Shown one piece after another: positions 1 to 55,509 of a stretch of 55,509 nt of DNA. Numbering within the stretch: the stretch's first letter is position 1; each line of letters begins with the position of its first letter. Below the pieces are notes generated by a model that worked only from the letters and a program-made list of their open reading frames with translations, made no database searches and had not been told where the DNA came from. Source of the DNA: a virus (Duplodnaviria; Caudoviricetes). Position numbers and translations under genes: made by a program. The stretch spans positions 1-55,509 of IMG/VR virus record IMGVR_UViG_3300032323_000841. The stretch is one strand, 5' to 3'.

Positions 1-48
1 GAAGCCGGGAACACCCCGCTGCCTGCTGATGAACCGGAGACCAACTGA
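1..48 (+). CDS. 3' end of small tail-fibre-associated protein (partial)
   Basis: Reads EAGNTPLPADEPETN*; TGA overlaps the next ATG; GNTPLPAD ending is typical of small ORFs next to phage fibres. Confidence 0.5.
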   Translation, partial: EAGNTPLPADEPETN

Positions 49-1139
49 TGCCGCTCACTCAAGTATCCGCCGCGCTGCTCAGTAGCGAAGCCAACGCACA
101 GGGGTTCCGTAACCGCATCATCAATGGTGACATGCGGATTGATCAGAGAAATAACGGGTCAGCGGTCACCATAAACTCAGCAACGCAAACTTATACTTTG
201 GATAGGTGGACGGGCTATGGGCAAGCATCGGACGGGGTGTTCACCGTGCAAAGAAGCACTGTCGCTCCTGCCGGGTTTACAAACTCCGCGCTGATCACGG
301 TAACGACGGCGGATGCCAGCATCGGCGCGGGGCAGGTCTATGCGTTCTCTCAATTCATTGAGGGTTTCAACACCGCCGACTTGGGGTTCGGTACGGCTGG
401 CGCACAGACTGTAACTGTCTCTTTCTTGGTTCGCTCCAGCGTGACGGGAACGTACAGCGCCACGCTATTCAATAGCGCCTATAACCGAGGCTACACGGCA
501 ACTTTCACTATCAATGCTGCCAATACGTTTGAGTACAAGACTTTCACCATTCCTGGCGATACGGCTGGAACGTGGCTGACTGATAACGGCGTTGGTCTTC
601 GGCTATGGATTGCGCTTGGCACAGGCTCCACGTTTAAGGGAACCGCTGGCGCTTGGAACGCCGGAACGACTTATGGCGCTACCGGGCAAGTTGATTTGAT
701 CTCCACCAACGGCGCAACCTTCTACATCACCGGGGTGCAACTGGAAGCAGGCACTGTGGCCGAGCCTTTCGAGCGCATTGACTACGGGCGGCAGTTGATC
801 CAGTGCCAGCGGTATTTTGAAATGTCATTCCCGCAGGGGACCGCGCCAGCTACAAACACTGCAAAAAACCAAAGTGTGGCAATGACTGTTGGAACAATTG
901 GCAGTGTTGAATACACATCAAGCATTAAATACAGCGTCACAAAACGGGCTACACCAATTTTGACGTTTTATAACCCGAACGCCGCAAGTAACACGATGCG
1001 AATTTATGGAGCGGCGGGGTCTGCGGGGGATTTCCCCCCTACAATTAACTCGCAAAGCGACAACAGCTATAACCTTTCTTATACAAGAACGGGCGACACA
1101 ATATTTGAATTTCACTGGGCCGCTGCTTCAGAGCTTTAA
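48..1139 (+). CDS. Tail fibre / carbohydrate-binding-like virion protein
   Basis: 363 aa, Thr/Gly-rich beta content; FRNRIINGDMRIDQR start and GVQLEAG...CQRYF motif seen in phage fibre proteins. Confidence 0.7.
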   Translation: MPLTQVSAALLSSEANAQGFRNRIINGDMRIDQRNNGSAVTINSATQTYTLDRWTGYGQASDGVFTVQRSTVAPAGFTNSALITVTTADASIGAGQVYAFSQFIEGFNTADLGFGTAGAQTVTVSFLVRSSVTGTYSATLFNSAYNRGYTATFTINAANTFEYKTFTIPGDTAGTWLTDNGVGLRLWIALGTGSTFKGTAGAWNAGTTYGATGQVDLISTNGATFYITGVQLEAGTVAEPFERIDYGRQLIQCQRYFEMSFPQGTAPATNTAKNQSVAMTVGTIGSVEYTSSIKYSVTKRATPILTFYNPNAASNTMRIYGAAGSAGDFPPTINSQSDNSYNLSYTRTGDTIFEFHWAAASEL

Positions 1140-1141
1140 TC

Positions 1142-2044
1142 ATGTTCGGAATTGCAAGCTTCGCCCAGTCACCGTTTGCCTCGCTGGCAGGGACGAACTT
1201 TGTCCTTTCCTTGTCGGAGAACCTGAACTCCGACGACGCTAGCACGCAGCTTTACGCGTTCCTTCAGAGCCAGACTGAAAACGTCACGATGGAGGAGGTT
1301 GACTCCACCGCCGGCATTTTCTTCGGGGCCGTGAACGAGAACGTGGGGATGGACGACGCCAGCGCCCAAACATCGACGTTCCTGCAATCCATCACGGAAG
1401 ACAGCAATTTAAACGACACCTTGGCTATTGCTGCCCAGTTCGCCCAGTCCGTGACGGAAGACGCCGTCCTTGCAGACGACGCGGTGGCTTTCTTTGCCGC
1501 CTTGCAGTCCCGCACGGAGGACATCATTGAGGTGGCTGACTTCAGCACCCAGCAGTCCAACTTCTCCCAGTCCATCACCGAGAACGCCAATCTGGACGAT
1601 GTCCGGGACATCACTGCGCAGTTCCCCCTGTCGGTGTCTGAGGCGCTGACGATGAACGACTTCCAGTCCATCGCCGCCCAGTTTGCTGCTGCCGTCTCTG
1701 AGAACGTGTCGGTCGATGACTTTAGTGTCATCATCAGCGTGTTCGTGGACTCCATCACGGAGAACCTGTCGGCGGCGGACGCTCAGGTGGTCACAACCAA
1801 CTTCCTGATCTCTCTGATCGAAAACCTGAGCAGCGACGATATCCGGGCCATCACGGCAGCGTTTAACGTGGCGATCAGCGAGAACGCCGCTTTGGCCGAC
1901 AGCTTCGGGGTGGGCGGCTGGATCAAGATCATCAGTACCCAGAACCCTGACTGGGTCAATATCACCGACACGCAGACGCCGGGCTGGACTGGAATAGATG
2001 ACGCCCAGAACCCTAACTGGCAGAATATCCCTAATTCCCAATAA
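1142..2044 (+). CDS. Acidic repeat-containing tail structural protein
   Basis: 300 aa; imperfect ~21-aa repeats of S(I/V)(T/S)E(N/D)xxxxD; Trp-containing C-terminal repeats. Confidence 0.6.
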   Translation: MFGIASFAQSPFASLAGTNFVLSLSENLNSDDASTQLYAFLQSQTENVTMEEVDSTAGIFFGAVNENVGMDDASAQTSTFLQSITEDSNLNDTLAIAAQFAQSVTEDAVLADDAVAFFAALQSRTEDIIEVADFSTQQSNFSQSITENANLDDVRDITAQFPLSVSEALTMNDFQSIAAQFAAAVSENVSVDDFSVIISVFVDSITENLSAADAQVVTTNFLISLIENLSSDDIRAITAAFNVAISENAALADSFGVGGWIKIISTQNPDWVNITDTQTPGWTGIDDAQNPNWQNIPNSQ

Positions 2045-2055
2045 GGAGCCTCGTA

Positions 2056-2856
2056 ATGAGCACCTATTCCCCCAGCCTGCGGATCGAGTTGATCACGACG
2101 GGCGATCAAGCCGGTACGTGGGGTAACACGACCAACACCAATCTGGGCACGCTGGTTGAGTCGGCCATTGCGGGGTATGTATCCGTCTCCATTACTTCGG
2201 CCAACCAAGCGCTCACGGCCCTGAACGGTGCGGCTGACCAAGCCCGCAACATGACGATTGCCCTGACGACCACCACCGGGGCTAACTTCGCGGTCTATGC
2301 GCCCCCGGCGGAGAAGACCTACGTCATCTATAACGCCAGCGCGTACACGGCCACGATCTACAACTCCACGGTGATTGGCAACACGACCGCTGCGGGTGCT
2401 GGGGTGGCTATTCCTGCGGGCAAGACCATGACGGTCTGGTCTGAGGGAACCAACTTCTATTTCCAGAACACCCACATCATCGGCACGTTGGTGGGCAACG
2501 TCACGGGTAATGCCGACACTGCCACCACAGCGACTACTGCCACCAACGCTAACAATATCAACATCAGTGCGACGACCAGCTCTGACACCACGACTTCCTT
2601 GGTGCTGGTGGGTGCGCAGGCTACGGGTAACCAGTCACCGTTCATCGACAGCGGGCTGGCCTACAACGCCAACACCAACACCCTGAGCACGGACAACGTG
2701 GCGATTGGTGCCGGTACTCTGACGACCACCAACTGGACGATCACGGAGTCTGCCGGCAAGCTGCTGTTTAGATATGGTGGCGTGACGGTTGCGTCTATTA
2801 ACACCAACGGTGCAATTGTTTCCGCCAACGATGTGACGGCATTTGGTACTCCTTAA
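2056..2856 (+). CDS. Tail fibre protein
   Basis: AAGGAG RBS; N-terminal LRIELITTGDQAGTWGNTTNTNL; Thr-rich; C-terminal SANDVTAF fibre-tip-like ending. Confidence 0.7.
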   Translation: MSTYSPSLRIELITTGDQAGTWGNTTNTNLGTLVESAIAGYVSVSITSANQALTALNGAADQARNMTIALTTTTGANFAVYAPPAEKTYVIYNASAYTATIYNSTVIGNTTAAGAGVAIPAGKTMTVWSEGTNFYFQNTHIIGTLVGNVTGNADTATTATTATNANNINISATTSSDTTTSLVLVGAQATGNQSPFIDSGLAYNANTNTLSTDNVAIGAGTLTTTNWTITESAGKLLFRYGGVTVASINTNGAIVSANDVTAFGTP

Positions 2857-2865
2857 GGATCAGAT

Positions 2866-3741
2866 ATGGCTCTGCCTTCTTCTGGCCCCTTGTCGCTTAC
2901 CCAGATACAGACTGAGTTCGGGGGGTCTAACCCCATCAGCATGTCTGAGTATTACCGTGGGGGTGCGTTTGTAACCTCCAACAACACGACGGTTCCCACC
3001 TCCGGGGCCATCTCGATCAGCAACTTCTACGGCACGGTTAAACGTATCTTCATCCCGCTGACCATCTCTTCCTCGACGTACAACTACGATGTGTACGCCA
3101 ACCGGGGTGGTACGTACATTGCCGGCATCTCTGACATCCAAGTCACGGTGAACGGCGGGGTGTTTGTTGGCAGCACTTCGACCGGCGCATACGCCATGCT
3201 GGTGACCAACTCGTTTAACGCGGGGGATACCGTCACCATCATCAACAACGGCGTCATCGAGGGCATGGGTGGTAACGGCGGCGACTCTCAGTTTGCTGCT
3301 CAAAGCGGGGGCAACCCCGGCACCAATGCCGGTAACGCCCTGTACATCAACCGGGCCACGACCATCCAGAACAACAACGTGATTGCTGGTGGCGGCGGTG
3401 GCGGCGGTGGTGGTTCTGGCTGGACACCGGATAAAGGCGGCTCTGGCTGGGGCGGCGGTGGTGGCGGTGGCGCAGGCTTTAACCCCGGAAGCGGTGGCGG
3501 CGGCGCTTTTCCCGGCAACAATGGAACAGACAGTGCGGGCGGCGCAGGCAACCCCGGCGACTTCCAAGGCATCGGTGGTGGTGCTGGTGGTGGTCGTGGA
3601 GCTAACGGTGCAAACGGCGCAGCAACTGGCGGTGCCAACCCCCGTCCGGGCGGTGCAGGCGGTGCTGCCGGCTTCTACATCGTTGGTAATAGTTTTGTTA
3701 CATGGACCGCGACCGGCACGCGGCAAGGTCCAGCATCTTAA
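2866..3741 (+). CDS. Glycine-rich tail-tip adhesin (T-even gp38-like)
   Basis: N-terminal ALPSSGPLSLTQIQTEFGG; NNGVIEGMGGNGG and IAGGGGGGGGG polyglycine motifs; directly after a fibre gene. Confidence 0.7.
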   Translation: MALPSSGPLSLTQIQTEFGGSNPISMSEYYRGGAFVTSNNTTVPTSGAISISNFYGTVKRIFIPLTISSSTYNYDVYANRGGTYIAGISDIQVTVNGGVFVGSTSTGAYAMLVTNSFNAGDTVTIINNGVIEGMGGNGGDSQFAAQSGGNPGTNAGNALYINRATTIQNNNVIAGGGGGGGGGSGWTPDKGGSGWGGGGGGGAGFNPGSGGGGAFPGNNGTDSAGGAGNPGDFQGIGGGAGGGRGANGANGAATGGANPRPGGAGGAAGFYIVGNSFVTWTATGTRQGPAS

Positions 3742-3752
3742 TTGGAGCAACA

Positions 3753-4091
3753 ATGAACAGCATCAAATTCAAAATCCAAGGGTACGACGAGGCCAGCAAC
3801 TCGCTGCTGGTTTCCTTTGCCTCCGACACGACGGCCAGCACCGACCCGGCAACATACACCGCGTATGCCTTTCAACCGATGACCATGTGGCCCGATGTCA
3901 CCGATACTGAAGAGATTAAAAAGCGAATTGCTCAGGCTGGCATCTATCAAGCCAAACTGCAAGAGGCTAAAGAGAAGTTTGCCGCTGATCCCCAGCAGGC
4001 TGCCAAGTTCAAGCAGATGGTCGGTCAGACGCATGAGTTCACAGTTGCTCAACTTGCTGACAGCGACACCACCCCGATTGCAACGGTGTAA
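3753..4091 (+). CDS. Hypothetical protein (tail-associated)
   Basis: GGAG RBS before ATG 3753; tight operon spacing. Confidence 0.7.
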   Translation: MNSIKFKIQGYDEASNSLLVSFASDTTASTDPATYTAYAFQPMTMWPDVTDTEEIKKRIAQAGIYQAKLQEAKEKFAADPQQAAKFKQMVGQTHEFTVAQLADSDTTPIATV

Positions 4092-4093
4092 AC

Positions 4094-4567
4094 ATGATCC
4101 GCAAACCATTCGCCGCGTTTGGCCGCGTTCTTTACGCCAACTACTACGAAGCCGGATATACGGTAGAAGCCAGCACCTTTGCAAACAGCAAGACCGTCCT
4201 GCTGTTTACAGAAGGCAGCATGATCGCTCGGGATAAGACGACCGGAGAAGTGGTGCATCGGTGTGTTCCCGGCTGGATCAACAAAGGGAACTACGAGGAC
4301 CGTGTACTCAGTTGCATCTCTGAAGTTCCTAGCGTGTCTTGGTGCTATGACCCGAAGGTGAACCATGACTACGTGCCCGTCATTGAGCTGGTGGCCATGA
4401 AAAAAGGGCAGATCATGGAGTTCCCGGAAGGCACATCTTTGTTCTTGTGCCATGGCACTTTGGCCATCAACGGGGCTGACCATGCGGCACCTCGCCAAAT
4501 CGCAGTGCGTTCTGCAAAAGCCACTGCAACCGCGTCCACAGATGTATACGGGCTAATCTTCAAGTGA
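4094..4567 (+). CDS. Hypothetical protein, possible cupin-like fold
   Basis: 157 aa in operon; beta-rich LFLCHGTLAING; overlaps next gene by GTGA. Confidence 0.6.
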   Translation: MIRKPFAAFGRVLYANYYEAGYTVEASTFANSKTVLLFTEGSMIARDKTTGEVVHRCVPGWINKGNYEDRVLSCISEVPSVSWCYDPKVNHDYVPVIELVAMKKGQIMEFPEGTSLFLCHGTLAINGADHAAPRQIAVRSAKATATASTDVYGLIFK

Positions 4568-5109
4568 AGCACGCGGCGCAGCTCAACTACCAAATCGACA
4601 TGCGCCCTCTTATGTCGTCAGTCATTGGCCCTTTGCGTGATTACGGCAAGCTTCAAAAATATGGGAAAAGCCTGCCGGGCGGAGAGGCCATGGTAGCTTC
4701 CGGGTGGGCAGCCAAGAATAAGAGCGTCAGCAACGCGGATCTGTTCATTGATCAGTTGCCGAGCAAGCTGCTGGAGCTTGAGCGCCCCTACGTGATTATT
4801 CTGGAGCTGCCTGCTTCAGATGTTGCCAACCCGATCCTTCCGGCCCACAGGGACTACAACAAGACCTGCGGCATCAACGTCTACATTGATGCTAATGGTG
4901 AAGTAACAAAGTTTTACAACTGGAACCAAGAGAAGCGTCAGTCCGAATATGTGGAAGAGTTCTGCGCCAACGCCGGGGAGATTTGGGCAATGGATACAGA
5001 TGTGCCGCACTCGGTGACCTTGGTTCCAAACAAAGCAAGGCGCATGCTGTCGTTCTGCTTCACGAAGACAAAATACAACGAGGTGGTTGAGTGCTTCACC
5101 AGAATGTGA
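4564..5109 (+). CDS. 2OG-Fe(II) oxygenase/cupin-like protein
   Basis: HRD motif (PAHRDY), distal His (VPHSV) and R-x-x-x-S (RRMLSF). Confidence 0.65.
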   Translation: MKHAAQLNYQIDMRPLMSSVIGPLRDYGKLQKYGKSLPGGEAMVASGWAAKNKSVSNADLFIDQLPSKLLELERPYVIILELPASDVANPILPAHRDYNKTCGINVYIDANGEVTKFYNWNQEKRQSEYVEEFCANAGEIWAMDTDVPHSVTLVPNKARRMLSFCFTKTKYNEVVECFTRM

Positions 5110-5651
5110 TCCGCGAGGTGACGGTAGACAACGGGCGCAAGCTGCGGGTCTACGACAACGTGTTTGATTTGGAATACAGGAGCAACCTGTACGCCTTTGC
5201 GCAGAAGTCCATGTACCGGATCGGCTGGGCCGACGGCAATATCGTGGAGAACAGCAAGCACCAGTTTTTACACGCCCTGTACTCCCCGGAAGACATTGAG
5301 CGCATCCAGTTAGTCCCCAAGCTCAAGGCAACGCCTGTCGGCCAAGAGATGGAAGGGTTCAACCTGACCAAGTGCGTCATGAATCTGTCCACCCCGTCGG
5401 ACGCCAACTTTGTCCATGCCCACCCAGAAGACAAGGTGCTGCTGTACTACGTCAATCTGGAGTGGCGCGACGGCTGGCACGGTGAGACGCTGTTCTATGA
5501 CGAGCCAATCAAAGAGGTGATGTTCGCCAGCTCCTACACGCCAAACCGCTTGATTGCGTTTGACGCCAAGATACCGCACACCATCCGCCCGCAGTCGCAT
5601 ATCGCGCCGTTCTATCGTTTAACCCTAGCGTTGATTTACAACAAATGCTGA
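5106..5651 (+). CDS. 2OG-Fe(II) oxygenase (prolyl-hydroxylase-like)
   Basis: HAHPE, LLYYVNLEWRDGWHGET, PNRLIAFD..IPH..R motifs; GTG start overlapping upstream TGA. Confidence 0.8.
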   Translation: MIREVTVDNGRKLRVYDNVFDLEYRSNLYAFAQKSMYRIGWADGNIVENSKHQFLHALYSPEDIERIQLVPKLKATPVGQEMEGFNLTKCVMNLSTPSDANFVHAHPEDKVLLYYVNLEWRDGWHGETLFYDEPIKEVMFASSYTPNRLIAFDAKIPHTIRPQSHIAPFYRLTLALIYNKC

Positions 5652-6139
5652 TCGTGCTTGATGATGTGTTGGACGACGCTCATCGCTCTGCGGTGGTGGG
5701 ATTCTTTTCGTCCAGCAATCAGGCCCGATCCATGAAATGGCAGCCCGGCACCCTAGCTGGGATTCAGGATGACCAATCGCCCATGGCGCTGCTGGTGAAG
5801 GCGGCCTCCAAGTTCTTTGACCTGACATCCATGATTGGGTGCGAGTACTGGGCGCACTATGGCACTCGCCCGGACTGGCACATCGATAAGGACGAGGCCC
5901 TGCAAAACACCACCGGCGAGGTGGCTCATCCGCTTTGCAGCATCGTGTACTACGCTGATGTAAATGTGACTGGCGGCGCATTCATGACGGAATCTATTAC
6001 CGTCAAGCCGATCACCAACAGAATGGTTGTTTTTTCCCCCGGCATCTTGCATGGGGTAGAGGAATATACGGGAACGCGGATGTCCGTGGCGGTTAATCCG
6101 TGGAGTAAAAAACCGATGGGGTATCCAGATTTAGGGTAG
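5645..6139 (+). CDS. 2OG-Fe(II) oxygenase
   Basis: WHIDKD, SIVYY, GG, NRMVVF..LHGV, RMSVAVN motifs. Confidence 0.8.
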   Translation: MLIVLDDVLDDAHRSAVVGFFSSSNQARSMKWQPGTLAGIQDDQSPMALLVKAASKFFDLTSMIGCEYWAHYGTRPDWHIDKDEALQNTTGEVAHPLCSIVYYADVNVTGGAFMTESITVKPITNRMVVFSPGILHGVEEYTGTRMSVAVNPWSKKPMGYPDLG

Positions 6140-6143
6140 CGAC

Positions 6144-6251
6144 ATGTTGGATTGGCTGGTATCCCTCGCCTTAGCAGTCATTGTTGTATCAGTGATTGTC
6201 ACGCTGGTGTACCACACAGTCCCTATCATCTTTGTTTTATTTCGTGGCTAA
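6144..6251 (+). CDS. Small single-TM protein (35 aa, absent from ORF track)
   Basis: Translated by hand: MLDWLVSLALAVIVVSVIVTLVYHTVPIIFVLFRG*; fills the gap between 6139 and 6254. Confidence 0.55.
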   Translation: MLDWLVSLALAVIVVSVIVTLVYHTVPIIFVLFRG

Positions 6252-6253
6252 TT

Positions 6254-6718
6254 ATGATCGACCCTATCACCGCATTTGCTGCCGCGCAAGCTGCGGTGGC
6301 AGGTATCCAAAAGGCCATCAAACTTGGCAAGGACATCAACGGCCTTGTCGGTGAGTTTGGCAAGTTCTTTGATGCCCGGGATGTAGTCCAAAAGGCTGCT
6401 AACGACGCGGGCAAGTCAGGCAAGTCCGACACCGCACGGGCGATGGAAATCGTGATGCAAGCCAATGCTCTGCGAGAAGCGGAGGAGGCCCTCAAACATC
6501 AATTGGTCTACGGCGGGTACCCCGAACTTTGGGAGATGATGCTCAAAGAACGGATGAAGATTAAGCAGGCCAGGGAAAAAGCCGAAAGGATTGCTGCGGC
6601 TGAGCGCAAGAAGGTTGTGGCCGAGCGCCTACTGGCAGCTCAGATCATCGGCGGTGCCATCTGCGTCATCATTATTGGCGTCATCGTAGTCTTCATCATC
6701 CGGCAGGCTGTGTCGTGA
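6254..6718 (+). CDS. Coiled-coil protein with C-terminal TM helix
   Basis: Probable start MIDPITAF; C-terminal IIGGAICVIIIGVIVVFII. Confidence 0.7.
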   Translation: MIDPITAFAAAQAAVAGIQKAIKLGKDINGLVGEFGKFFDARDVVQKAANDAGKSGKSDTARAMEIVMQANALREAEEALKHQLVYGGYPELWEMMLKERMKIKQAREKAERIAAAERKKVVAERLLAAQIIGGAICVIIIGVIVVFIIRQAVS

Positions 6719-7332
6719 GCGAAGAGAAGATCAACCACAACAGTCTGATCGACAAGGTCCTCAGCTATGTGGACTCTCCGTTCAAGCTGTTTGCCATCCT
6801 CCTGATGGCGATCTTTGCATTCGTGGGCTACTTCATCTGGCAGAACCAAGCGTTCCTAATCGGGGCCTACAAGGAACAGCAAAAGCTGCCCACCATCGCG
6901 GAAGACCGGGTGGAGGATGCTGCGGCGCATCTATTTCGGAACACCGACGCTACAGTCGTAGCTATATTCAAGGTAAACCCTATGTTCGGCACCCGCGTCC
7001 TGCATCGGGCGTATACCAAGCAGGGCAGGGAGAAGGAACACGAGGGGCTGGATGTGGGCCTTTTTACCTCCAATGTCGCCAACAATAGGGACGTTGTGGC
7101 GCTCATGGCCGGTGAGATTCCGTGCGGTCACTACAAGACCGCGCAGTCCGAGATTGGTCTGTGGTATATGGAAAAAGGGATGACCTACGGGTGCCGGGTC
7201 AGTGTGCCGCCCGAGCAGGGCAAGTTTGTCGGACAGATCACCGTGGGGTGGAGAGAAGAACCGCCGGATGTGGACCAGTACCGCGTCCTCTTGCAAATTG
7301 CAGCAACCATGCTTTCAAGGAGTAAACAGTAA
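6715..7332 (+). CDS. Single-TM protein with periplasmic domain, T4 holin T-like
   Basis: One N-terminal TM; C-terminus YGC...FVGQITVGW...QIAATMLSRSK resembles the T-even holin T C-terminus as recalled; upstream of endolysin. Confidence 0.5.
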   Translation: MSEEKINHNSLIDKVLSYVDSPFKLFAILLMAIFAFVGYFIWQNQAFLIGAYKEQQKLPTIAEDRVEDAAAHLFRNTDATVVAIFKVNPMFGTRVLHRAYTKQGREKEHEGLDVGLFTSNVANNRDVVALMAGEIPCGHYKTAQSEIGLWYMEKGMTYGCRVSVPPEQGKFVGQITVGWREEPPDVDQYRVLLQIAATMLSRSKQ

Positions 7333-7829
7333 TGGAATGGCTTAAACAAATCGCGCCCACTATCGCCACTGCGATGGGTGGACCCTTGATGGGTATGGCT
7401 GTCTCCGCAGTGTCCAAAGCGATTGGGGTGGAGCCTGAAAAGGTTCAGGACCTCATCTCCAGCGGCAAGCTGACCTCCGAGCAGATTGCGCAGATCAAGA
7501 TCGCTGAGATTGACCTCCAGAAGCAGGCTAACGAGCTGGGCCTGAACTTTGAAAAGCTGGCTGTGGACGACCGCAAAAGTGCCCGCGAGATGCAGGCGAC
7601 GACCCGCTCCATCGTCCCTCCGGTTCTGGCTGCAATCGTCACTATCGGGTTCTTCGGCATCATGGTGATGATGCTGCTGGGCAAAGTGGACTCCAACAAC
7701 CCCGCCATCCTCATGATGCTAGGTAGCCTCGGCACCGCTTGGACTGGCATCATTGCTTATTACTTTGGTTCTAGCGCTGGTTCGCAGGCCAAGACCGATC
7801 TTCTTTCTAAAGCACCTGCAATTAAATGA
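7332..7829 (+). CDS. Holin (3TM-holin-like)
   Basis: IAPTIATAMGGP, DRKSAR, two C-terminal TMs and IIAYYFGSS; overlaps endolysin start. Confidence 0.7.
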   Translation: MEWLKQIAPTIATAMGGPLMGMAVSAVSKAIGVEPEKVQDLISSGKLTSEQIAQIKIAEIDLQKQANELGLNFEKLAVDDRKSAREMQATTRSIVPPVLAAIVTIGFFGIMVMMLLGKVDSNNPAILMMLGSLGTAWTGIIAYYFGSSAGSQAKTDLLSKAPAIK

Positions 7830-8428
7830 TGAGCCTCGCCAACACCCTCGCCAAACTCAAGATCAGCGTTGACTGGGTCGAACCTCTGGAAGAGGTCTTC
7901 CAGCGCTACGAGATCAACACCCCGGAGCGCCAAGCTGCGTTTATTGGCCAGTGCGCCCATGAGTCCATGAACTTCACCAAATTGGAGGAGAACATGAACT
8001 ACAGCGCAGAGGGCCTCATGAAGACATGGCCGAGCCGCTTCCCGACGCTGGAGTCCGCCAAGCCCTATCACCGCAACCCCGAGAAAATTGCCAATAAAGT
8101 ATACGCAGGGCGTATGGGCAACGGGCCGGAAGAAACGGGTGAGGGGTGGCTGTACCACGGGCGTGGGCTGATTCAGCTCACCGGCAAGGACAACTACACG
8201 CTGGCCGGGGATGCCTTGAATATGGACTTCATCCACAGCCCGGATTACGTGCTGGTCCCCAAGTACGCGGCGCTCACCGCCGGGTGGTTTTGGAACAAGC
8301 GCAACCTCAACAAAGAGGCTGATGCTAAAGACTTCACCGGGATGACAAAGAAGATCAACGGCGGTACCATTGGGCTAGACGACCGTATTGCGCATATTAA
8401 ACACGCGCAAGAGGTTTTGACCGCATAA
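7826..8428 (+). CDS. Endolysin, glycoside hydrolase family 19
   Basis: AAFIGQCAHES, EENMNYS, YHGRGLIQLTGKDNY, KKINGGTIGLDDR. Confidence 0.92.
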   Translation: MMSLANTLAKLKISVDWVEPLEEVFQRYEINTPERQAAFIGQCAHESMNFTKLEENMNYSAEGLMKTWPSRFPTLESAKPYHRNPEKIANKVYAGRMGNGPEETGEGWLYHGRGLIQLTGKDNYTLAGDALNMDFIHSPDYVLVPKYAALTAGWFWNKRNLNKEADAKDFTGMTKKINGGTIGLDDRIAHIKHAQEVLTA

Positions 8429-8438
8429 AGGGGCGCTC

Positions 8439-10601
8439 ATGCCGCTGCAAAAACTCCAGCTCAAGCCCGGTGTAAACAGAGAATCCACGACGCTGGCTAA
8501 CGAAGGCACTTGGTTCGAGATGGACAAGGTGCGCTTTCGCTCGGGCTACCCGGAGAAGCTTGGCGGCTGGGTGCGCGATACCGGCGGTTACTACAACAAC
8601 GGCACGTCTTTGGCTCCGCCGACTGGATCATTTTGGGGCACTTGCCGGGCGTTGTGGAACTGGGTGAATCTTGCAGGCTACAACCTGATTGGCTTGGGCA
8701 CGCACCTGAAGTACTACATCCAGCAGTCCAACGGTGGTAACTTCTATGATGTCACGCCACTGCGTGATGTAAATGCGATTGCATCTAATGCCTTCACGAC
8801 CACCAACGGCTCGACCACTGTTGTTATCAATGATCCGGGCTATGGCGCTGGTAATGGTGACTTTGTCACGATCTCCGGCGTGGGCGGTGCGGTCAACGGC
8901 ATTCCTGCTGCGGCGCTGAACAAAGAGTTCCGCGTTACCTATATTGATTCGTCTACCTACAGCATCACAGTCAGCTCTCCGGCCACGTCTTCTGGAACCA
9001 CTGGCGCTGCAACGTTCAGCTACCAAATTTCCATCGGCCAAGAAATTTTTACCACACTCACAGGTTGGGGCGCTGGCGGATACGGCGGTACAGTTACGAT
9101 TGCTGCGACGACGACGCTAAACGGCGCACTCAACGACAGCGCCACGACCATCACGGTTGTCTCCACTACAGGCTTTGCAGCGTCTGGCGTCATTGGCATC
9201 GAGGGTGAGTACATCACCTATTCGGGTAAAACCGGCACAACTTTCACTGGCTGCACCCGAGGCGTGGGTAGTACCGCTGTGGCGCACGCAGACGGCACCG
9301 TTGTTAATCAATACAGCAACGCAACCGGCTGGGGCGAGTCTGCAACATCGGGCGTTGGTGTGCAGTTGCGTTTGTGGAGCCAGACCAACTTTGGTCAAGA
9401 CCTGATCATCAACCCTCGCGGGGGGGCGCTCTACCTGTGGAAGGTAAATGCTAACCCAACAATCTATGACAGGGCGGTGCTGCTCTCACCCACAAGTTCG
9501 GGCGCGTACCAGACGGATGCTGGCTGCCCCAGTATTTGTAACTCCGTCTTGGTCTCTGATGCCTCGCGTTTTGTGATTGCGTTTGGCTGCAACGACTACG
9601 GCCTTACTGAGCTTGATCCTCTTCTGGTCCGCTGGTCTGATCAGGAAGATTACGCCACTTGGACCCCGTCGGCTACCAATCAGGCCGGCAGCTATCGCCT
9701 GTCCACCGGCTCCAGCATCGTTGCCCACCAACAAACCCGTCAGGAAATCTTGGTCTGGACGGATGCTGCGATCTATTCCATGCAGTATCTTGGCCCGCCG
9801 TTTACTTGGGGCTTCCAGATTCTGGGCAGCAACACTTCTGTTGCCGGTCCCAACGCTGTTGCAACCGCAGCCAACATTACCTATTGGATGGGGTTGGACA
9901 AGTTTTACATGTACTCAGGTCGTGTGGAAACCCTGTACTGCCCCCTACGCCAGTACATCTTTGGCGACATCAACCTTCAACAGCAATATCAGTTTATTGC
10001 TGGAACGAACGAGGGTTACAACGAAATCTGGTGGTACTACTGTTCGGCCAATTCCACTGTGATTGACCGCTACGTTGTTTACAACCACCTTGAGCGTGTG
10101 TGGAGCTATGGCACTTTGTCGCGTACCGCGTGGCTGGATTCGCCTCTGCGTGACTTCCCGGTGGCTACAACCTATGGCAATCAGTTGGTCTACCACGAGA
10201 ATGGTGTAGACGACGGCACCACCAACCCGCCTAGCCCGATCAGTGCGTACATCCAGTCTGCCGACTTCAACATCGGTGACGGGCATAACTACGGCTTTGC
10301 ATGGCGCATGATCCCCGACATCACGTTTGACGGCTCTTACGTCAACAATCCGCAGGTCACGTTTACACTGCGCCCGCGTCAGAACCCCGGCTCCAACTAC
10401 GGTACGGCAGACACGCCGACGGTGACCAGCACGCAGAACTTTCAAGGCCAGCGCAACTACACGGTCCAGCAGTTCACGGAGATCATTTACACCCGCATCC
10501 GTGGCCGGCAGATGGCATTCAAAGTTAGCTCCGACGGGCTTGGGGTGAACTGGCAGTTGGGTGTGCCGGCAATTGATATCCGTCCTGATGGAAGACGCTG
10601 A
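8439..10601 (+). CDS. Tail nozzle / stabilisation protein
   Basis: 720 aa, beta-propeller-like (VRWSDQE, NEIWWYY, RTAWLD) with Thr-rich insert; precedes internal virion genes. Confidence 0.7.
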   Translation: MPLQKLQLKPGVNRESTTLANEGTWFEMDKVRFRSGYPEKLGGWVRDTGGYYNNGTSLAPPTGSFWGTCRALWNWVNLAGYNLIGLGTHLKYYIQQSNGGNFYDVTPLRDVNAIASNAFTTTNGSTTVVINDPGYGAGNGDFVTISGVGGAVNGIPAAALNKEFRVTYIDSSTYSITVSSPATSSGTTGAATFSYQISIGQEIFTTLTGWGAGGYGGTVTIAATTTLNGALNDSATTITVVSTTGFAASGVIGIEGEYITYSGKTGTTFTGCTRGVGSTAVAHADGTVVNQYSNATGWGESATSGVGVQLRLWSQTNFGQDLIINPRGGALYLWKVNANPTIYDRAVLLSPTSSGAYQTDAGCPSICNSVLVSDASRFVIAFGCNDYGLTELDPLLVRWSDQEDYATWTPSATNQAGSYRLSTGSSIVAHQQTRQEILVWTDAAIYSMQYLGPPFTWGFQILGSNTSVAGPNAVATAANITYWMGLDKFYMYSGRVETLYCPLRQYIFGDINLQQQYQFIAGTNEGYNEIWWYYCSANSTVIDRYVVYNHLERVWSYGTLSRTAWLDSPLRDFPVATTYGNQLVYHENGVDDGTTNPPSPISAYIQSADFNIGDGHNYGFAWRMIPDITFDGSYVNNPQVTFTLRPRQNPGSNYGTADTPTVTSTQNFQGQRNYTVQQFTEIIYTRIRGRQMAFKVSSDGLGVNWQLGVPAIDIRPDGRR

Positions 10602-10948
10602 TGACCCAGATCGTTACATCTGAGTTTGAGATCAATCGGGTTGTCGCCCCACGCCTGCCCACCGCTCCGCCTGACTACGAGAAGCGCTATCACGATCAGT
10701 TTGGCGACATTCTGCGCCTGTACTTCAATCAGGTAAACAACATTCTTGGGCAGTTACGTACTTTTGATTTAATTCCACCAACCACAAACTACACGGTTGC
10801 CACCTTGCCCAGCGCAGCAACATCGGGGGCAGGGGCACGTACCTTTGTGACCAACGCTTTGACTCCTACCTTTGGAGCTACCGTTGTAGGTGGCGGCGCT
10901 GTCTTTACCCCAGTTTACTCGGATGGCACCAACTGGAAGGTTGGCTGA
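10601..10948 (+). CDS. Small tail structural protein
   Basis: LRLYFNQ and YTVATLPSA...VYSDGTNW motifs. Confidence 0.6.
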   Translation: MTQIVTSEFEINRVVAPRLPTAPPDYEKRYHDQFGDILRLYFNQVNNILGQLRTFDLIPPTTNYTVATLPSAATSGAGARTFVTNALTPTFGATVVGGGAVFTPVYSDGTNWKVG

Positions 10949-10977
10949 TTGCCTATAAGAACCCCCCATGTTAGACT
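10949..10977 (+). promoter_or_regulatory. Sigma70-like promoter
   Basis: TTGCCT-N17-TAGACT with extended TG; intergenic. Confidence 0.5.
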
Positions 10978-11005
10978 CAATTAACCCCTATTCCGTGAGG
11001 CCCCA

Positions 11006-12268
11006 ATGAGCCTACAACTTGCCGCAAACCATCTGGCTGCTCAAGGCCGAGGGCCGGACACAATGCTTGTCCATATGGCTCCGAGTGAAGTCAAAAGCCT
11101 TCAATCGATTGCTATGGCTCATGGCGGGTCACTCACTACTAACCCGCAGACTGGTTTGCCTGAAGCAGGTTTTCTAAAGAATCTTCTGCCGATGATCGCC
11201 GGCATGGCGCTTGCGCCTTTAACTGCTGGTACTTCTCTTGCGTTTCTTGGCACTCCCATGGGAGCAGCTCTTACGGTTGGCGGCTTGCAAGGTTTGCGCA
11301 CTGGCAGTTTAAAAAAGGGCGTGATGGCTGGTCTTGGCGCTTATGGTGGTGCAGGCCTTGCAGGTGGTCTGGCTCAAAGTGGTATTCAAGCAGGACTAGC
11401 TCCTGAGTTGGCTGCGGCACAAACTGGTGTGCAGCAAGTTGCTAGTGCTGTGCCTTCTGCCGGGTTGGCTCCAGAAGCTGTGGGTCAATATGCAACAGAC
11501 ATTCTTAGCAAAACCCAACCGTATGTAAATGCAAGCAATGCCGCAACCCAAGCTTTTAACACCGGGTCTTTTGCTGATCGTCTTGGAACGATTGGTCAAG
11601 GTGTTAAGAGCTTAGGCTCTCAAGGTGGTCTTGAATCATTCATGCAAAACGTGGGTGGTGCCAAGAAATTGATGCAATATGGTGGCGCTGCGGCAGCCCC
11701 TGCACTGTCTTCTATGCTTGAGCCAAAGACTTCTGTGGCTCCAGTAGACAGTGAGCAGTATCGATACTCTTACGACCCCGGTCGTCAAATGCCTCCTACC
11801 CGCGAGGGTGACATGGGTGAGTACACTTATTTCCGCCCAAGCTTTACTCGTTTAAATCCCACCACTGCGATGGCCGCTAACGGTGGCCTGATGGACTTGC
11901 CGGTCGAGCGCATGTCTGATCGCAACGATGCAATGATGGGCATGGCTAACGGTGGACAGATGTATGCCGCTGGCGGCATCTCGCATCTGGGTGATTACTC
12001 TGATGGCGGTCGTCTGCTGCGCGGCCCCGGTGATGGCGTGAGCGATGACATCCCTGCCACGATTGCCAACAAGCGTCCTGCACGTCTTGCTGATGGTGAG
12101 TTTGTGGTGCCTGCCCGTATCGTCTCTGAGTTAGGCAACGGCTCGACTGAGGCTGGCGCACGCAAGCTGTACGCCATGATGGACCGGGTGCAGAAGAACC
12201 GCAACAAGACGGTTGGTAAAGGTAAGGTTGCTGTGGACAGCCGCTCTGAGAAGCTGCTGCCGGCATGA
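11006..12268 (+). CDS. Internal virion / ejection protein
   Basis: Gly/Ala-rich with hydrophobic stretch; GRGPDTMLVH..TNPQTGLPE start and GPGDGVSDDIPA..LADGEFVVPA end. Confidence 0.65.
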   Translation: MSLQLAANHLAAQGRGPDTMLVHMAPSEVKSLQSIAMAHGGSLTTNPQTGLPEAGFLKNLLPMIAGMALAPLTAGTSLAFLGTPMGAALTVGGLQGLRTGSLKKGVMAGLGAYGGAGLAGGLAQSGIQAGLAPELAAAQTGVQQVASAVPSAGLAPEAVGQYATDILSKTQPYVNASNAATQAFNTGSFADRLGTIGQGVKSLGSQGGLESFMQNVGGAKKLMQYGGAAAAPALSSMLEPKTSVAPVDSEQYRYSYDPGRQMPPTREGDMGEYTYFRPSFTRLNPTTAMAANGGLMDLPVERMSDRNDAMMGMANGGQMYAAGGISHLGDYSDGGRLLRGPGDGVSDDIPATIANKRPARLADGEFVVPARIVSELGNGSTEAGARKLYAMMDRVQKNRNKTVGKGKVAVDSRSEKLLPA

Positions 12269-12717
12269 AAGATCAAGGCACGTTAGAGTGGTTTGGGGGC
12301 AATCAAGATGCCCTGAACATGTATCGTGCGTTTGTAAATCTGGCGCACACATGGGACGACATGATTGACCGGGACAAGCCGGTGAGCGCCGATGACATCA
12401 ACCGCGCTTTCTTGACCTGTCTGGTGTATCTCCCCGCCAATCCGTTTTACCGCGCTATCCAAGACCAGATCATGCCGATGTGGTTGGTTGTGGTCTCTTC
12501 GTATGAGACCGCCAACGCTTTCGAGAAAGCTAAAGACCCGCACGGCATCGAGATTGCACACAGCCTGCGATATGCGGCAGGCAACATCATTGCGTATGCG
12601 GTCCATGTTTGTCTGGGCGCAGAGAAAGCAAAAGAAGTTTTGCCGGAAGTCTGGAAGGCCATGTTTTATGAGCGGTTCGACGACTACCGCAAGGAGCACC
12701 TAAGTGAATCCAATTAA
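12265..12717 (+). CDS. Helical DDxxD protein, isoprenoid-synthase/prenyltransferase-like
   Basis: HTWDDMIDRD aspartate-rich motif in a helical 150-aa ORF overlapping both neighbours. Confidence 0.5.
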   Translation: MKDQGTLEWFGGNQDALNMYRAFVNLAHTWDDMIDRDKPVSADDINRAFLTCLVYLPANPFYRAIQDQIMPMWLVVVSSYETANAFEKAKDPHGIEIAHSLRYAAGNIIAYAVHVCLGAEKAKEVLPEVWKAMFYERFDDYRKEHLSESN

Positions 12718-15118
12718 ATTTATTCTTTCCGCGCTCCGTTTTGCAGGTTTATTTGGCCTACAGCTAGGCAGTGATAGCCCCAGTACCCCTGAAAAGCAAA
12801 CGCAAGTTTCTGATCTGCCGGACTGGGCCAAGCCGTATGCGAAAGAGGTGCTTGGCAAGGGCCAAGCGCTGACGGACGTCAACAAGAATCCGTACCAGAC
12901 CTACGGCGGCGAGAGAATTGCTGGATTCTCTCCCATGCAACAACAGTCGTTCCAAGGCGCGGCTGGCATGCAGCCTTCGCAGCTTGGCGCTCAAGCCGGC
13001 CAGTTTGCTGGCGCTGCCACCATGGGCGCTCTGGGCGCACAGTACGACCCGTTCCGCATGGGTCAATTTACATCTGGGCGTGCCGCTCAGTACATGAACC
13101 CGTTTATTGAGCAGGCAATGGAGCCGCAGCTTCGGGAAGCCCAGCGCACCTCTGAGATGCAGCGCGTTGCCGATATGGGGCAAGCCACCCGTGCAGGTGC
13201 TTTTGGCGGTGGCCGTCAAGCCATTCTTGAGGCAGAGCGTCAGCGCAATCTGGGAACCCAACTGGGTGACATTCGCGCTAAAGGCTACATGTCTGCCTTT
13301 GATCAGGCACAACAGAACTTTGCCCGTGAACAACAACTGCGTGAGCAGTCTCGTCAGTACGGTGCTGGTCTGGGCATGCAAGGCTTGCAAACCGCTTTGC
13401 AAGGCGCAGGTCAGATGGGTCAACTGGGTGGTCAGCAGTTCCAGCAGGGCATGGACATTAACAAGCTCCAGAACCTGTACGGCACGCAGCAGCAGCAACT
13501 GGAGCAGCAGCGACTAGGTCAGAACTATCAGGACTTCCTGAACCAACAGCGCTATCCGTACCAGCAGCTTGAGTTCATGTCGAACCTGCTGCGTGGCACC
13601 CCGATGGGCACGGTCCAGACCTTGTACGGTGGTCAGCCTAACAATCTCGGCACGCTGGTCGGCGCGGGCATCGGTACCTTTGGTGCTTTAAGCCGTGGTG
13701 AAGGTTTAAACCGTGCTGAAGGCGGCATGGTTGATTCCTATGCCGAAGGCGGTGTGACTGACACCCGCAACGTTGAAGACATCCTTGACAAGCTGTCTGA
13801 CCAGCAACTGCAACAGGCCCAGCAATCGGCTATCGCCCGTGGTGATGCTGTGCAGCTTCAGGCTATTGCCCAAGAGATGGCGCAACGCGCCTCCATGCGC
13901 CGTGGTGTTGCTGCTGGCATCCCTGATCAGTTCGCAGACAGCATGGAAGAAGGCATGGCTGCGGGGGGTATCGTGGCCTTCGCCAACGGCGGTGACATTG
14001 ATCCTCTGGCTCAGTTTAGCGGCATGGACCCCGCCTCCCTAGCCATGGATGAGGCTCGTCGCCAATCTGTCATGGCAAACCGTAAAGCGGCAGAAGAAGA
14101 GCAGCGTCTTGAGTTTCTAAGGACCGCAGCCCCTGAAATTGCAGCTCGCATGGAGAAGGAGCGTAAGCCTGCTGCTGCTCCCGCCCCGACTCCGGCTCGG
14201 CAAGCTGCTGCTCCTGCCCCCGCTCCCGCCCCCGCACCTTCAGCCAAGGCCACCAAAGAGGTGAAGAAAGCCTCCGCAGCTATTGCCCAGAGCGCAGGCG
14301 TGTCAGAGAAGTCGATTGCCGATGAGGCGATGTCTATCTATGAGCGCATGCAAGGCCTGCACAAAGGCGAGCGCGATGAACTGAACAAGTTGATTGAAGC
14401 TCAGAAGGGTAAGGCTGGAGAGATCAAATCTCGCGGCCTAGCCGATGCTTTGATGAACTTTGGATTTACTATGGCGGCCAAGGCAGCCAGACCCGGTGCT
14501 ACCTTTTTGGGTAGCGTTGGTGAAGCTGCCCCGGCGTTTGGTGCTTCTATCATCAAGACGCAAGAGCTGGAAGCTGCTGCCAACGACAACTACAACAAGC
14601 TGTTGATGGAGCAGAAGAAATACGATATCGCCACCAAGCGCGGCGACATGAAGGAAGCGGGAGACTCCGCCGACAAGATTGCACGTCGCCGGTTTGAGCA
14701 GGAGAAGCTCAACAAGGAGATCGAATACCGTAACCGCGCACTGTCTGTGCAGGCTGCTGGCCGTGATACAGCACTGCTTCAGATTGCAGATCGCATCATG
14801 GCGCAGCCCGGATACAAAGGTTCTCTGGAAGATGCTCTGCGGGTTGCCTCTGGGGTGCAAGGCGGCGTGGATATCCGTACCGATTTCAACCGCCAGAAGC
14901 TCTTGGCAGATAAGCTGGAGAAGGACACCTCGCTCAAGCTGTTGAACCTTGAACTCAATCAGGCAAAAACCGAAGCCGACCGAGCCAAGATTCAAGGTAA
15001 GATTGATCAGCGTAAAGCCGCAATCATGCAGGATGTAAACGTGCAGACTGGCGGTGCGGCCCCTGCGGCAGCCGGTACAGTGATGCGGTTTGATGCTAAA
15101 GGCAACCCCATTCAGTGA
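12704..15118 (+). CDS. DNA ejection / internal virion protein
   Basis: 804 aa; LPDWAKPY, YMNPF, AGAFGGGR; Gln-rich helical N-half, PA-rich linker, coiled-coil C-half. Confidence 0.7.
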   Translation: MNPIKFILSALRFAGLFGLQLGSDSPSTPEKQTQVSDLPDWAKPYAKEVLGKGQALTDVNKNPYQTYGGERIAGFSPMQQQSFQGAAGMQPSQLGAQAGQFAGAATMGALGAQYDPFRMGQFTSGRAAQYMNPFIEQAMEPQLREAQRTSEMQRVADMGQATRAGAFGGGRQAILEAERQRNLGTQLGDIRAKGYMSAFDQAQQNFAREQQLREQSRQYGAGLGMQGLQTALQGAGQMGQLGGQQFQQGMDINKLQNLYGTQQQQLEQQRLGQNYQDFLNQQRYPYQQLEFMSNLLRGTPMGTVQTLYGGQPNNLGTLVGAGIGTFGALSRGEGLNRAEGGMVDSYAEGGVTDTRNVEDILDKLSDQQLQQAQQSAIARGDAVQLQAIAQEMAQRASMRRGVAAGIPDQFADSMEEGMAAGGIVAFANGGDIDPLAQFSGMDPASLAMDEARRQSVMANRKAAEEEQRLEFLRTAAPEIAARMEKERKPAAAPAPTPARQAAAPAPAPAPAPSAKATKEVKKASAAIAQSAGVSEKSIADEAMSIYERMQGLHKGERDELNKLIEAQKGKAGEIKSRGLADALMNFGFTMAAKAARPGATFLGSVGEAAPAFGASIIKTQELEAAANDNYNKLLMEQKKYDIATKRGDMKEAGDSADKIARRRFEQEKLNKEIEYRNRALSVQAAGRDTALLQIADRIMAQPGYKGSLEDALRVASGVQGGVDIRTDFNRQKLLADKLEKDTSLKLLNLELNQAKTEADRAKIQGKIDQRKAAIMQDVNVQTGGAAPAAAGTVMRFDAKGNPIQ

Positions 15119-15125
15119 GGTCTAG

Positions 15126-18100
15126 ATGACGGTTCAAGCTCAGTTAGCAGATGGCCGCATCCTTGAGTTTCCAGACGGTACTGATCCGAAGGTAATTCAA
15201 GCCACGGTAAAACGAGTCATTGCATCATCCGAGGCAGCTCCCGAAGAGGGGATCTTGGCCTCCGGTATCGGTGGATTTAAACGTTTTGGCGCAGGTCTTG
15301 AGACCGCCCTAGGCTCAGTTATTGACCCTGAGATCGCTGCCCGTCGTGGTTTACAGCGTCAGCAAGAGATTTCTGCGCAGTATGCCCCGGGTGCTAGCCT
15401 AGAAAAGGTCAAGCAGGCATACGAGCAGAGCGGCCTGTTGTCTGCCGCCGGGGAGGCTATTAGCCAAGTCCCCGCTGCTTTGGCAGAACAGTTCCCCAAT
15501 ATCGCTGCAACCCTTGCTGCTGGTAAGGCTGGTGCCATGGCCGGCACTGCCGTTGCCCCCGGCGTTGGAACTATTGTCGGCGGCCTTACCGGCGCAGCTA
15601 TCCCCTCTTTGCTTCAACTGTACGGCTCTAACCTAGTTCGTCAGCAGGAAGAGACCCCCGGGGATCTTTCCCGTCTTTCTGCGCTGGGAGCTGCTGTTCC
15701 GGGCACCGCCCTTGAGGTGGCTGCTACCGCCATTCCCCTTGGCCGCACGTTCATTGGCAAGATCCTCGGCCCCGAGGCTGAGAAGATGCTGGCCCGTGGC
15801 ACCAGCGCATCCCTTGAGAAGGCTGCTAAGGAAGGCGTTGCCGCATCCTTGGCCCGGGGTGCTGGTGTGGGCGTTCTTGCTGAGATCCCCACTGAGGTTA
15901 CCCAGCAGATGCTGGAACGCCTGCAAGCAGGCCTACCCCTTACCACGCCCGATGCCCTGTCTGAGTACGGGGAAGCCGCCTACGGGGCGGGCTTGGTTGG
16001 CGCACCATTTGGTGCTGGTGCCCGTGCTGCTGGACGCTCTAGCGCCCAAGCCCAGTATGCTGCACTGAAGCAAAAAGAAGATGAGGCAGCGTTTGAACAG
16101 GAAAAGGCTGCTGCCCTTGCAAGGCGTCAGGAAGAGCTGGCCGCACAGCAGGAACAGCTCAACCGCAACCGGGAGAACCTAGGCCTGCCCGAGACTCCCG
16201 TGCTTGCCTTGCCCGCACCCGCAGCGGTGGCAGAGCCTGAGAAAGAGGTTGATCTACAGAACCCGGTTGGCAACATCACCCGGGAAGAGTTGTCTCCTGA
16301 AGTCCTGAAGTACGTCGATCAGTACCGCAAGGACATGGGCATGCCACGGCTTAAGTCTTTCTCCGTGGAAGACATCCGGGATGCCATGACCAATGTGAAC
16401 CCGCAAGGGGAGCAGGCTGCGCTTGACTCCATTCTGGCGTTCAAGACTGGATTTAAAGGGGAAGAGACCTTCTCCGCCGAGGATGTCATCAACGCTGCGG
16501 TTGAGAAGAACATCGCCACCGAGACCAAAGGGTTTGGCGACTTCCTTGAGCGCACGACCGGCAATCGGGACATCACCAAGCTGTCCCAGCCGCAGCTGTA
16601 TGCTGCGTTTAAATCGCTTAAAGATCTGCCTGCCGTCGCCCCGGGCGAGCAGGTTGTCCTGCCTGAAGGCTCCAACGCCAGCCGGTTTACCCAAAAGCAG
16701 TACAACAACGCCCTGAAATACGTGGGTGTCAGCTTCCAAGAGATGGGTAACCAGCCTCTGGCCCGGGAAGTCATCTCTCAGGACGTGATGGACGCCGCAG
16801 GTCTGGAGTCCCAGCGTGCCGCAGAGATGCTGCTGGACACCGCTTTGAAGAATGGCGACCTGTCCGAGTCACGTCAGCAGGTCTTCCGCACCATCGATCC
16901 TAAGACCGGCGAGATCAAGTTCACCTACTTTGACCGCGCCAAGGCTGAAGCTGCTGCCAAGAAGCAGAAGCTGGATGTCCAAGAGCAGACCTTGGTGTCT
17001 ATTGCACCCAAGGAAGCTCCCAAACCTTCTCCCCGTGCACCTCTGCCGGGTGGGTTTGACATCGCAGAACAAGATTTTGTCGAGGGTGAGCGCCCTGCCG
17101 GCTTTGCCATCACGCCCGAAGGCCAAATGAAGCCGCTGGTAACCATCCTTGAGGAACAGGATGTGCCCGCCAAGATTGAGCGTTTACAGGGTCTGCGCCG
17201 CAAGGAAGCGGACAAGCTGCTTCAGGATGTCTCCAAGCATGAACAGACGGTCAAAAAAGGCCGGGCTGCGCTGGAGTCCATGGAAGCCCGTGGCGAGACC
17301 GACACGGATGGCTACAAGAAGGCCCAAGCCCAGCAAGCCCGCGCAGAAGACATTCTGGGTCGTCGCATCGAGAGCCTGCTAAACCGTATTGAAGAGTACG
17401 GCGTCCCCCTACAGGCCAAGCCTGTGGGCAAGCGGCAGGTCACCCGCAAGGGCTTTACCGTCACCAAAGAAGGCAAGACGGTAGGCACCTTCCCGACCCG
17501 GGCAGAGGCCGAGCAGAGCATTCTGGCTAACCTGTCGGACAAAGAGCTTCAGGACATCGTTGACTCCGGCAAGCAAGGAGCCTTCCTTGACCGCGCCCAG
17601 AAAGAGCTTGAGGGCCGCAAGACCCCCGGTATCAAGGTCAAGAAGTCTCCCAAGTCTGAAGAGCAGATCAAGCAGGAACAAGAGAAGGCCAAGAAAGAGG
17701 CCGAGCGTGATGAGCGCGTTCAGAAGCTGGAAGAGCTTCTGGTTCCTTTGCTTTCCAAGTTCGGCCTGAAGGACGTTGCCCTCAAGATCGTTGACCAGAT
17801 CGAACATGGCGCAGGCGGCAAGTACTCTTCTCTACAGAAGCTGATTCAAATCTCTCTGGAAGCTGACAAGCCTGTCCAGACCATGCGCCATGAGGCGCTG
17901 CATGCTTTGAAGAACCTAGGCTTCTTCACCCCGCAGCAATGGAAGGCGCTGGAGCAGCAGGCTAAGAAGACTTGGGTGGACAAGTACCTCAAGGGGCAGA
18001 TGACTGAGCTTGACGGCAAGGTCATGACCCGCTTTGATGCCTACAAGAAGCTGGGCTATTCCGAGGCTGACCTCCTTGAGGAAGCTATTGCTGACGCCTT

Positions 18101-21100
18101 TGGCGACTTCGATGGCGGCACCAAGCCTCCCCCGGGCATGATGGCTGCGCTATTTAAACGCATCAAGGACTTCTTTGCTGCGCTCAAGCGTGCCCTGACC
18201 GGCGCTGGATATGAGTCTGCTGAAGACATCTTTGGCAAGATCGAAGAAGGCAAGCTTGCCAAGAAGATCGAGAAGGTGGATGACGCTGCTGAGAAGCTTA
18301 GTCTTGGCAAGCCTTCCGAGGCTAATGCATGGCAGGCTGACGAAGCCACCATCAAGCAAGCAGACAAGTTTGAAGAAGAGACTGGCATCCGCCCGTACGT
18401 GTCGGAAGGCTTCTTTGATCTACCTACCGAAGCTCCCAAATACTCGCTTCAGAAGTTCAATCCTGAGAAGCACCTAAAGTTTGACCCGACGCTGGGCGTT
18501 CCTATCAACAAGGACGGCACCGTCACGGTCTACTACCACACGACCAAGCAGAACTCTCTGAACATCGGTCGCAACAAGGTGATCCCGTCCGAGGGTCGTA
18601 ACCGCGTTTACCTGACCAACGAGTCTGGCGGTGATGCCATCCTGCGCAATCGGGGAAGCTTTGACCAAGATCTGGACGGCAGCACGGTGCTGGTCTATGT
18701 AACCCCCGACATGCTCCAGCTTGACGCTGAGTACGAGAACGGTCGCCGGGACTTCTTCATCCCCCTCGCGCAGGGTGACTTCTTCAACAAGAAGATGAAG
18801 ATGCAGTCGATCCAGAAGGGTCGGCAAGAGGCCATCACGGGTGAGTTCTCCTACGACGACCACGAGAAGCGCATCACCAAGGCTGTCCAAGCCTACAAGG
18901 ATGCCACCCCGGCAGAGCGTAAGAAGCTAGTTGCCAATGCCCGCAAGCTCCTGAAGAAGGAGCACAACGTGGGTAACCTGCTGTCTGAGAACGGCAAGCT
19001 GGAGAAGACCCGGGTTGGCGAGTATGGACTGGACTATGAAGGCAACAGCGTTGCCTCTCAGGGTCTGGGTCTTGCTGCGGCGCAAAAGATTTCGGAGAAG
19101 GTCTCCACCTGCCCCCGCTCGGCTATCTGCGAGGGGTTGTGCTTGGGTGAGACCTCTGGCGGCAACTTCATGTTCGGCGGCACGGCCTCTGAGGATGTGG
19201 ATGACATCGCCAAGAGCGCCTTCCGCGCTGGCCCGCGCATGATGCAGTACCTCAAGACCGAGGCGCTGGTCATCAATCCCGAGGCCTTTGCTACTGTCCT
19301 TCAGGCTGAGATTGATTCCCTGAAGAAATGGTCTGCTGCTCCGACGCAGACTAAGATCAACAAGGAAAACAAGAAGCGTGAGCAGGTTGCCAAGGAGATC
19401 TACCAACCAGCCGTGAGGTTGAACGTCACCTCTGACTTCAAGCCTGAGATGTTCCGGGCTGTCATTGAAGGCAACCCGGACGTTCAGTTCTACGACTACA
19501 CCAAGTTGGGTAGCGATTCGATTGGCCCCAACCACCATCTGACCTATAGCTCCACTGGCTTTGGTCAAGTGATTAACGGGGAAGCCGTCTTCTTCAAGAA
19601 CAAGGCCGGCCAGTACGACCACAACTGGGCAACCATGCGTGGACGTTTAAATGATGGTCAGAACGTCGCTATGGCGTTCTCGTCCAAGTCTGCCCTGCCT
19701 GATTTCTTGGTAGATGAAGAGACCGGGGTGCAGTACCGTGTCTGGGACGGCGATGACTACGATGCCCGCTTCCTTGATCCCAAGCAGCCTGACGGGCGCG
19801 GCATGATCATTGGCCTGCGTAACAAGGCGGGCAACCTGAGCGAGAAGAACGCCACCCAGAAGACTGGCGGCTTCTTCGTTAAGTACGACCCCAAGACGGA
19901 CGGCGACACGGTTGTTGTCCCAACCCAAGCGCAGTTTAAAGGCGCTGGCCGCAAGGTCATCCCTCTAGCAAAGGCTGAGAAACTGAGCCTTCGCACCTAC
20001 TTCCCTACCGCAGAGGAAGCAGAGAAGGCCGCCTACGCTAAGGCTCCGCCTGAGACCAAGGAATTTAAACTGTTCCAAGGTGCGAGCCAGCTTGTGGAAG
20101 AAGGCCGTGCCATCCCGATGTTCCATGGCTCGCCTGACATCTTCACGCAGTTCCGTGAGAACAAGCCTATTTTTGTCAGTCCCAGCGCTGCCGAGGCTGA
20201 ATACTTTGGCAAGCGACTGCGCACGCCGGACAGCATGGATGTACAGGTATATCCATTGTGGGTACGTGCAGAGACCCCGTTTGACTACGAGAACCCTGAC
20301 CATGTCCGCCAAGTTATGGACAAGATGGCGCAGGACGATACGCTGCAAGGCAAGCAACCTGCCTTCTTCAATCGTGGTCACTGGGAAAACATTGAAGACC
20401 GAAAGGTACAGGCTGCTATCAAGGCGCTAGGCTTTGACTCCTTCTATGTCCAAGAAGGAAAGAGCAAGAACCTCGCCGTCTACGATGCCAGCCAAGTCAA
20501 GTCAATCACCGGCAACATCGGTGATTTTGGCGCGAACAAGGACATCCGGTTTAGCCTTGCTCGCTTCACTCCCGAGCGCATCGACAAACTGATCAATGAA
20601 TTTGGGTATACCGACGGTCGTACCTATGCAATGGTTGGGCGTGTAAATCCGCAAGAGTTTGTTTACGCGACCATCCCAAGCCCTTCTGATTACGAAACAA
20701 TCAGGAAAGAAGCCGGCAAGCTGGACATCGAGAAGCTTCGCGCCGAGTCTCAGACTCCGTTCATTTACTGGGACATCGAGAAAAACGCCATCGTCGGACA
20801 TGAAGGCCGTCACCGCATGGCTGCCATGGCTGATGCTGGTGTAAATGATGCTGCTGTCGTTGTCGTTATCCGTGACCGTTACGGCAGCAAGAAGCCGGGC
20901 GTTTACAAGCCGATTGACTTTGAATACATCACCGGGCAGTCATTCTCTGGCGGCAAAGGCAAAGGCTTGCGTGTGACCGACATGATTCCTGCCGTGTATA
21001 CGCAGGAAAAAGCGCTCAAAGAAAACTTCACCGGCGATGCTCAGGTGAAGTTCAGCCTGCCCACCGTTGATCCCCGGATCAATGAGCGGGTGGATATGAT

Positions 21101-23594
21101 CACGACCACCCGGGAACAGAAAGGCTTTGCACAGCGCATCACCGAAGCCATCTCTCCCAAGACCTTCTCCACCCTGCGCCAGAAGTTCCTCAACCGCTAC
21201 GAGCAACTAGGTCGCTATGACAAGCTGCTGGCCGAGAGGATGGGCGGGGCAGCGTTGTTGGCCGATCAGAGCGCAGAATCTGCCGCACTGATGTCTGACC
21301 TTGCGTCTGGCGTGAGCGCTTCAGCCATGGGCTTTGGCGACCGTCATGGGGGAATTCCCGTTTACAGGGGGGGAACTACCATCATCAATCGTGATGTCAA
21401 AGGATTGGTGGCGTCCCTCGCTCCTCTTGCCAAGTACGGCAACCCCAAGGTCTATCAGTACTACCAGTTCTGGGCCGGTGCCAAGCGTGCCAGACGCCTG
21501 CGTGCGGAAGGCCGTGAGCGCGTTTACACCGATGATGACTTCGCCTACGCCGACATTCTGGAGCGTCAGTTCCCGGAGTTCGTGGGCGTACAGAAAGACC
21601 TGATCGCCTTCAACGATGGCATCGTGAAGTACTTGGTTGATACTCAAGTTCTAAGCAAAGAGCAGGGCGAGAGCTACACCCAGTACGCTGACTACATCCC
21701 CTTCTATCGCCAGATGGATGGGGAGACGACCTCTGGCCCGAACATCTTCACTGCGATCTCTGGTGTCCGCCCGCCCAAGAAACTCAAGGGTGGCGAGGCT
21801 CCCTTGGCCGACTTCTTGGAGACGCTGGTGCGCAACACCCAGTCTTCCATTGAAGCTGGCATGAAGAACGCCGCAGCCAACCGCGCCATCTCTGTGGTCA
21901 AACGGGTCGGTGATGCCCCGGGTGTTGGCATAGAACGGCTCGATACCCAAGAGTCTGGCCCGAACATCATCAACGTGCTGGAGAACGGCAAGCGCGTCTC
22001 CTACCGCACGCCTGATACCCTCTTGGTTGAAGCTGTGGGTAGCCTGAACATGTCCGAGCTGCCCTTCATGGGGTTGATCTCCGGGCCGTCCAACCTGCTG
22101 CGTAACTTGGTGACCAAGGACCCGGGCTTCATGATGGCTAACTTGCTGCGTGATTCCCTGTCTGCGTATGTGACCTCCGGGCAGAGCATGACCCCGATTG
22201 CCGGGACCATGACCAACTTTGCCAAGGCTCTGGCCCGCAAGTCCCCCGGCTACGAAGCTCTGCTGGACGCCGGTGTCATCGGTGGCTATGAACTGAGCCA
22301 GAACGTGGAGCGCAGTGGCGAGGCTCTGGCCCGTGATCTGGACAAGAAGGCTGGAAGAAAAGACCCCATCCTGATGCGTCCGTTTACATCGCTGTGGAGT
22401 GCCCTTGAGACGGGAACCACTGCGTCGGATGCAGCCACCCGCTCGCTTGTCTATGAGCGTGTCATGGCTGAGACGGGCAACGAGGCAGAAGCTCTGTACC
22501 GTGCGGTGGAGGTGATGAACTTCAACCGCAAGGGTAACTCTCCCCTGATCCGTGTACTGACCGCCGCAGTGCCCTTCTTCAATGCCCGCTTGCAGGGTCT
22601 GGATCTGTTCTACAGGGCCTCGACCGGCAACATGCGGACCAATGATGCCAAGGCCATCCAGCGCAACTTCTGGATTCGTGGCTTGACTATGGGCGGCCTG
22701 TCTATCATGTACTACATGATGGTCGCAAACGACGAGGAGTACAAGAAGCAGGAGCAGGAAACCAAGGACGGGAACTGGCTTATCCCCAGCCTCGGAATCC
22801 GCATCCCCATCCCGTTTGAAGTGGGTGTGCTGTTTAAAACGTTGCCAGAGCGGATCACCGCCCTGTACTTGGGCAATGACACCGGCAAGGACTTCATGGA
22901 GTCCGCTAGACGCAACTTTTTCAACACGTTCGCGTTTAACCCGATCCCACAGACGGTCAAGCCTATCGTTGAAGCCACGACCAACTTCAACTTTTTCACG
23001 ATGCGTCCCATCGTGGGACAAGGGATGGAGGACGTTGCGTCTCAGTTCCAAGTTGGCCCGGGCACGTCTAAGGTTGCAGAGATCATGGGCAAGCAGCTAG
23101 GCATCTCTCCCATGAAGATTGACCACATGCTCAAGGGTTACACCGGAACCTTGGGTATTTACATGGTCGATACCACGGATCTGATCATGGAGCAGTTTGG
23201 CACTGGAACTAAGGCTAACAAGCGCTTTGAACAGATGCCCGTGATCAAGCGGTTCACGGTTGACCCGGAAGCCCGTGGCAACATCACCGCCTACTACGAG
23301 CTGAAGGATTCAGTAGATACGTTTACACGCACATCCAACCTGCTTGAGAAGACCTCCAAGCCGGAAGAATTCTTGGCTTACGTCAAGAAGAACGCCGGTG
23401 TCTTCGCGGTCAAGGACTACGTCCTAGACCTAGAGAAGGAGATGAAGGAGCTGCGGGAGATGCGCCGCATGGTGACTTCGTCCGACATGGACGGGGAAGA
23501 GAAGAAGAACCTTCTCATTACACTTGGCCGGGCGGAGAACAACTTGACCGCCAACATTCAGACGGTAAAGAAGGTCATCGCTTCAGCAAAATGA
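15126..23594 (+). CDS. Large polyvalent virion protein (zincin-like, ART-like, GP88-like, ParB-like, LPD38-like domains)
   Basis: 2822 aa; HEALH..EEAIA; YYHTT..VYLT; CPRSAICEGLC..RLNVTSD..FYDYTK; MFHGS..QVKSITGN; GHEGRHR; RIPIPFEVG. Confidence 0.75.
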   Translation: MTVQAQLADGRILEFPDGTDPKVIQATVKRVIASSEAAPEEGILASGIGGFKRFGAGLETALGSVIDPEIAARRGLQRQQEISAQYAPGASLEKVKQAYEQSGLLSAAGEAISQVPAALAEQFPNIAATLAAGKAGAMAGTAVAPGVGTIVGGLTGAAIPSLLQLYGSNLVRQQEETPGDLSRLSALGAAVPGTALEVAATAIPLGRTFIGKILGPEAEKMLARGTSASLEKAAKEGVAASLARGAGVGVLAEIPTEVTQQMLERLQAGLPLTTPDALSEYGEAAYGAGLVGAPFGAGARAAGRSSAQAQYAALKQKEDEAAFEQEKAAALARRQEELAAQQEQLNRNRENLGLPETPVLALPAPAAVAEPEKEVDLQNPVGNITREELSPEVLKYVDQYRKDMGMPRLKSFSVEDIRDAMTNVNPQGEQAALDSILAFKTGFKGEETFSAEDVINAAVEKNIATETKGFGDFLERTTGNRDITKLSQPQLYAAFKSLKDLPAVAPGEQVVLPEGSNASRFTQKQYNNALKYVGVSFQEMGNQPLAREVISQDVMDAAGLESQRAAEMLLDTALKNGDLSESRQQVFRTIDPKTGEIKFTYFDRAKAEAAAKKQKLDVQEQTLVSIAPKEAPKPSPRAPLPGGFDIAEQDFVEGERPAGFAITPEGQMKPLVTILEEQDVPAKIERLQGLRRKEADKLLQDVSKHEQTVKKGRAALESMEARGETDTDGYKKAQAQQARAEDILGRRIESLLNRIEEYGVPLQAKPVGKRQVTRKGFTVTKEGKTVGTFPTRAEAEQSILANLSDKELQDIVDSGKQGAFLDRAQKELEGRKTPGIKVKKSPKSEEQIKQEQEKAKKEAERDERVQKLEELLVPLLSKFGLKDVALKIVDQIEHGAGGKYSSLQKLIQISLEADKPVQTMRHEALHALKNLGFFTPQQWKALEQQAKKTWVDKYLKGQMTELDGKVMTRFDAYKKLGYSEADLLEEAIADAFGDFDGGTKPPPGMMAALFKRIKDFFAALKRALTGAGYESAEDIFGKIEEGKLAKKIEKVDDAAEKLSLGKPSEANAWQADEATIKQADKFEEETGIRPYVSEGFFDLPTEAPKYSLQKFNPEKHLKFDPTLGVPINKDGTVTVYYHTTKQNSLNIGRNKVIPSEGRNRVYLTNESGGDAILRNRGSFDQDLDGSTVLVYVTPDMLQLDAEYENGRRDFFIPLAQGDFFNKKMKMQSIQKGRQEAITGEFSYDDHEKRITKAVQAYKDATPAERKKLVANARKLLKKEHNVGNLLSENGKLEKTRVGEYGLDYEGNSVASQGLGLAAAQKISEKVSTCPRSAICEGLCLGETSGGNFMFGGTASEDVDDIAKSAFRAGPRMMQYLKTEALVINPEAFATVLQAEIDSLKKWSAAPTQTKINKENKKREQVAKEIYQPAVRLNVTSDFKPEMFRAVIEGNPDVQFYDYTKLGSDSIGPNHHLTYSSTGFGQVINGEAVFFKNKAGQYDHNWATMRGRLNDGQNVAMAFSSKSALPDFLVDEETGVQYRVWDGDDYDARFLDPKQPDGRGMIIGLRNKAGNLSEKNATQKTGGFFVKYDPKTDGDTVVVPTQAQFKGAGRKVIPLAKAEKLSLRTYFPTAEEAEKAAYAKAPPETKEFKLFQGASQLVEEGRAIPMFHGSPDIFTQFRENKPIFVSPSAAEAEYFGKRLRTPDSMDVQVYPLWVRAETPFDYENPDHVRQVMDKMAQDDTLQGKQPAFFNRGHWENIEDRKVQAAIKALGFDSFYVQEGKSKNLAVYDASQVKSITGNIGDFGANKDIRFSLARFTPERIDKLINEFGYTDGRTYAMVGRVNPQEFVYATIPSPSDYETIRKEAGKLDIEKLRAESQTPFIYWDIEKNAIVGHEGRHRMAAMADAGVNDAAVVVVIRDRYGSKKPGVYKPIDFEYITGQSFSGGKGKGLRVTDMIPAVYTQEKALKENFTGDAQVKFSLPTVDPRINERVDMITTTREQKGFAQRITEAISPKTFSTLRQKFLNRYEQLGRYDKLLAERMGGAALLADQSAESAALMSDLASGVSASAMGFGDRHGGIPVYRGGTTIINRDVKGLVASLAPLAKYGNPKVYQYYQFWAGAKRARRLRAEGRERVYTDDDFAYADILERQFPEFVGVQKDLIAFNDGIVKYLVDTQVLSKEQGESYTQYADYIPFYRQMDGETTSGPNIFTAISGVRPPKKLKGGEAPLADFLETLVRNTQSSIEAGMKNAAANRAISVVKRVGDAPGVGIERLDTQESGPNIINVLENGKRVSYRTPDTLLVEAVGSLNMSELPFMGLISGPSNLLRNLVTKDPGFMMANLLRDSLSAYVTSGQSMTPIAGTMTNFAKALARKSPGYEALLDAGVIGGYELSQNVERSGEALARDLDKKAGRKDPILMRPFTSLWSALETGTTASDAATRSLVYERVMAETGNEAEALYRAVEVMNFNRKGNSPLIRVLTAAVPFFNARLQGLDLFYRASTGNMRTNDAKAIQRNFWIRGLTMGGLSIMYYMMVANDEEYKKQEQETKDGNWLIPSLGIRIPIPFEVGVLFKTLPERITALYLGNDTGKDFMESARRNFFNTFAFNPIPQTVKPIVEATTNFNFFTMRPIVGQGMEDVASQFQVGPGTSKVAEIMGKQLGISPMKIDHMLKGYTGTLGIYMVDTTDLIMEQFGTGTKANKRFEQMPVIKRFTVDPEARGNITAYYELKDSVDTFTRTSNLLEKTSKPEEFLAYVKKNAGVFAVKDYVLDLEKEMKELREMRRMVTSSDMDGEEKKNLLITLGRAENNLTANIQTVKKVIASAK

Positions 23595-23868
23595 GGTCGT
23601 TATCGAAGAGCCAGCCAATGGTTCTTCGGTGCGCCTCATCCCATATCTCCCGCTTCTGGTTCTTATCCCAGAGGAAGCCCTGATCGATCTGGAAGTGGCA
23701 GGTGTGGCATAGGGCTGCAATCCTGTAGTCGTGGGCCTTGATGCCCTTGCCCTTGCCGTCCCTGATCTGGTTTGAATGGGCGGCTACCACCGTCCCATCC
23801 TGCGCCCCGCAGTGCTGGCAGGGGCACTCCCTGACCGCCTCCAGCAGGGCTTTGTTGCGGTAGTTCAT
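23575..23868 (-). CDS. DUF1364/YbcO-like Zn-binding nuclease
   Basis: CQHC..VVAAHSN..GKGIK..LCHTCH. Confidence 0.75.
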   Translation of the reverse strand: MNYRNKALLEAVRECPCQHCGAQDGTVVAAHSNQIRDGKGKGIKAHDYRIAALCHTCHFQIDQGFLWDKNQKREIWDEAHRRTIGWLFDNDLILLKR

Positions 23869-24107
23869 TTAGAAGGCACAGCCCGGGAGAACGCAGAAAA
23901 CTCCCGCAGGTTTATACGGCTGATAGTTTGAGTCAGACCTCCTAGGTTGCTGATGTCTCTGCCATTTAAACGCTCACGCTCCACGACCATGGTCTGGCTA
24001 GCGGATGACATGGCGGATTTAGCAAATGACTTGTCCAAAGAAAACATAGATGGGGTCTTGTTCTCGCGCCAGCGGAAGGGATTGTTCGGGTGGCAATTGC
24101 ATTTCAT
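23865..24107 (-). CDS. Hypothetical protein
   Basis: 80 aa; 4-bp overlaps with both neighbours. Confidence 0.6.
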   Translation of the reverse strand: MKCNCHPNNPFRWRENKTPSMFSLDKSFAKSAMSSASQTMVVERERLNGRDISNLGGLTQTISRINLREFSAFSRAVPSK

Positions 24108-24304
24108 GATGGCTTTCTTTCTCCAGATTCAAAGGCTTCTCTGTTGTCAGCGCTATTGTGCACCGCAACAAGTTCTTCATAGTCAAGCTCAGGGGTGCAC
24201 CAGCAGTCTCCCCTAAGCTCATGTTTGTATGTGTCGTTTAAAGGTATGACGTGGGTAACCTGACAGCCCTCGTGAGACTCTCCGACAATGGTTGCCCACA
24301 TCAT
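24104..24304 (-). CDS. Small His/Cys protein
   Basis: HVIPLND..H..CWCTP..VHNSADNRE; translationally coupled. Confidence 0.65.
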   Translation of the reverse strand: MMWATIVGESHEGCQVTHVIPLNDTYKHELRGDCWCTPELDYEELVAVHNSADNREAFESGERKPS

Positions 24305-24546
24305 TTTTTTCTCCGGCTATCGGGTCTAGGGCAGTGAGGTGGCGGGACAACCACGCACCACACGGCAGCTAGACGCTTGCCAGTCTTGAGCCAGCGGTCT
24401 ATATAGGCGTCGGGCATGTTATGCACGATTCGGCTGATGTGTGACCTGTCTGTACCCGCCAACTCTGAAATTTGTGTCACTGTCAGTCCATCCGCCGAGG
24501 CCCGCAGAACTTCCCGCACCTTGTTGATGCGAATGTTACTGCCCAT
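24301..24546 (-). CDS. Small HTH-like protein
   Basis: DGLTVTQISELAG..ISRIV; MPDAYIDRW. Confidence 0.65.
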   Translation of the reverse strand: MGSNIRINKVREVLRASADGLTVTQISELAGTDRSHISRIVHNMPDAYIDRWLKTGKRLAAVWCVVVPPPHCPRPDSRRKK

Positions 24547-24715
24547 AGCTCACCGCGAACCAGACCACAGCCCACGCTGCTGCAACCACGGCCCAGAACT
24601 TGATGTTCGTCCACAGTTCGTCTTTAGTTTCCACCATAAGCATCACAAAAGGAATCGTCACCAATAGCAGGACGGCGGTGGCCAGCAGGAAGATGATGAT
24701 CGGTAGTAGGGTCAT
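24536..24715 (-). CDS. Small two-TM membrane protein
   Basis: GAGGAG RBS before ATG 24715; two hydrophobic segments. Confidence 0.6.
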   Translation of the reverse strand: MTLLPIIIFLLATAVLLLVTIPFVMLMVETKDELWTNIKFWAVVAAAWAVVWFAVSYGQ

Positions 24716-24873
24716 GTGTTCTCCTCTTTCAGTTCTTCCATACACTCAGCCCAGCCCAGCAGCATGTACCACGAATACTCACTGTTTGGGCTGCGCTCAA
24801 AACTGAAATGGGCCATCGCCAGATAGTTTTCTGCTGCGGCCCACCAGCGGCTGCGTTCGTAGTCAGGATGCAT
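24712..24873 (-). CDS. Hypothetical protein (53 aa)
   Basis: MHPDYERSRWW...; GAGGAG upstream; ATGA-coupled to next gene. Confidence 0.5.
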   Translation of the reverse strand: MHPDYERSRWWAAAENYLAMAHFSFERSPNSEYSWYMLLGWAECMEELKEENT

Positions 24874-25084
24874 CTTTCTCTCCTCTTGCTCGGATGGCGG
24901 CGAGGATGCCCGCCCCAAAGTCGGCCCCCGTAGATGTCTCCCACCAGCCATCAGGGGATTCAGTTTCGGTTTGGTCGATGCCCTTGAGCAGCGCAATCAA
25001 CGCCTCGCGCTCGGCCAAAACCGCGGCCTTGACAGCGGCTTCCAGTTCGGATCGGTACACCTGCGTGTCGTCGTCGTCAGTCAT
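24863..25084 (-). CDS. Hypothetical protein
   Basis: GGAGG RBS; AEREA...AAIRARG ending common in small phage ORFs. Confidence 0.6.
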   Translation of the reverse strand: MTDDDDTQVYRSELEAAVKAAVLAEREALIALLKGIDQTETESPDGWWETSTGADFGAGILAAIRARGEKDAS

Positions 25085-25120
25085 GCGCGCCTCCAAGCGA
25101 TCCCCTGTTTGCGTCGATTC

Positions 25121-25573
25121 TCATGCCCTCTTCTCCTGCTGCACAACCCGTGGGGCAACGCGGGCTTCAACATCAAGGATGGCATCTGCCAAGTCTTGGT
25201 CCATCAGGTGCAGCTTCTGCGTCCAGCGGACAATCGTTAGCTGGATATCACGGATTAACTCAGCCTTGAGAGCTGCGTCACTGACCACGTCCGAGGTTAG
25301 TCGGTAGCCCCCGCCCGCCTCACGATCCGTTGGCAGGCTCACAAACGCCCGGATCTGCGTTGGTTGGGTCTCAATCAACGTGATCTTGCACCGGGCTATT
25401 AGTGCCCGGGCCTGCTGCTTACGGTACTGCACCGCAGCTTCAGTGTCATCCCATTCAAAGTACTTGTGCAGGATGCTGCCCTCGTCCTGTGCCTCTTGCA
25501 GCACATCCTCGACCTTGAGCACACCGCCATTTTGACGGGCCATCTTTGTCAATAACTTGCGTTCTTGTTCCAT
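25121..25573 (-). CDS. LHxxFEWDD protein, downstream partner of the RAMP/array locus
   Basis: 150 aa; GGAGA RBS directly after the last array unit; LHKYFEWDDTEAA..YR..QARALI..IRAFVSL. Confidence 0.75.
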   Translation of the reverse strand: MEQERKLLTKMARQNGGVLKVEDVLQEAQDEGSILHKYFEWDDTEAAVQYRKQQARALIARCKITLIETQPTQIRAFVSLPTDREAGGGYRLTSDVVSDAALKAELIRDIQLTIVRWTQKLHLMDQDLADAILDVEARVAPRVVQQEKRA

Positions 25574-25595
25574 GTTCTATCTCCATTTAAATGTT

Positions 25596-25959
25596 GCCTG
25601 CCTAGCCATGCCGAGCCTAAACCAGCCCGTCCAATACGATCCGTGCCTGCCTTGCCTCATCATGCCGCGCTTTACCATGCCCTGACGCGCCAGACCTGCC
25701 AGTCCTTGCCATACCACGCCTAACTCGGACTCTCCTAGCCTGCCTTGCCATAACTAGCCTATCTATGCCCGGCCGTGCCGTACCCTGCCTGCCTTGCCTG
25801 TCCTGATCCAACCGAGCCATGCCAGAACCTGCCTTGCCTGCCGTGCCTGAACAATCCCAACCACGCCACGCCCTGCTACGCCTTGCCTGCCGTGCGTTGC
25901 CAAACCAAACGGTGCCAAACCCAGCCCAAACCCGCCGCGCCGTGCCCCGCCTAGCCTGC
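25596..25959 (-). repeat. NN-GGY pentamer array of seven units; candidate guide-RNA array
   Basis: Hand-parsed: 66 in-phase pentamers (44 end exactly in GGC/GGT) in blocks of 13,9,9,9,8,9,9, each closed by AGGC (once AGGT); first two bases variable. Confidence 0.9.
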
Positions 25960-25963
25960 GGTG

Positions 25964-26626
25964 TTAAGCAATGTTGAACTTCTTCTTCACTTCATTTTCC
26001 CGGTCACTCGGGACTACTTGGAATAGGCCAAACCCGCAGCCAGCCGAGGCCTTGCTGTCAGGACGACCTGCTCCAATTCCTACTTGCATCCCGCAGCGAG
26101 ACACAAGGTTAAGCACATCCACCGTTTTAAATTGATCGGTGTCATAACGCACCCGCAGCTTTGCAGCCCAGCTACGGTACATAGGACGTGAGCGCACATC
26201 AACAACACCCGTAGCGTTGCGGGTATGCGCTGTGTATGTGTGGCTTTCGCCGTAGACACGAACCAAGGGAACCCCATCGTTCTTGTCAAACCCATCGGCT
26301 TCAATGAACGTGGACAGCTTGGCAAGGGTCATCTTGAACCCAACCAGTCGGCAGGCGCTGATCATTGCTGCGCGGAATGCTGCGGCATTCATGCCTTCCC
26401 ATCCCTCTGCGCTGCGATAGCGGGCTTCTTCGGCCTCTCTCTCGTAGTCCCGCGCATCGCGGACCTTCTTGCTGTTGGAACTCTTGCCCTCCGCCATCTT
26501 CGCCATCAGTTCGGCTTTCTTACTGAAGCGCTCTACCACCAGCGGGGCAGTGCCTTCAATGTAGAAGTCAGTCATGCTGAACTTCGGGGGGCTGATTACA
26601 CAGGTTTCTTCTTTAACAGTCATCAT
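25964..26626 (-). CDS. Stand-alone RAMP superfamily (Cas7-like) protein
   Basis: 220 aa; FYIEGTAPLVV first strand, MNAAAFRAAM helix, RSRP..WAAKLRVRYD, Gly-rich loop GMQVGIGAGRP..GCGFGLFQV. Confidence 0.75.
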   Translation of the reverse strand: MMTVKEETCVISPPKFSMTDFYIEGTAPLVVERFSKKAELMAKMAEGKSSNSKKVRDARDYEREAEEARYRSAEGWEGMNAAAFRAAMISACRLVGFKMTLAKLSTFIEADGFDKNDGVPLVRVYGESHTYTAHTRNATGVVDVRSRPMYRSWAAKLRVRYDTDQFKTVDVLNLVSRCGMQVGIGAGRPDSKASAGCGFGLFQVVPSDRENEVKKKFNIA

Positions 26627-26644
26627 TTTTCTCCGTTTAAATGT

Positions 26645-26980
26645 TTATAGTTGCTTACCACTCGGCGTTGCCGCGCACGGCCACACACTCTTGAGCACAT
26701 GCGACACGATCTGCTGTGCAGGCAGATGGCGTATCGCTGGCGTGTTCTCTAGATAGTTTCTCACCATGTCCCGAATCTGCCCCGCTGTAATGTTTGCTGG
26801 CGGGCAGTGCGTGACGTTCAACAAGGCATCAGCCACACCAGTGATGTAGCCCATCCCGATGGCAGGAAGGACGTTGGTGCCGCTGTTGTTGTTCAACTCG
26901 GACAGCAGCTTGTTGCCGTCCTTGAAGTAGGCATTGGCAGAGCCAGCCACAAGGGCGAGACACAGGAGAAGGTGTTTCAC
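26645..26980 (-). CDS. Secreted Rap1a-like immunity protein
   Basis: Signal peptide KHLLLCLALVAGSANA; GNKLL, GYITGVAD, CPP..TAGQ, YLENTP..RH, terminal WPC. Confidence 0.7.
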   Translation of the reverse strand: MKHLLLCLALVAGSANAYFKDGNKLLSELNNNSGTNVLPAIGMGYITGVADALLNVTHCPPANITAGQIRDMVRNYLENTPAIRHLPAQQIVSHVLKSVWPCAATPSGKQL

Positions 26981-27168
26981 TTTACCCTCCGCATCGGCTC
27001 CCACCCTGCGTCAGGGATGCGCTCCGGGGGAGGAGGTGTCATCGTTGCACTGGGCGGCACCCAACCAAACCTTCTCCATGTGGCTTGCACATCCGCGCCA
27101 CGCTGGTAGCTGAACTTCACGTCAGTTACGCGGGTGGTCGGTTCTACTCGGGTCTGTTCACGTTTCAT
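26977..27168 (-). CDS. Hypothetical protein
   Basis: 63 aa; DVQATWRRFGWVPPS; coupled. Confidence 0.6.
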   Translation of the reverse strand: MKREQTRVEPTTRVTDVKFSYQRGADVQATWRRFGWVPPSATMTPPPPERIPDAGWEPMRRVK

Positions 27169-27491
27169 TTAAATGTCTCCTGAGTTGCTTTCAGTACACG
27201 TTGACTGCGCCCCGATCTGCCGGGCCGACGCAGGCCGGTATCTTCTATGAATCCCTTGTCCAGCAATGCACGGTAACGCGCAGTGATTGATGAGTACGGG
27301 TAGTTCGGGAACAGCGCACGAACTTCATCACTGATGCAACCGTCGGGGAACTTCTTGATGGCCTCATAAACAAGGCTCTCAAGGTTTGTAGTATCCACCA
27401 GATGCGCAGCCTCATGGCTTGTGTCCGGTGAATCTGACCGCACAAGGTGGCGTGGATTTGTGCCAAATATTTTCATGAACGTTTCTTTCAT
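27165..27491 (-). CDS. Winged-helix-like protein
   Basis: RSDSPDTSHEAA; SSITARYRALLDKGFIEDTG..GRSGRSQ. Confidence 0.65.
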   Translation of the reverse strand: MKETFMKIFGTNPRHLVRSDSPDTSHEAAHLVDTTNLESLVYEAIKKFPDGCISDEVRALFPNYPYSSITARYRALLDKGFIEDTGLRRPGRSGRSQRVLKATQETFK

Positions 27492-27700
27492 TCATCCATC
27501 TCCTTGCTGAAATTCGGGTTCTTCTCGGTAATCCAGAAAGACTGATCGTTTAAAAGCATGCCCTTTGCTTGCATCTCTTCTCTGGTTCTGCATCGGCGGT
27601 CCACACCAAACTTGCCGACACGGTGCATTTCAAAGGCGCTGTTGCTGTTAAAGTATTCCTTACAGGACTGGCATTGGTTTCTCTGTCCCCGCAGCTTCAT
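27488..27700 (-). CDS. Zn-finger protein
   Basis: CQSC..FNS..AFEMHR..RRC. Confidence 0.65.
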   Translation of the reverse strand: MKLRGQRNQCQSCKEYFNSNSAFEMHRVGKFGVDRRCRTREEMQAKGMLLNDQSFWITEKNPNFSKEMDE

Positions 27701-27995
27701 GTTCTAGATCCTTGATTTGATGCTTGACCACCTCTTCCTCTACAAGCTCTGCAAACGAACGTCCCGAGGGGAAGCGCATCTGCGAGGCTTGGATGCCTGC
27801 GACCGCATGGATTGCTTTCTGTAGGCCATCGTTAAAGCCGGTGTTGTAGGGGTTGCCATCACTGAGCCGCGCAGTCACGGCTTCCCGGATGATCTGTGCC
27901 ATGGGCAGCTTCATCTTCTTTGCTGCCTTCTTCAGACGCAGGATGTCCTGACTGCTCAGGTACGTCATGAATGGTTTGTAGTTTCCGCCTGTCAT
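27660..27995 (-). CDS. Ribbon-helix-helix-like regulator
   Basis: KPFMTYLS..LKKAA..MAQIIREAV. Confidence 0.55.
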   Translation of the reverse strand: MTGGNYKPFMTYLSSQDILRLKKAAKKMKLPMAQIIREAVTARLSDGNPYNTGFNDGLQKAIHAVAGIQASQMRFPSGRSFAELVEEEVVKHQIKDLEHEAAGTEKPMPVL

Positions 27996-28004
27996 TGTTG
28001 TTCC

Positions 28005-28400
28005 TCAGAATGGGTCATCTGGATACCTCAAGCTCTCATACTCTTTGACCAAGTTATCGAAGATGGTCTTGGCCTGAGCGTTCCCGTGTAGCTCAGTGCG
28101 AGACTCGATGCCGCACCGTTTACACAGCTCTGCGGCGGCCTCGTCCTCTGAGTTCACCTCCAAGAAATCTTGGAAGTGGTCGTTGCGGCACAGCATCCCG
28201 GCCTTCTTGACCCGGTTGGTGTACTCGGTGGGTGACTCGTCATCTTGGATGCGAACCAAGGCGCAGGCATACCGCGCCCCCACGAAGTCCCGGATCAGCT
28301 CCTCCGGGATCTCATCTGGATGCATGGATAGCGTCAAGATAAAACCTGTGCGGTCTTGCTTGAGCGCTACCTTGCGGGCTTCAAACTGAAGCGCCATCAC
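28005..28400 (-). CDS. Hypothetical protein
   Basis: 131 aa in operon; CGIESRTEL. Confidence 0.7.
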   Translation of the reverse strand: MMALQFEARKVALKQDRTGFILTLSMHPDEIPEELIRDFVGARYACALVRIQDDESPTEYTNRVKKAGMLCRNDHFQDFLEVNSEDEAAAELCKRCGIESRTELHGNAQAKTIFDNLVKEYESLRYPDDPF

Positions 28401-28729
28401 GCAGCCTTCCGGATGCCAGCGGCAGTCTCAAGGTAAGCAATGATCGCCTTTAAACGTTCATTCTCTGCCGTAAGATTGGCCAGCTTGTAACGCAGCTCGA
28501 CCTCGGTGTCCGTCTTCGGTTGGATAGTCTTGACGGGCACAACCTTCGCGATCTTCTTGTGGAAACGCTTCTGAGCACGGGGCAGCATCTTGTGACGGCG
28601 CAAGCTTTCCTTGGCGTCATAGACCTTCTGAACGTGAACTTCAAACACCTTGGCGATGTCCGAGCACTTGTCGTTCGGGAACTCGATCAGGTGGGCTTTG
28701 ATCTTCTGCATTTTGTTTTCAGTTGTCAT
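28397..28729 (-). CDS. HTH/coiled-coil protein
   Basis: CSDIAKVFEV HTH-like start, C-terminal coiled coil; GGAG RBS. Confidence 0.6.
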   Translation of the reverse strand: MTTENKMQKIKAHLIEFPNDKCSDIAKVFEVHVQKVYDAKESLRRHKMLPRAQKRFHKKIAKVVPVKTIQPKTDTEVELRYKLANLTAENERLKAIIAYLETAAGIRKAA

Positions 28730-28740
28730 CTCTGTTCTCC

Positions 28741-29028
28741 TTAAAAAGGGATGTCGCTGTCATCTTCCTGATGGTTCTGGCGCTCGGGGCTGACCTTGCC
28801 ATCGGGGACGTAGCGGTTTACGCTGATAGACAGGAACGTCTTGCCGCTCTTGTCGGTCTTCTTCCAACCACTGAGCTTGACAATCGTCAGGCCATCTTCC
28901 GTGTGGATGTTGGTCAGATCCTTCAGGTTGATGGCGATGTCACCCCAGTAGTCAGGACTCTTCTGCCCCTTCTTGGATGCCACGGCCCGCAGGGAGCCAG
29001 AGTCGGGGTACTTTTTGTATTCAGTCAT
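28741..29028 (-). CDS. Putative ssDNA-binding protein
   Basis: KSPDYWG..LSGWKK..FLSIS with acidic DDSDIPF tail; follows the annealing protein. Confidence 0.7.
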   Translation of the reverse strand: MTEYKKYPDSGSLRAVASKKGQKSPDYWGDIAINLKDLTNIHTEDGLTIVKLSGWKKTDKSGKTFLSISVNRYVPDGKVSPERQNHQEDDSDIPF

Positions 29029-29675
29029 TCTGCTTTCTCCATAAATTGCTTCTTCAGTTCCGAGAAGCGTTTGATAACCTGAGCGTAGCGCTCAGGGCTT
29101 TGTACCTTCAGGTCATCCAGTTGTTTCTGGTTGGCCTTCCAGTACGAATTTAAACCGTCCACCGTGGAGCAGGTGTTGGTGTACTCAAGGATTGAGTCGG
29201 TGAACAGTTGCAGGTCTTCTTCAGATTTCTGCGGGACTTGCTTTGCCGGCGGCTTAGTCTTGGCTACAGGCTTTTCTTCCGGTTCCTCACCTTCTGGCAG
29301 GTCTTCTCCTGCGTAGATGTACAAACCCAGACCGTGCAGGCTCAGAGCCTTGGTCATGCAGCGCATGATCGCGGTGTTGACTTGGAATGCGTCCGGGCTG
29401 GGGATCGCCTTGTTGCGGTGATCCATCACGGGAAGCATGCAAGTGCGGGGTGTTCCAAACAAAGTAACCGTCACCCAGACCATGGCCGTGCCATTGATGG
29501 TCATGTAGGGCAGATCGGTGTACGGATCATGTTTAAATGTCTTGACCTCGAAGTTGGCGTTGGCATCCATCTTCAGAGCCTCTGCCCATGCCCATGCCCA
29601 TGACAGGTAGGTCAGGTTCTGCTTCTTCTCCGTGTGGTCGTTGACGTTGATCTTCAGGATATCTGCGGGGGTCAT
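29025..29675 (-). CDS. Single-strand annealing protein (Sak3/DUF1071-like)
   Basis: LTYLSWAWAW, LPVMDHRN, NTAIMRCMTKA, GLGLYIYAGEDLP. Confidence 0.85.
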   Translation of the reverse strand: MTPADILKINVNDHTEKKQNLTYLSWAWAWAEALKMDANANFEVKTFKHDPYTDLPYMTINGTAMVWVTVTLFGTPRTCMLPVMDHRNKAIPSPDAFQVNTAIMRCMTKALSLHGLGLYIYAGEDLPEGEEPEEKPVAKTKPPAKQVPQKSEEDLQLFTDSILEYTNTCSTVDGLNSYWKANQKQLDDLKVQSPERYAQVIKRFSELKKQFMEKAE

Positions 29676-30553
29676 GCTGTTTTCTCCATGTTACGAATCT
29701 CAGACTCTTGTTTGAACTGCTCGCACCACTGGGCTACGCCACAGTAGTTGCCGACGCAGCGACGGGGTTCTCCGGGCCGTGTCTCCACATAGCCCTTCTC
29801 TTTCTCTGCTAACTCGGTTGCTTCCTCCAGTGTTTTGAAGACCCGGATGGCGGTCTTCCTGCCTTCGCGCTTGACCGCGTAGCTGGTCTCAGAGGACCAC
29901 TGTTCCTCGGCGGTGCAGGCGGGTAGCTCCTCCCCGAAGTCTGCGGACACCTTGGCGTTGCGGTGCATCTCCAGACGCTCCCGCACGTAGGTCTCGGTCT
30001 TGACCGAATCCCACATGGGAATGTCCACCATGTGAATAGGGGCATTTGGGTAGCCGGGCTTGGTCTCATGGCGGTTGAAGTCACGCACCAGAGCGCAGAT
30101 GCGAAGGCCGCAGACCTTCTCCCGCTTGACCGTCTCCACGAGCCACTTGTAGACGTTCAGTTGCTGCTCCCACTCAATCTTGTCCTGCATCACTGCCCAC
30201 GCAGAGGTGAACTTGTAGTCGGTGATCACGATGCCTGCGGGGGTGGATTCCTGTAGGTCAATGGCCCCGCTCACGAGGACATCATCAATCTCCACGAACA
30301 GGCGTTCTTCAGAGAGGAAGCCGGGGGTCTTGCCCCGCTCCATCACCACATGCAGGGCAGATCCCAGCATAGACCACAGCATGTCAGACACATCCTGCTG
30401 GATGTCATCGTTGTACTGTTCGCGCAACCTTCTGATTTTCGGGGGGGACATCAGCTCAGTCACGCTGTACTGAGCCTCGCCCTTGCTGTAGTATTCCCGT
30501 GTTGCCAGTGTCACTAGAGGAGCTGGCACTCCATGCTTGTTCGTGATTTTCAT
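29672..30553 (-). CDS. PD-(D/E)XK exonuclease
   Basis: GSALH, SEERL, SGAIDL, DYKFT, QLNVY, C-terminal cysteines. Confidence 0.8.
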   Translation of the reverse strand: MKITNKHGVPAPLVTLATREYYSKGEAQYSVTELMSPPKIRRLREQYNDDIQQDVSDMLWSMLGSALHVVMERGKTPGFLSEERLFVEIDDVLVSGAIDLQESTPAGIVITDYKFTSAWAVMQDKIEWEQQLNVYKWLVETVKREKVCGLRICALVRDFNRHETKPGYPNAPIHMVDIPMWDSVKTETYVRERLEMHRNAKVSADFGEELPACTAEEQWSSETSYAVKREGRKTAIRVFKTLEEATELAEKEKGYVETRPGEPRRCVGNYCGVAQWCEQFKQESEIRNMEKTA

Positions 30554-30573
30554 GTGGTTCCTTTGGAGGTTCT

Positions 30574-30975
30574 GTGGCTGATGAATCGAATACTAGTGCT
30601 TGTTCCGAAGAATTGCAAGCCCTATCGTTAAAAATATTTGGAGAGCCTGCATCGAAGGCCAACAGCCGCAAGATCGCCCGCATCGGGAACATCTCCCGGC
30701 TCATCAAATCCAAGAAGGCGCTGAACTACAGCGATGCGTTTAAAGCGCAGTGCACGCCCATCTCCCCGCTGATGTCCGGGGATGTGCGTATAACCATGCG
30801 CATCTTCTATGCGTCCCGCAGGCCTGACCTAGATGAATCGTTGATCCTAGACTTGCTACAGGACGTGGCATACGTCAACGACAGGCAGGTCAAGGAGAAG
30901 CACATCTACTGGGGGCTGGATAAAGACAACCCACGGACGGAAATGCTCATAGAACAGATCCCCAAGGTCGTATAA
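30574..30975 (+). CDS. rusA: RusA-like Holliday junction resolvase (start uncertain)
   Basis: GEPASKAN, RRPDLD, LDLLQ, NDRQV, NPRTE. Confidence 0.8.
   Translation: MADESNTSACSEELQALSLKIFGEPASKANSRKIARIGNISRLIKSKKALNYSDAFKAQCTPISPLMSGDVRITMRIFYASRRPDLDESLILDLLQDVAYVNDRQVKEKHIYWGLDKDNPRTEMLIEQIPKVV
30590..30618 (-). promoter_or_regulatory. Sigma70-like promoter of the leftward recombination/RAMP operon
   Basis: TTGCAA-N17-TAGTAT on the minus strand, 37 bp before ATG 30553. Confidence 0.55.
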
Positions 30976-31052
30976 GGCCCTAGAATTGACCTGCGCCTAC
31001 TCTCCAAGGCGTCGCCCCTTCCGTGGTTCGGGGCGTGCAGTTGTCATCCTTC

Positions 31053-31079
31053 AGCCCCGCCTAGTGCGGGGCTTTTTTT
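31053..31079 (+). terminator. Intrinsic terminator
   Basis: AGCCCCGC-ctagt-GCGGGGCT followed by T tract. Confidence 0.85.
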
Positions 31080-31172
31080 CTGAGGCTCACCAGATGAGCC
31101 TGCGTTTAAATTGAAACGGCAGGTAAAGGCAGGCGCCTCCCTGCTTTGCACATTTAAACGTAAAGCTGGCGC

Positions 31173-31229
31173 TTGACTTCACGATTCAAATTTGTTAACC
31201 TCGCGGTTCGTTAGCGAGGTTAACAAATT
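31173..31229 (+). promoter_or_regulatory. Promoter overlapped by a perfect 16-bp inverted repeat
   Basis: TTGACT-N17-TAACCT with extended TG; AATTTGTTAACCTCGC-N9-GCGAGGTTAACAAATT at 31189-31229. Confidence 0.6.
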
Positions 31230-31269
31230 ACCGAAGAAAGTTCTAGGTAGTTGTCCTTGCAAAAAGTTG

Positions 31270-31299
31270 TTGACACGCTCTGATTTGCTGCGATATAGT
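31270..31299 (+). promoter_or_regulatory. Sigma70-like promoter
   Basis: TTGACA-N18-TATAGT with upstream A tract. Confidence 0.65.
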
Positions 31300-31307
31300 C
31301 GCGGCAC

Positions 31308-31427
31308 GTTGGAGGTGAGATTCCAACAAGCGAGCCGTTAGATCAGACCACCGGCCCCGTAATTGGGGCGTCACTCTTCCACAAAAAGAGTGGTTTCTCA
31401 CCCGGGGTCTGTTCTAACGGCTTTTTT
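31308..31427 (+). ncRNA. C4/CI-like structured antisense RNA candidate
   Basis: Outer stem AGCCGTTAGA/TCTAACGGCT plus T tract, CAGACC/GGTCTG, two inner hairpins; TCTCACC is complementary to upstream loop GGTGAGA. Confidence 0.55.
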
Positions 31428-31446
31428 GTTTTCTCATTCCCCTTCG

Positions 31447-31660
31447 TCGGACTCCATCCGATAGCAAGAGGTACAGCCTGCCTGCGTGGAAGCAAAGGGC
31501 TACACGGTATGACTTCGGTCTAGGGGGCAGTTCCCGAATAATCCGTGGGGCTGGTCGTAGCTGTAAGCCTAGGGGTTGAGGCAACTCAACATACAGCAGC
31601 CGCAAGGCGGGTGAACCTCCCCTCTCTACTCCTTGTGGGGTAGGGGGGTCTATGGGGTGA
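31447..31660 (+). ncRNA. Multi-stem structured RNA candidate
   Basis: GAC-TTCG-GTC, GTTGAG-GCAA-CTCAAC and GCC-GCAA-GGC tetraloop hairpins with enclosing stems. Confidence 0.45.
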
Positions 31661-31791
31661 ACAATAATGAATTCCCTGCCAAGGGATTACAGGGATCTAT
31701 AAACGGGGGAAACATCTAGGCGATTAGGCGCAGATCACGCCGAGCCAACCGGCTGGTTCAACAATCCTAGGTATGAACACAGCGGAGTTAG

Positions 31792-31998
31792 ATGGAGTAC
31801 CCCACCATCATGGAGAACAAATTGGAAAAACAACAAGAGCTTGATGTGACTGAACCGCAACCACTGTCGTACCCGTTTAAATTCACGATCCAACTTGAAG
31901 CTCAGGATCAGACTGTAGAAATCTCTGGGCGTTTGAGTGAGAATGCCAAGAACGAATTGATCAAGATGATCTTGGAGGCCCGCAGTGTACAAACGTGA
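31792..31998 (+). CDS. Hypothetical protein
   Basis: 68 aa; GGAG RBS; overlaps HNH start. Confidence 0.5.
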   Translation: MEYPTIMENKLEKQQELDVTEPQPLSYPFKFTIQLEAQDQTVEISGRLSENAKNELIKMILEARSVQT

Positions 31999-32239
31999 TT
32001 ACAAGCAGGAATACGCAACCACCAATGGCACGCAAGAGGCCAAGAAGAAGCGGGCGCAGAACAACAAAGCCAGACGCATGCTCATGCGTGAAGGTCTGGT
32101 GCACAAGGGAGACGGCAAGGACGTTGACCACAAGACCCCTCTGAGCAAGGGTGGCACAACCGCCCGCAGCAACCTGCGTGTGAAGCCTGCGTCTGACAAT
32201 CGCAGCTATCCCCGCAAATCATCCGGGGCAATGAAGTGA
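31985..32239 (+). CDS. Small HNH endonuclease
   Basis: DVDHKTPLSKGG..SNLRV..NRS; GGAGG RBS. Confidence 0.8.
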   Translation: MYKRDYKQEYATTNGTQEAKKKRAQNNKARRMLMREGLVHKGDGKDVDHKTPLSKGGTTARSNLRVKPASDNRSYPRKSSGAMK

Positions 32240-33924
32240 GCCTTGATGTCTCTCAGTACTACTTCAACGATACGACACGCATAGCCTGTCCGTTCTGCAC
32301 TTCGGAACGCAAGCATCAAAACAAGAAAGACATGACGCTGACGCGCAAGAGCGACGGCGCAGTTGTCTATCACTGCCATCACTGCTTTGCGTCTGGGTCT
32401 GTGCAGCCGCAAAAGAACGAGGAGTTTAAATTGTCAGCCGTCCCACAGCCCACAATCCTTAACAACAAACTGGAGACGAGCCACTACGAGTTCTTGACCT
32501 CGCGTGGCATCTCCAAAGAGACAGCAGACAAGATGAAAGTCTTTGCTGCGAACAAGTTCTTCTCCCGTCTCGGTAAGGCAACCGACGCAGTTGGTTTCCC
32601 CTACTACCGCAACGGTGTCCTGATCTCTGCCAAGTATCGAAGCATCGAAGGCAAGGACTTTACCCAAGAATCTGGAGGGGCGCATGACTTCTTCGGCCTT
32701 GAACATGTGACGCAGGGTGAGCCTCTGGTCATTGTCGAAGGTGAACTAGATTGTCTGTCTGCGGTCGAGGCAGGCATTGCAAACGTGGTCAGTGTTCCCT
32801 CTGGCGCTCCGATGAAGGTCGCAGATGGAAAGGTTCTCGCATCAGAAGACAAGAAGTTTTCTTATGTCTGGAACGCAAGAGAGATCATCGACGCAGCCCC
32901 CTACGTCATCCTCGCCACAGATCAAGACGTACCCGGCCAAGCACTAGCAGAGGAATTAGCCCGCAGGATCGGCAAGGAGAAGTGCCGGATCGCCAAGTTC
33001 AACAATAAAGATTTAAATGAAGTACTCGTTAGCAGTGATCTCCCTTCTCGAACAATCAAAGAAATACTGGACGCTGCCACTCCCTACCCCATCTCGGGCC
33101 TGTCCGATGCCTCCACCTACGCAGACAAGATCGCAGACCTATACAGCAAGGGGACAGGCAAAGGGTTCAGCACAGGCTACACATCCCTAGATCAGATTTA
33201 CACGGTAGCGCCCGCCCAGCTCACTGTCGTAACCGGTTACCCCTCTTCGGGTAAATCCAACTTCCTCGACCAAGTCATGGTCAACCTCGGGCGTGACGCA
33301 GATTGGAAGTTTGCGATCTGCTCGTTCGAGAATCAACCGGAGATCCATATCTCCCGCCTCATGGAGATCTATACGAGAAAGCGATTCTTCGAGGGTCGGG
33401 ACCGGATGACGGACCAAGAGAGACAAGAAGCGTTTAAATGGGTCAATGAACACTTCCTCTTCATCGACACTAACGGCGAGGAACCCAGCACGTTAGATTC
33501 AATTCTGGAGCGTGCAAAGGTGGCGGTTAAGCGTATGGGTGTGCGGGGCCTTGTGATTGACCCGTACAATTACATCGAACTAGACCGGAAAGAAACGACA
33601 GAGACCGATGCGATCTCTCAGATGCTGACCCGGGTGCAGAAGTTCTGCAAGGCGTATGACGTACACACATGGTTCATTGCCCACCCCTCTAAGATCAATC
33701 GCTCGGGGGTAGAACAACCTAGACCCGACGGCATGAGCATCAGCGGGTCGATGGCGTGGTGGGCTAAGACCGACTGCGGTATCACGGTCCACAGGAAAGA
33801 AGGCCCGGTAGTCGAGATCGCGGTATGGAAGTCCCGCTATCGGTGGGTCGGAACACAGGGGGAGACGACCCTTCTCTACAATAAAACGTCGGGGACGTAC
33901 TCAGAGAATCTGGATCAGTTCTAA
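32236..33924 (+). CDS. DNA primase-helicase (T7 gp4/Twinkle-like)
   Basis: Zn finger CPFC..CHHC; TOPRIM VEGELD and ATDQD; Walker A TGYPSSGKS; LVIDPYN; IAHP. Confidence 0.92.
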   Translation: MSLDVSQYYFNDTTRIACPFCTSERKHQNKKDMTLTRKSDGAVVYHCHHCFASGSVQPQKNEEFKLSAVPQPTILNNKLETSHYEFLTSRGISKETADKMKVFAANKFFSRLGKATDAVGFPYYRNGVLISAKYRSIEGKDFTQESGGAHDFFGLEHVTQGEPLVIVEGELDCLSAVEAGIANVVSVPSGAPMKVADGKVLASEDKKFSYVWNAREIIDAAPYVILATDQDVPGQALAEELARRIGKEKCRIAKFNNKDLNEVLVSSDLPSRTIKEILDAATPYPISGLSDASTYADKIADLYSKGTGKGFSTGYTSLDQIYTVAPAQLTVVTGYPSSGKSNFLDQVMVNLGRDADWKFAICSFENQPEIHISRLMEIYTRKRFFEGRDRMTDQERQEAFKWVNEHFLFIDTNGEEPSTLDSILERAKVAVKRMGVRGLVIDPYNYIELDRKETTETDAISQMLTRVQKFCKAYDVHTWFIAHPSKINRSGVEQPRPDGMSISGSMAWWAKTDCGITVHRKEGPVVEIAVWKSRYRWVGTQGETTLLYNKTSGTYSENLDQF

Positions 33925-33926
33925 AG

Positions 33927-33949
33927 AAAAAGGGGGCCATCGGCCCCCT
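33927..33949 (-). terminator. Intrinsic terminator between convergent genes
   Basis: AGGGGGCC-atc-GGCCCCCT with A tract on the left. Confidence 0.75.
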
Positions 33950-33950
33950 C

Positions 33951-34160
33951 TTAGTTTCTAGCAGCAGCGACAGCGTCGAGCAGTGCTTTGTAGTTCCCGC
34001 GCCTTAGCATGCCGTCCTTCTTCTTTATGAACACACACCACCACACGCCTACGCGTTCGATGTAAATCGTTCCGGGCTTGATGTTGTTTCTGATGGCTGG
34101 TTCGAGCAGGTTTGCGTACTTGGGGTCAAAGTCCCCGACGGCCTTTATTTTTGGGTACAT
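33951..34160 (-). CDS. Hypothetical protein
   Basis: 69 aa; AGAGG RBS; ends at terminator. Confidence 0.6.
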   Translation of the reverse strand: MYPKIKAVGDFDPKYANLLEPAIRNNIKPGTIYIERVGVWWCVFIKKKDGMLRRGNYKALLDAVAAARN

Positions 34161-34284
34161 GCCTCTTCTCTACTCTCATCAGTTCTCTGCTCCCGCTCGG
34201 CATCGGCCTGCTCCTCGGCCTGCTGCCAAAGAAGATCCTCGGCCTCTTCCCATGTATACCCCTCGTCCATTAGTTTGCTGCGGT

Positions 34285-35835
34285 TCATACGGCCAACTTG
34301 ATTTGTTTAAATGATGCGGCCCCGAGATCTGCAAGGTTGTCTACCTTGATGTTCTGCGGGTAGACCCGGCTCACGTCCAGTTCAATGCCGACCCCGAGGG
34401 TGGTGATCCCGAGGTTAGTCCCGGCCTGCACCTGACGGGCCGTTGCCTCGGGTTCCCCGTTACCATCGGTCAGCACGATGCACACCTTGCGGGCCTCCCT
34501 GCGCTGGAGCAAAAGCTTGTGGGCATATCGCACAGCGAAGAAGTCATTCGTACCACCGCTCGGGGTCAGACGCGACAGGGCATCAAGGCCTAGGGCCTTG
34601 CGCTCGTTCCAGTCCTTCACAACGCTCGTGCCGTGGTTGAACGACAGCACTGCGGTGGCCACTCCCGCCCGGTCCAGCACGTCGAGCAGGGCCGCGCAGC
34701 ACTGCACAGCAGGGGCAAGGCGAGTGCGTCGCATGGAACTAGATACGTCCACCACCAGCACCACCGCAGAATCAACCCCCGCAGTCTCCGAGCGACGTTT
34801 AAATACCTTGTCACTGACACTCAGGCGAGACAGGGCATTCACGTCCACCGTCCCGGCTGCGCGGCGCAAGCCGAATTCAACCTTCGCAGTGTCATCAAAC
34901 AGGCGTTTCAAGTTGTACCGCAGTGCACCGGGCACGGTGATCTGGATATCGAAGGCCTTACCCTCGACATGCGCACCCTTGCGGTACAGGAGTGTCTCTT
35001 CACAGTATGACGCACTCATCCCCCCCGTACCCTCGGGGTCGGGGGACATCACCACGGGTTCGACCGGGCGGAAGGCCTCCTTCCCTGTGGGCGCGGTGGC
35101 AGGGGAAGGGGTAGGGGTGTTCTCGCCCTTGTTCGCGTCTCCTGTGCCCTTCTGGGGGCCTTCCTGCCCCTTCTGCTTGCCTTGCTGCTTGTTCTGCTTG
35201 TTCTGCTTATTTTTCTCGGGCAGGAATTTCAATTGACCGTAGACCCACTCGGCAATCCGCAGGGCATCGGCACTGCTGCCGCACGATTTAAACTGACGTG
35301 CTGCTTCCTCGAAGATCGGCTCCAGACCGGGGGCCAATGGTACCTTGGTGGTGGCATGGTCCCGCAGGTAGACAGCAAGGGCAAACGGGTATTGCGCAGG
35401 GTTCCCCCAATCGGTCACGTCGGCCATTGCCTCGGCCACCATGCCATCGATGAGGCTAGAAAAGAGTGCCTGAATATTCCCGGTCAGGCCTGACTGGATA
35501 GCCCGACGTTCAATGTAGGCATCCTCGACGGCATTGTGTAGTTGTGTTAGCAGGCGGTCATTGCTGGCTGCGAATACCACATTCCAATCGGTATAGGCGT
35601 GGTGGCACAGTTCGTGTGCACCCATGCCGATATACCGCAGCAGCGTTGCGTGAGGGATGCGTGAGTCATCCTGCACGTCGGCCAGCAGCACCCGGCCAGA
35701 ATTATTGATGGCTGCGGTCTGGACTTCATGGGTCCACTGCACGGTGATCTTGTGCAAGCCGAGCGAGGTATTGATCTTCCCGAGCACCTCTTCAACGGCG
35801 GCGCGGAACTCGAAACCAGAATAGAAGGCTTTCAT
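34285..35835 (-). CDS. VWA-domain protein with N-terminal HExxH region (CobT-like)
   Basis: AHELCH..NAVED..IE; MIDAS DVSSSM, GGT, VLTDG. Confidence 0.85.
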   Translation of the reverse strand: MKAFYSGFEFRAAVEEVLGKINTSLGLHKITVQWTHEVQTAAINNSGRVLLADVQDDSRIPHATLLRYIGMGAHELCHHAYTDWNVVFAASNDRLLTQLHNAVEDAYIERRAIQSGLTGNIQALFSSLIDGMVAEAMADVTDWGNPAQYPFALAVYLRDHATTKVPLAPGLEPIFEEAARQFKSCGSSADALRIAEWVYGQLKFLPEKNKQNKQNKQQGKQKGQEGPQKGTGDANKGENTPTPSPATAPTGKEAFRPVEPVVMSPDPEGTGGMSASYCEETLLYRKGAHVEGKAFDIQITVPGALRYNLKRLFDDTAKVEFGLRRAAGTVDVNALSRLSVSDKVFKRRSETAGVDSAVVLVVDVSSSMRRTRLAPAVQCCAALLDVLDRAGVATAVLSFNHGTSVVKDWNERKALGLDALSRLTPSGGTNDFFAVRYAHKLLLQRREARKVCIVLTDGNGEPEATARQVQAGTNLGITTLGVGIELDVSRVYPQNIKVDNLADLGAASFKQIKLAV

Positions 35836-35844
35836 TCTGTCACC

Positions 35845-37221
35845 TCACAGGTAATCGTTGATTGTGTATTCACTGATGCAGGCGGCATAGATACCACGCA
35901 GCACAGCATGCGATTCCGAGGGCTGGCGGGCCACTACAGCGGCCTCCCATGCCTCGCCCGGGGGCAGCACCCGCAGGGCGCGGATGAAGGCCATAGCCGA
36001 GCGGATACTAGGCGCGTCTGTGATCTCGGCGGTCTCGACCTTGGAGCGGGCCACCTTGATCGCACCATGCACATGCTGTGCCAGTTCGAAGGCGCACCCG
36101 GTGTGCTGGACCAGTGCCCGGATTTCCTGATTCTCTGGCAGGAATTTAAACGCGATCACCCGGGCGAAGCGATCAACCAGTGCCGAATTCTGGTTCCGAG
36201 TCCCTGCGTAGCGGCCCGAGTCGTCCCCGCTGCCGAAGGTGTTGTCAGCAGCGAACACCATCACCCCGGGGGCACGAATATGGGTTTGCCCCCCGAATGC
36301 CACGCAAGCTTTAGGTTCCAGAAACCCGTTAAGCGGGGCCAGTTCGCCCGGGTCTGCGTTAGTGATCTCGTCCAGCAGGATCACAGTGGACGGGCAGGTG
36401 TACCCTTGCAGGAAGTCCCGCTTCTCGAACACGGTAGCACCACCCTGCAAACCCACGGCCCCGATGTATTCCTCGGCTGCTGTGTACTTATGGAAGTTGA
36501 TGCGTTTAAATGCGCGCCCCGTCCGGGCGGCCCACTGGCGGGCTGTCTCGGACTTACCCGTGCCCTTGTCCCCCCCGAACCACAGGTTTTCCCCGGTCTC
36601 CTGTGCCAGCAGCAGGTGACGCAGAATCGGCTCGGTCCAAATAAAATCCGGGTCAATCGCGGGTGCTTCGGGGTGGTTCCAAACCTCTACCATCATCGGC
36701 TGGCCCTTCATGTCCAGCACATCAAGGCCGAATACGTCCACGGCGGGGCGGGTGTCCACCACATGCACAGCAGACAGGTCGGCCACAATGGACTGTGCCC
36801 CTGCCTGCTCCACTGCCGATTTAAACGGAGCAAATGCCTCGGCCACGGCCCGGGTAACGGCCCGGCTCACCTCCACAGGGTCGGCCCCCTCGGGCTTTGC
36901 ACGAGCAAGCTTTTCCAAGCCCTTCACCTGCTCGGCCACAGAACGGACGGCGGCAGCAGCATCAAGCGCGAGGGTCTCGGCCCGGGCTGCCACGGCAGCA
37001 GCAGCAGCGACAGCGGGGGACTCGACGGCGGGGGCGGGCGCGCCTGCCGGGGGCACGAGGTCGGACAGTGCCAGCATGCCGCCCTTCACCATCTCGGCCA
37101 GCCATGCTGCGGCCTGTGCTTTTGTCACCCCCTCGGGGCCACCGTATCGACGCAGGGCAGCGATGATGACGGGGGTCGGCAGGGCATTGATCTGATTGAA
37201 GGTTTTAACGTCGGCGCTCAT
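35845..37221 (-). CDS. MoxR/CbbQ/CobS-family AAA+ ATPase
   Basis: GDKGTGKS, LLDEI, AADNT, NSALVDRF, PSIR; ATG 37221 with GGAG RBS. Confidence 0.88.
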   Translation of the reverse strand: MSADVKTFNQINALPTPVIIAALRRYGGPEGVTKAQAAAWLAEMVKGGMLALSDLVPPAGAPAPAVESPAVAAAAAVAARAETLALDAAAAVRSVAEQVKGLEKLARAKPEGADPVEVSRAVTRAVAEAFAPFKSAVEQAGAQSIVADLSAVHVVDTRPAVDVFGLDVLDMKGQPMMVEVWNHPEAPAIDPDFIWTEPILRHLLLAQETGENLWFGGDKGTGKSETARQWAARTGRAFKRINFHKYTAAEEYIGAVGLQGGATVFEKRDFLQGYTCPSTVILLDEITNADPGELAPLNGFLEPKACVAFGGQTHIRAPGVMVFAADNTFGSGDDSGRYAGTRNQNSALVDRFARVIAFKFLPENQEIRALVQHTGCAFELAQHVHGAIKVARSKVETAEITDAPSIRSAMAFIRALRVLPPGEAWEAAVVARQPSESHAVLRGIYAACISEYTINDYL

Positions 37222-37237
37222 GGTCAGGGTCTCCGAT

Positions 37238-37822
37238 TTAAACGGTAAGGGTGTCACCACACGGGCAGACGGGCATGCCACGGTCCACCCATTTTTGGGT
37301 GGTCCTGACCGTGTACCCGCAGGACGGGCAGCACAGTTTGAGCATGCGGGTCGGCTGCACAGGGGCCTCGCTTGCAGGGGTTAGCTGGCCGTGGGGGTAG
37401 TCCCCCAACAGGTCCAGCATGGGGCCGTAGGTGGTGGCGAAGGTGGCATTGCCCTTAGTGGACTTCCATGCTTGCCGGGTGGTCCCGACGGCCACCAGAC
37501 CCATATCCCGGGCCACGGCTTGGAAGGCGGTCCCGTGATTCATTGCCCCATCGGTCGCGTGGCAGAGTTCGTGCACGAGGGTCTCGAAAACTTCGAGGCG
37601 GTCGGCCAGCACAGGGGAGACGAGAATTTCAATGTGTGCATCAGCACTGGCAGCACTGGCCCAACACTGGCCGATCGCCTTGCTGCGGCGGGCATGCAGG
37701 GGGAACCCACAGGCCACCCGGATAGCCAGTGGCAGGGGCTTGCTGATCTGATCGAAGGCGGGGCGAAGGGAATCCACGGCGGCAGTTAGCCAAGCTTCGC
37801 GGGTGTGGTGAATGAGGTTCAT
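37238..37822 (-). CDS. SprT-like Zn metalloprotease with C-terminal Zn ribbon
   Basis: GQCW, TLVHELCH, NHG..F, CPSCGY..R..CPCG. Confidence 0.82.
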   Translation of the reverse strand: MNLIHHTREAWLTAAVDSLRPAFDQISKPLPLAIRVACGFPLHARRSKAIGQCWASAASADAHIEILVSPVLADRLEVFETLVHELCHATDGAMNHGTAFQAVARDMGLVAVGTTRQAWKSTKGNATFATTYGPMLDLLGDYPHGQLTPASEAPVQPTRMLKLCCPSCGYTVRTTQKWVDRGMPVCPCGDTLTV

Positions 37823-37826
37823 TGTC

Positions 37827-37934
37827 TTATCTCCGAAAGGTGCGACGGTGGCTGAACAGGCGCCGGGTCATGATGGCCTCTTTGTATGCCTGAAGAACGT
37901 GGTATCTCCACAGGTTGGACTGGCCGAGGGTCAT
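37827..37934 (-). CDS. Tiny basic protein (35 aa)
   Basis: MTLGQSNLWRYHVLQAYKEAIMTRRLFSHRRTFRR*; ATGA-coupled to upstream ORF. Confidence 0.4.
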   Translation of the reverse strand: MTLGQSNLWRYHVLQAYKEAIMTRRLFSHRRTFRR

Positions 37935-38020
37935 GGCTGCATGCTCCAAAAATACAGGGCGAAGGGCAGGGCGAGGATGGCTGCCACGATAAGGGCTGCG
38001 AAGGTGTCACGGTTGTGCAT
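37931..38020 (-). CDS. Tiny TM protein (29 aa)
   Basis: MHNRDTFAALIVAAILALPFALYFWSMQP*; GAGGA RBS. Confidence 0.5.
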   Translation of the reverse strand: MHNRDTFAALIVAAILALPFALYFWSMQP

Positions 38021-38040
38021 GGTTGCTTCCTCTACGGTCA

Positions 38041-38277
38041 TCAGTACAGGTTGCCTTGTCCCCGCGCAGCGTAGGCGGCGGTGACAGAATTTTCATATCG
38101 CTCGGCTTGTTCGGCCTGATAGGTCTCCCACTCATGGGTGTCATATGCCTCCCTGAGGGCGGCACAGTCCACACCAAACGCAGACGCAACGCGCCAGCAC
38201 TCATCAGGGAATTCGGCTCCATCGAGTTGCATCAGGGTCAGCAGGCGCAGCAGGGCGCGGTCAATATCGGTGCTCAT
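38041..38277 (-). CDS. Hypothetical early protein
   Basis: MSTDIDRALLRLL...; repeated GGAG leader. Confidence 0.65.
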   Translation of the reverse strand: MSTDIDRALLRLLTLMQLDGAEFPDECWRVASAFGVDCAALREAYDTHEWETYQAEQAERYENSVTAAYAARGQGNLY

Positions 38278-38291
38278 GGTGGGTCTCCGGG

Positions 38292-38414
38292 TTAGACAAA
38301 CAGGGTGATCAGGGAGCACAGCAGGAAGGGGATTCCCACGAGGGCAAGCAGTGCTATCTGCACCTTTTCCTGCTCGGACATGCGGGGCTTGCGGGGAGGG
38401 ATTTTGTAAAGCAT
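38292..38414 (-). CDS. Tiny TM protein (40 aa)
   Basis: MLYKIPPRKPRMSEQEKVQIALLALVGIPFLLCSLITLFV*; repeated GGAG leader. Confidence 0.55.
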   Translation of the reverse strand: MLYKIPPRKPRMSEQEKVQIALLALVGIPFLLCSLITLFV

Positions 38415-38480
38415 GGTCGGGGTCTCCGGGTTAAGTGCGAACTGCACTCCAATGGCCCCGGCGGGGCCATCAGGCTGCGG

Positions 38481-38705
38481 TCAGGCGTCGTCCAGTGCGT
38501 TTTGTTGGTGCTGCTGCCACGCCGCGCCAGCACCATCCTCATATTCAAAAGGCTCCGATCTCTTGACGGCCCACATGTGATCCCTTGCGGCCTCCAGATC
38601 GGCCTCTGCTTGCGCCAAGGTTTCGCTTGCGCCGAGGCTCCAAAGCAGGTGGCGGCGGCTTTTGGCCTTTTCGTATGCGGCTTCAGCGATTTCGAGTTTG
38701 GTCAT
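38481..38705 (-). CDS. Hypothetical early protein
   Basis: 74 aa; repeated GGAG leader; first gene of the leftward block. Confidence 0.65.
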   Translation of the reverse strand: MTKLEIAEAAYEKAKSRRHLLWSLGASETLAQAEADLEAARDHMWAVKRSEPFEYEDGAGAAWQQHQQNALDDA

Positions 38706-38937
38706 GGTCTAGGCTCCGGGTTGTGCTATTGCTAGCGGTCCGGGCAGTGTAATCGATTGTGGCCATGTAAATGCATTCCTGAGTGCTGCGTGGGGTTATT
38801 CCGGGGCCGGGCAGGACGGTCTAGGGGGACTGCACTCTATATAGATATGCAGGGTCCGGGGGCCTGATCCGGGGCAAAAGTAATACTTTTCCGAGAAGTA
38901 TTAAAAACCGCTCAGAACGGCCTAGGTGAGGCGATCA

Positions 38938-38963
38938 GGGGTAGGGTAAGGGGTAGGGTAGGG
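38938..38963 (+). repeat. (GGGTA)n G-tract repeat
   Basis: GGGGtaGGGtaaGGGGtaGGGtaGGG, five G runs. Confidence 0.8.
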
Positions 38964-39011
38964 TCTAGACCGAAAACCTCACCACGGCCCGATTAGGGGC
39001 CTTCCTGACAC

Positions 39012-39132
39012 TGTGCATATCCTGTGGATAAGTGCTTGTCCACAGCGGTCCGAGAGTTATCCACAGAATCCACAGAGTTGTCCACATGAACAAGATGTGG
39101 ATAACTTGACGCTGTGGATAGGGTGTGGATAA
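39012..39132. promoter_or_regulatory. DnaA-box cluster
   Basis: Perfect TTATCCACA/TGTGGATAA at 39023, 39057, 39096, 39124; near-matches at 39012, 39036, 39066, 39078, 39113. Confidence 0.85.
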
Positions 39133-39176
39133 TGCGAACAGTCTGGACATTTAAACAGCATGAGGGGAATTACAGT

Positions 39177-39833
39177 ATGAGCCACGGTGAAGATACGAGG
39201 GACCGACTGAGGGCCACCAAAGATGAGTACCTGCGGGCACTGGAACAGGCGGCAGCGGGTGACGATTTAAACGGTGATGACCCGGGGGCCGAGATGAGCG
39301 AAGCGGAACGGCTGGCCCTTCGCGCAGATCCTCCAGTAGTAAGAGCAGATGGAAGAGTAAGGGGGAGTGAGATACCCAGACCCAGACCATTGACAAGCAG
39401 CCAGATGGAATTCACCAAGGGCCTGATCCAAGGGAAAACAATGCGTCAAGCCTATAGAGATGCATACCCGAATGCCAAAGGAGATGACAGAACAATCACG
39501 GCAGCAGCCTACAGGGTGAGTAGAGACGAGAGGGTCCAGAAGGCACTACAAGATGCATGGGGCGAGACAGTGGAAGTGCTGGCGGAAGACACAGCAGCGA
39601 CTAAACGGTACGTGCTCAAGGAGTTGTTGGCACTCAGCAAAGCAGGCAAACAGGAAGGCTCACGGTTGAAAGCACTAGAACTGATGGGACGAGCAGCAGG
39701 CATGTTCCAAGCACAGGAAGCAGACAAGCCCGCAGCAGTGACACCTGACGCATTGCGCAGAGAACTAGCTGGCCACCTGAAGCTGCTGGACAACGTCAGG
39801 CCGATCAGCAAGCAGCAGGTGAGTGAGGGCTAG
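39177..39833 (+). CDS. terS: Terminase small subunit
   Basis: LTSSQMEF..G.TMRQAYRDAY..AAAYRV HTH and SRLKALELMGR; upstream of TerL. Confidence 0.75.
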   Translation: MSHGEDTRDRLRATKDEYLRALEQAAAGDDLNGDDPGAEMSEAERLALRADPPVVRADGRVRGSEIPRPRPLTSSQMEFTKGLIQGKTMRQAYRDAYPNAKGDDRTITAAAYRVSRDERVQKALQDAWGETVEVLAEDTAATKRYVLKELLALSKAGKQEGSRLKALELMGRAAGMFQAQEADKPAAVTPDALRRELAGHLKLLDNVRPISKQQVSEG

Positions 39834-40127
39834 TGCAGTGCTCACGTCACGCAGTGCAGTGCCCAAGCTTCCCCCTTCTACTCTCATCAGCGAGGGGGGC
39901 AGTGGCATGCGAGGCGGGCACGGCGCGACCCCACCCACTCCCCACCCCCGGACTGGCCCAGCATACCTCCCCCTCCCATGCCTACGCTGTAATCCACTCC
40001 CACAATTACCCCCTCCCCACCACCACGAACGTTCCCACCCGCACCTCATCGTGTAAATCTGGGGAGACCCCCGGGTAGATGAGTTTTTGTAGACCCCCGG
40101 GGGGTGTATATTTTTTCATTTAAATGC

Positions 40128-40156
40128 TTGCGAACGTTCTCATTCTGATTTAAACT
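40128..40156 (+). promoter_or_regulatory. Sigma70-like promoter
   Basis: TTGCGA-N17-TAAACT ahead of the TerL operon. Confidence 0.45.
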
Positions 40157-40360
40157 GTGTTTATGGACGACATCATTGATTACGCGAGGCCGACGATGTT
40201 GGCTGAGAAGGCTCTCAAGGACATGCATAACGCGATGCTTGAGAAGAGGTATGAGGATGCGATGGATGATGTGGTGGATGCCATGCATCATCTGAGCGCA
40301 GTGGTACGTGCTATTGATGCGGAGCGCAGAAATGTACGAAAAGCACCAGCTAGTGCTTGA
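40157..40360 (+). CDS. Hypothetical protein
   Basis: Helical 65-67 aa ORF (IIDYARPTMLAEKALK). Confidence 0.6.
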   Translation: MFMDDIIDYARPTMLAEKALKDMHNAMLEKRYEDAMDDVVDAMHHLSAVVRAIDAERRNVRKAPASA

Positions 40361-40562
40361 TTTCATCAAGGCGTACATCAAGCTTCATGGTGTAGCGCCT
40401 TCGTATACAGTGATTGCCAAGGGTATTGGATTGAGGTCCAAGGCGAATGTGCATCGGATTGTTCATAAGTTGAAGGATGAGGGCAGATTGACGCTACGGC
40501 CTCATAAGTTCAATTCGATCAGTCTGGTGGATCAGTCTGTACGGGCTGTGGGGCGTCTGTGA
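40332..40562 (+). CDS. LexA-type DNA-binding domain protein lacking the peptidase domain
   Basis: QLVLDFIKAYIKLHGVAPSYTVIAKGIGLRSKANVHRIVHKLKDEG. Confidence 0.78.
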   Translation: MYEKHQLVLDFIKAYIKLHGVAPSYTVIAKGIGLRSKANVHRIVHKLKDEGRLTLRPHKFNSISLVDQSVRAVGRL

Positions 40563-42070
40563 GTTTCTTGACCAAGAAGGAGGTATCGGACTATCAGTCC
40601 TTGATACCTCTTGTGGGGGATGAGGAGAGGGTCAAGATTCTTCAGCTACTGGAGCTGGACAAGGTCCAGAGGTGCCGGGAGTCCTTCATCTTCTTTGTAT
40701 CCCAGATGTGGCCGGTCTTCATCTCTGGCAAGCACCATCAGATCATGGCAGATGCCTTTGAGCGTGTGGCTCGGGGTGAGTTAAAGCGTCTGATCATCAA
40801 CATGCCGCCCCGGCATACTAAGTCTGAGTTTGCTTCTTACCTCCTTCCTGCGTGGTTTCTGGGTAGGTTCCCCACTAAGAAGATCATTCAGACTGCTCAC
40901 ACCGCAGAACTGGCCGTCGGGTTCGGTCGGAAGGTGCGAAATCTGGTCTCCTCTGACCTGTATCAGAAGGTCTTTGAGACCAAACTATCCTCCGATTCCA
41001 AGGCAGCCGGGCGCTGGAACACGGATGTGGGAGGCGACTACTTCGCTATCGGTGTCGGCGGCGCAGTAACGGGTAAAGGTGCCGACCTACTCATCATCGA
41101 CGACCCCCATTCTGAGCAGGAAGCCAAGCAGGGCAACCCCGCAGTCTATGACGGGGTGTATGAGTGGTACACATCCGGCCCACGCCAGCGTCTTCAGCCG
41201 GGCGGAGCCATCATTATTGTGATGACCCGGTGGTCTAAGAGAGACCTGACCGGCCAAATCCTGCGTGGCAGTGAAAAAGAAGGCACAAATGAGTGGGAAG
41301 TCATCGAATTTCCCGCCATCCTGCCCTCTGGAACCCCCTTGTGGCCCGGTTTCTGGAAGAAAGAAGAGCTTGAAGCTCTAAAAGCTGAACTTCCGGTCGC
41401 TAAATGGGAGGCCCAGTACCAGCAAAACCCCACTTCCGAGGAAGGGGCCATCATCAAGCGGGAAAACTGGCGGATCTGGACCGAAGATTCGCCCCCGCAG
41501 TGCGAATACATCATCCAAAGCTGGGATACGGCCTTTGAAAAGTCCAACAGAGCGGACTATTCAGCCTGTACAACGTGGGGAGTCTTCCAACATCCCGACG
41601 ATACAGGAAACTACAAGACAAATATTATTGTTTTGGACGCTGTAAAGCGCCGGATGGAGTTCCCGGAGCTTAAACAGAAGGCTATGGAGATGTACAAGGA
41701 GTGGTCTCCTGACTCCCTGATCATCGAAAAGAAGGCCGCCGGAGCGCCTCTGGTCTATGAGCTGCGACAGATGGGCATCCCGCTTCAGGAATATACACCG
41801 GGCAAAGGAAACGATAAGATCGCTCGTGTAAACGCCATCTCGGACCTTTTTGCATCCGGCGTTGTATGGTGCCCGGAAACCCGCTGGGCAGATGAACTCA
41901 TGGAAGAACTCGCAGCCTTTCCTAACGGCGATCACGATGACTTGGTGGACTCAACCAGCCAAGCTTTGCTTCGCTTTAGGCAAGGTGGATTTGTCTCCAT
42001 CAGTTCCGACGAACCTGATGAGCCAAGGTTCTTCAAAGGCCGGCGCTCAGAACGTTATTACACCGTGTAA
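40559..42070 (+). CDS. terL: Terminase large subunit
   Basis: INMPPRHTKS, LLIIDDP, VMTRW, QYQQNP, SWDTA, HDDLVDS. Confidence 0.95.
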   Translation: MSFLTKKEVSDYQSLIPLVGDEERVKILQLLELDKVQRCRESFIFFVSQMWPVFISGKHHQIMADAFERVARGELKRLIINMPPRHTKSEFASYLLPAWFLGRFPTKKIIQTAHTAELAVGFGRKVRNLVSSDLYQKVFETKLSSDSKAAGRWNTDVGGDYFAIGVGGAVTGKGADLLIIDDPHSEQEAKQGNPAVYDGVYEWYTSGPRQRLQPGGAIIIVMTRWSKRDLTGQILRGSEKEGTNEWEVIEFPAILPSGTPLWPGFWKKEELEALKAELPVAKWEAQYQQNPTSEEGAIIKRENWRIWTEDSPPQCEYIIQSWDTAFEKSNRADYSACTTWGVFQHPDDTGNYKTNIIVLDAVKRRMEFPELKQKAMEMYKEWSPDSLIIEKKAAGAPLVYELRQMGIPLQEYTPGKGNDKIARVNAISDLFASGVVWCPETRWADELMEELAAFPNGDHDDLVDSTSQALLRFRQGGFVSISSDEPDEPRFFKGRRSERYYTV

Positions 42071-42085
42071 ACGGCTGGAGTCAAT

Positions 42086-44572
42086 ATGATCGACAAGTCC
42101 CTGTATCAAGCCCCCGTCGGTGTCGCACAAGATGCACAGCCGGATATCGAGATTGAGATTGAAAACCCGGATTCTGTGTCTATCGACATGGACGGCATCG
42201 AGATTGATCTAGCCCCGGCACCCAAAACCGCAGAGGACTTTGATGCCAACCTCGCGGAGTTCATGGACGACTCCGAGCTTGCATCCCTGTCATCTCTTCT
42301 TGTCTCGGACTTTGACAAAGACACACGAGACCGCAAGGAATGGGTTCAAACTTATGTTGACGGTTTAAAGCTCCTAGGCCTGAAGTACGAAGACCGCACC
42401 GAGCCTTGGGATGGGGCCTGCGGTGTGTTCCACCCCATGCTCACCGAGTCTGTGGTCCGCTTCCAAGCTGAAGGGATCATGGAGACCTTCCCCGCCATGG
42501 GGCCGGTCAAGACGCAGATCATCGGTAAAGAGACGATAGACAAGAAAGATGCCGCTTTGCGTGTGCAAAACGACATGAACTACCAGCTTACCGACCGGAT
42601 GACGGAGTACCGCCCGGAGCACGAGAAGCTCCTGTGGTCCCTGCCTATCACCGGCTCTGCTTTTAAAAAGGTCTACTACGACCCCTCGATTGGCCGTCAG
42701 GTGGCTATGTTCATCTCGGCAGAAGACATCGTGGTGCCCTACGGCGCTCCCGATCTGGAACGCGCCGAGCGTGTGACCCATGTCATGCGCAAGACCCCCA
42801 ACGAAGTAACCCGCCTGCAAGAAGCTGGCTTTTACTGCGACGTGGATCTGGGCGAGCCGACCGGCGAACTCGATGACATCGAGAAGCAAAAGGCCGAAGA
42901 GCAGGGCATGTCTGCCATTCAGGATGACCGCTATCGCATCCTAGAGATGCATGTGGACATGGACCTGCCCGGCTACGAGCACACCAACAAATACGGTGAG
43001 CAGACCGGCATCGCCCTGCCGTATGTCATCACCATTGAAAAGGGCACCGGAACAATCCTCGCCATCCGCAGGAACTGGTATGAAGGCGACAAGCTCCACC
43101 TCAAGCGACAACACTTCGTACATTACCAGTACATTCCCGGGTTTGGCTTCTATGGCTATGGCCTCATCCACCTCATCGGGGGTTATGCCAAGAGCGCGAC
43201 GATGCTTATCCGGCAGCTTGTTGACGCTGGCACTTTGTCTAACCTCCCCGGCGGTCTCAAGTCCCGTGGCCTGCGAATTAAGGGAGACGACACTCCGATT
43301 GCTCCGGGAGAGTTCCGAGACGTAGATGTCCCCGGCGGCTCCATCCGCGACAACATTCTTCCCCTGCCCTACAAGGAACCAAGCCAAGTTCTGTACAGCC
43401 TCTTCCAGAACATCGTTCAAGAAGGCCGTGCATTCGCTTCGTCTGGTGATTTAAACGTCAGCGACATGTCTGCCAACGCCCCTGTTGGTACGACGTTGGC
43501 TCTGCTGGAGCGCACCCTGAAGGTCATGGGCGCAGTGCAGTCGCGTATGCACTACTCGATGAAGCAGGAATTTAAACTGCTCAAGAGCATCATCGCTGAC
43601 TACACCCCGGAAGAGTACGCCTACGAGCCGGAAGAGGGCAGCCGCTTCGCCAAGAAGTCGGACTACGACCAAGTTGACGTGATCCCCGTGAGCGACCCCA
43701 ACGCAGCCACCATGGCTCAGAAGGTCGTCCAGTACCAAGCAGTCATCCAGTTGGCCCAGCAAGCCCCGCAGCTCTATAACCTGCCTTTGCTGCACCGCCA
43801 GATGATTGATGTTCTGGGAGTCAAGAACGCCCAGAAGCTGGTGCCGATTGAAGAAGACGCGGTCCCGACCGACCCGATTCAAGAAAACATGAATGCCATC
43901 AACGGCAAGCCTATCAAGGCGTTCATGGAGCAGAACCATCAGGCCCACATTCAGGTCCACATGATGGCTATGCAAGACCCGAAGATCGCCCAGATCATCG
44001 GCCAGAACCCTCAAGCGCAGGCTATTCAAGCAGCAATGATGGCTCACATCAACGAGCACATTGCCTTTGAATACCGCCGGGAGATGGAGCAGCGCATGGG
44101 CATCATCCTGCCCAACGAAGAGCAGACCAAGTCTCTTGAGCCTCAAATGGCCGATCAGATCGCCCAGATGGCTGCCGGCGCCGCTCAAGAGCTATTTAAA
44201 CAGAACAGCCAAGAGGTCCAGCAGCAGCAGTTCCAGCAGCAGATGCAGGACCCGGTGGTCCAGATGCAGATGCAAGAGCTGAAGATCAAAGAGGCTGAAG
44301 TCCAGCTCAAGGCGCAGAAACAACAGATCGAAGCCGCTGCCAAGGCGGACCAAATCAGGATTGAAGAATCCCGTATCGCGGCTCAGAAAGAGATCGCTGC
44401 AATGCAAGTCGCGGCTAATGCCGCTGCACAAAAGGACAAGCTCACTCGTCAACAGGAGAGCGAAGGAATGAGGATCGGCGCTGACATTGCTAAACACCGT
44501 GCTCAGATGTCTATCCAACAAGCGCAACGGGCAGCGCGTCCAAACGCCCCTAACCGAAAAGGAACTGAGTGA
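42086..44572 (+). CDS. Portal protein (P22-like, Gln-rich C-terminal helix)
   Basis: 828 aa directly after TerL; GSAFKKVYYD, GFYGYGL, long coiled-coil tail. Confidence 0.88.
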   Translation: MIDKSLYQAPVGVAQDAQPDIEIEIENPDSVSIDMDGIEIDLAPAPKTAEDFDANLAEFMDDSELASLSSLLVSDFDKDTRDRKEWVQTYVDGLKLLGLKYEDRTEPWDGACGVFHPMLTESVVRFQAEGIMETFPAMGPVKTQIIGKETIDKKDAALRVQNDMNYQLTDRMTEYRPEHEKLLWSLPITGSAFKKVYYDPSIGRQVAMFISAEDIVVPYGAPDLERAERVTHVMRKTPNEVTRLQEAGFYCDVDLGEPTGELDDIEKQKAEEQGMSAIQDDRYRILEMHVDMDLPGYEHTNKYGEQTGIALPYVITIEKGTGTILAIRRNWYEGDKLHLKRQHFVHYQYIPGFGFYGYGLIHLIGGYAKSATMLIRQLVDAGTLSNLPGGLKSRGLRIKGDDTPIAPGEFRDVDVPGGSIRDNILPLPYKEPSQVLYSLFQNIVQEGRAFASSGDLNVSDMSANAPVGTTLALLERTLKVMGAVQSRMHYSMKQEFKLLKSIIADYTPEEYAYEPEEGSRFAKKSDYDQVDVIPVSDPNAATMAQKVVQYQAVIQLAQQAPQLYNLPLLHRQMIDVLGVKNAQKLVPIEEDAVPTDPIQENMNAINGKPIKAFMEQNHQAHIQVHMMAMQDPKIAQIIGQNPQAQAIQAAMMAHINEHIAFEYRREMEQRMGIILPNEEQTKSLEPQMADQIAQMAAGAAQELFKQNSQEVQQQQFQQQMQDPVVQMQMQELKIKEAEVQLKAQKQQIEAAAKADQIRIEESRIAAQKEIAAMQVAANAAAQKDKLTRQQESEGMRIGADIAKHRAQMSIQQAQRAARPNAPNRKGTE

Positions 44573-44766
44573 ATGAAGTAAAGGTATTGGCGCACGTCGC
44601 CAAGCTCATCACAGAAACACGCGCAGACCAAGAGAACTTTCTCTCGACGGGACGCGCTGCTGATTACGCCGAATATCGGCATGTCTGCGGGATCATCCGA
44701 GGTCTGAACTCCGCAGAACAAATCATTAAAGACCTTGTGCAAAGACTGGAACAAAACGATGAGTGA
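44569..44766 (+). CDS. Small head-module protein
   Basis: DYAEYRHVCGIIRGL; coupled to portal. Confidence 0.7.
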   Translation: MNEVKVLAHVAKLITETRADQENFLSTGRAADYAEYRHVCGIIRGLNSAEQIIKDLVQRLEQNDE

Positions 44767-45172
44767 CTTCAATCCGGACTTGGCCGTGGATTTGTCGGGG
44801 ATTCTCGATAAGTCCGCAGAAGAAAAAGCCAAGCAGTTACCTGATCCTGCGACCTATCACATCTTGACTGTGGTCCCCGAGGCCATGGAAGAGTTTTCTG
44901 ATAGTGAAGTTGGTTTGATAAAGGATGCCAAAACCATGTACCACGAGGAGGTCCTGACCCCTGTGCTGTTCGTGGTGAAGATGGGTCCTGATTGCTACAA
45001 AGACGAGAAGCGCTTTCCCAGCGGGCCATCCTGCAAGAAAGGCGACTTTGTCGTTGTGCGCCCCAACTCTGGAACCCGCCTGAAGATTCACGGACGTGAA
45101 TTCAGGTTGATCAACGACGACTCCGTGGAAGCCGTGGTTGAAGATCCGCGTGGCATTACGCGTGCAAGCTAA
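44759..45172 (+). CDS. groES: GroES-like co-chaperonin
   Basis: VVKMGP..KKGDFVVVRPNSGTRLKIHGREFRLINDDSVEAVV. Confidence 0.78.
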   Translation: MSDFNPDLAVDLSGILDKSAEEKAKQLPDPATYHILTVVPEAMEEFSDSEVGLIKDAKTMYHEEVLTPVLFVVKMGPDCYKDEKRFPSGPSCKKGDFVVVRPNSGTRLKIHGREFRLINDDSVEAVVEDPRGITRAS

Positions 45173-45182
45173 GGAGATTTAA

Positions 45183-46166
45183 ATGGAAACCGAACACGAG
45201 GACTTTAAGTTCCCTGATGAGAAGAAAGACGATGAAAAGGTCGTCGCTCAGGAGCTAGAGATCGAGATCGAGGACGATACCCCGCCAGAGGATCGTGGCC
45301 GCAAGTCGGCTCCGCCCCCGGAAGAGCCTTCTGATGAAGAGCTATCCACCTATGACGAGAAGGTGCAGTCCCGGATCAAGAAATTTACACGCGGATATCA
45401 CGACGAACGCCGGGCAAAGGAAAGCGCCCTGCGTGAACGTGAGGCCGCAGAAAACTTTGCACGGCAGGTGTTTGAAGAAAACAAACGCCTGAAGCTGCAA
45501 ATCGAATCCGGCAGCAAGGTAATCATTGAGCAGACCAAGAACTCCGCCGCCACGGATCTTGAAAGCGCCAAGAAAAGGCTCAAGGAAGCCTTTGAAGCTG
45601 GCGATTCTGATGCCTTGGTTGAGGCTCAAGAGGCCATCTCTAAGGCCACCTTGAAGCTAGATAAGGCCGCAAATATGCAGCCTATCGTGGCCCCGGAAGA
45701 GGAATTCAAGAACGCAGAGCCTGAACCTACAACTAAAGCGCTACCCCCCAAGACCAAGAAGTGGGTGGATAGCAATAAGGAGTGGTTTGGCGTAGACGAA
45801 GAAATGACCATGGCTGCCATGGGCATTGACAAAAAGTTGCAGCGTCAGTATGGTTCTGACTACGTCGGTACTGATGAGTACTTCAAAGAAGTTGATCAGA
45901 CCATGCGCAAAAGATTTCCTGAGTACTTTGAGACTCAGAGCTATGAGGATGATGATACGCCTCCAAAGAAAGTATCAGAACCGGCAGAAGAGGATGAGCC
46001 TCCACGCCGTGCCTCAAAATCAGCTACGGTTGTGGCTCCGGCCTCTCGTAGCACTCCGCCTACTCGCGTCAAACTGAAGACATCCGAAGCGAACTTAGCC
46101 CGTCGTCTTGGGGTGCCTTTGGAGGTATACGCTAAAGAGGTTGCAAAACTTGGAAGGAATCAATAA
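45183..46166 (+). CDS. Capsid scaffolding protein
   Basis: Acidic N-terminus, coiled coil, C-terminal ARRLGVPLEVYAK; between portal and capsid genes. Confidence 0.72.
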   Translation: METEHEDFKFPDEKKDDEKVVAQELEIEIEDDTPPEDRGRKSAPPPEEPSDEELSTYDEKVQSRIKKFTRGYHDERRAKESALREREAAENFARQVFEENKRLKLQIESGSKVIIEQTKNSAATDLESAKKRLKEAFEAGDSDALVEAQEAISKATLKLDKAANMQPIVAPEEEFKNAEPEPTTKALPPKTKKWVDSNKEWFGVDEEMTMAAMGIDKKLQRQYGSDYVGTDEYFKEVDQTMRKRFPEYFETQSYEDDDTPPKKVSEPAEEDEPPRRASKSATVVAPASRSTPPTRVKLKTSEANLARRLGVPLEVYAKEVAKLGRNQ

Positions 46167-46627
46167 TGGAACAGGTTCAACAAAATCGTCGTAGCCGCGA
46201 GGCTGATGTCCGTGAAGTAGCATTTAAACGTGCTGAAGCATGGCGTCCGCCGGAACTGCTTCCCAGCCCTGACCGCCGTGATGGCTGGTCTCATCGTTGG
46301 GTTCGCATCGCGTCTATGGGAGCACAGGACCCGACCAATATCTCCTCTAAGTTGCGTGAGGGATATGAACCCTGCAAAGCAGAGGACTATCCTGAACTCA
46401 TGATGCACGCTTCCACCGAAGGTCGCTTTAAAGGCAACATTGAGGTGGGTGGACTGTTGCTTTGCCGCATCCCGGAAGAGTTTATGGTTCAACGCTCGCA
46501 ACACTATGCGAGCCAGAACAAGGCTCAGATGGAATCGGTAGACAACAATTTCCTTCGTGAAAATGATCCTCGTATGCCTCTTTTCTCTGAGAAGAAGACG
46601 AAGGTCAGTTTCGGTTCTGGTTCTTAA
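46166..46627 (+). CDS. Head-module protein
   Basis: HRWVR..REGYEP..VGGLLLCRIP. Confidence 0.7.
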   Translation: MEQVQQNRRSREADVREVAFKRAEAWRPPELLPSPDRRDGWSHRWVRIASMGAQDPTNISSKLREGYEPCKAEDYPELMMHASTEGRFKGNIEVGGLLLCRIPEEFMVQRSQHYASQNKAQMESVDNNFLRENDPRMPLFSEKKTKVSFGSGS

Positions 46628-46642
46628 ATTTGGAGTTTTTAA

Positions 46643-47245
46643 ATGGCATCTTCTAATGCTCCGTACGGCCTACGTGCCGTCAACCGTAACGACGGCATGC
46701 CCTATGCCGGCGCTACGAGTCAGTTCCTGATCAACCCCGCAGGTACTAACACCAACATCTTCAATGGCCAAGTCGTTCTTATTAACGCCGACGGCTACAT
46801 CGCTTTGGCGACCGCTACTGGTGCGGACCTGACGACCAACAACCTCGGCGGCAATACTCTTGGCGCTTGGGGCGTGTTCGTTGGCTGTTCCTACATCAAC
46901 GCGCAAGGTCAGCAGATCTATGCTCAGTACTACCCCTCCGGTACCACCGGCGTGGTGACTGCGTATGTGATCACCGACCCGCAAGTGACGTTCCAAGCTC
47001 AGTTGGATGGCCAAGTCACCCAAGCTGCTCTTGGCGCTAACACCTTCTTTGCCGCCGCTCAGAGCACCAGCACGGGTTCGACCGCCACTGGTAACTCGAC
47101 CAGCGCTCTGGAGTCGACCGTCGTGACCACCGCCGCCGCGTTCAAGATTATTGGTTTCGCCTCGCCGCTGACCGATAGCTTCACGGAAGTGTTGGTGAAG
47201 TTCAACCCGGGCGCTCACGCCTACACCAATGCCGCTGGCATCTAA
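46643..47245 (+). CDS. Head decoration / minor capsid protein
   Basis: 200 aa, beta-rich, directly upstream of the capsid gene. Confidence 0.65.
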   Translation: MASSNAPYGLRAVNRNDGMPYAGATSQFLINPAGTNTNIFNGQVVLINADGYIALATATGADLTTNNLGGNTLGAWGVFVGCSYINAQGQQIYAQYYPSGTTGVVTAYVITDPQVTFQAQLDGQVTQAALGANTFFAAAQSTSTGSTATGNSTSALESTVVTTAAAFKIIGFASPLTDSFTEVLVKFNPGAHAYTNAAGI

Positions 47246-47258
47246 GGAGTAATTAAAA

Positions 47259-48188
47259 ATGGCTATCTCTCGTGCACAGCTACTTAAAGAACTCCTGCCC
47301 GGTTTGAACGCCCTGTTCGGCATGGAATATGCCCGCTACGGCGAAGAGCACAAGGAAATCTACGAAACCGAGACCTCTGAGCGTTCCTTCGAAGAAGAGA
47401 CCAAGCTCGCTGGCTTCGGTGCTGCACCTGTCAAGAACGAAGGCTCTGCCATCGCTTACGACAACGCGCAGGAAGCTTTCACTGCTCGCTACACCCACGA
47501 AACCATCGCTCTGGGCTTCTCCATCACGGAAGAAGCTGTGGAAGACAACCTGTATGACAGCCTGTCTGCCCGCTATACCAAAGCTCTGGCTCGTGCTATG
47601 GCCTTCACCAAGCAGGTCAAAGCTGCTTCTATCCTGAACAACGGCTTTAACGGCTCCTTCCCGGGCGGTGACGGCGTTTCGTTGTTCGGTGTGAACTCCA
47701 GCTCTGTCCGCGTGGGTCACCCCACCGTTGGTGGCACCGTGAACTTCAACAGCCCGCCTGTTGGTGTCGATCTGAACGAAACCTCGTTGGAAAACGCCAC
47801 GATTCAAATCGCTGCGTGGACCGACGAACGTGGTCTGCTGATCGCTGCCAAGCCGGTTAAGCTGGTTGTTCCCCCGGCACTGATGTTCACCGCCAAGCGT
47901 CTGCTTGACACCGAACTGCGTGTTGCTTCTGCTGATAACGACATCAACGCGATCAAGCAGATGGGCACCATTTCCGGTGGCTACACTGTGAACCACTTCT
48001 TGACCGATCCGAATGGGTGGTTCCTGACCACCGACGTTCCGAACGGCATGAAGCATTTCGTTCGCACCCCGCTGCAAAACAGCATGGACGGCGACTTCGA
48101 TACCGGCAACGTCCGTTACAAGTCCCGCGAGCGTTATTCGTTCGGCTGGTCTGATCCCCTCGGCATGTGGGGTTCGTCCGGTTCGTGA
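47259..48188 (+). CDS. Major capsid protein
   Basis: TAAGGAG RBS; MAISRAQLLKELLPGL, ALGFSITEEAVED, RERYSFGWSD; followed by terminator. Confidence 0.9.
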   Translation: MAISRAQLLKELLPGLNALFGMEYARYGEEHKEIYETETSERSFEEETKLAGFGAAPVKNEGSAIAYDNAQEAFTARYTHETIALGFSITEEAVEDNLYDSLSARYTKALARAMAFTKQVKAASILNNGFNGSFPGGDGVSLFGVNSSSVRVGHPTVGGTVNFNSPPVGVDLNETSLENATIQIAAWTDERGLLIAAKPVKLVVPPALMFTAKRLLDTELRVASADNDINAIKQMGTISGGYTVNHFLTDPNGWFLTTDVPNGMKHFVRTPLQNSMDGDFDTGNVRYKSRERYSFGWSDPLGMWGSSGS

Positions 48189-48201
48189 TACCTCGGTATC
48201 T

Positions 48202-48230
48202 AAAAAAAGGGGGCTTCGGCCCCCTTTTTT
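48202..48230 (+). terminator. Intrinsic terminator (potentially bidirectional)
   Basis: A7-GGGGGC-TTCG-GCCCCC-T6. Confidence 0.9.
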
Positions 48231-48231
48231 A

Positions 48232-48260
48232 TTGACGACATTTAAACTACGTGATACAAA
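48232..48260 (+). promoter_or_regulatory. Sigma70-like promoter
   Basis: TTGACG-N17-TACAAA with extended TG. Confidence 0.5.
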
Positions 48261-48354
48261 TAGGGCACTCCGGGGTCCCCGGCGTATCTGACAGTCCCGG
48301 CTGACGACATGCAGACAGAGCGCCCAAACGAATACTCGCATGTGAGGAATCATC

Positions 48355-48885
48355 ATGGCTAATACCAGCTTCAACGGACCAGTTCGGTCGCAGAACGGCT
48401 TCCAAACCATCTCTATCAACGCAACCACTGGCGTTGTTACCACCGCGCCTGTTTCTCTGGGCGCTTCCGGTATTGTTGCTACTCCTGTTGCGTTGGCTGA
48501 CGGCAACGCAACTTTGACCGCCGCAGCCAACGCTGGTGGCATGGTCAACATCGTTCCTAACGGCACGCAGGACAACACCTACACGCTGCCCGCACCTGTT
48601 GCTGGCACTTCGTTTGTGTTTGTGTATGGCGGCGGCGCAGCAGACGCTACCGACTTCATCATCAATACTGGTTCAAACACCAACTTCTTTATTGGTGGTG
48701 TGGCGTTCCATGACACCGATGATGGCGCAGCTTCTGTTGTGTTCTCTGACGGCAACTCCAATTCCAAGCTGCAAGTGAATGTACCTGCCGCTGCTCAAAT
48801 CACCGTGATTGCACGGGACGCCACGAACTGGCAAGTGTTTGGCACGGTGGTTGGCGCAACCGCCCCTACGTTTGCTGACCAGTAA
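48355..48885 (+). CDS. Virion structural protein
   Basis: TSFNGPVRSQNGF start; YTLPAP; beta-rich. Confidence 0.7.
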   Translation: MANTSFNGPVRSQNGFQTISINATTGVVTTAPVSLGASGIVATPVALADGNATLTAAANAGGMVNIVPNGTQDNTYTLPAPVAGTSFVFVYGGGAADATDFIINTGSNTNFFIGGVAFHDTDDGAASVVFSDGNSNSKLQVNVPAAAQITVIARDATNWQVFGTVVGATAPTFADQ

Positions 48886-48897
48886 TAGGAGCGCATC

Positions 48898-49398
48898 ATG
48901 GCGATGCAATACGACGTAAAGTCGAAACACATGACCTCTTCGGGTGTGGCGGTTAACTACCGTACCCGCATCAAAGGGGCTATTGTGTCCGCGAACGCCG
49001 CTGCGGCGGTGCGGCACACTGTGTTTGCAAACAATGTGATGCAAACGGGTACTTACGGGCGGTCTACGAATACTGTGACGGTGACAATCACCAATCACGG
49101 CCTCACTTCTGGGGACCGCGTTTGGTTGGATTTCTCTGCTGGCACAGGCGGCACTGCGACAGACAACGTCTATGCGGTCACGGTTTCGGACGCCAACACA
49201 TTCACGGTAACGGACTCTGCCAGTGGCACCATCACGGGTTCTCCTGCGGTATCTATGTACGCCGACATCCTTTTGGAAGCTGACTCTTACAACTCGACCG
49301 CGTTCACTGTGGTGATCCCGGGCGAAGGAATTTTGGCCAAAGATGGCATTTTTGTTGGTTTGGTCGCAAACGTAACAACTACTTTGTTCTATGGCTAA
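48898..49398 (+). CDS. Virion structural protein
   Basis: MQYDVKS..IPGEGIL..TLFYG with VTITNHGL beta insert. Confidence 0.7.
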   Translation: MAMQYDVKSKHMTSSGVAVNYRTRIKGAIVSANAAAAVRHTVFANNVMQTGTYGRSTNTVTVTITNHGLTSGDRVWLDFSAGTGGTATDNVYAVTVSDANTFTVTDSASGTITGSPAVSMYADILLEADSYNSTAFTVVIPGEGILAKDGIFVGLVANVTTTLFYG

Positions 49399-49645
49399 GA
49401 CCGCAGCATGGCAACGCAAGGAAGGCAAGTCGGAGAAGGGCGGCCTCAACGCGAAGGGCCGTGCGTCTTACAACAAAGCCAACCCCGGGAAACCCGGGTT
49501 GAAACCGCCACAACCAGAGGGCGGGTCAAGGCGCGACTCCTTTTGCGCAAGGATGAGTGGCATGAAGAAGAAGCTCACCTCGGAGAAGACCGCGAAAGAC
49601 CCAAACTCCCGGATTAACAAATCTCTGCGTGCATGGAACTGTTAA
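49391..49645 (+). CDS. Small basic protein
   Basis: AWQRKEGK..GGLNAKGR..SFCARM..SLRAWNC. Confidence 0.75.
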   Translation: MAKTAAWQRKEGKSEKGGLNAKGRASYNKANPGKPGLKPPQPEGGSRRDSFCARMSGMKKKLTSEKTAKDPNSRINKSLRAWNC

Positions 49646-49648
49646 ATC

Positions 49649-49897
49649 ATGGAAGTGCCAATCTGGAATACTGTGCTTTCGTTCGCCTCGGCGTTGCTGC
49701 TGTTTTGGGTGAAGATATCGCACGACGAAGTCAAACGTCTATCTATTCTTCTTAGCAAGACCCGCGAAGAGAATGCAGAGAAGTTTGTTTCCAAGATGGA
49801 TATGCACAACGACATGAACCGGGTGATTCAACGCCTTGATCGCTTTGATGCCAAGCTTGACGAGTTCATGAAGGAGCAGCGAAGTGCCCTCAGTTAG
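49649..49897 (+). CDS. Small TM plus coiled-coil protein
   Basis: N-terminal hydrophobic helix; C-terminal IQRLDRFDAKLD. Confidence 0.7.
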   Translation: MEVPIWNTVLSFASALLLFWVKISHDEVKRLSILLSKTREENAEKFVSKMDMHNDMNRVIQRLDRFDAKLDEFMKEQRSALS

Positions 49898-50441
49898 CGG
49901 GAAACAGCACAATTTAATGGCGATGGTCGCCAATGATCCTGCCGCCGCCAAGCGGGTAGGTATCCCTCAGTCTGTCGGCAAGGAATTCTTGAAGGCAGAC
50001 AAAGGGAGGAGCTTTGGCACCAAGACGCGAGCCGACTCGCAACGTATCAACAAGCCTAAGACCGAACACGGCTCGCAGGCTCTTTTTTCTAAAGGTGGCG
50101 ACATGAAAGAATCCAAGGCAATGGTCAAGAAAGAAATCGGCTTCATGAAGAAGGCCGGTGCCCCCAAGTCCATGATCAAGCATGAGATGGGCGAGGCTGG
50201 CATGAAGAAGATGGCTTCTGGCGGCATGCCCATGGTTATGAAAGACGGAAAAAAAGTCCCCGCTTTTGCCGCAGACGGCGAAGGCAAGATGAAAAAGGGC
50301 GGCTACGCCAAGATGGCAAATGGTGGCATGACCAAGATGGGCGCAGTCAAGACCGCAGCTCCCAGCCGTGATGGTGTTGCCGCCAAAGGCAAGACCCAAG
50401 GCAAGATGGTCAAGATGAAATACGGCGGCAAGGCCTGCTAA
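49884..50441 (+). CDS. Lys/Met-rich protein with MxxGG repeats and tag-like motif
   Basis: MASGG, MKKGG, MANGG, MKYGG; RDGVAAKGKTQGK. Confidence 0.75.
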   Translation: MPSVSGKQHNLMAMVANDPAAAKRVGIPQSVGKEFLKADKGRSFGTKTRADSQRINKPKTEHGSQALFSKGGDMKESKAMVKKEIGFMKKAGAPKSMIKHEMGEAGMKKMASGGMPMVMKDGKKVPAFAADGEGKMKKGGYAKMANGGMTKMGAVKTAAPSRDGVAAKGKTQGKMVKMKYGGKAC

Positions 50442-50451
50442 GGAGTCCGCT

Positions 50452-50811
50452 ATGGACATGCTGGAAAAGAAGCCGCAACCCCCAGTCAAGCACGGCGTGT
50501 ATAACCCGGACTCTGGGGCGCCCCCTCCGCAAGACATCGACGGCGGTTCGGTCAAGACTGCCCCCAAGGCATCTAAACCCAAGAAGATGGCTAAGGGCGG
50601 CATTACTGTGACGGCCTTCAAGGGGGGGCTGATTGGTAAGCTGCTTGGATTGTCTGGTGGCTCGAACTCAGGTGCCGACTATAAGTACGACTACGACCCC
50701 AGCACCCAAAGCTACACACAGACAGCCGGGATGAAAAATGGCGGCATGACCGCTTCCAAACGTGCTGACGGTTGCGCCCAACGCGGCAAGACTCGCGGCA
50801 GAATAATCTAG
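50452..50811 (+). CDS. Small protein with shared C-terminal tag
   Basis: TAAGGAG RBS; ends MKNGG..RADGCAQRGKTRGRII. Confidence 0.75.
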   Translation: MDMLEKKPQPPVKHGVYNPDSGAPPPQDIDGGSVKTAPKASKPKKMAKGGITVTAFKGGLIGKLLGLSGGSNSGADYKYDYDPSTQSYTQTAGMKNGGMTASKRADGCAQRGKTRGRII

Positions 50812-50820
50812 GAGATTGTT

Positions 50821-51099
50821 ATGGGTCTGAAATTTCATGATTTTTCTCCGCTGGCGGCGATGGTCACCGGCAAAGGAAGCTTGGGCAAAGCAATTTCTGA
50901 AGGCTTGGGGGGCGTGATTCCATCCATGATTGCACGGAATGCACGGCAGCAAGATGAGGAAGAAGCGGCGCTGGCACAAAAAGCTTTATCTACGGTGGGC
51001 AACGTTGGTACAGTCACCAGAATGAAAAATGGTGGCTCTGCATCCGCTCGCGCAGATGGTATTGCACAGCGAGGCAAGACTCGCGGCAAGATTTGTTAA
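50821..51099 (+). CDS. Small protein with shared C-terminal tag
   Basis: AGGAG RBS; ends MKNGG..RADGIAQRGKTRGKIC. Confidence 0.75.
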   Translation: MGLKFHDFSPLAAMVTGKGSLGKAISEGLGGVIPSMIARNARQQDEEEAALAQKALSTVGNVGTVTRMKNGGSASARADGIAQRGKTRGKIC

Positions 51100-51108
51100 G
51101 GAATCATC

Positions 51109-51960
51109 ATGTCTAGAAACCGCAACCTAGCCGGTCTGGCTGCTCTTGGTGCCTTGGGCTACATGATGGCCCGTGGCGGTAAAAAAACCCCCGCAGAGGC
51201 AGCAGCTACGCCTGTAGAAGATCGTGGTTCTATGGCAAGAGCGCTTATTGAAGATGACCGGGAAAGTCAGCGGGGTGAATTCAATCCTGCTGGTTTAAAG
51301 CGCAACACGGAAACCGGGGAAATGTACGATCCCTCCGGAGATGTTCTTGGTCGTCCTGCAACTCGTCCTGCGAGTCCTGCTTCTGCTAGTCGCATGCCCA
51401 GTGCAGATGCGGATTTCCCGCCCGTCAAGACCCCCCGCCGTAACGTGGCTGGCGATTACACCCGCAAGATGGGCGCAACCGCAGAAGAGCTTGCCGCGTA
51501 CCGCAACCGAGAGATTACTCCTCCCCGGATGACGCCGGAGATGAGAAAGAAGGCGGAATCCCAAGCCCTTGAGCGCGTGACGCCTGAAGAAATGCTGGTT
51601 GGCGGCCCGGGCCTGAAAGCCGTGAACGCCGCAGCAAAACGACTGGCGGCTCCTCGTTTGGCCGAATACACCCAGCCGCTGCTATCTGGGCCAACGGCGC
51701 GTTTAACTGGCCCTTCTAGAGCCGAGCTGACCGCTGCCGAACGCGCTGCACGGGATGCTGCTCGTCGCGCAGAGACGGCCCGTGAGAATGCCGCCCGTTA
51801 CAACACGGAAGGCCCGCTGGGTGGCGAAGGGTTCATCATGAGGAAGAAGGGCGGCGCAGTCAAAGCCAAGAAGATGGCTTCGGGCGGCTCTGTCAACAGC
51901 GCCTCTCGCCGTGGTGATGGCATCGCCCAGCGCGGCAAGACCAAAGGTCGGATGCGCTAA
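51109..51960 (+). CDS. Low-complexity protein with shared C-terminal tag
   Basis: TAAGGA RBS; ends MASGG..RGDGIAQRGKTKGRMR. Confidence 0.75.
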   Translation: MSRNRNLAGLAALGALGYMMARGGKKTPAEAAATPVEDRGSMARALIEDDRESQRGEFNPAGLKRNTETGEMYDPSGDVLGRPATRPASPASASRMPSADADFPPVKTPRRNVAGDYTRKMGATAEELAAYRNREITPPRMTPEMRKKAESQALERVTPEEMLVGGPGLKAVNAAAKRLAAPRLAEYTQPLLSGPTARLTGPSRAELTAAERAARDAARRAETARENAARYNTEGPLGGEGFIMRKKGGAVKAKKMASGGSVNSASRRGDGIAQRGKTKGRMR

Positions 51961-51963
51961 GGA

Positions 51964-52182
51964 TTGATCATGGACGACACCCCCCGCATGAAGTCGGTCA
52001 AGAAGATGTATGAGGATCTGACGACCGCGCCTGCGCGACCGTCTTTGGCTCATGACACCAAGCCGATGAATCTTGCGGACAAGATGTTTGCAGCGCCCAA
52101 GGCCAAGAAGATGGCTAACGGTGGTGTCACCCGTGCAGATGGGTGCATCACCAAGGGTCATACACGGGGGAGAATGGTATGA
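51964..52182 (+). CDS. Small protein with shared C-terminal tag
   Basis: Probable ATG at 51970; ends MANGG..RADGCITKGHTRGRMV. Confidence 0.72.
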   Translation: MIMDDTPRMKSVKKMYEDLTTAPARPSLAHDTKPMNLADKMFAAPKAKKMANGGVTRADGCITKGHTRGRMV

Positions 52183-52460
52183 GAGCCAGCCGTGGCATGG
52201 GGGCCATCAACCCCAGCAAGATGCCCAAGAAGAAGGTTATTCACCGCACGGATGACCCGAACACTGTGGATATGTACGCAGAGGGTGGCTCCACGGTCAA
52301 TAAAGCTGGCAATTACACAAAGCCCGGTATGCGCAAGTCGTTGTTTGAATCCATCAAGGCCCGTGCAGTGCAAGGTACTGCTGCTGGTCAGTGGAGCGCC
52401 CGTAAGGCGCAGCTTCTTGCTAAACAATACAAATCCAAAGGCGGCGGGTATCGTGACTAA
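52179..52460 (+). CDS. Small basic protein
   Basis: ATGA-coupled; YAEGG, NYTKP..GQWSARKAQLL..GGGY. Confidence 0.72.
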   Translation: MRASRGMGAINPSKMPKKKVIHRTDDPNTVDMYAEGGSTVNKAGNYTKPGMRKSLFESIKARAVQGTAAGQWSARKAQLLAKQYKSKGGGYRD

Positions 52461-52689
52461 AGCCCCGCAGCAATCGCTCAAGGACTGGACCGCTCAAAAG
52501 TGGAGGACTAAAAGTGGTAAACGCTCTTCTGACACGGGTGAAAGATACCTTCCGGAGTCTGCGATCAAAGCTCTCAGCCCTGCTGAGTACGCTGCGACAA
52601 CGCGTGCGAAACGCGCTGGCAAAAAAGCCGGAAAACAATTCGTGAAGCAGCCTCCCAAGGTTGCGGCAAAAACCTCAAGGTTTAGATAA
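52453..52689 (+). CDS. Small basic protein
   Basis: GTG start; QSLKDWTAQKWRT..GERYLP. Confidence 0.7.
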   Translation: MTKAPQQSLKDWTAQKWRTKSGKRSSDTGERYLPESAIKALSPAEYAATTRAKRAGKKAGKQFVKQPPKVAAKTSRFR

Positions 52690-53621
52690 TGGCCACCACA
52701 TCCGGCGTCAGCAGCTTTAACCTCGACCTCTCCGAGATCGTCGAGGAGGCGTTTGAACGTGCTGGTAGTGAGCTGCGCACGGGCTATGACCTGAAGACGG
52801 CCCGCCGGTCTTTGAATCTGCTGTTCGCAGACTGGGCCAACCGTGGCATCAACATGTGGACGTTCGAGCAGGGGACGATTAACCTCGTCCAAGGCCAGAA
52901 CACCTATCCGCTGCCCAACGACACGGTTGATCTGCTTGAGCATGTGATCCGTACCGGGGCTGGTAACGCTGCCACGCAGGCTGACCTGACCATCACCCGT
53001 ATTAGTATTTCTACCTATGCCACGCTGCCTAACAAGTTGCAGCAGGCTCGTCCTATCCAGATCTGGGTACAGCGATACAACGGGCAGATCACCCCCACGG
53101 GGCTGTCTATCTCTGGCGGCACCCTGTCTTCGAACAATACGACCGTTACCCTTGATTCCACCGTGGGCCTGCCGGCTACCGGCTTCATCAAGGTGGACAG
53201 CGAGATCATTGGGTATGGAGCCATCAGCGGCAACACCCTTACGGGCTGCTCCCGTGGGCAGGACAATACGGCGGCAGCCAGCCACACTAACGGCACGGCG
53301 GTGTACTGGGCGCAGGTTCCTGCTGTGACGGTCTGGCCTACCCCGGACGGCTCCCAGTCCTACCAGCTTGTGTACTGGCGTCTGCGCCGCACACAGGACG
53401 CCGGTGGCGGTGTAAACGTAGCAGATGTGCCGTTCCGCTTCCTGCCCTGCTTGGTTGCAGGTTTGTCCTACTACTTGGCTATGAAGCTGCCCAACGCCGC
53501 CGACCGTGTCATGACGCTCAAGGCTCAGTACGATGAGGCATGGCAGCTTGCCGCAGATGAAGACCGCGAGAAGGCTGCTGTGCGGTTTGTGCCGCGTAAA
53601 GCCTACATTGGTGGCACCTAA
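52689..53621 (+). CDS. Head-tail adaptor / tail tubular-like protein
   Basis: EIVEEAFERAG, ARRSLNLL, VWPTPD, FLPCLVAGLSYYL. Confidence 0.7.
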   Translation: MATTSGVSSFNLDLSEIVEEAFERAGSELRTGYDLKTARRSLNLLFADWANRGINMWTFEQGTINLVQGQNTYPLPNDTVDLLEHVIRTGAGNAATQADLTITRISISTYATLPNKLQQARPIQIWVQRYNGQITPTGLSISGGTLSSNNTTVTLDSTVGLPATGFIKVDSEIIGYGAISGNTLTGCSRGQDNTAAASHTNGTAVYWAQVPAVTVWPTPDGSQSYQLVYWRLRRTQDAGGGVNVADVPFRFLPCLVAGLSYYLAMKLPNAADRVMTLKAQYDEAWQLAADEDREKAAVRFVPRKAYIGGT

Positions 53622-53623
53622 CT

Positions 53624-54013
53624 GTGTCTAACAGGTTTGCATCAGGCAAGAACGCCATCGCCATGTGCGATAGGTGTGGCTTTAGATTTAAGCTAAAAAT
53701 ACTAAAGACGCTGGTAATCAAGACAAAGAACATCAACATGTTGGTTTGTCCTGAGTGCTGGGAGCCTGATCAGCCTCAGTTGCAACTGGGTATGTACCCG
53801 GTTGATGATCCGCAGGGCCTGAGAAACCCCCGTCCGGACAGCACCTACCGTATTGCAGGTGTGAACACGGAAGGGTATCAAACGGGCGGCAGCAGGATTA
53901 TTCAATGGGGCTGGAATCCGGTGGGTGGTAGCAGCTTTTTTGATGCTGCGCTGACACCGAATAACTTGGTTTTATCTGTGCAATTGGGTACAGTATCGGT
54001 ATCCACGACGTAA
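53624..54013 (+). CDS. Zn-finger protein in head-completion region
   Basis: CDRCGF..VCPECWEPDQPQ..NPRPD. Confidence 0.72.
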   Translation: MSNRFASGKNAIAMCDRCGFRFKLKILKTLVIKTKNINMLVCPECWEPDQPQLQLGMYPVDDPQGLRNPRPDSTYRIAGVNTEGYQTGGSRIIQWGWNPVGGSSFFDAALTPNNLVLSVQLGTVSVSTT

Positions 54014-54016
54014 GGA

Positions 54017-54199
54017 GTGAACATGGACGCGAAGAAAGCTGTGCGCAAGCACGAACAAAACATGCACCCGGGTCAGAAGCCCACCAAGCTGCGTGCTGGC
54101 GGCAAGACCAACAGCGACATGCTCAAGATGGGCCGCAACATGGCTAAGGTTGCCAACCAGAAAGCCCCGACCCGCACGGTCCGTGGCACGGGGATTTAA
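54017..54199 (+). CDS. Small basic protein
   Basis: TAAGGAG RBS; KHEQNMHPG..LRAGG. Confidence 0.65.
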   Translation: MNMDAKKAVRKHEQNMHPGQKPTKLRAGGKTNSDMLKMGRNMAKVANQKAPTRTVRGTGI

Positions 54200-54201
54200 A
54201 C

Positions 54202-54396
54202 ATGAAGTACCGTAACCCCACCTACAAGCCGATGGAACCTGCTGGCACGATGCCTGTCAAGGAAGCGCTGAAGCAAAACCAGTCGATTGCTAACCATCGA
54301 AGCAATCCTTATCCGGAAACCAAGACCTCGGGCATCAAAATCCGTGGCACTGGTGCGGCCACCAAAGGTTTGATGGCTCGCGGCCCGATGTGCTGA
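54202..54396 (+). CDS. Small basic protein with tag-like C-terminus
   Basis: Ends GIKIRGTGAATKGLMARGPMC. Confidence 0.7.
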   Translation: MKYRNPTYKPMEPAGTMPVKEALKQNQSIANHRSNPYPETKTSGIKIRGTGAATKGLMARGPMC

Positions 54397-54397
54397 A

Positions 54398-55111
54398 ATG
54401 AACTACACCCAGTTGACCGCTGCTATCTGCGACTACACGCAGAACTTTGAGCAAGACTTTGTTGCGAACATTCCGTTGTTCGTGCAACAGGCCGAGCAGC
54501 GCATCTACAACACGGTGCAGTTCCCCTCCTTGCGCAAGAACGTCACGGGTTCCGCGTCTGCTAACAACAAGTACCTGTCGTGTCCGCTTGATTTCCTAGC
54601 TGTCTACTCGATGGCTGTCGTGACGGATGTCACTGGCGGGAACATCAACACCGGGACGTACGAGTATCTGTTGAATAAGGATGTGAACTTCATCCGGCAG
54701 GCGTATCCTTCTCCTAATGACGTTGGCACGCCCAAGTACTACGCGTTGTTTGGCCCGACGGTATCTGGTGCAACGATTTCTGATGAGCTGTCGTTTATCC
54801 TTGGCCCGACGCCTGACGCGGCTTACGACGTTGAGCTGCATTACTACTACTATCCGGAGTCGATCTCGGTCGCAGCGGATGGTCAGACGTGGCTAGGCGA
54901 TAACTTTGAGACTGTGCTGCTATACGGCTCTTTGGTAGAGGCATATACCTTCATGAAGGGCGAGGCAGACATGCTTGCTCTGTACGAGACGAAGTACAAA
55001 GAAGCTCTGGCTCTGGCACAGCGTCTTGGTGATGGTCTGGAGCGCAGTGATGCGTACCGCAGCGGTCAGTTCCGTGTGGCTCCGCTGCCGCAGAATAACG
55101 GGGTCCGGTAA
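54398..55111 (+). CDS. Tail tubular / adaptor protein
   Basis: MNYTQLTAAI..AEQRIY..GTPKYY..GPTPD..LLYGSLVEA. Confidence 0.72.
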   Translation: MNYTQLTAAICDYTQNFEQDFVANIPLFVQQAEQRIYNTVQFPSLRKNVTGSASANNKYLSCPLDFLAVYSMAVVTDVTGGNINTGTYEYLLNKDVNFIRQAYPSPNDVGTPKYYALFGPTVSGATISDELSFILGPTPDAAYDVELHYYYYPESISVAADGQTWLGDNFETVLLYGSLVEAYTFMKGEADMLALYETKYKEALALAQRLGDGLERSDAYRSGQFRVAPLPQNNGVR

Positions 55112-55509
55112 TGGCGTTTACAGGCAATTACTCCTGCAACACGTTGCGCTCGGGGCTTGCCAACGGGACGATCAACTTCGCCACGGACACGTTCTATCTG
55201 GCGCTGTACACCAACGCTGCCACGCTGGATCAGACTACTACCGCTTACACCACGACGGGTGAGGCGACGGGCGGCAACTATGTTGCAGGCGGCAATGTTG
55301 TGACGGCCACGATTGCCAGTGAGCCAAATAACGCCGGTGGCAGCACGACGTACATCAATTTCTCATCTCCCGCATGGACCGGTGTAATCACGGCGCGTGG
55401 CGCGTTGATCTACACGCCCGGCGCTAACGGTGCTGTCTGTGTTTTGGACTTCGGCTCGGACAAGACCTCGACCAATTCTTTCACCGTGCAGATGCCCGCT
55501 AACACCAGC
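55111..55509 (+). CDS. Tail structural protein (3' truncated)
   Basis: ATG 55111 open to window end: MAFTGNYSCN..FYLALYT..ARGALIY..VLDFGSDK. Confidence 0.7.
   Translation, partial: MAFTGNYSCNTLRSGLANGTINFATDTFYLALYTNAATLDQTTTAYTTTGEATGGNYVAGGNVVTATIASEPNNAGGSTTYINFSSPAWTGVITARGALIYTPGANGAVCVLDFGSDKTSTNSFTVQMPANTS

Follow-up and report, generated by a model that had tools for sequence, protein, structure and literature searches.

The minus strand of a tailed-phage genome carries, at positions 25596-25963, a tract of short and imperfectly repeated pentamers, which is located between a 220-aa gene on its 5′ side and a 150-aa gene on its 3′ side. The question raised by this locus is whether the tract encodes guides, gives rise to an RNA without guide function, binds a protein as DNA, or is a functionless repeat. 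The window (the whole stretch of DNA analyzed, 55,509 nt) is an entire 55.5-kb virus record (IMGVR_UViG_3300032323_000841) of a tailed phage that encodes terminase, portal, ejection proteins, Sak/exonuclease/RusA and a primase-helicase, and its large terminase is nearest to those of phage 023Pt_psg01, phage DSL-LC04 and Pelagibacter phage HTVC027P. Parts of the region are present in lake, aquatic and drinking-water metagenomes from 14 studies. As judged from its sequence and that of its relatives, the region is very probably a vrRNA guide array of a Viral Interference Programmable Repeat (VIPR) system in a freshwater tailed phage, and the locus appears to take the tail-less, "staggered" form of such an array.

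VIPR is known from 2026 preprints, in which experiments on enterobacterial and Pseudomonas systems are reported. According to these sources, the system comprises the minimal RAMP protein Vipr of about 20 kDa, with an RRM core, a glycine-rich loop and a thumb, the accessory gene vap and vrRNAs of 9-16 YNNGG repeats (10.64898/2026.04.26.720920; 10.64898/2026.04.26.720927; 10.64898/2026.10.15.759431). Its loci are small and mostly viral, consisting of vipr and a single vap gene with long intergenic arrays at their flanks. Each repeat is described as taking up one Vipr protomer, and the protomers as building a helical filament in which GGY is sequestered and NN is presented (10.64898/2026.04.26.720920; 10.64898/2026.04.26.720927). 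The NN dinucleotides pair with DNA while each third target base is skipped (NNx), usually at the codon wobble position (10.64898/2026.04.26.720920). Triplex R-loop binding by the complex, silencing of transcription and enhancement by vap1 are reported in the VIPR preprints, and satellites, prophages and other VIPRs are named as natural targets (10.64898/2026.04.26.720920). In staggered arrays, the vrRNAs overlap by 1 nt, the processed end of one being the start of the next (10.64898/2026.04.26.720920, fig. S18 legend); the ribozyme-interspersed and single-guide forms have been confirmed by sRNA-seq, the staggered form not being among them (10.64898/2026.04.26.720920).

Architecture of the array

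The array consists of seven units (U1-U7), each containing 8-13 NNGGY pentamers and closing with a one-base register slip (GGC-A-GGY). It begins at the stop codon of the 220-aa gene, where CGCAGGC occupies positions 25960-25954, slightly past the start given by a first-pass annotation that had been made from the letters alone. Decoding of the minus strand yields U1 (25889-25953, 13 NN), U2 (25840-25884, 9 NN), U3 (25791-25835, 9 NN), U4 (25742-25786, 9 NN), U5 (25698-25737, 8 NN: TA GA CG TA GT AT AA CT), U6 (25649-25693, 9 NN) and U7 (25600-25644, 9 NN), with lengths of 65, 45, 45, 45, 40, 45 and 45 nt, respectively. The coordinates, NN lists and lengths that the first-pass annotation had assigned to the seven units were reproduced exactly. 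Past the last unit there are only 22 nt, which contain the ribosome-binding site of the 150-aa gene directly after the final array boundary.

Among the 66 pentamers, 37 end in GGC and 44 in GGY, and GG occupies positions 3-4 in 50; the endings other than GGY are GGA (6), GTT (5), AGC, GAT and GTC (2 each) and five singletons. The last pentamer before the boundary ends in GGC in all seven units, as had been claimed. A minor correction concerns the boundary GGCAGGC: the 4-nt step after a unit is AGGC in six cases but AGGT after U5, where the boundary is GGCAGGT. Each boundary is a 4-nt step within a 5-nt lattice and thus amounts to a one-base slip. The NN positions (132 bases) have a GC content of 35.6% versus 55.9% for the genome, which bears out the early observation that they are AT-richer.

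With regard to periodicity, GG-5-GG pairs occur 38 times in the array. In 2000 first-order Markov resamples they average 14.2 (sd 5.0), and the highest count in any resample is likewise 38. Successive GGY triplets are spaced by 5 nt in 28 cases, by 4 in 10, by 10 in nine, by 6 in three, and by 15 and 20 in two each, and the array has a period of 49 nt by TRF. The units abut via GGC-A-GGY, with neither an invariant 3′ tail nor a constant intervening sequence between them, and direct repeats in the array do not exceed the 7 nt of the boundary. A scan of the whole window at Rfam gathering thresholds yielded no families. Among 50,697 phage records, neither megablast with positions 23500-28500 nor blastn with the array gave a match, in searches whose low-complexity filter may mask the array.

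The flanking genes

The 220-aa gene (vipr; 25964-26626, minus strand) encodes a predicted RAMP (Cas7-like) protein that belongs to PHROG 4652 (phrog_4652, E 2e-20) and has no match in Pfam or NCBIfam. Against PDB sequences, phmmer returned a single match to the protein, 36pp_D ("SUSP1 Vipr protein", E 0.0025), and a profile of 32 homologs matched SUSP1 Vipr (36pp_D) only, at E 5.2e-16 and with 187 of 209 profile positions covered. The AF2 model (pLDDT 89.5, pTM 0.84) gave 48 Foldseek matches at E<=0.001, the best being Csm3/Cas7 backbone subunits of type III and type VII CRISPR complexes (E 2e-5, prob 1.00), in a fold library older than the Vipr structure entry. A glycine-rich G-loop motif (GxGxxRP) and invariant Arg/Trp residues are conserved in the family. 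By profile and predicted fold, the 220-aa protein is a Vipr homolog of a minimal, RAMP/Cas7-like kind. In the subclade of the window, Ala-Gly replaces Asp177-Trp178 of SUSP1 Vipr, which contact the two guanines, and Glu replaces His17; GGY recognition by this protein may therefore differ in detail from that of SUSP1 Vipr.

The 150-aa gene (25121-25573, minus strand; phrog_15946, PHROG 15946, E 1e-19) is designated vap (vipr-accessory) by its position and linkage. Its product has no match in NCBIfam or Pfam, and an atlas search placed it in virus-only clusters labelled "hypothetical protein". A confident model of Vap (pLDDT 92.9) gave no Foldseek match at E<=0.001, and VIA-align returned helical-hairpin matches only (Z<=5.4, residues 89-150). 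By tblastn, Vap homologs were found in 33 phage records versus 32 for Vipr, in the same phage groups: Mycobacterium (27 versus 27), Gordonia (5 versus 4) and cyanophage (1 versus 1). No cas families were detected among the 34 window proteins scanned.

Conservation, linkage and turnover of units

Searched with the 220-aa protein, IMG/VR yielded 54 related loci, and a similar array lies behind the 220-aa gene in 50 of the 52 examined. When the arrays of these relatives were split at GGCAGG[CT], 446 units were obtained, 300 of them unique. The length of the unique units modulo 5 is 4 in 277 (mostly 39-64 nt), 3 in 19, 0 in three and 2 in one. The arrays of the relatives contain 3 to 22 units, with unit lengths of 39-69 nt. 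It is in these comparative data that the array stands out most strongly against chance, because both its presence beside the gene and the 4-modulo-5 length of its units are shared across loci.

Three isolated phages display this grammar as well, AGGC steps included, and in each the array adjoins a homolog that is 29-56% identical to the 220-aa protein. Cyanophage Cy-LDV1 carries two such arrays, one after g34 and one after g33, while Mycobacterium phage Quico has an array before gp57 and Gordonia phage ODay has one after gp19. All three phages also possess the full trio of vipr, array and vap.

Linkage was likewise found when the array was sought by motif only. The pattern GGCNNGGCNNGGCNNGGCAGGCNNGGCNNGGC, composed of GGC/AGGC and N alone, matched at least 134 stretches in IMG/VR, corresponding to 74 non-redundant loci. 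Iterative searches of these loci identified a Vipr-like ORF in 46, a Vap-like ORF in 39, either one in 57 and both in 28. All 85 Vipr-like or Vap-like ORFs are on the array strand, and 38 of the 39 Vap-like ORFs are located at most 150 nt from an array. Neither ORF was found in 17 loci, in six of which the contig breaks off at the array; the remaining ones may be orphan arrays or failures of crude ORF picking.

Phages with 83-100% identity in the flanking protein have units in common, in reshuffled combinations. U4 is replaced in contigs of three aquatic metagenomes, each belonging to a different study: position 25744 is joined to 25795 with 84 other letters between them, and the join is at or a few bases from unit borders. 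The comparison of unit turnover that the first-pass annotation had proposed thus reveals that units are swapped as cassettes between related phages. Its proposal that GGCAGGC delimits the units is in turn supported by the prevailing 5k+4 unit lengths, by the position of the metagenomic swap near unit borders and by the legend describing staggered arrays (10.64898/2026.04.26.720920). From the sequence, we infer that GGCAGGC may also serve as an RNA processing signal.

The dinucleotide code

From the window and loci L001-L137, 625 unique guides of 6-16 NN (mode 9-10) were parsed, and those with 8 NN or more, 539 in all, were compared with 2.49 Mb of collected DNA in real and shuffled form. With no base skipped (k=0), no guide matched without mismatch and two matched with one mismatch (shuffled, 0 and 0). 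With one base skipped (k=1), eight guides matched exactly and nine with one mismatch (shuffled, 0 and 1), part of the DNA having been pre-selected by the U5, U4 and U6 patterns, which accounts for the matches of those three guides. With two bases skipped (k=2), the corresponding numbers were 0 and 3 (shuffled, 0 and 3). The guides therefore exceed their shuffled counterparts at k=1 only, and the NN-x(k)-NN search against shuffled controls, which had been suggested beforehand, gives a clear answer.

The excess extends to guides of other phages, which are outside any pre-selection and match further motifs of a Sak4-like gene at the 1-nt skip only. These motifs comprise IKRFDSPE (matched by a guide of locus L013), VKADVGFN (guides of nine loci), GYGKGYVA (guides of loci L046, L047 and L052) and KNRYALPET (a guide of locus L012). 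Other phages' guides also match genes neighboring the Sak4-like gene, all in codon register. In 100 kb from five proviruses, three guides matched at k=1 without mismatch and five with one mismatch, compared with 0 and 0 for shuffled guides, and there was nearly nothing at k=0, 2 and 3; a further target in this search, NTTTSMGR, is about 10 kb from the Sak4-like gene. Apart from the U4 and U6 matches and several single matches with one mismatch, which are attributable to pre-selection or chance, the matches are sense-strand copies of conserved peptide motifs. The k=1-only matches of U5 and of the relatives' guides support the earlier view that the information resides in the NN dinucleotides.

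The predicted target of guide U5

At k=1, the exact NNxNNx pattern of U5 has at least 120 sites in IMG/VR. Among the 120 IMG/VR matches listed, 119 are in frame within the codons for YDRYVIKL in a Sak4-like gene, and the skipped base x coincides with the codon wobble position. The target gene belongs to PF13479 AAA_24 (E 1e-52) and to phrog_124 ("Sak4-like ssDNA annealing protein"), and the proteins at the listed sites are 50% to 100% identical to one Sak4-like protein. As homologous instances of a single conserved motif, these sites represent one evolutionary target rather than 119 independent ones; the scans of the collections used exact patterns only. A control with shuffled order of the U5 dinucleotides gave 31 scattered sites with 16 different 23-mers. 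The predicted target of U5, as shown computationally, is accordingly given by the YDRYVIKL codons of the gene for a Sak4-like AAA_24 recombination ATPase.

The same gene is matched in bacterial genomes. When one genome per species was searched, 94 of the 120 matches listed were in this Sak4-like gene and the other 26 were scattered. By title, 80 of the matches listed belong mostly to Rhodobacterales, with other Alphaproteobacteria and some Betaproteobacteria (Limnohabitans, Rhodoferax). Five long target records, of 46-66 kb, fall into the provirus class. The early operon of one runs from a regulator through an excisionase-like regulator, phrog_2480, the Sak4-like gene, SSB and a Cas4-domain exonuclease to a helicase, with a primase further on. 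The AG present invariably after a unit does not belong to the guide, and CA stands at that place in 117 of the 120 U5 targets listed.

The suggestion in the first-pass annotation that AT-rich guides point to promoter-like targets is not borne out by this result, since the sole target found lies in a coding sequence of proviruses with 63% GC, where the skipped base falls at the wobble position. Although the NN of U5 have only 31% GC, their target is a coding motif in such GC-rich DNA. AT-rich NN are to be expected if guides copy only codon positions 1 and 2.

The other guides and self-targeting

A target was found for one of the seven window guides (U5), with U1 having been compared within a 1.56-Mb pool only. 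In that pool, the best match of U1 was 18/26 at k=1, which is the level of shuffled controls. The exact 9-NN patterns of U2 (at k=1) and U7 had no matches in IMG/VR, and U2 had no match with up to three mismatches in the five target proviruses. The 9-NN pattern of U3 had 22 unrelated AT-rich matches in metagenome contigs, about half of them with an in-frame stop in the 27-mer, and these were set aside as chance level. For U4, an 8-NN pattern gave 117 matches, 91 of which are one identical 23-mer of a single abundant 46%-GC phage; the longest ORF through this site is out of register with the NNx pattern, and the ninth NN was matched in three of the 117, with about seven expected by chance. The U4 matches were consequently attributed to chance. 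The 19 matches of an 8-NN pattern of U6 are heterogeneous, with the ninth NN matched in none, and were regarded as unrelated.

Self-targets were sought for all seven guides in the window and related loci (1.56 Mb, both strands), and matches at k=0, 1 and 2 were at the shuffled level. At k=3, the array itself was the only match.

Relationship to known systems

The locus combines the features expected of VIPR, namely a RAMP protein, a region of GGY/NN pentamers, the gene order vipr-array-vap, the 1-nt skip (for one of seven guides) and no detected self-target. Its closest likeness is to staggered VIPR as described in the published legend, with which it shares phage-borne vipr and vap genes, intergenic arrays of GGY/NN pentamers and a one-nucleotide offset between guides; in both, there is no CRISPR repeat and there are no cas genes. 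Type II VIPR (Escherichia phage SUSP1, a Pseudomonas fulva prophage; PDB 36pp) resembles the window in its homologous Vipr, its approximately 9-16 pentamers, the 1-nt skip on the wobble position, the lack of self-targets and the choice of rival mobile elements as targets, as far as the preprints describe these systems. The vrRNAs of SUSP1, by contrast, are about 100 nt long and end in an invariant 3′ tail with a pseudoknot, whereas the units of the window span 44-69 nt and possess no such tail, so that this hallmark of type II VIPR is lacking here. In addition, the reported SUSP1 target is the recombinase of a satellite, while that predicted for U5 is a provirus Sak4-like gene.

Class 1 CRISPR filaments built from Cas7/Csm3 resemble VIPR in their RAMP fold, one protomer per fixed number of nucleotides, periodic base flipping and an array beside the effector gene. 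The two nevertheless differ in that VIPR has a period of 5, with three guide bases and one target base flipped, and Class 1 CRISPR a period of 6 with one each (10.64898/2026.04.26.720927). The locus also lacks the repeats and spacers of Class 1 CRISPR, its Cas6, Cas1 and Cas2, and its contiguous pairing. The locus is not a member of that class, and no repeat-spacer array with cas1/cas2 or other cas genes was found here.

Alternative explanations

Several ideas considered early, including wrapping around a TRAP-like ring, origin iterons, an R-loop or switch-region-like tract and an antisense Rho site, were dropped, the neighboring gene encoding a Vipr homolog. Among the broader alternatives, a G-rich RNA without guide function, acting either as a sponge for a TRAP-like ring protein or as an R-loop-forming, Rho-resistant spacer, is now highly improbable. 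Such an RNA would be consistent with the composition of the array (43% G, 21% C) and with the lack of any predicted sigma-70-like promoter or intrinsic terminator between 24900 and 27300. The GGY triplets, being 2 nt apart, also recall the RNA sites of Bacillus TRAP, which are triplets spaced by 2-3 nt on single-stranded RNA with approximately 9-11 per unit. The TRAP triplet, however, is GAG/UAG, whereas that of the window is GGY; the window has no TRAP homolog, and its spacers carry target information, on which grounds TRAP was rejected. Neither a TRAP-like protein nor any other ring-forming RNA-binding protein was found in the neighborhood, and unit lengths ranging from 39 to 69 nt argue against a fixed ring stoichiometry. 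A sponge would also leave unexplained why the hypervariable NN match foreign coding sequence in codon register.

An array acting as DNA, in which the 220-aa protein would bind the duplex at origin iterons or a partition centromere, has only a slight chance of being correct. The array always lies beside the same gene pair, and its units of about 49 bp resemble iterons in their spacing. Against this, the neighboring protein has an RNA-binding fold of the RAMP/Cas7 type and is not of a known initiator or ParB/ParR type, and the Vipr-like and Vap-like ORFs have the G-rich strand as their sense strand without exception (85/85). The matching of the variable dinucleotides to foreign genes at k=1 would be unexpected of iterons. 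A 5-bp period is too short for the known repeat proteins that bind duplex DNA.

A functionless pentanucleotide microsatellite generated by neutral slippage, which the first-pass annotation had already disfavored, is for practical purposes refuted by the comparative data: slippage can yield tandem short repeats and the number of units does vary among relatives (3 to 22), but differences between repeat copies are confined to exactly two of the five positions, the lengths obey 5k+4, and the one-base-slip grammar is kept in phages of Proteobacteria (inferred hosts), Cyanobacteria and Actinobacteria whose Vipr proteins are 29-56% identical.

Proposed mechanism

For the VIPR guide array, a sequence of events can be proposed from the known systems. 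Judging from gene orientation, vipr, the array and vap would be transcribed from the minus strand as an early operon. By homology to SUSP1 Vipr and the mechanism described in the preprints, Vipr would bind with one protomer per GGY, flip GGY out and expose NN. The slip at GGC-A-GGY would then end one filament and start the next, giving rise to seven tail-less guides of 8-13 NN, probably with trimming of the array RNA to unit length. Each guide is expected to read double-stranded DNA as NNxNNx, such that codon positions 1 and 2 are matched and the wobble position is ignored. Guide U5 would thereby specify the YDRYVIKL codons in the Sak4-like gene, within the early replication and recombination operon of proviruses, 46-66 kb in size, that reside in Alpha- and Betaproteobacteria. 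On the basis of the assays in the preprints, its binding may block transcription of the rival's downstream genes for SSB, the Cas4-like exonuclease, helicase and primase. The likely outcome, by analogy with the reporter and phage assays reported there, would be silencing of a competing temperate phage in a shared host.

A more far-reaching reading, which is put forward only tentatively and could well be wrong, assigns to the one-base slip (GGY-A-GGY) the role of sole guide delimiter. Filaments would stop and restart by register, and guides would mature without a handle, ribozyme or dedicated nuclease; the slips would double as recombination joints for cassette exchange. A bolder corollary comes from the orientation of the matches: as sense-strand copies of peptide motifs, they may hint that guides are generated from coding information and not by copying DNA.

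Implications

The tail-less staggered form of VIPR is common, occurring in freshwater phages, a cyanophage and phages of Mycobacterium and Gordonia, in which both genes still bear the annotation "hypothetical". The methods and legends in the supplement of 10.64898/2026.04.26.720920 mention neither Mycobacterium nor Cylindrospermopsis, and neither vap5 nor vap6; the data tables of this preprint may list the clade. Guides of the window type can be decoded from sequence, and the blind decoding of the dinucleotide code from the letters alone was essentially correct. The window locus also provides a natural test case for guide delimitation without a tail. The Sak4-like class is absent from the natural targets named in the accessible parts of the VIPR preprints, and Sak4/AAA_24 does not appear in those of 10.64898/2026.10.15.759431; the Sak4-like provirus gene would thus be a newly identified class of natural VIPR target. 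The pairing of U5 with this gene in proviruses of Alpha- and Betaproteobacteria would represent a concrete, predicted case of conflict between phage and prophage.

Distribution of vipr-vap pairs and staggered arrays

The vipr-vap gene pair, accompanied by staggered GGC arrays, is common to Cyanophage Cy-LDV1, Mycobacterium phage Quico and Gordonia phages, and 26 mycobacteriophage records besides Quico carry the same combination. The arrays lie at 3615-3820 and 4395-4585 in the Cy-LDV1 record (L055), at 2035-2325 in that of Quico (L056) and at 3055-3265 in that of Gordonia phage ODay (L057). In the Cy-LDV1, Mycobacterium and Gordonia phages, the homologs of both genes are annotated as "hypothetical protein". 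The longest among the arrays examined runs without interruption for 1.6 kb (2375-3996) in L075, a 158-kb IMG/VR contig of a large phage, where it adjoins a 399-aa Vap-like ORF.

In SUSP1 Vipr, an Asp-Trp pair is reported to contact the guanines (10.64898/2026.04.26.720927). The window's Vipr (gene 25964-26626, minus strand) was compared with this protein at residues 183-189 and at about residue 33. Because its glycine-rich loop at residues 183-189 reads GIGAGRP, as in its nearest relative, whereas other Vipr clades carry GxGE/DWRP, or GIGEGRP with GWG further downstream, the window's Vipr lacks a SUSP1-type Asp-Trp pair.

Other features of the window

The 119-aa product of the minus-strand gene immediately upstream of vipr (26645-27004) contains a Rap1a domain (type VI secretion immunity; PF18602, E 8e-15), an uncommon cargo for a phage early operon. 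Two paired genes at 34285-37281, also on the minus strand, specify an AAA+ ATPase of the MoxR type and a CobT-like protein with a VWA domain. A second G-rich tract on the minus strand (39890-40074), scored in the GG-5-GG scan, was rejected as a vrRNA array because it has neither an NNGGY lattice nor AGGC steps, nor a neighbouring vipr. The intergenic region at 39017-39135 (plus strand) holds a cluster of DnaA-box-like 9-mers, in which TGTGGATAA, TTATCCACA and their variants occur in at least six copies and in both orientations, beside a short tandem repeat of GGGTA (38937-38964). This cluster may represent the phage origin or a DnaA-titrating site.

Guide convergence and array turnover

Guides of at least six different related phages converge on one provirus family (provirus records L599-L603 and L192-L311). 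Four of the matched motifs belong to its Sak4-like gene; another, EVKVAETKY, sits in a neighbouring gene, and a further one, NTTTSMGR, lies about 10 kb away. In metagenome contigs, replacement at the level of units is visible: U4 is exchanged for 84 nt (join at window 25744-25795) in X2, X3 and X6, and about 73 nt comprising most of U7 and the start of U6 (window 25604-25678) are exchanged for 19 nt in X13.
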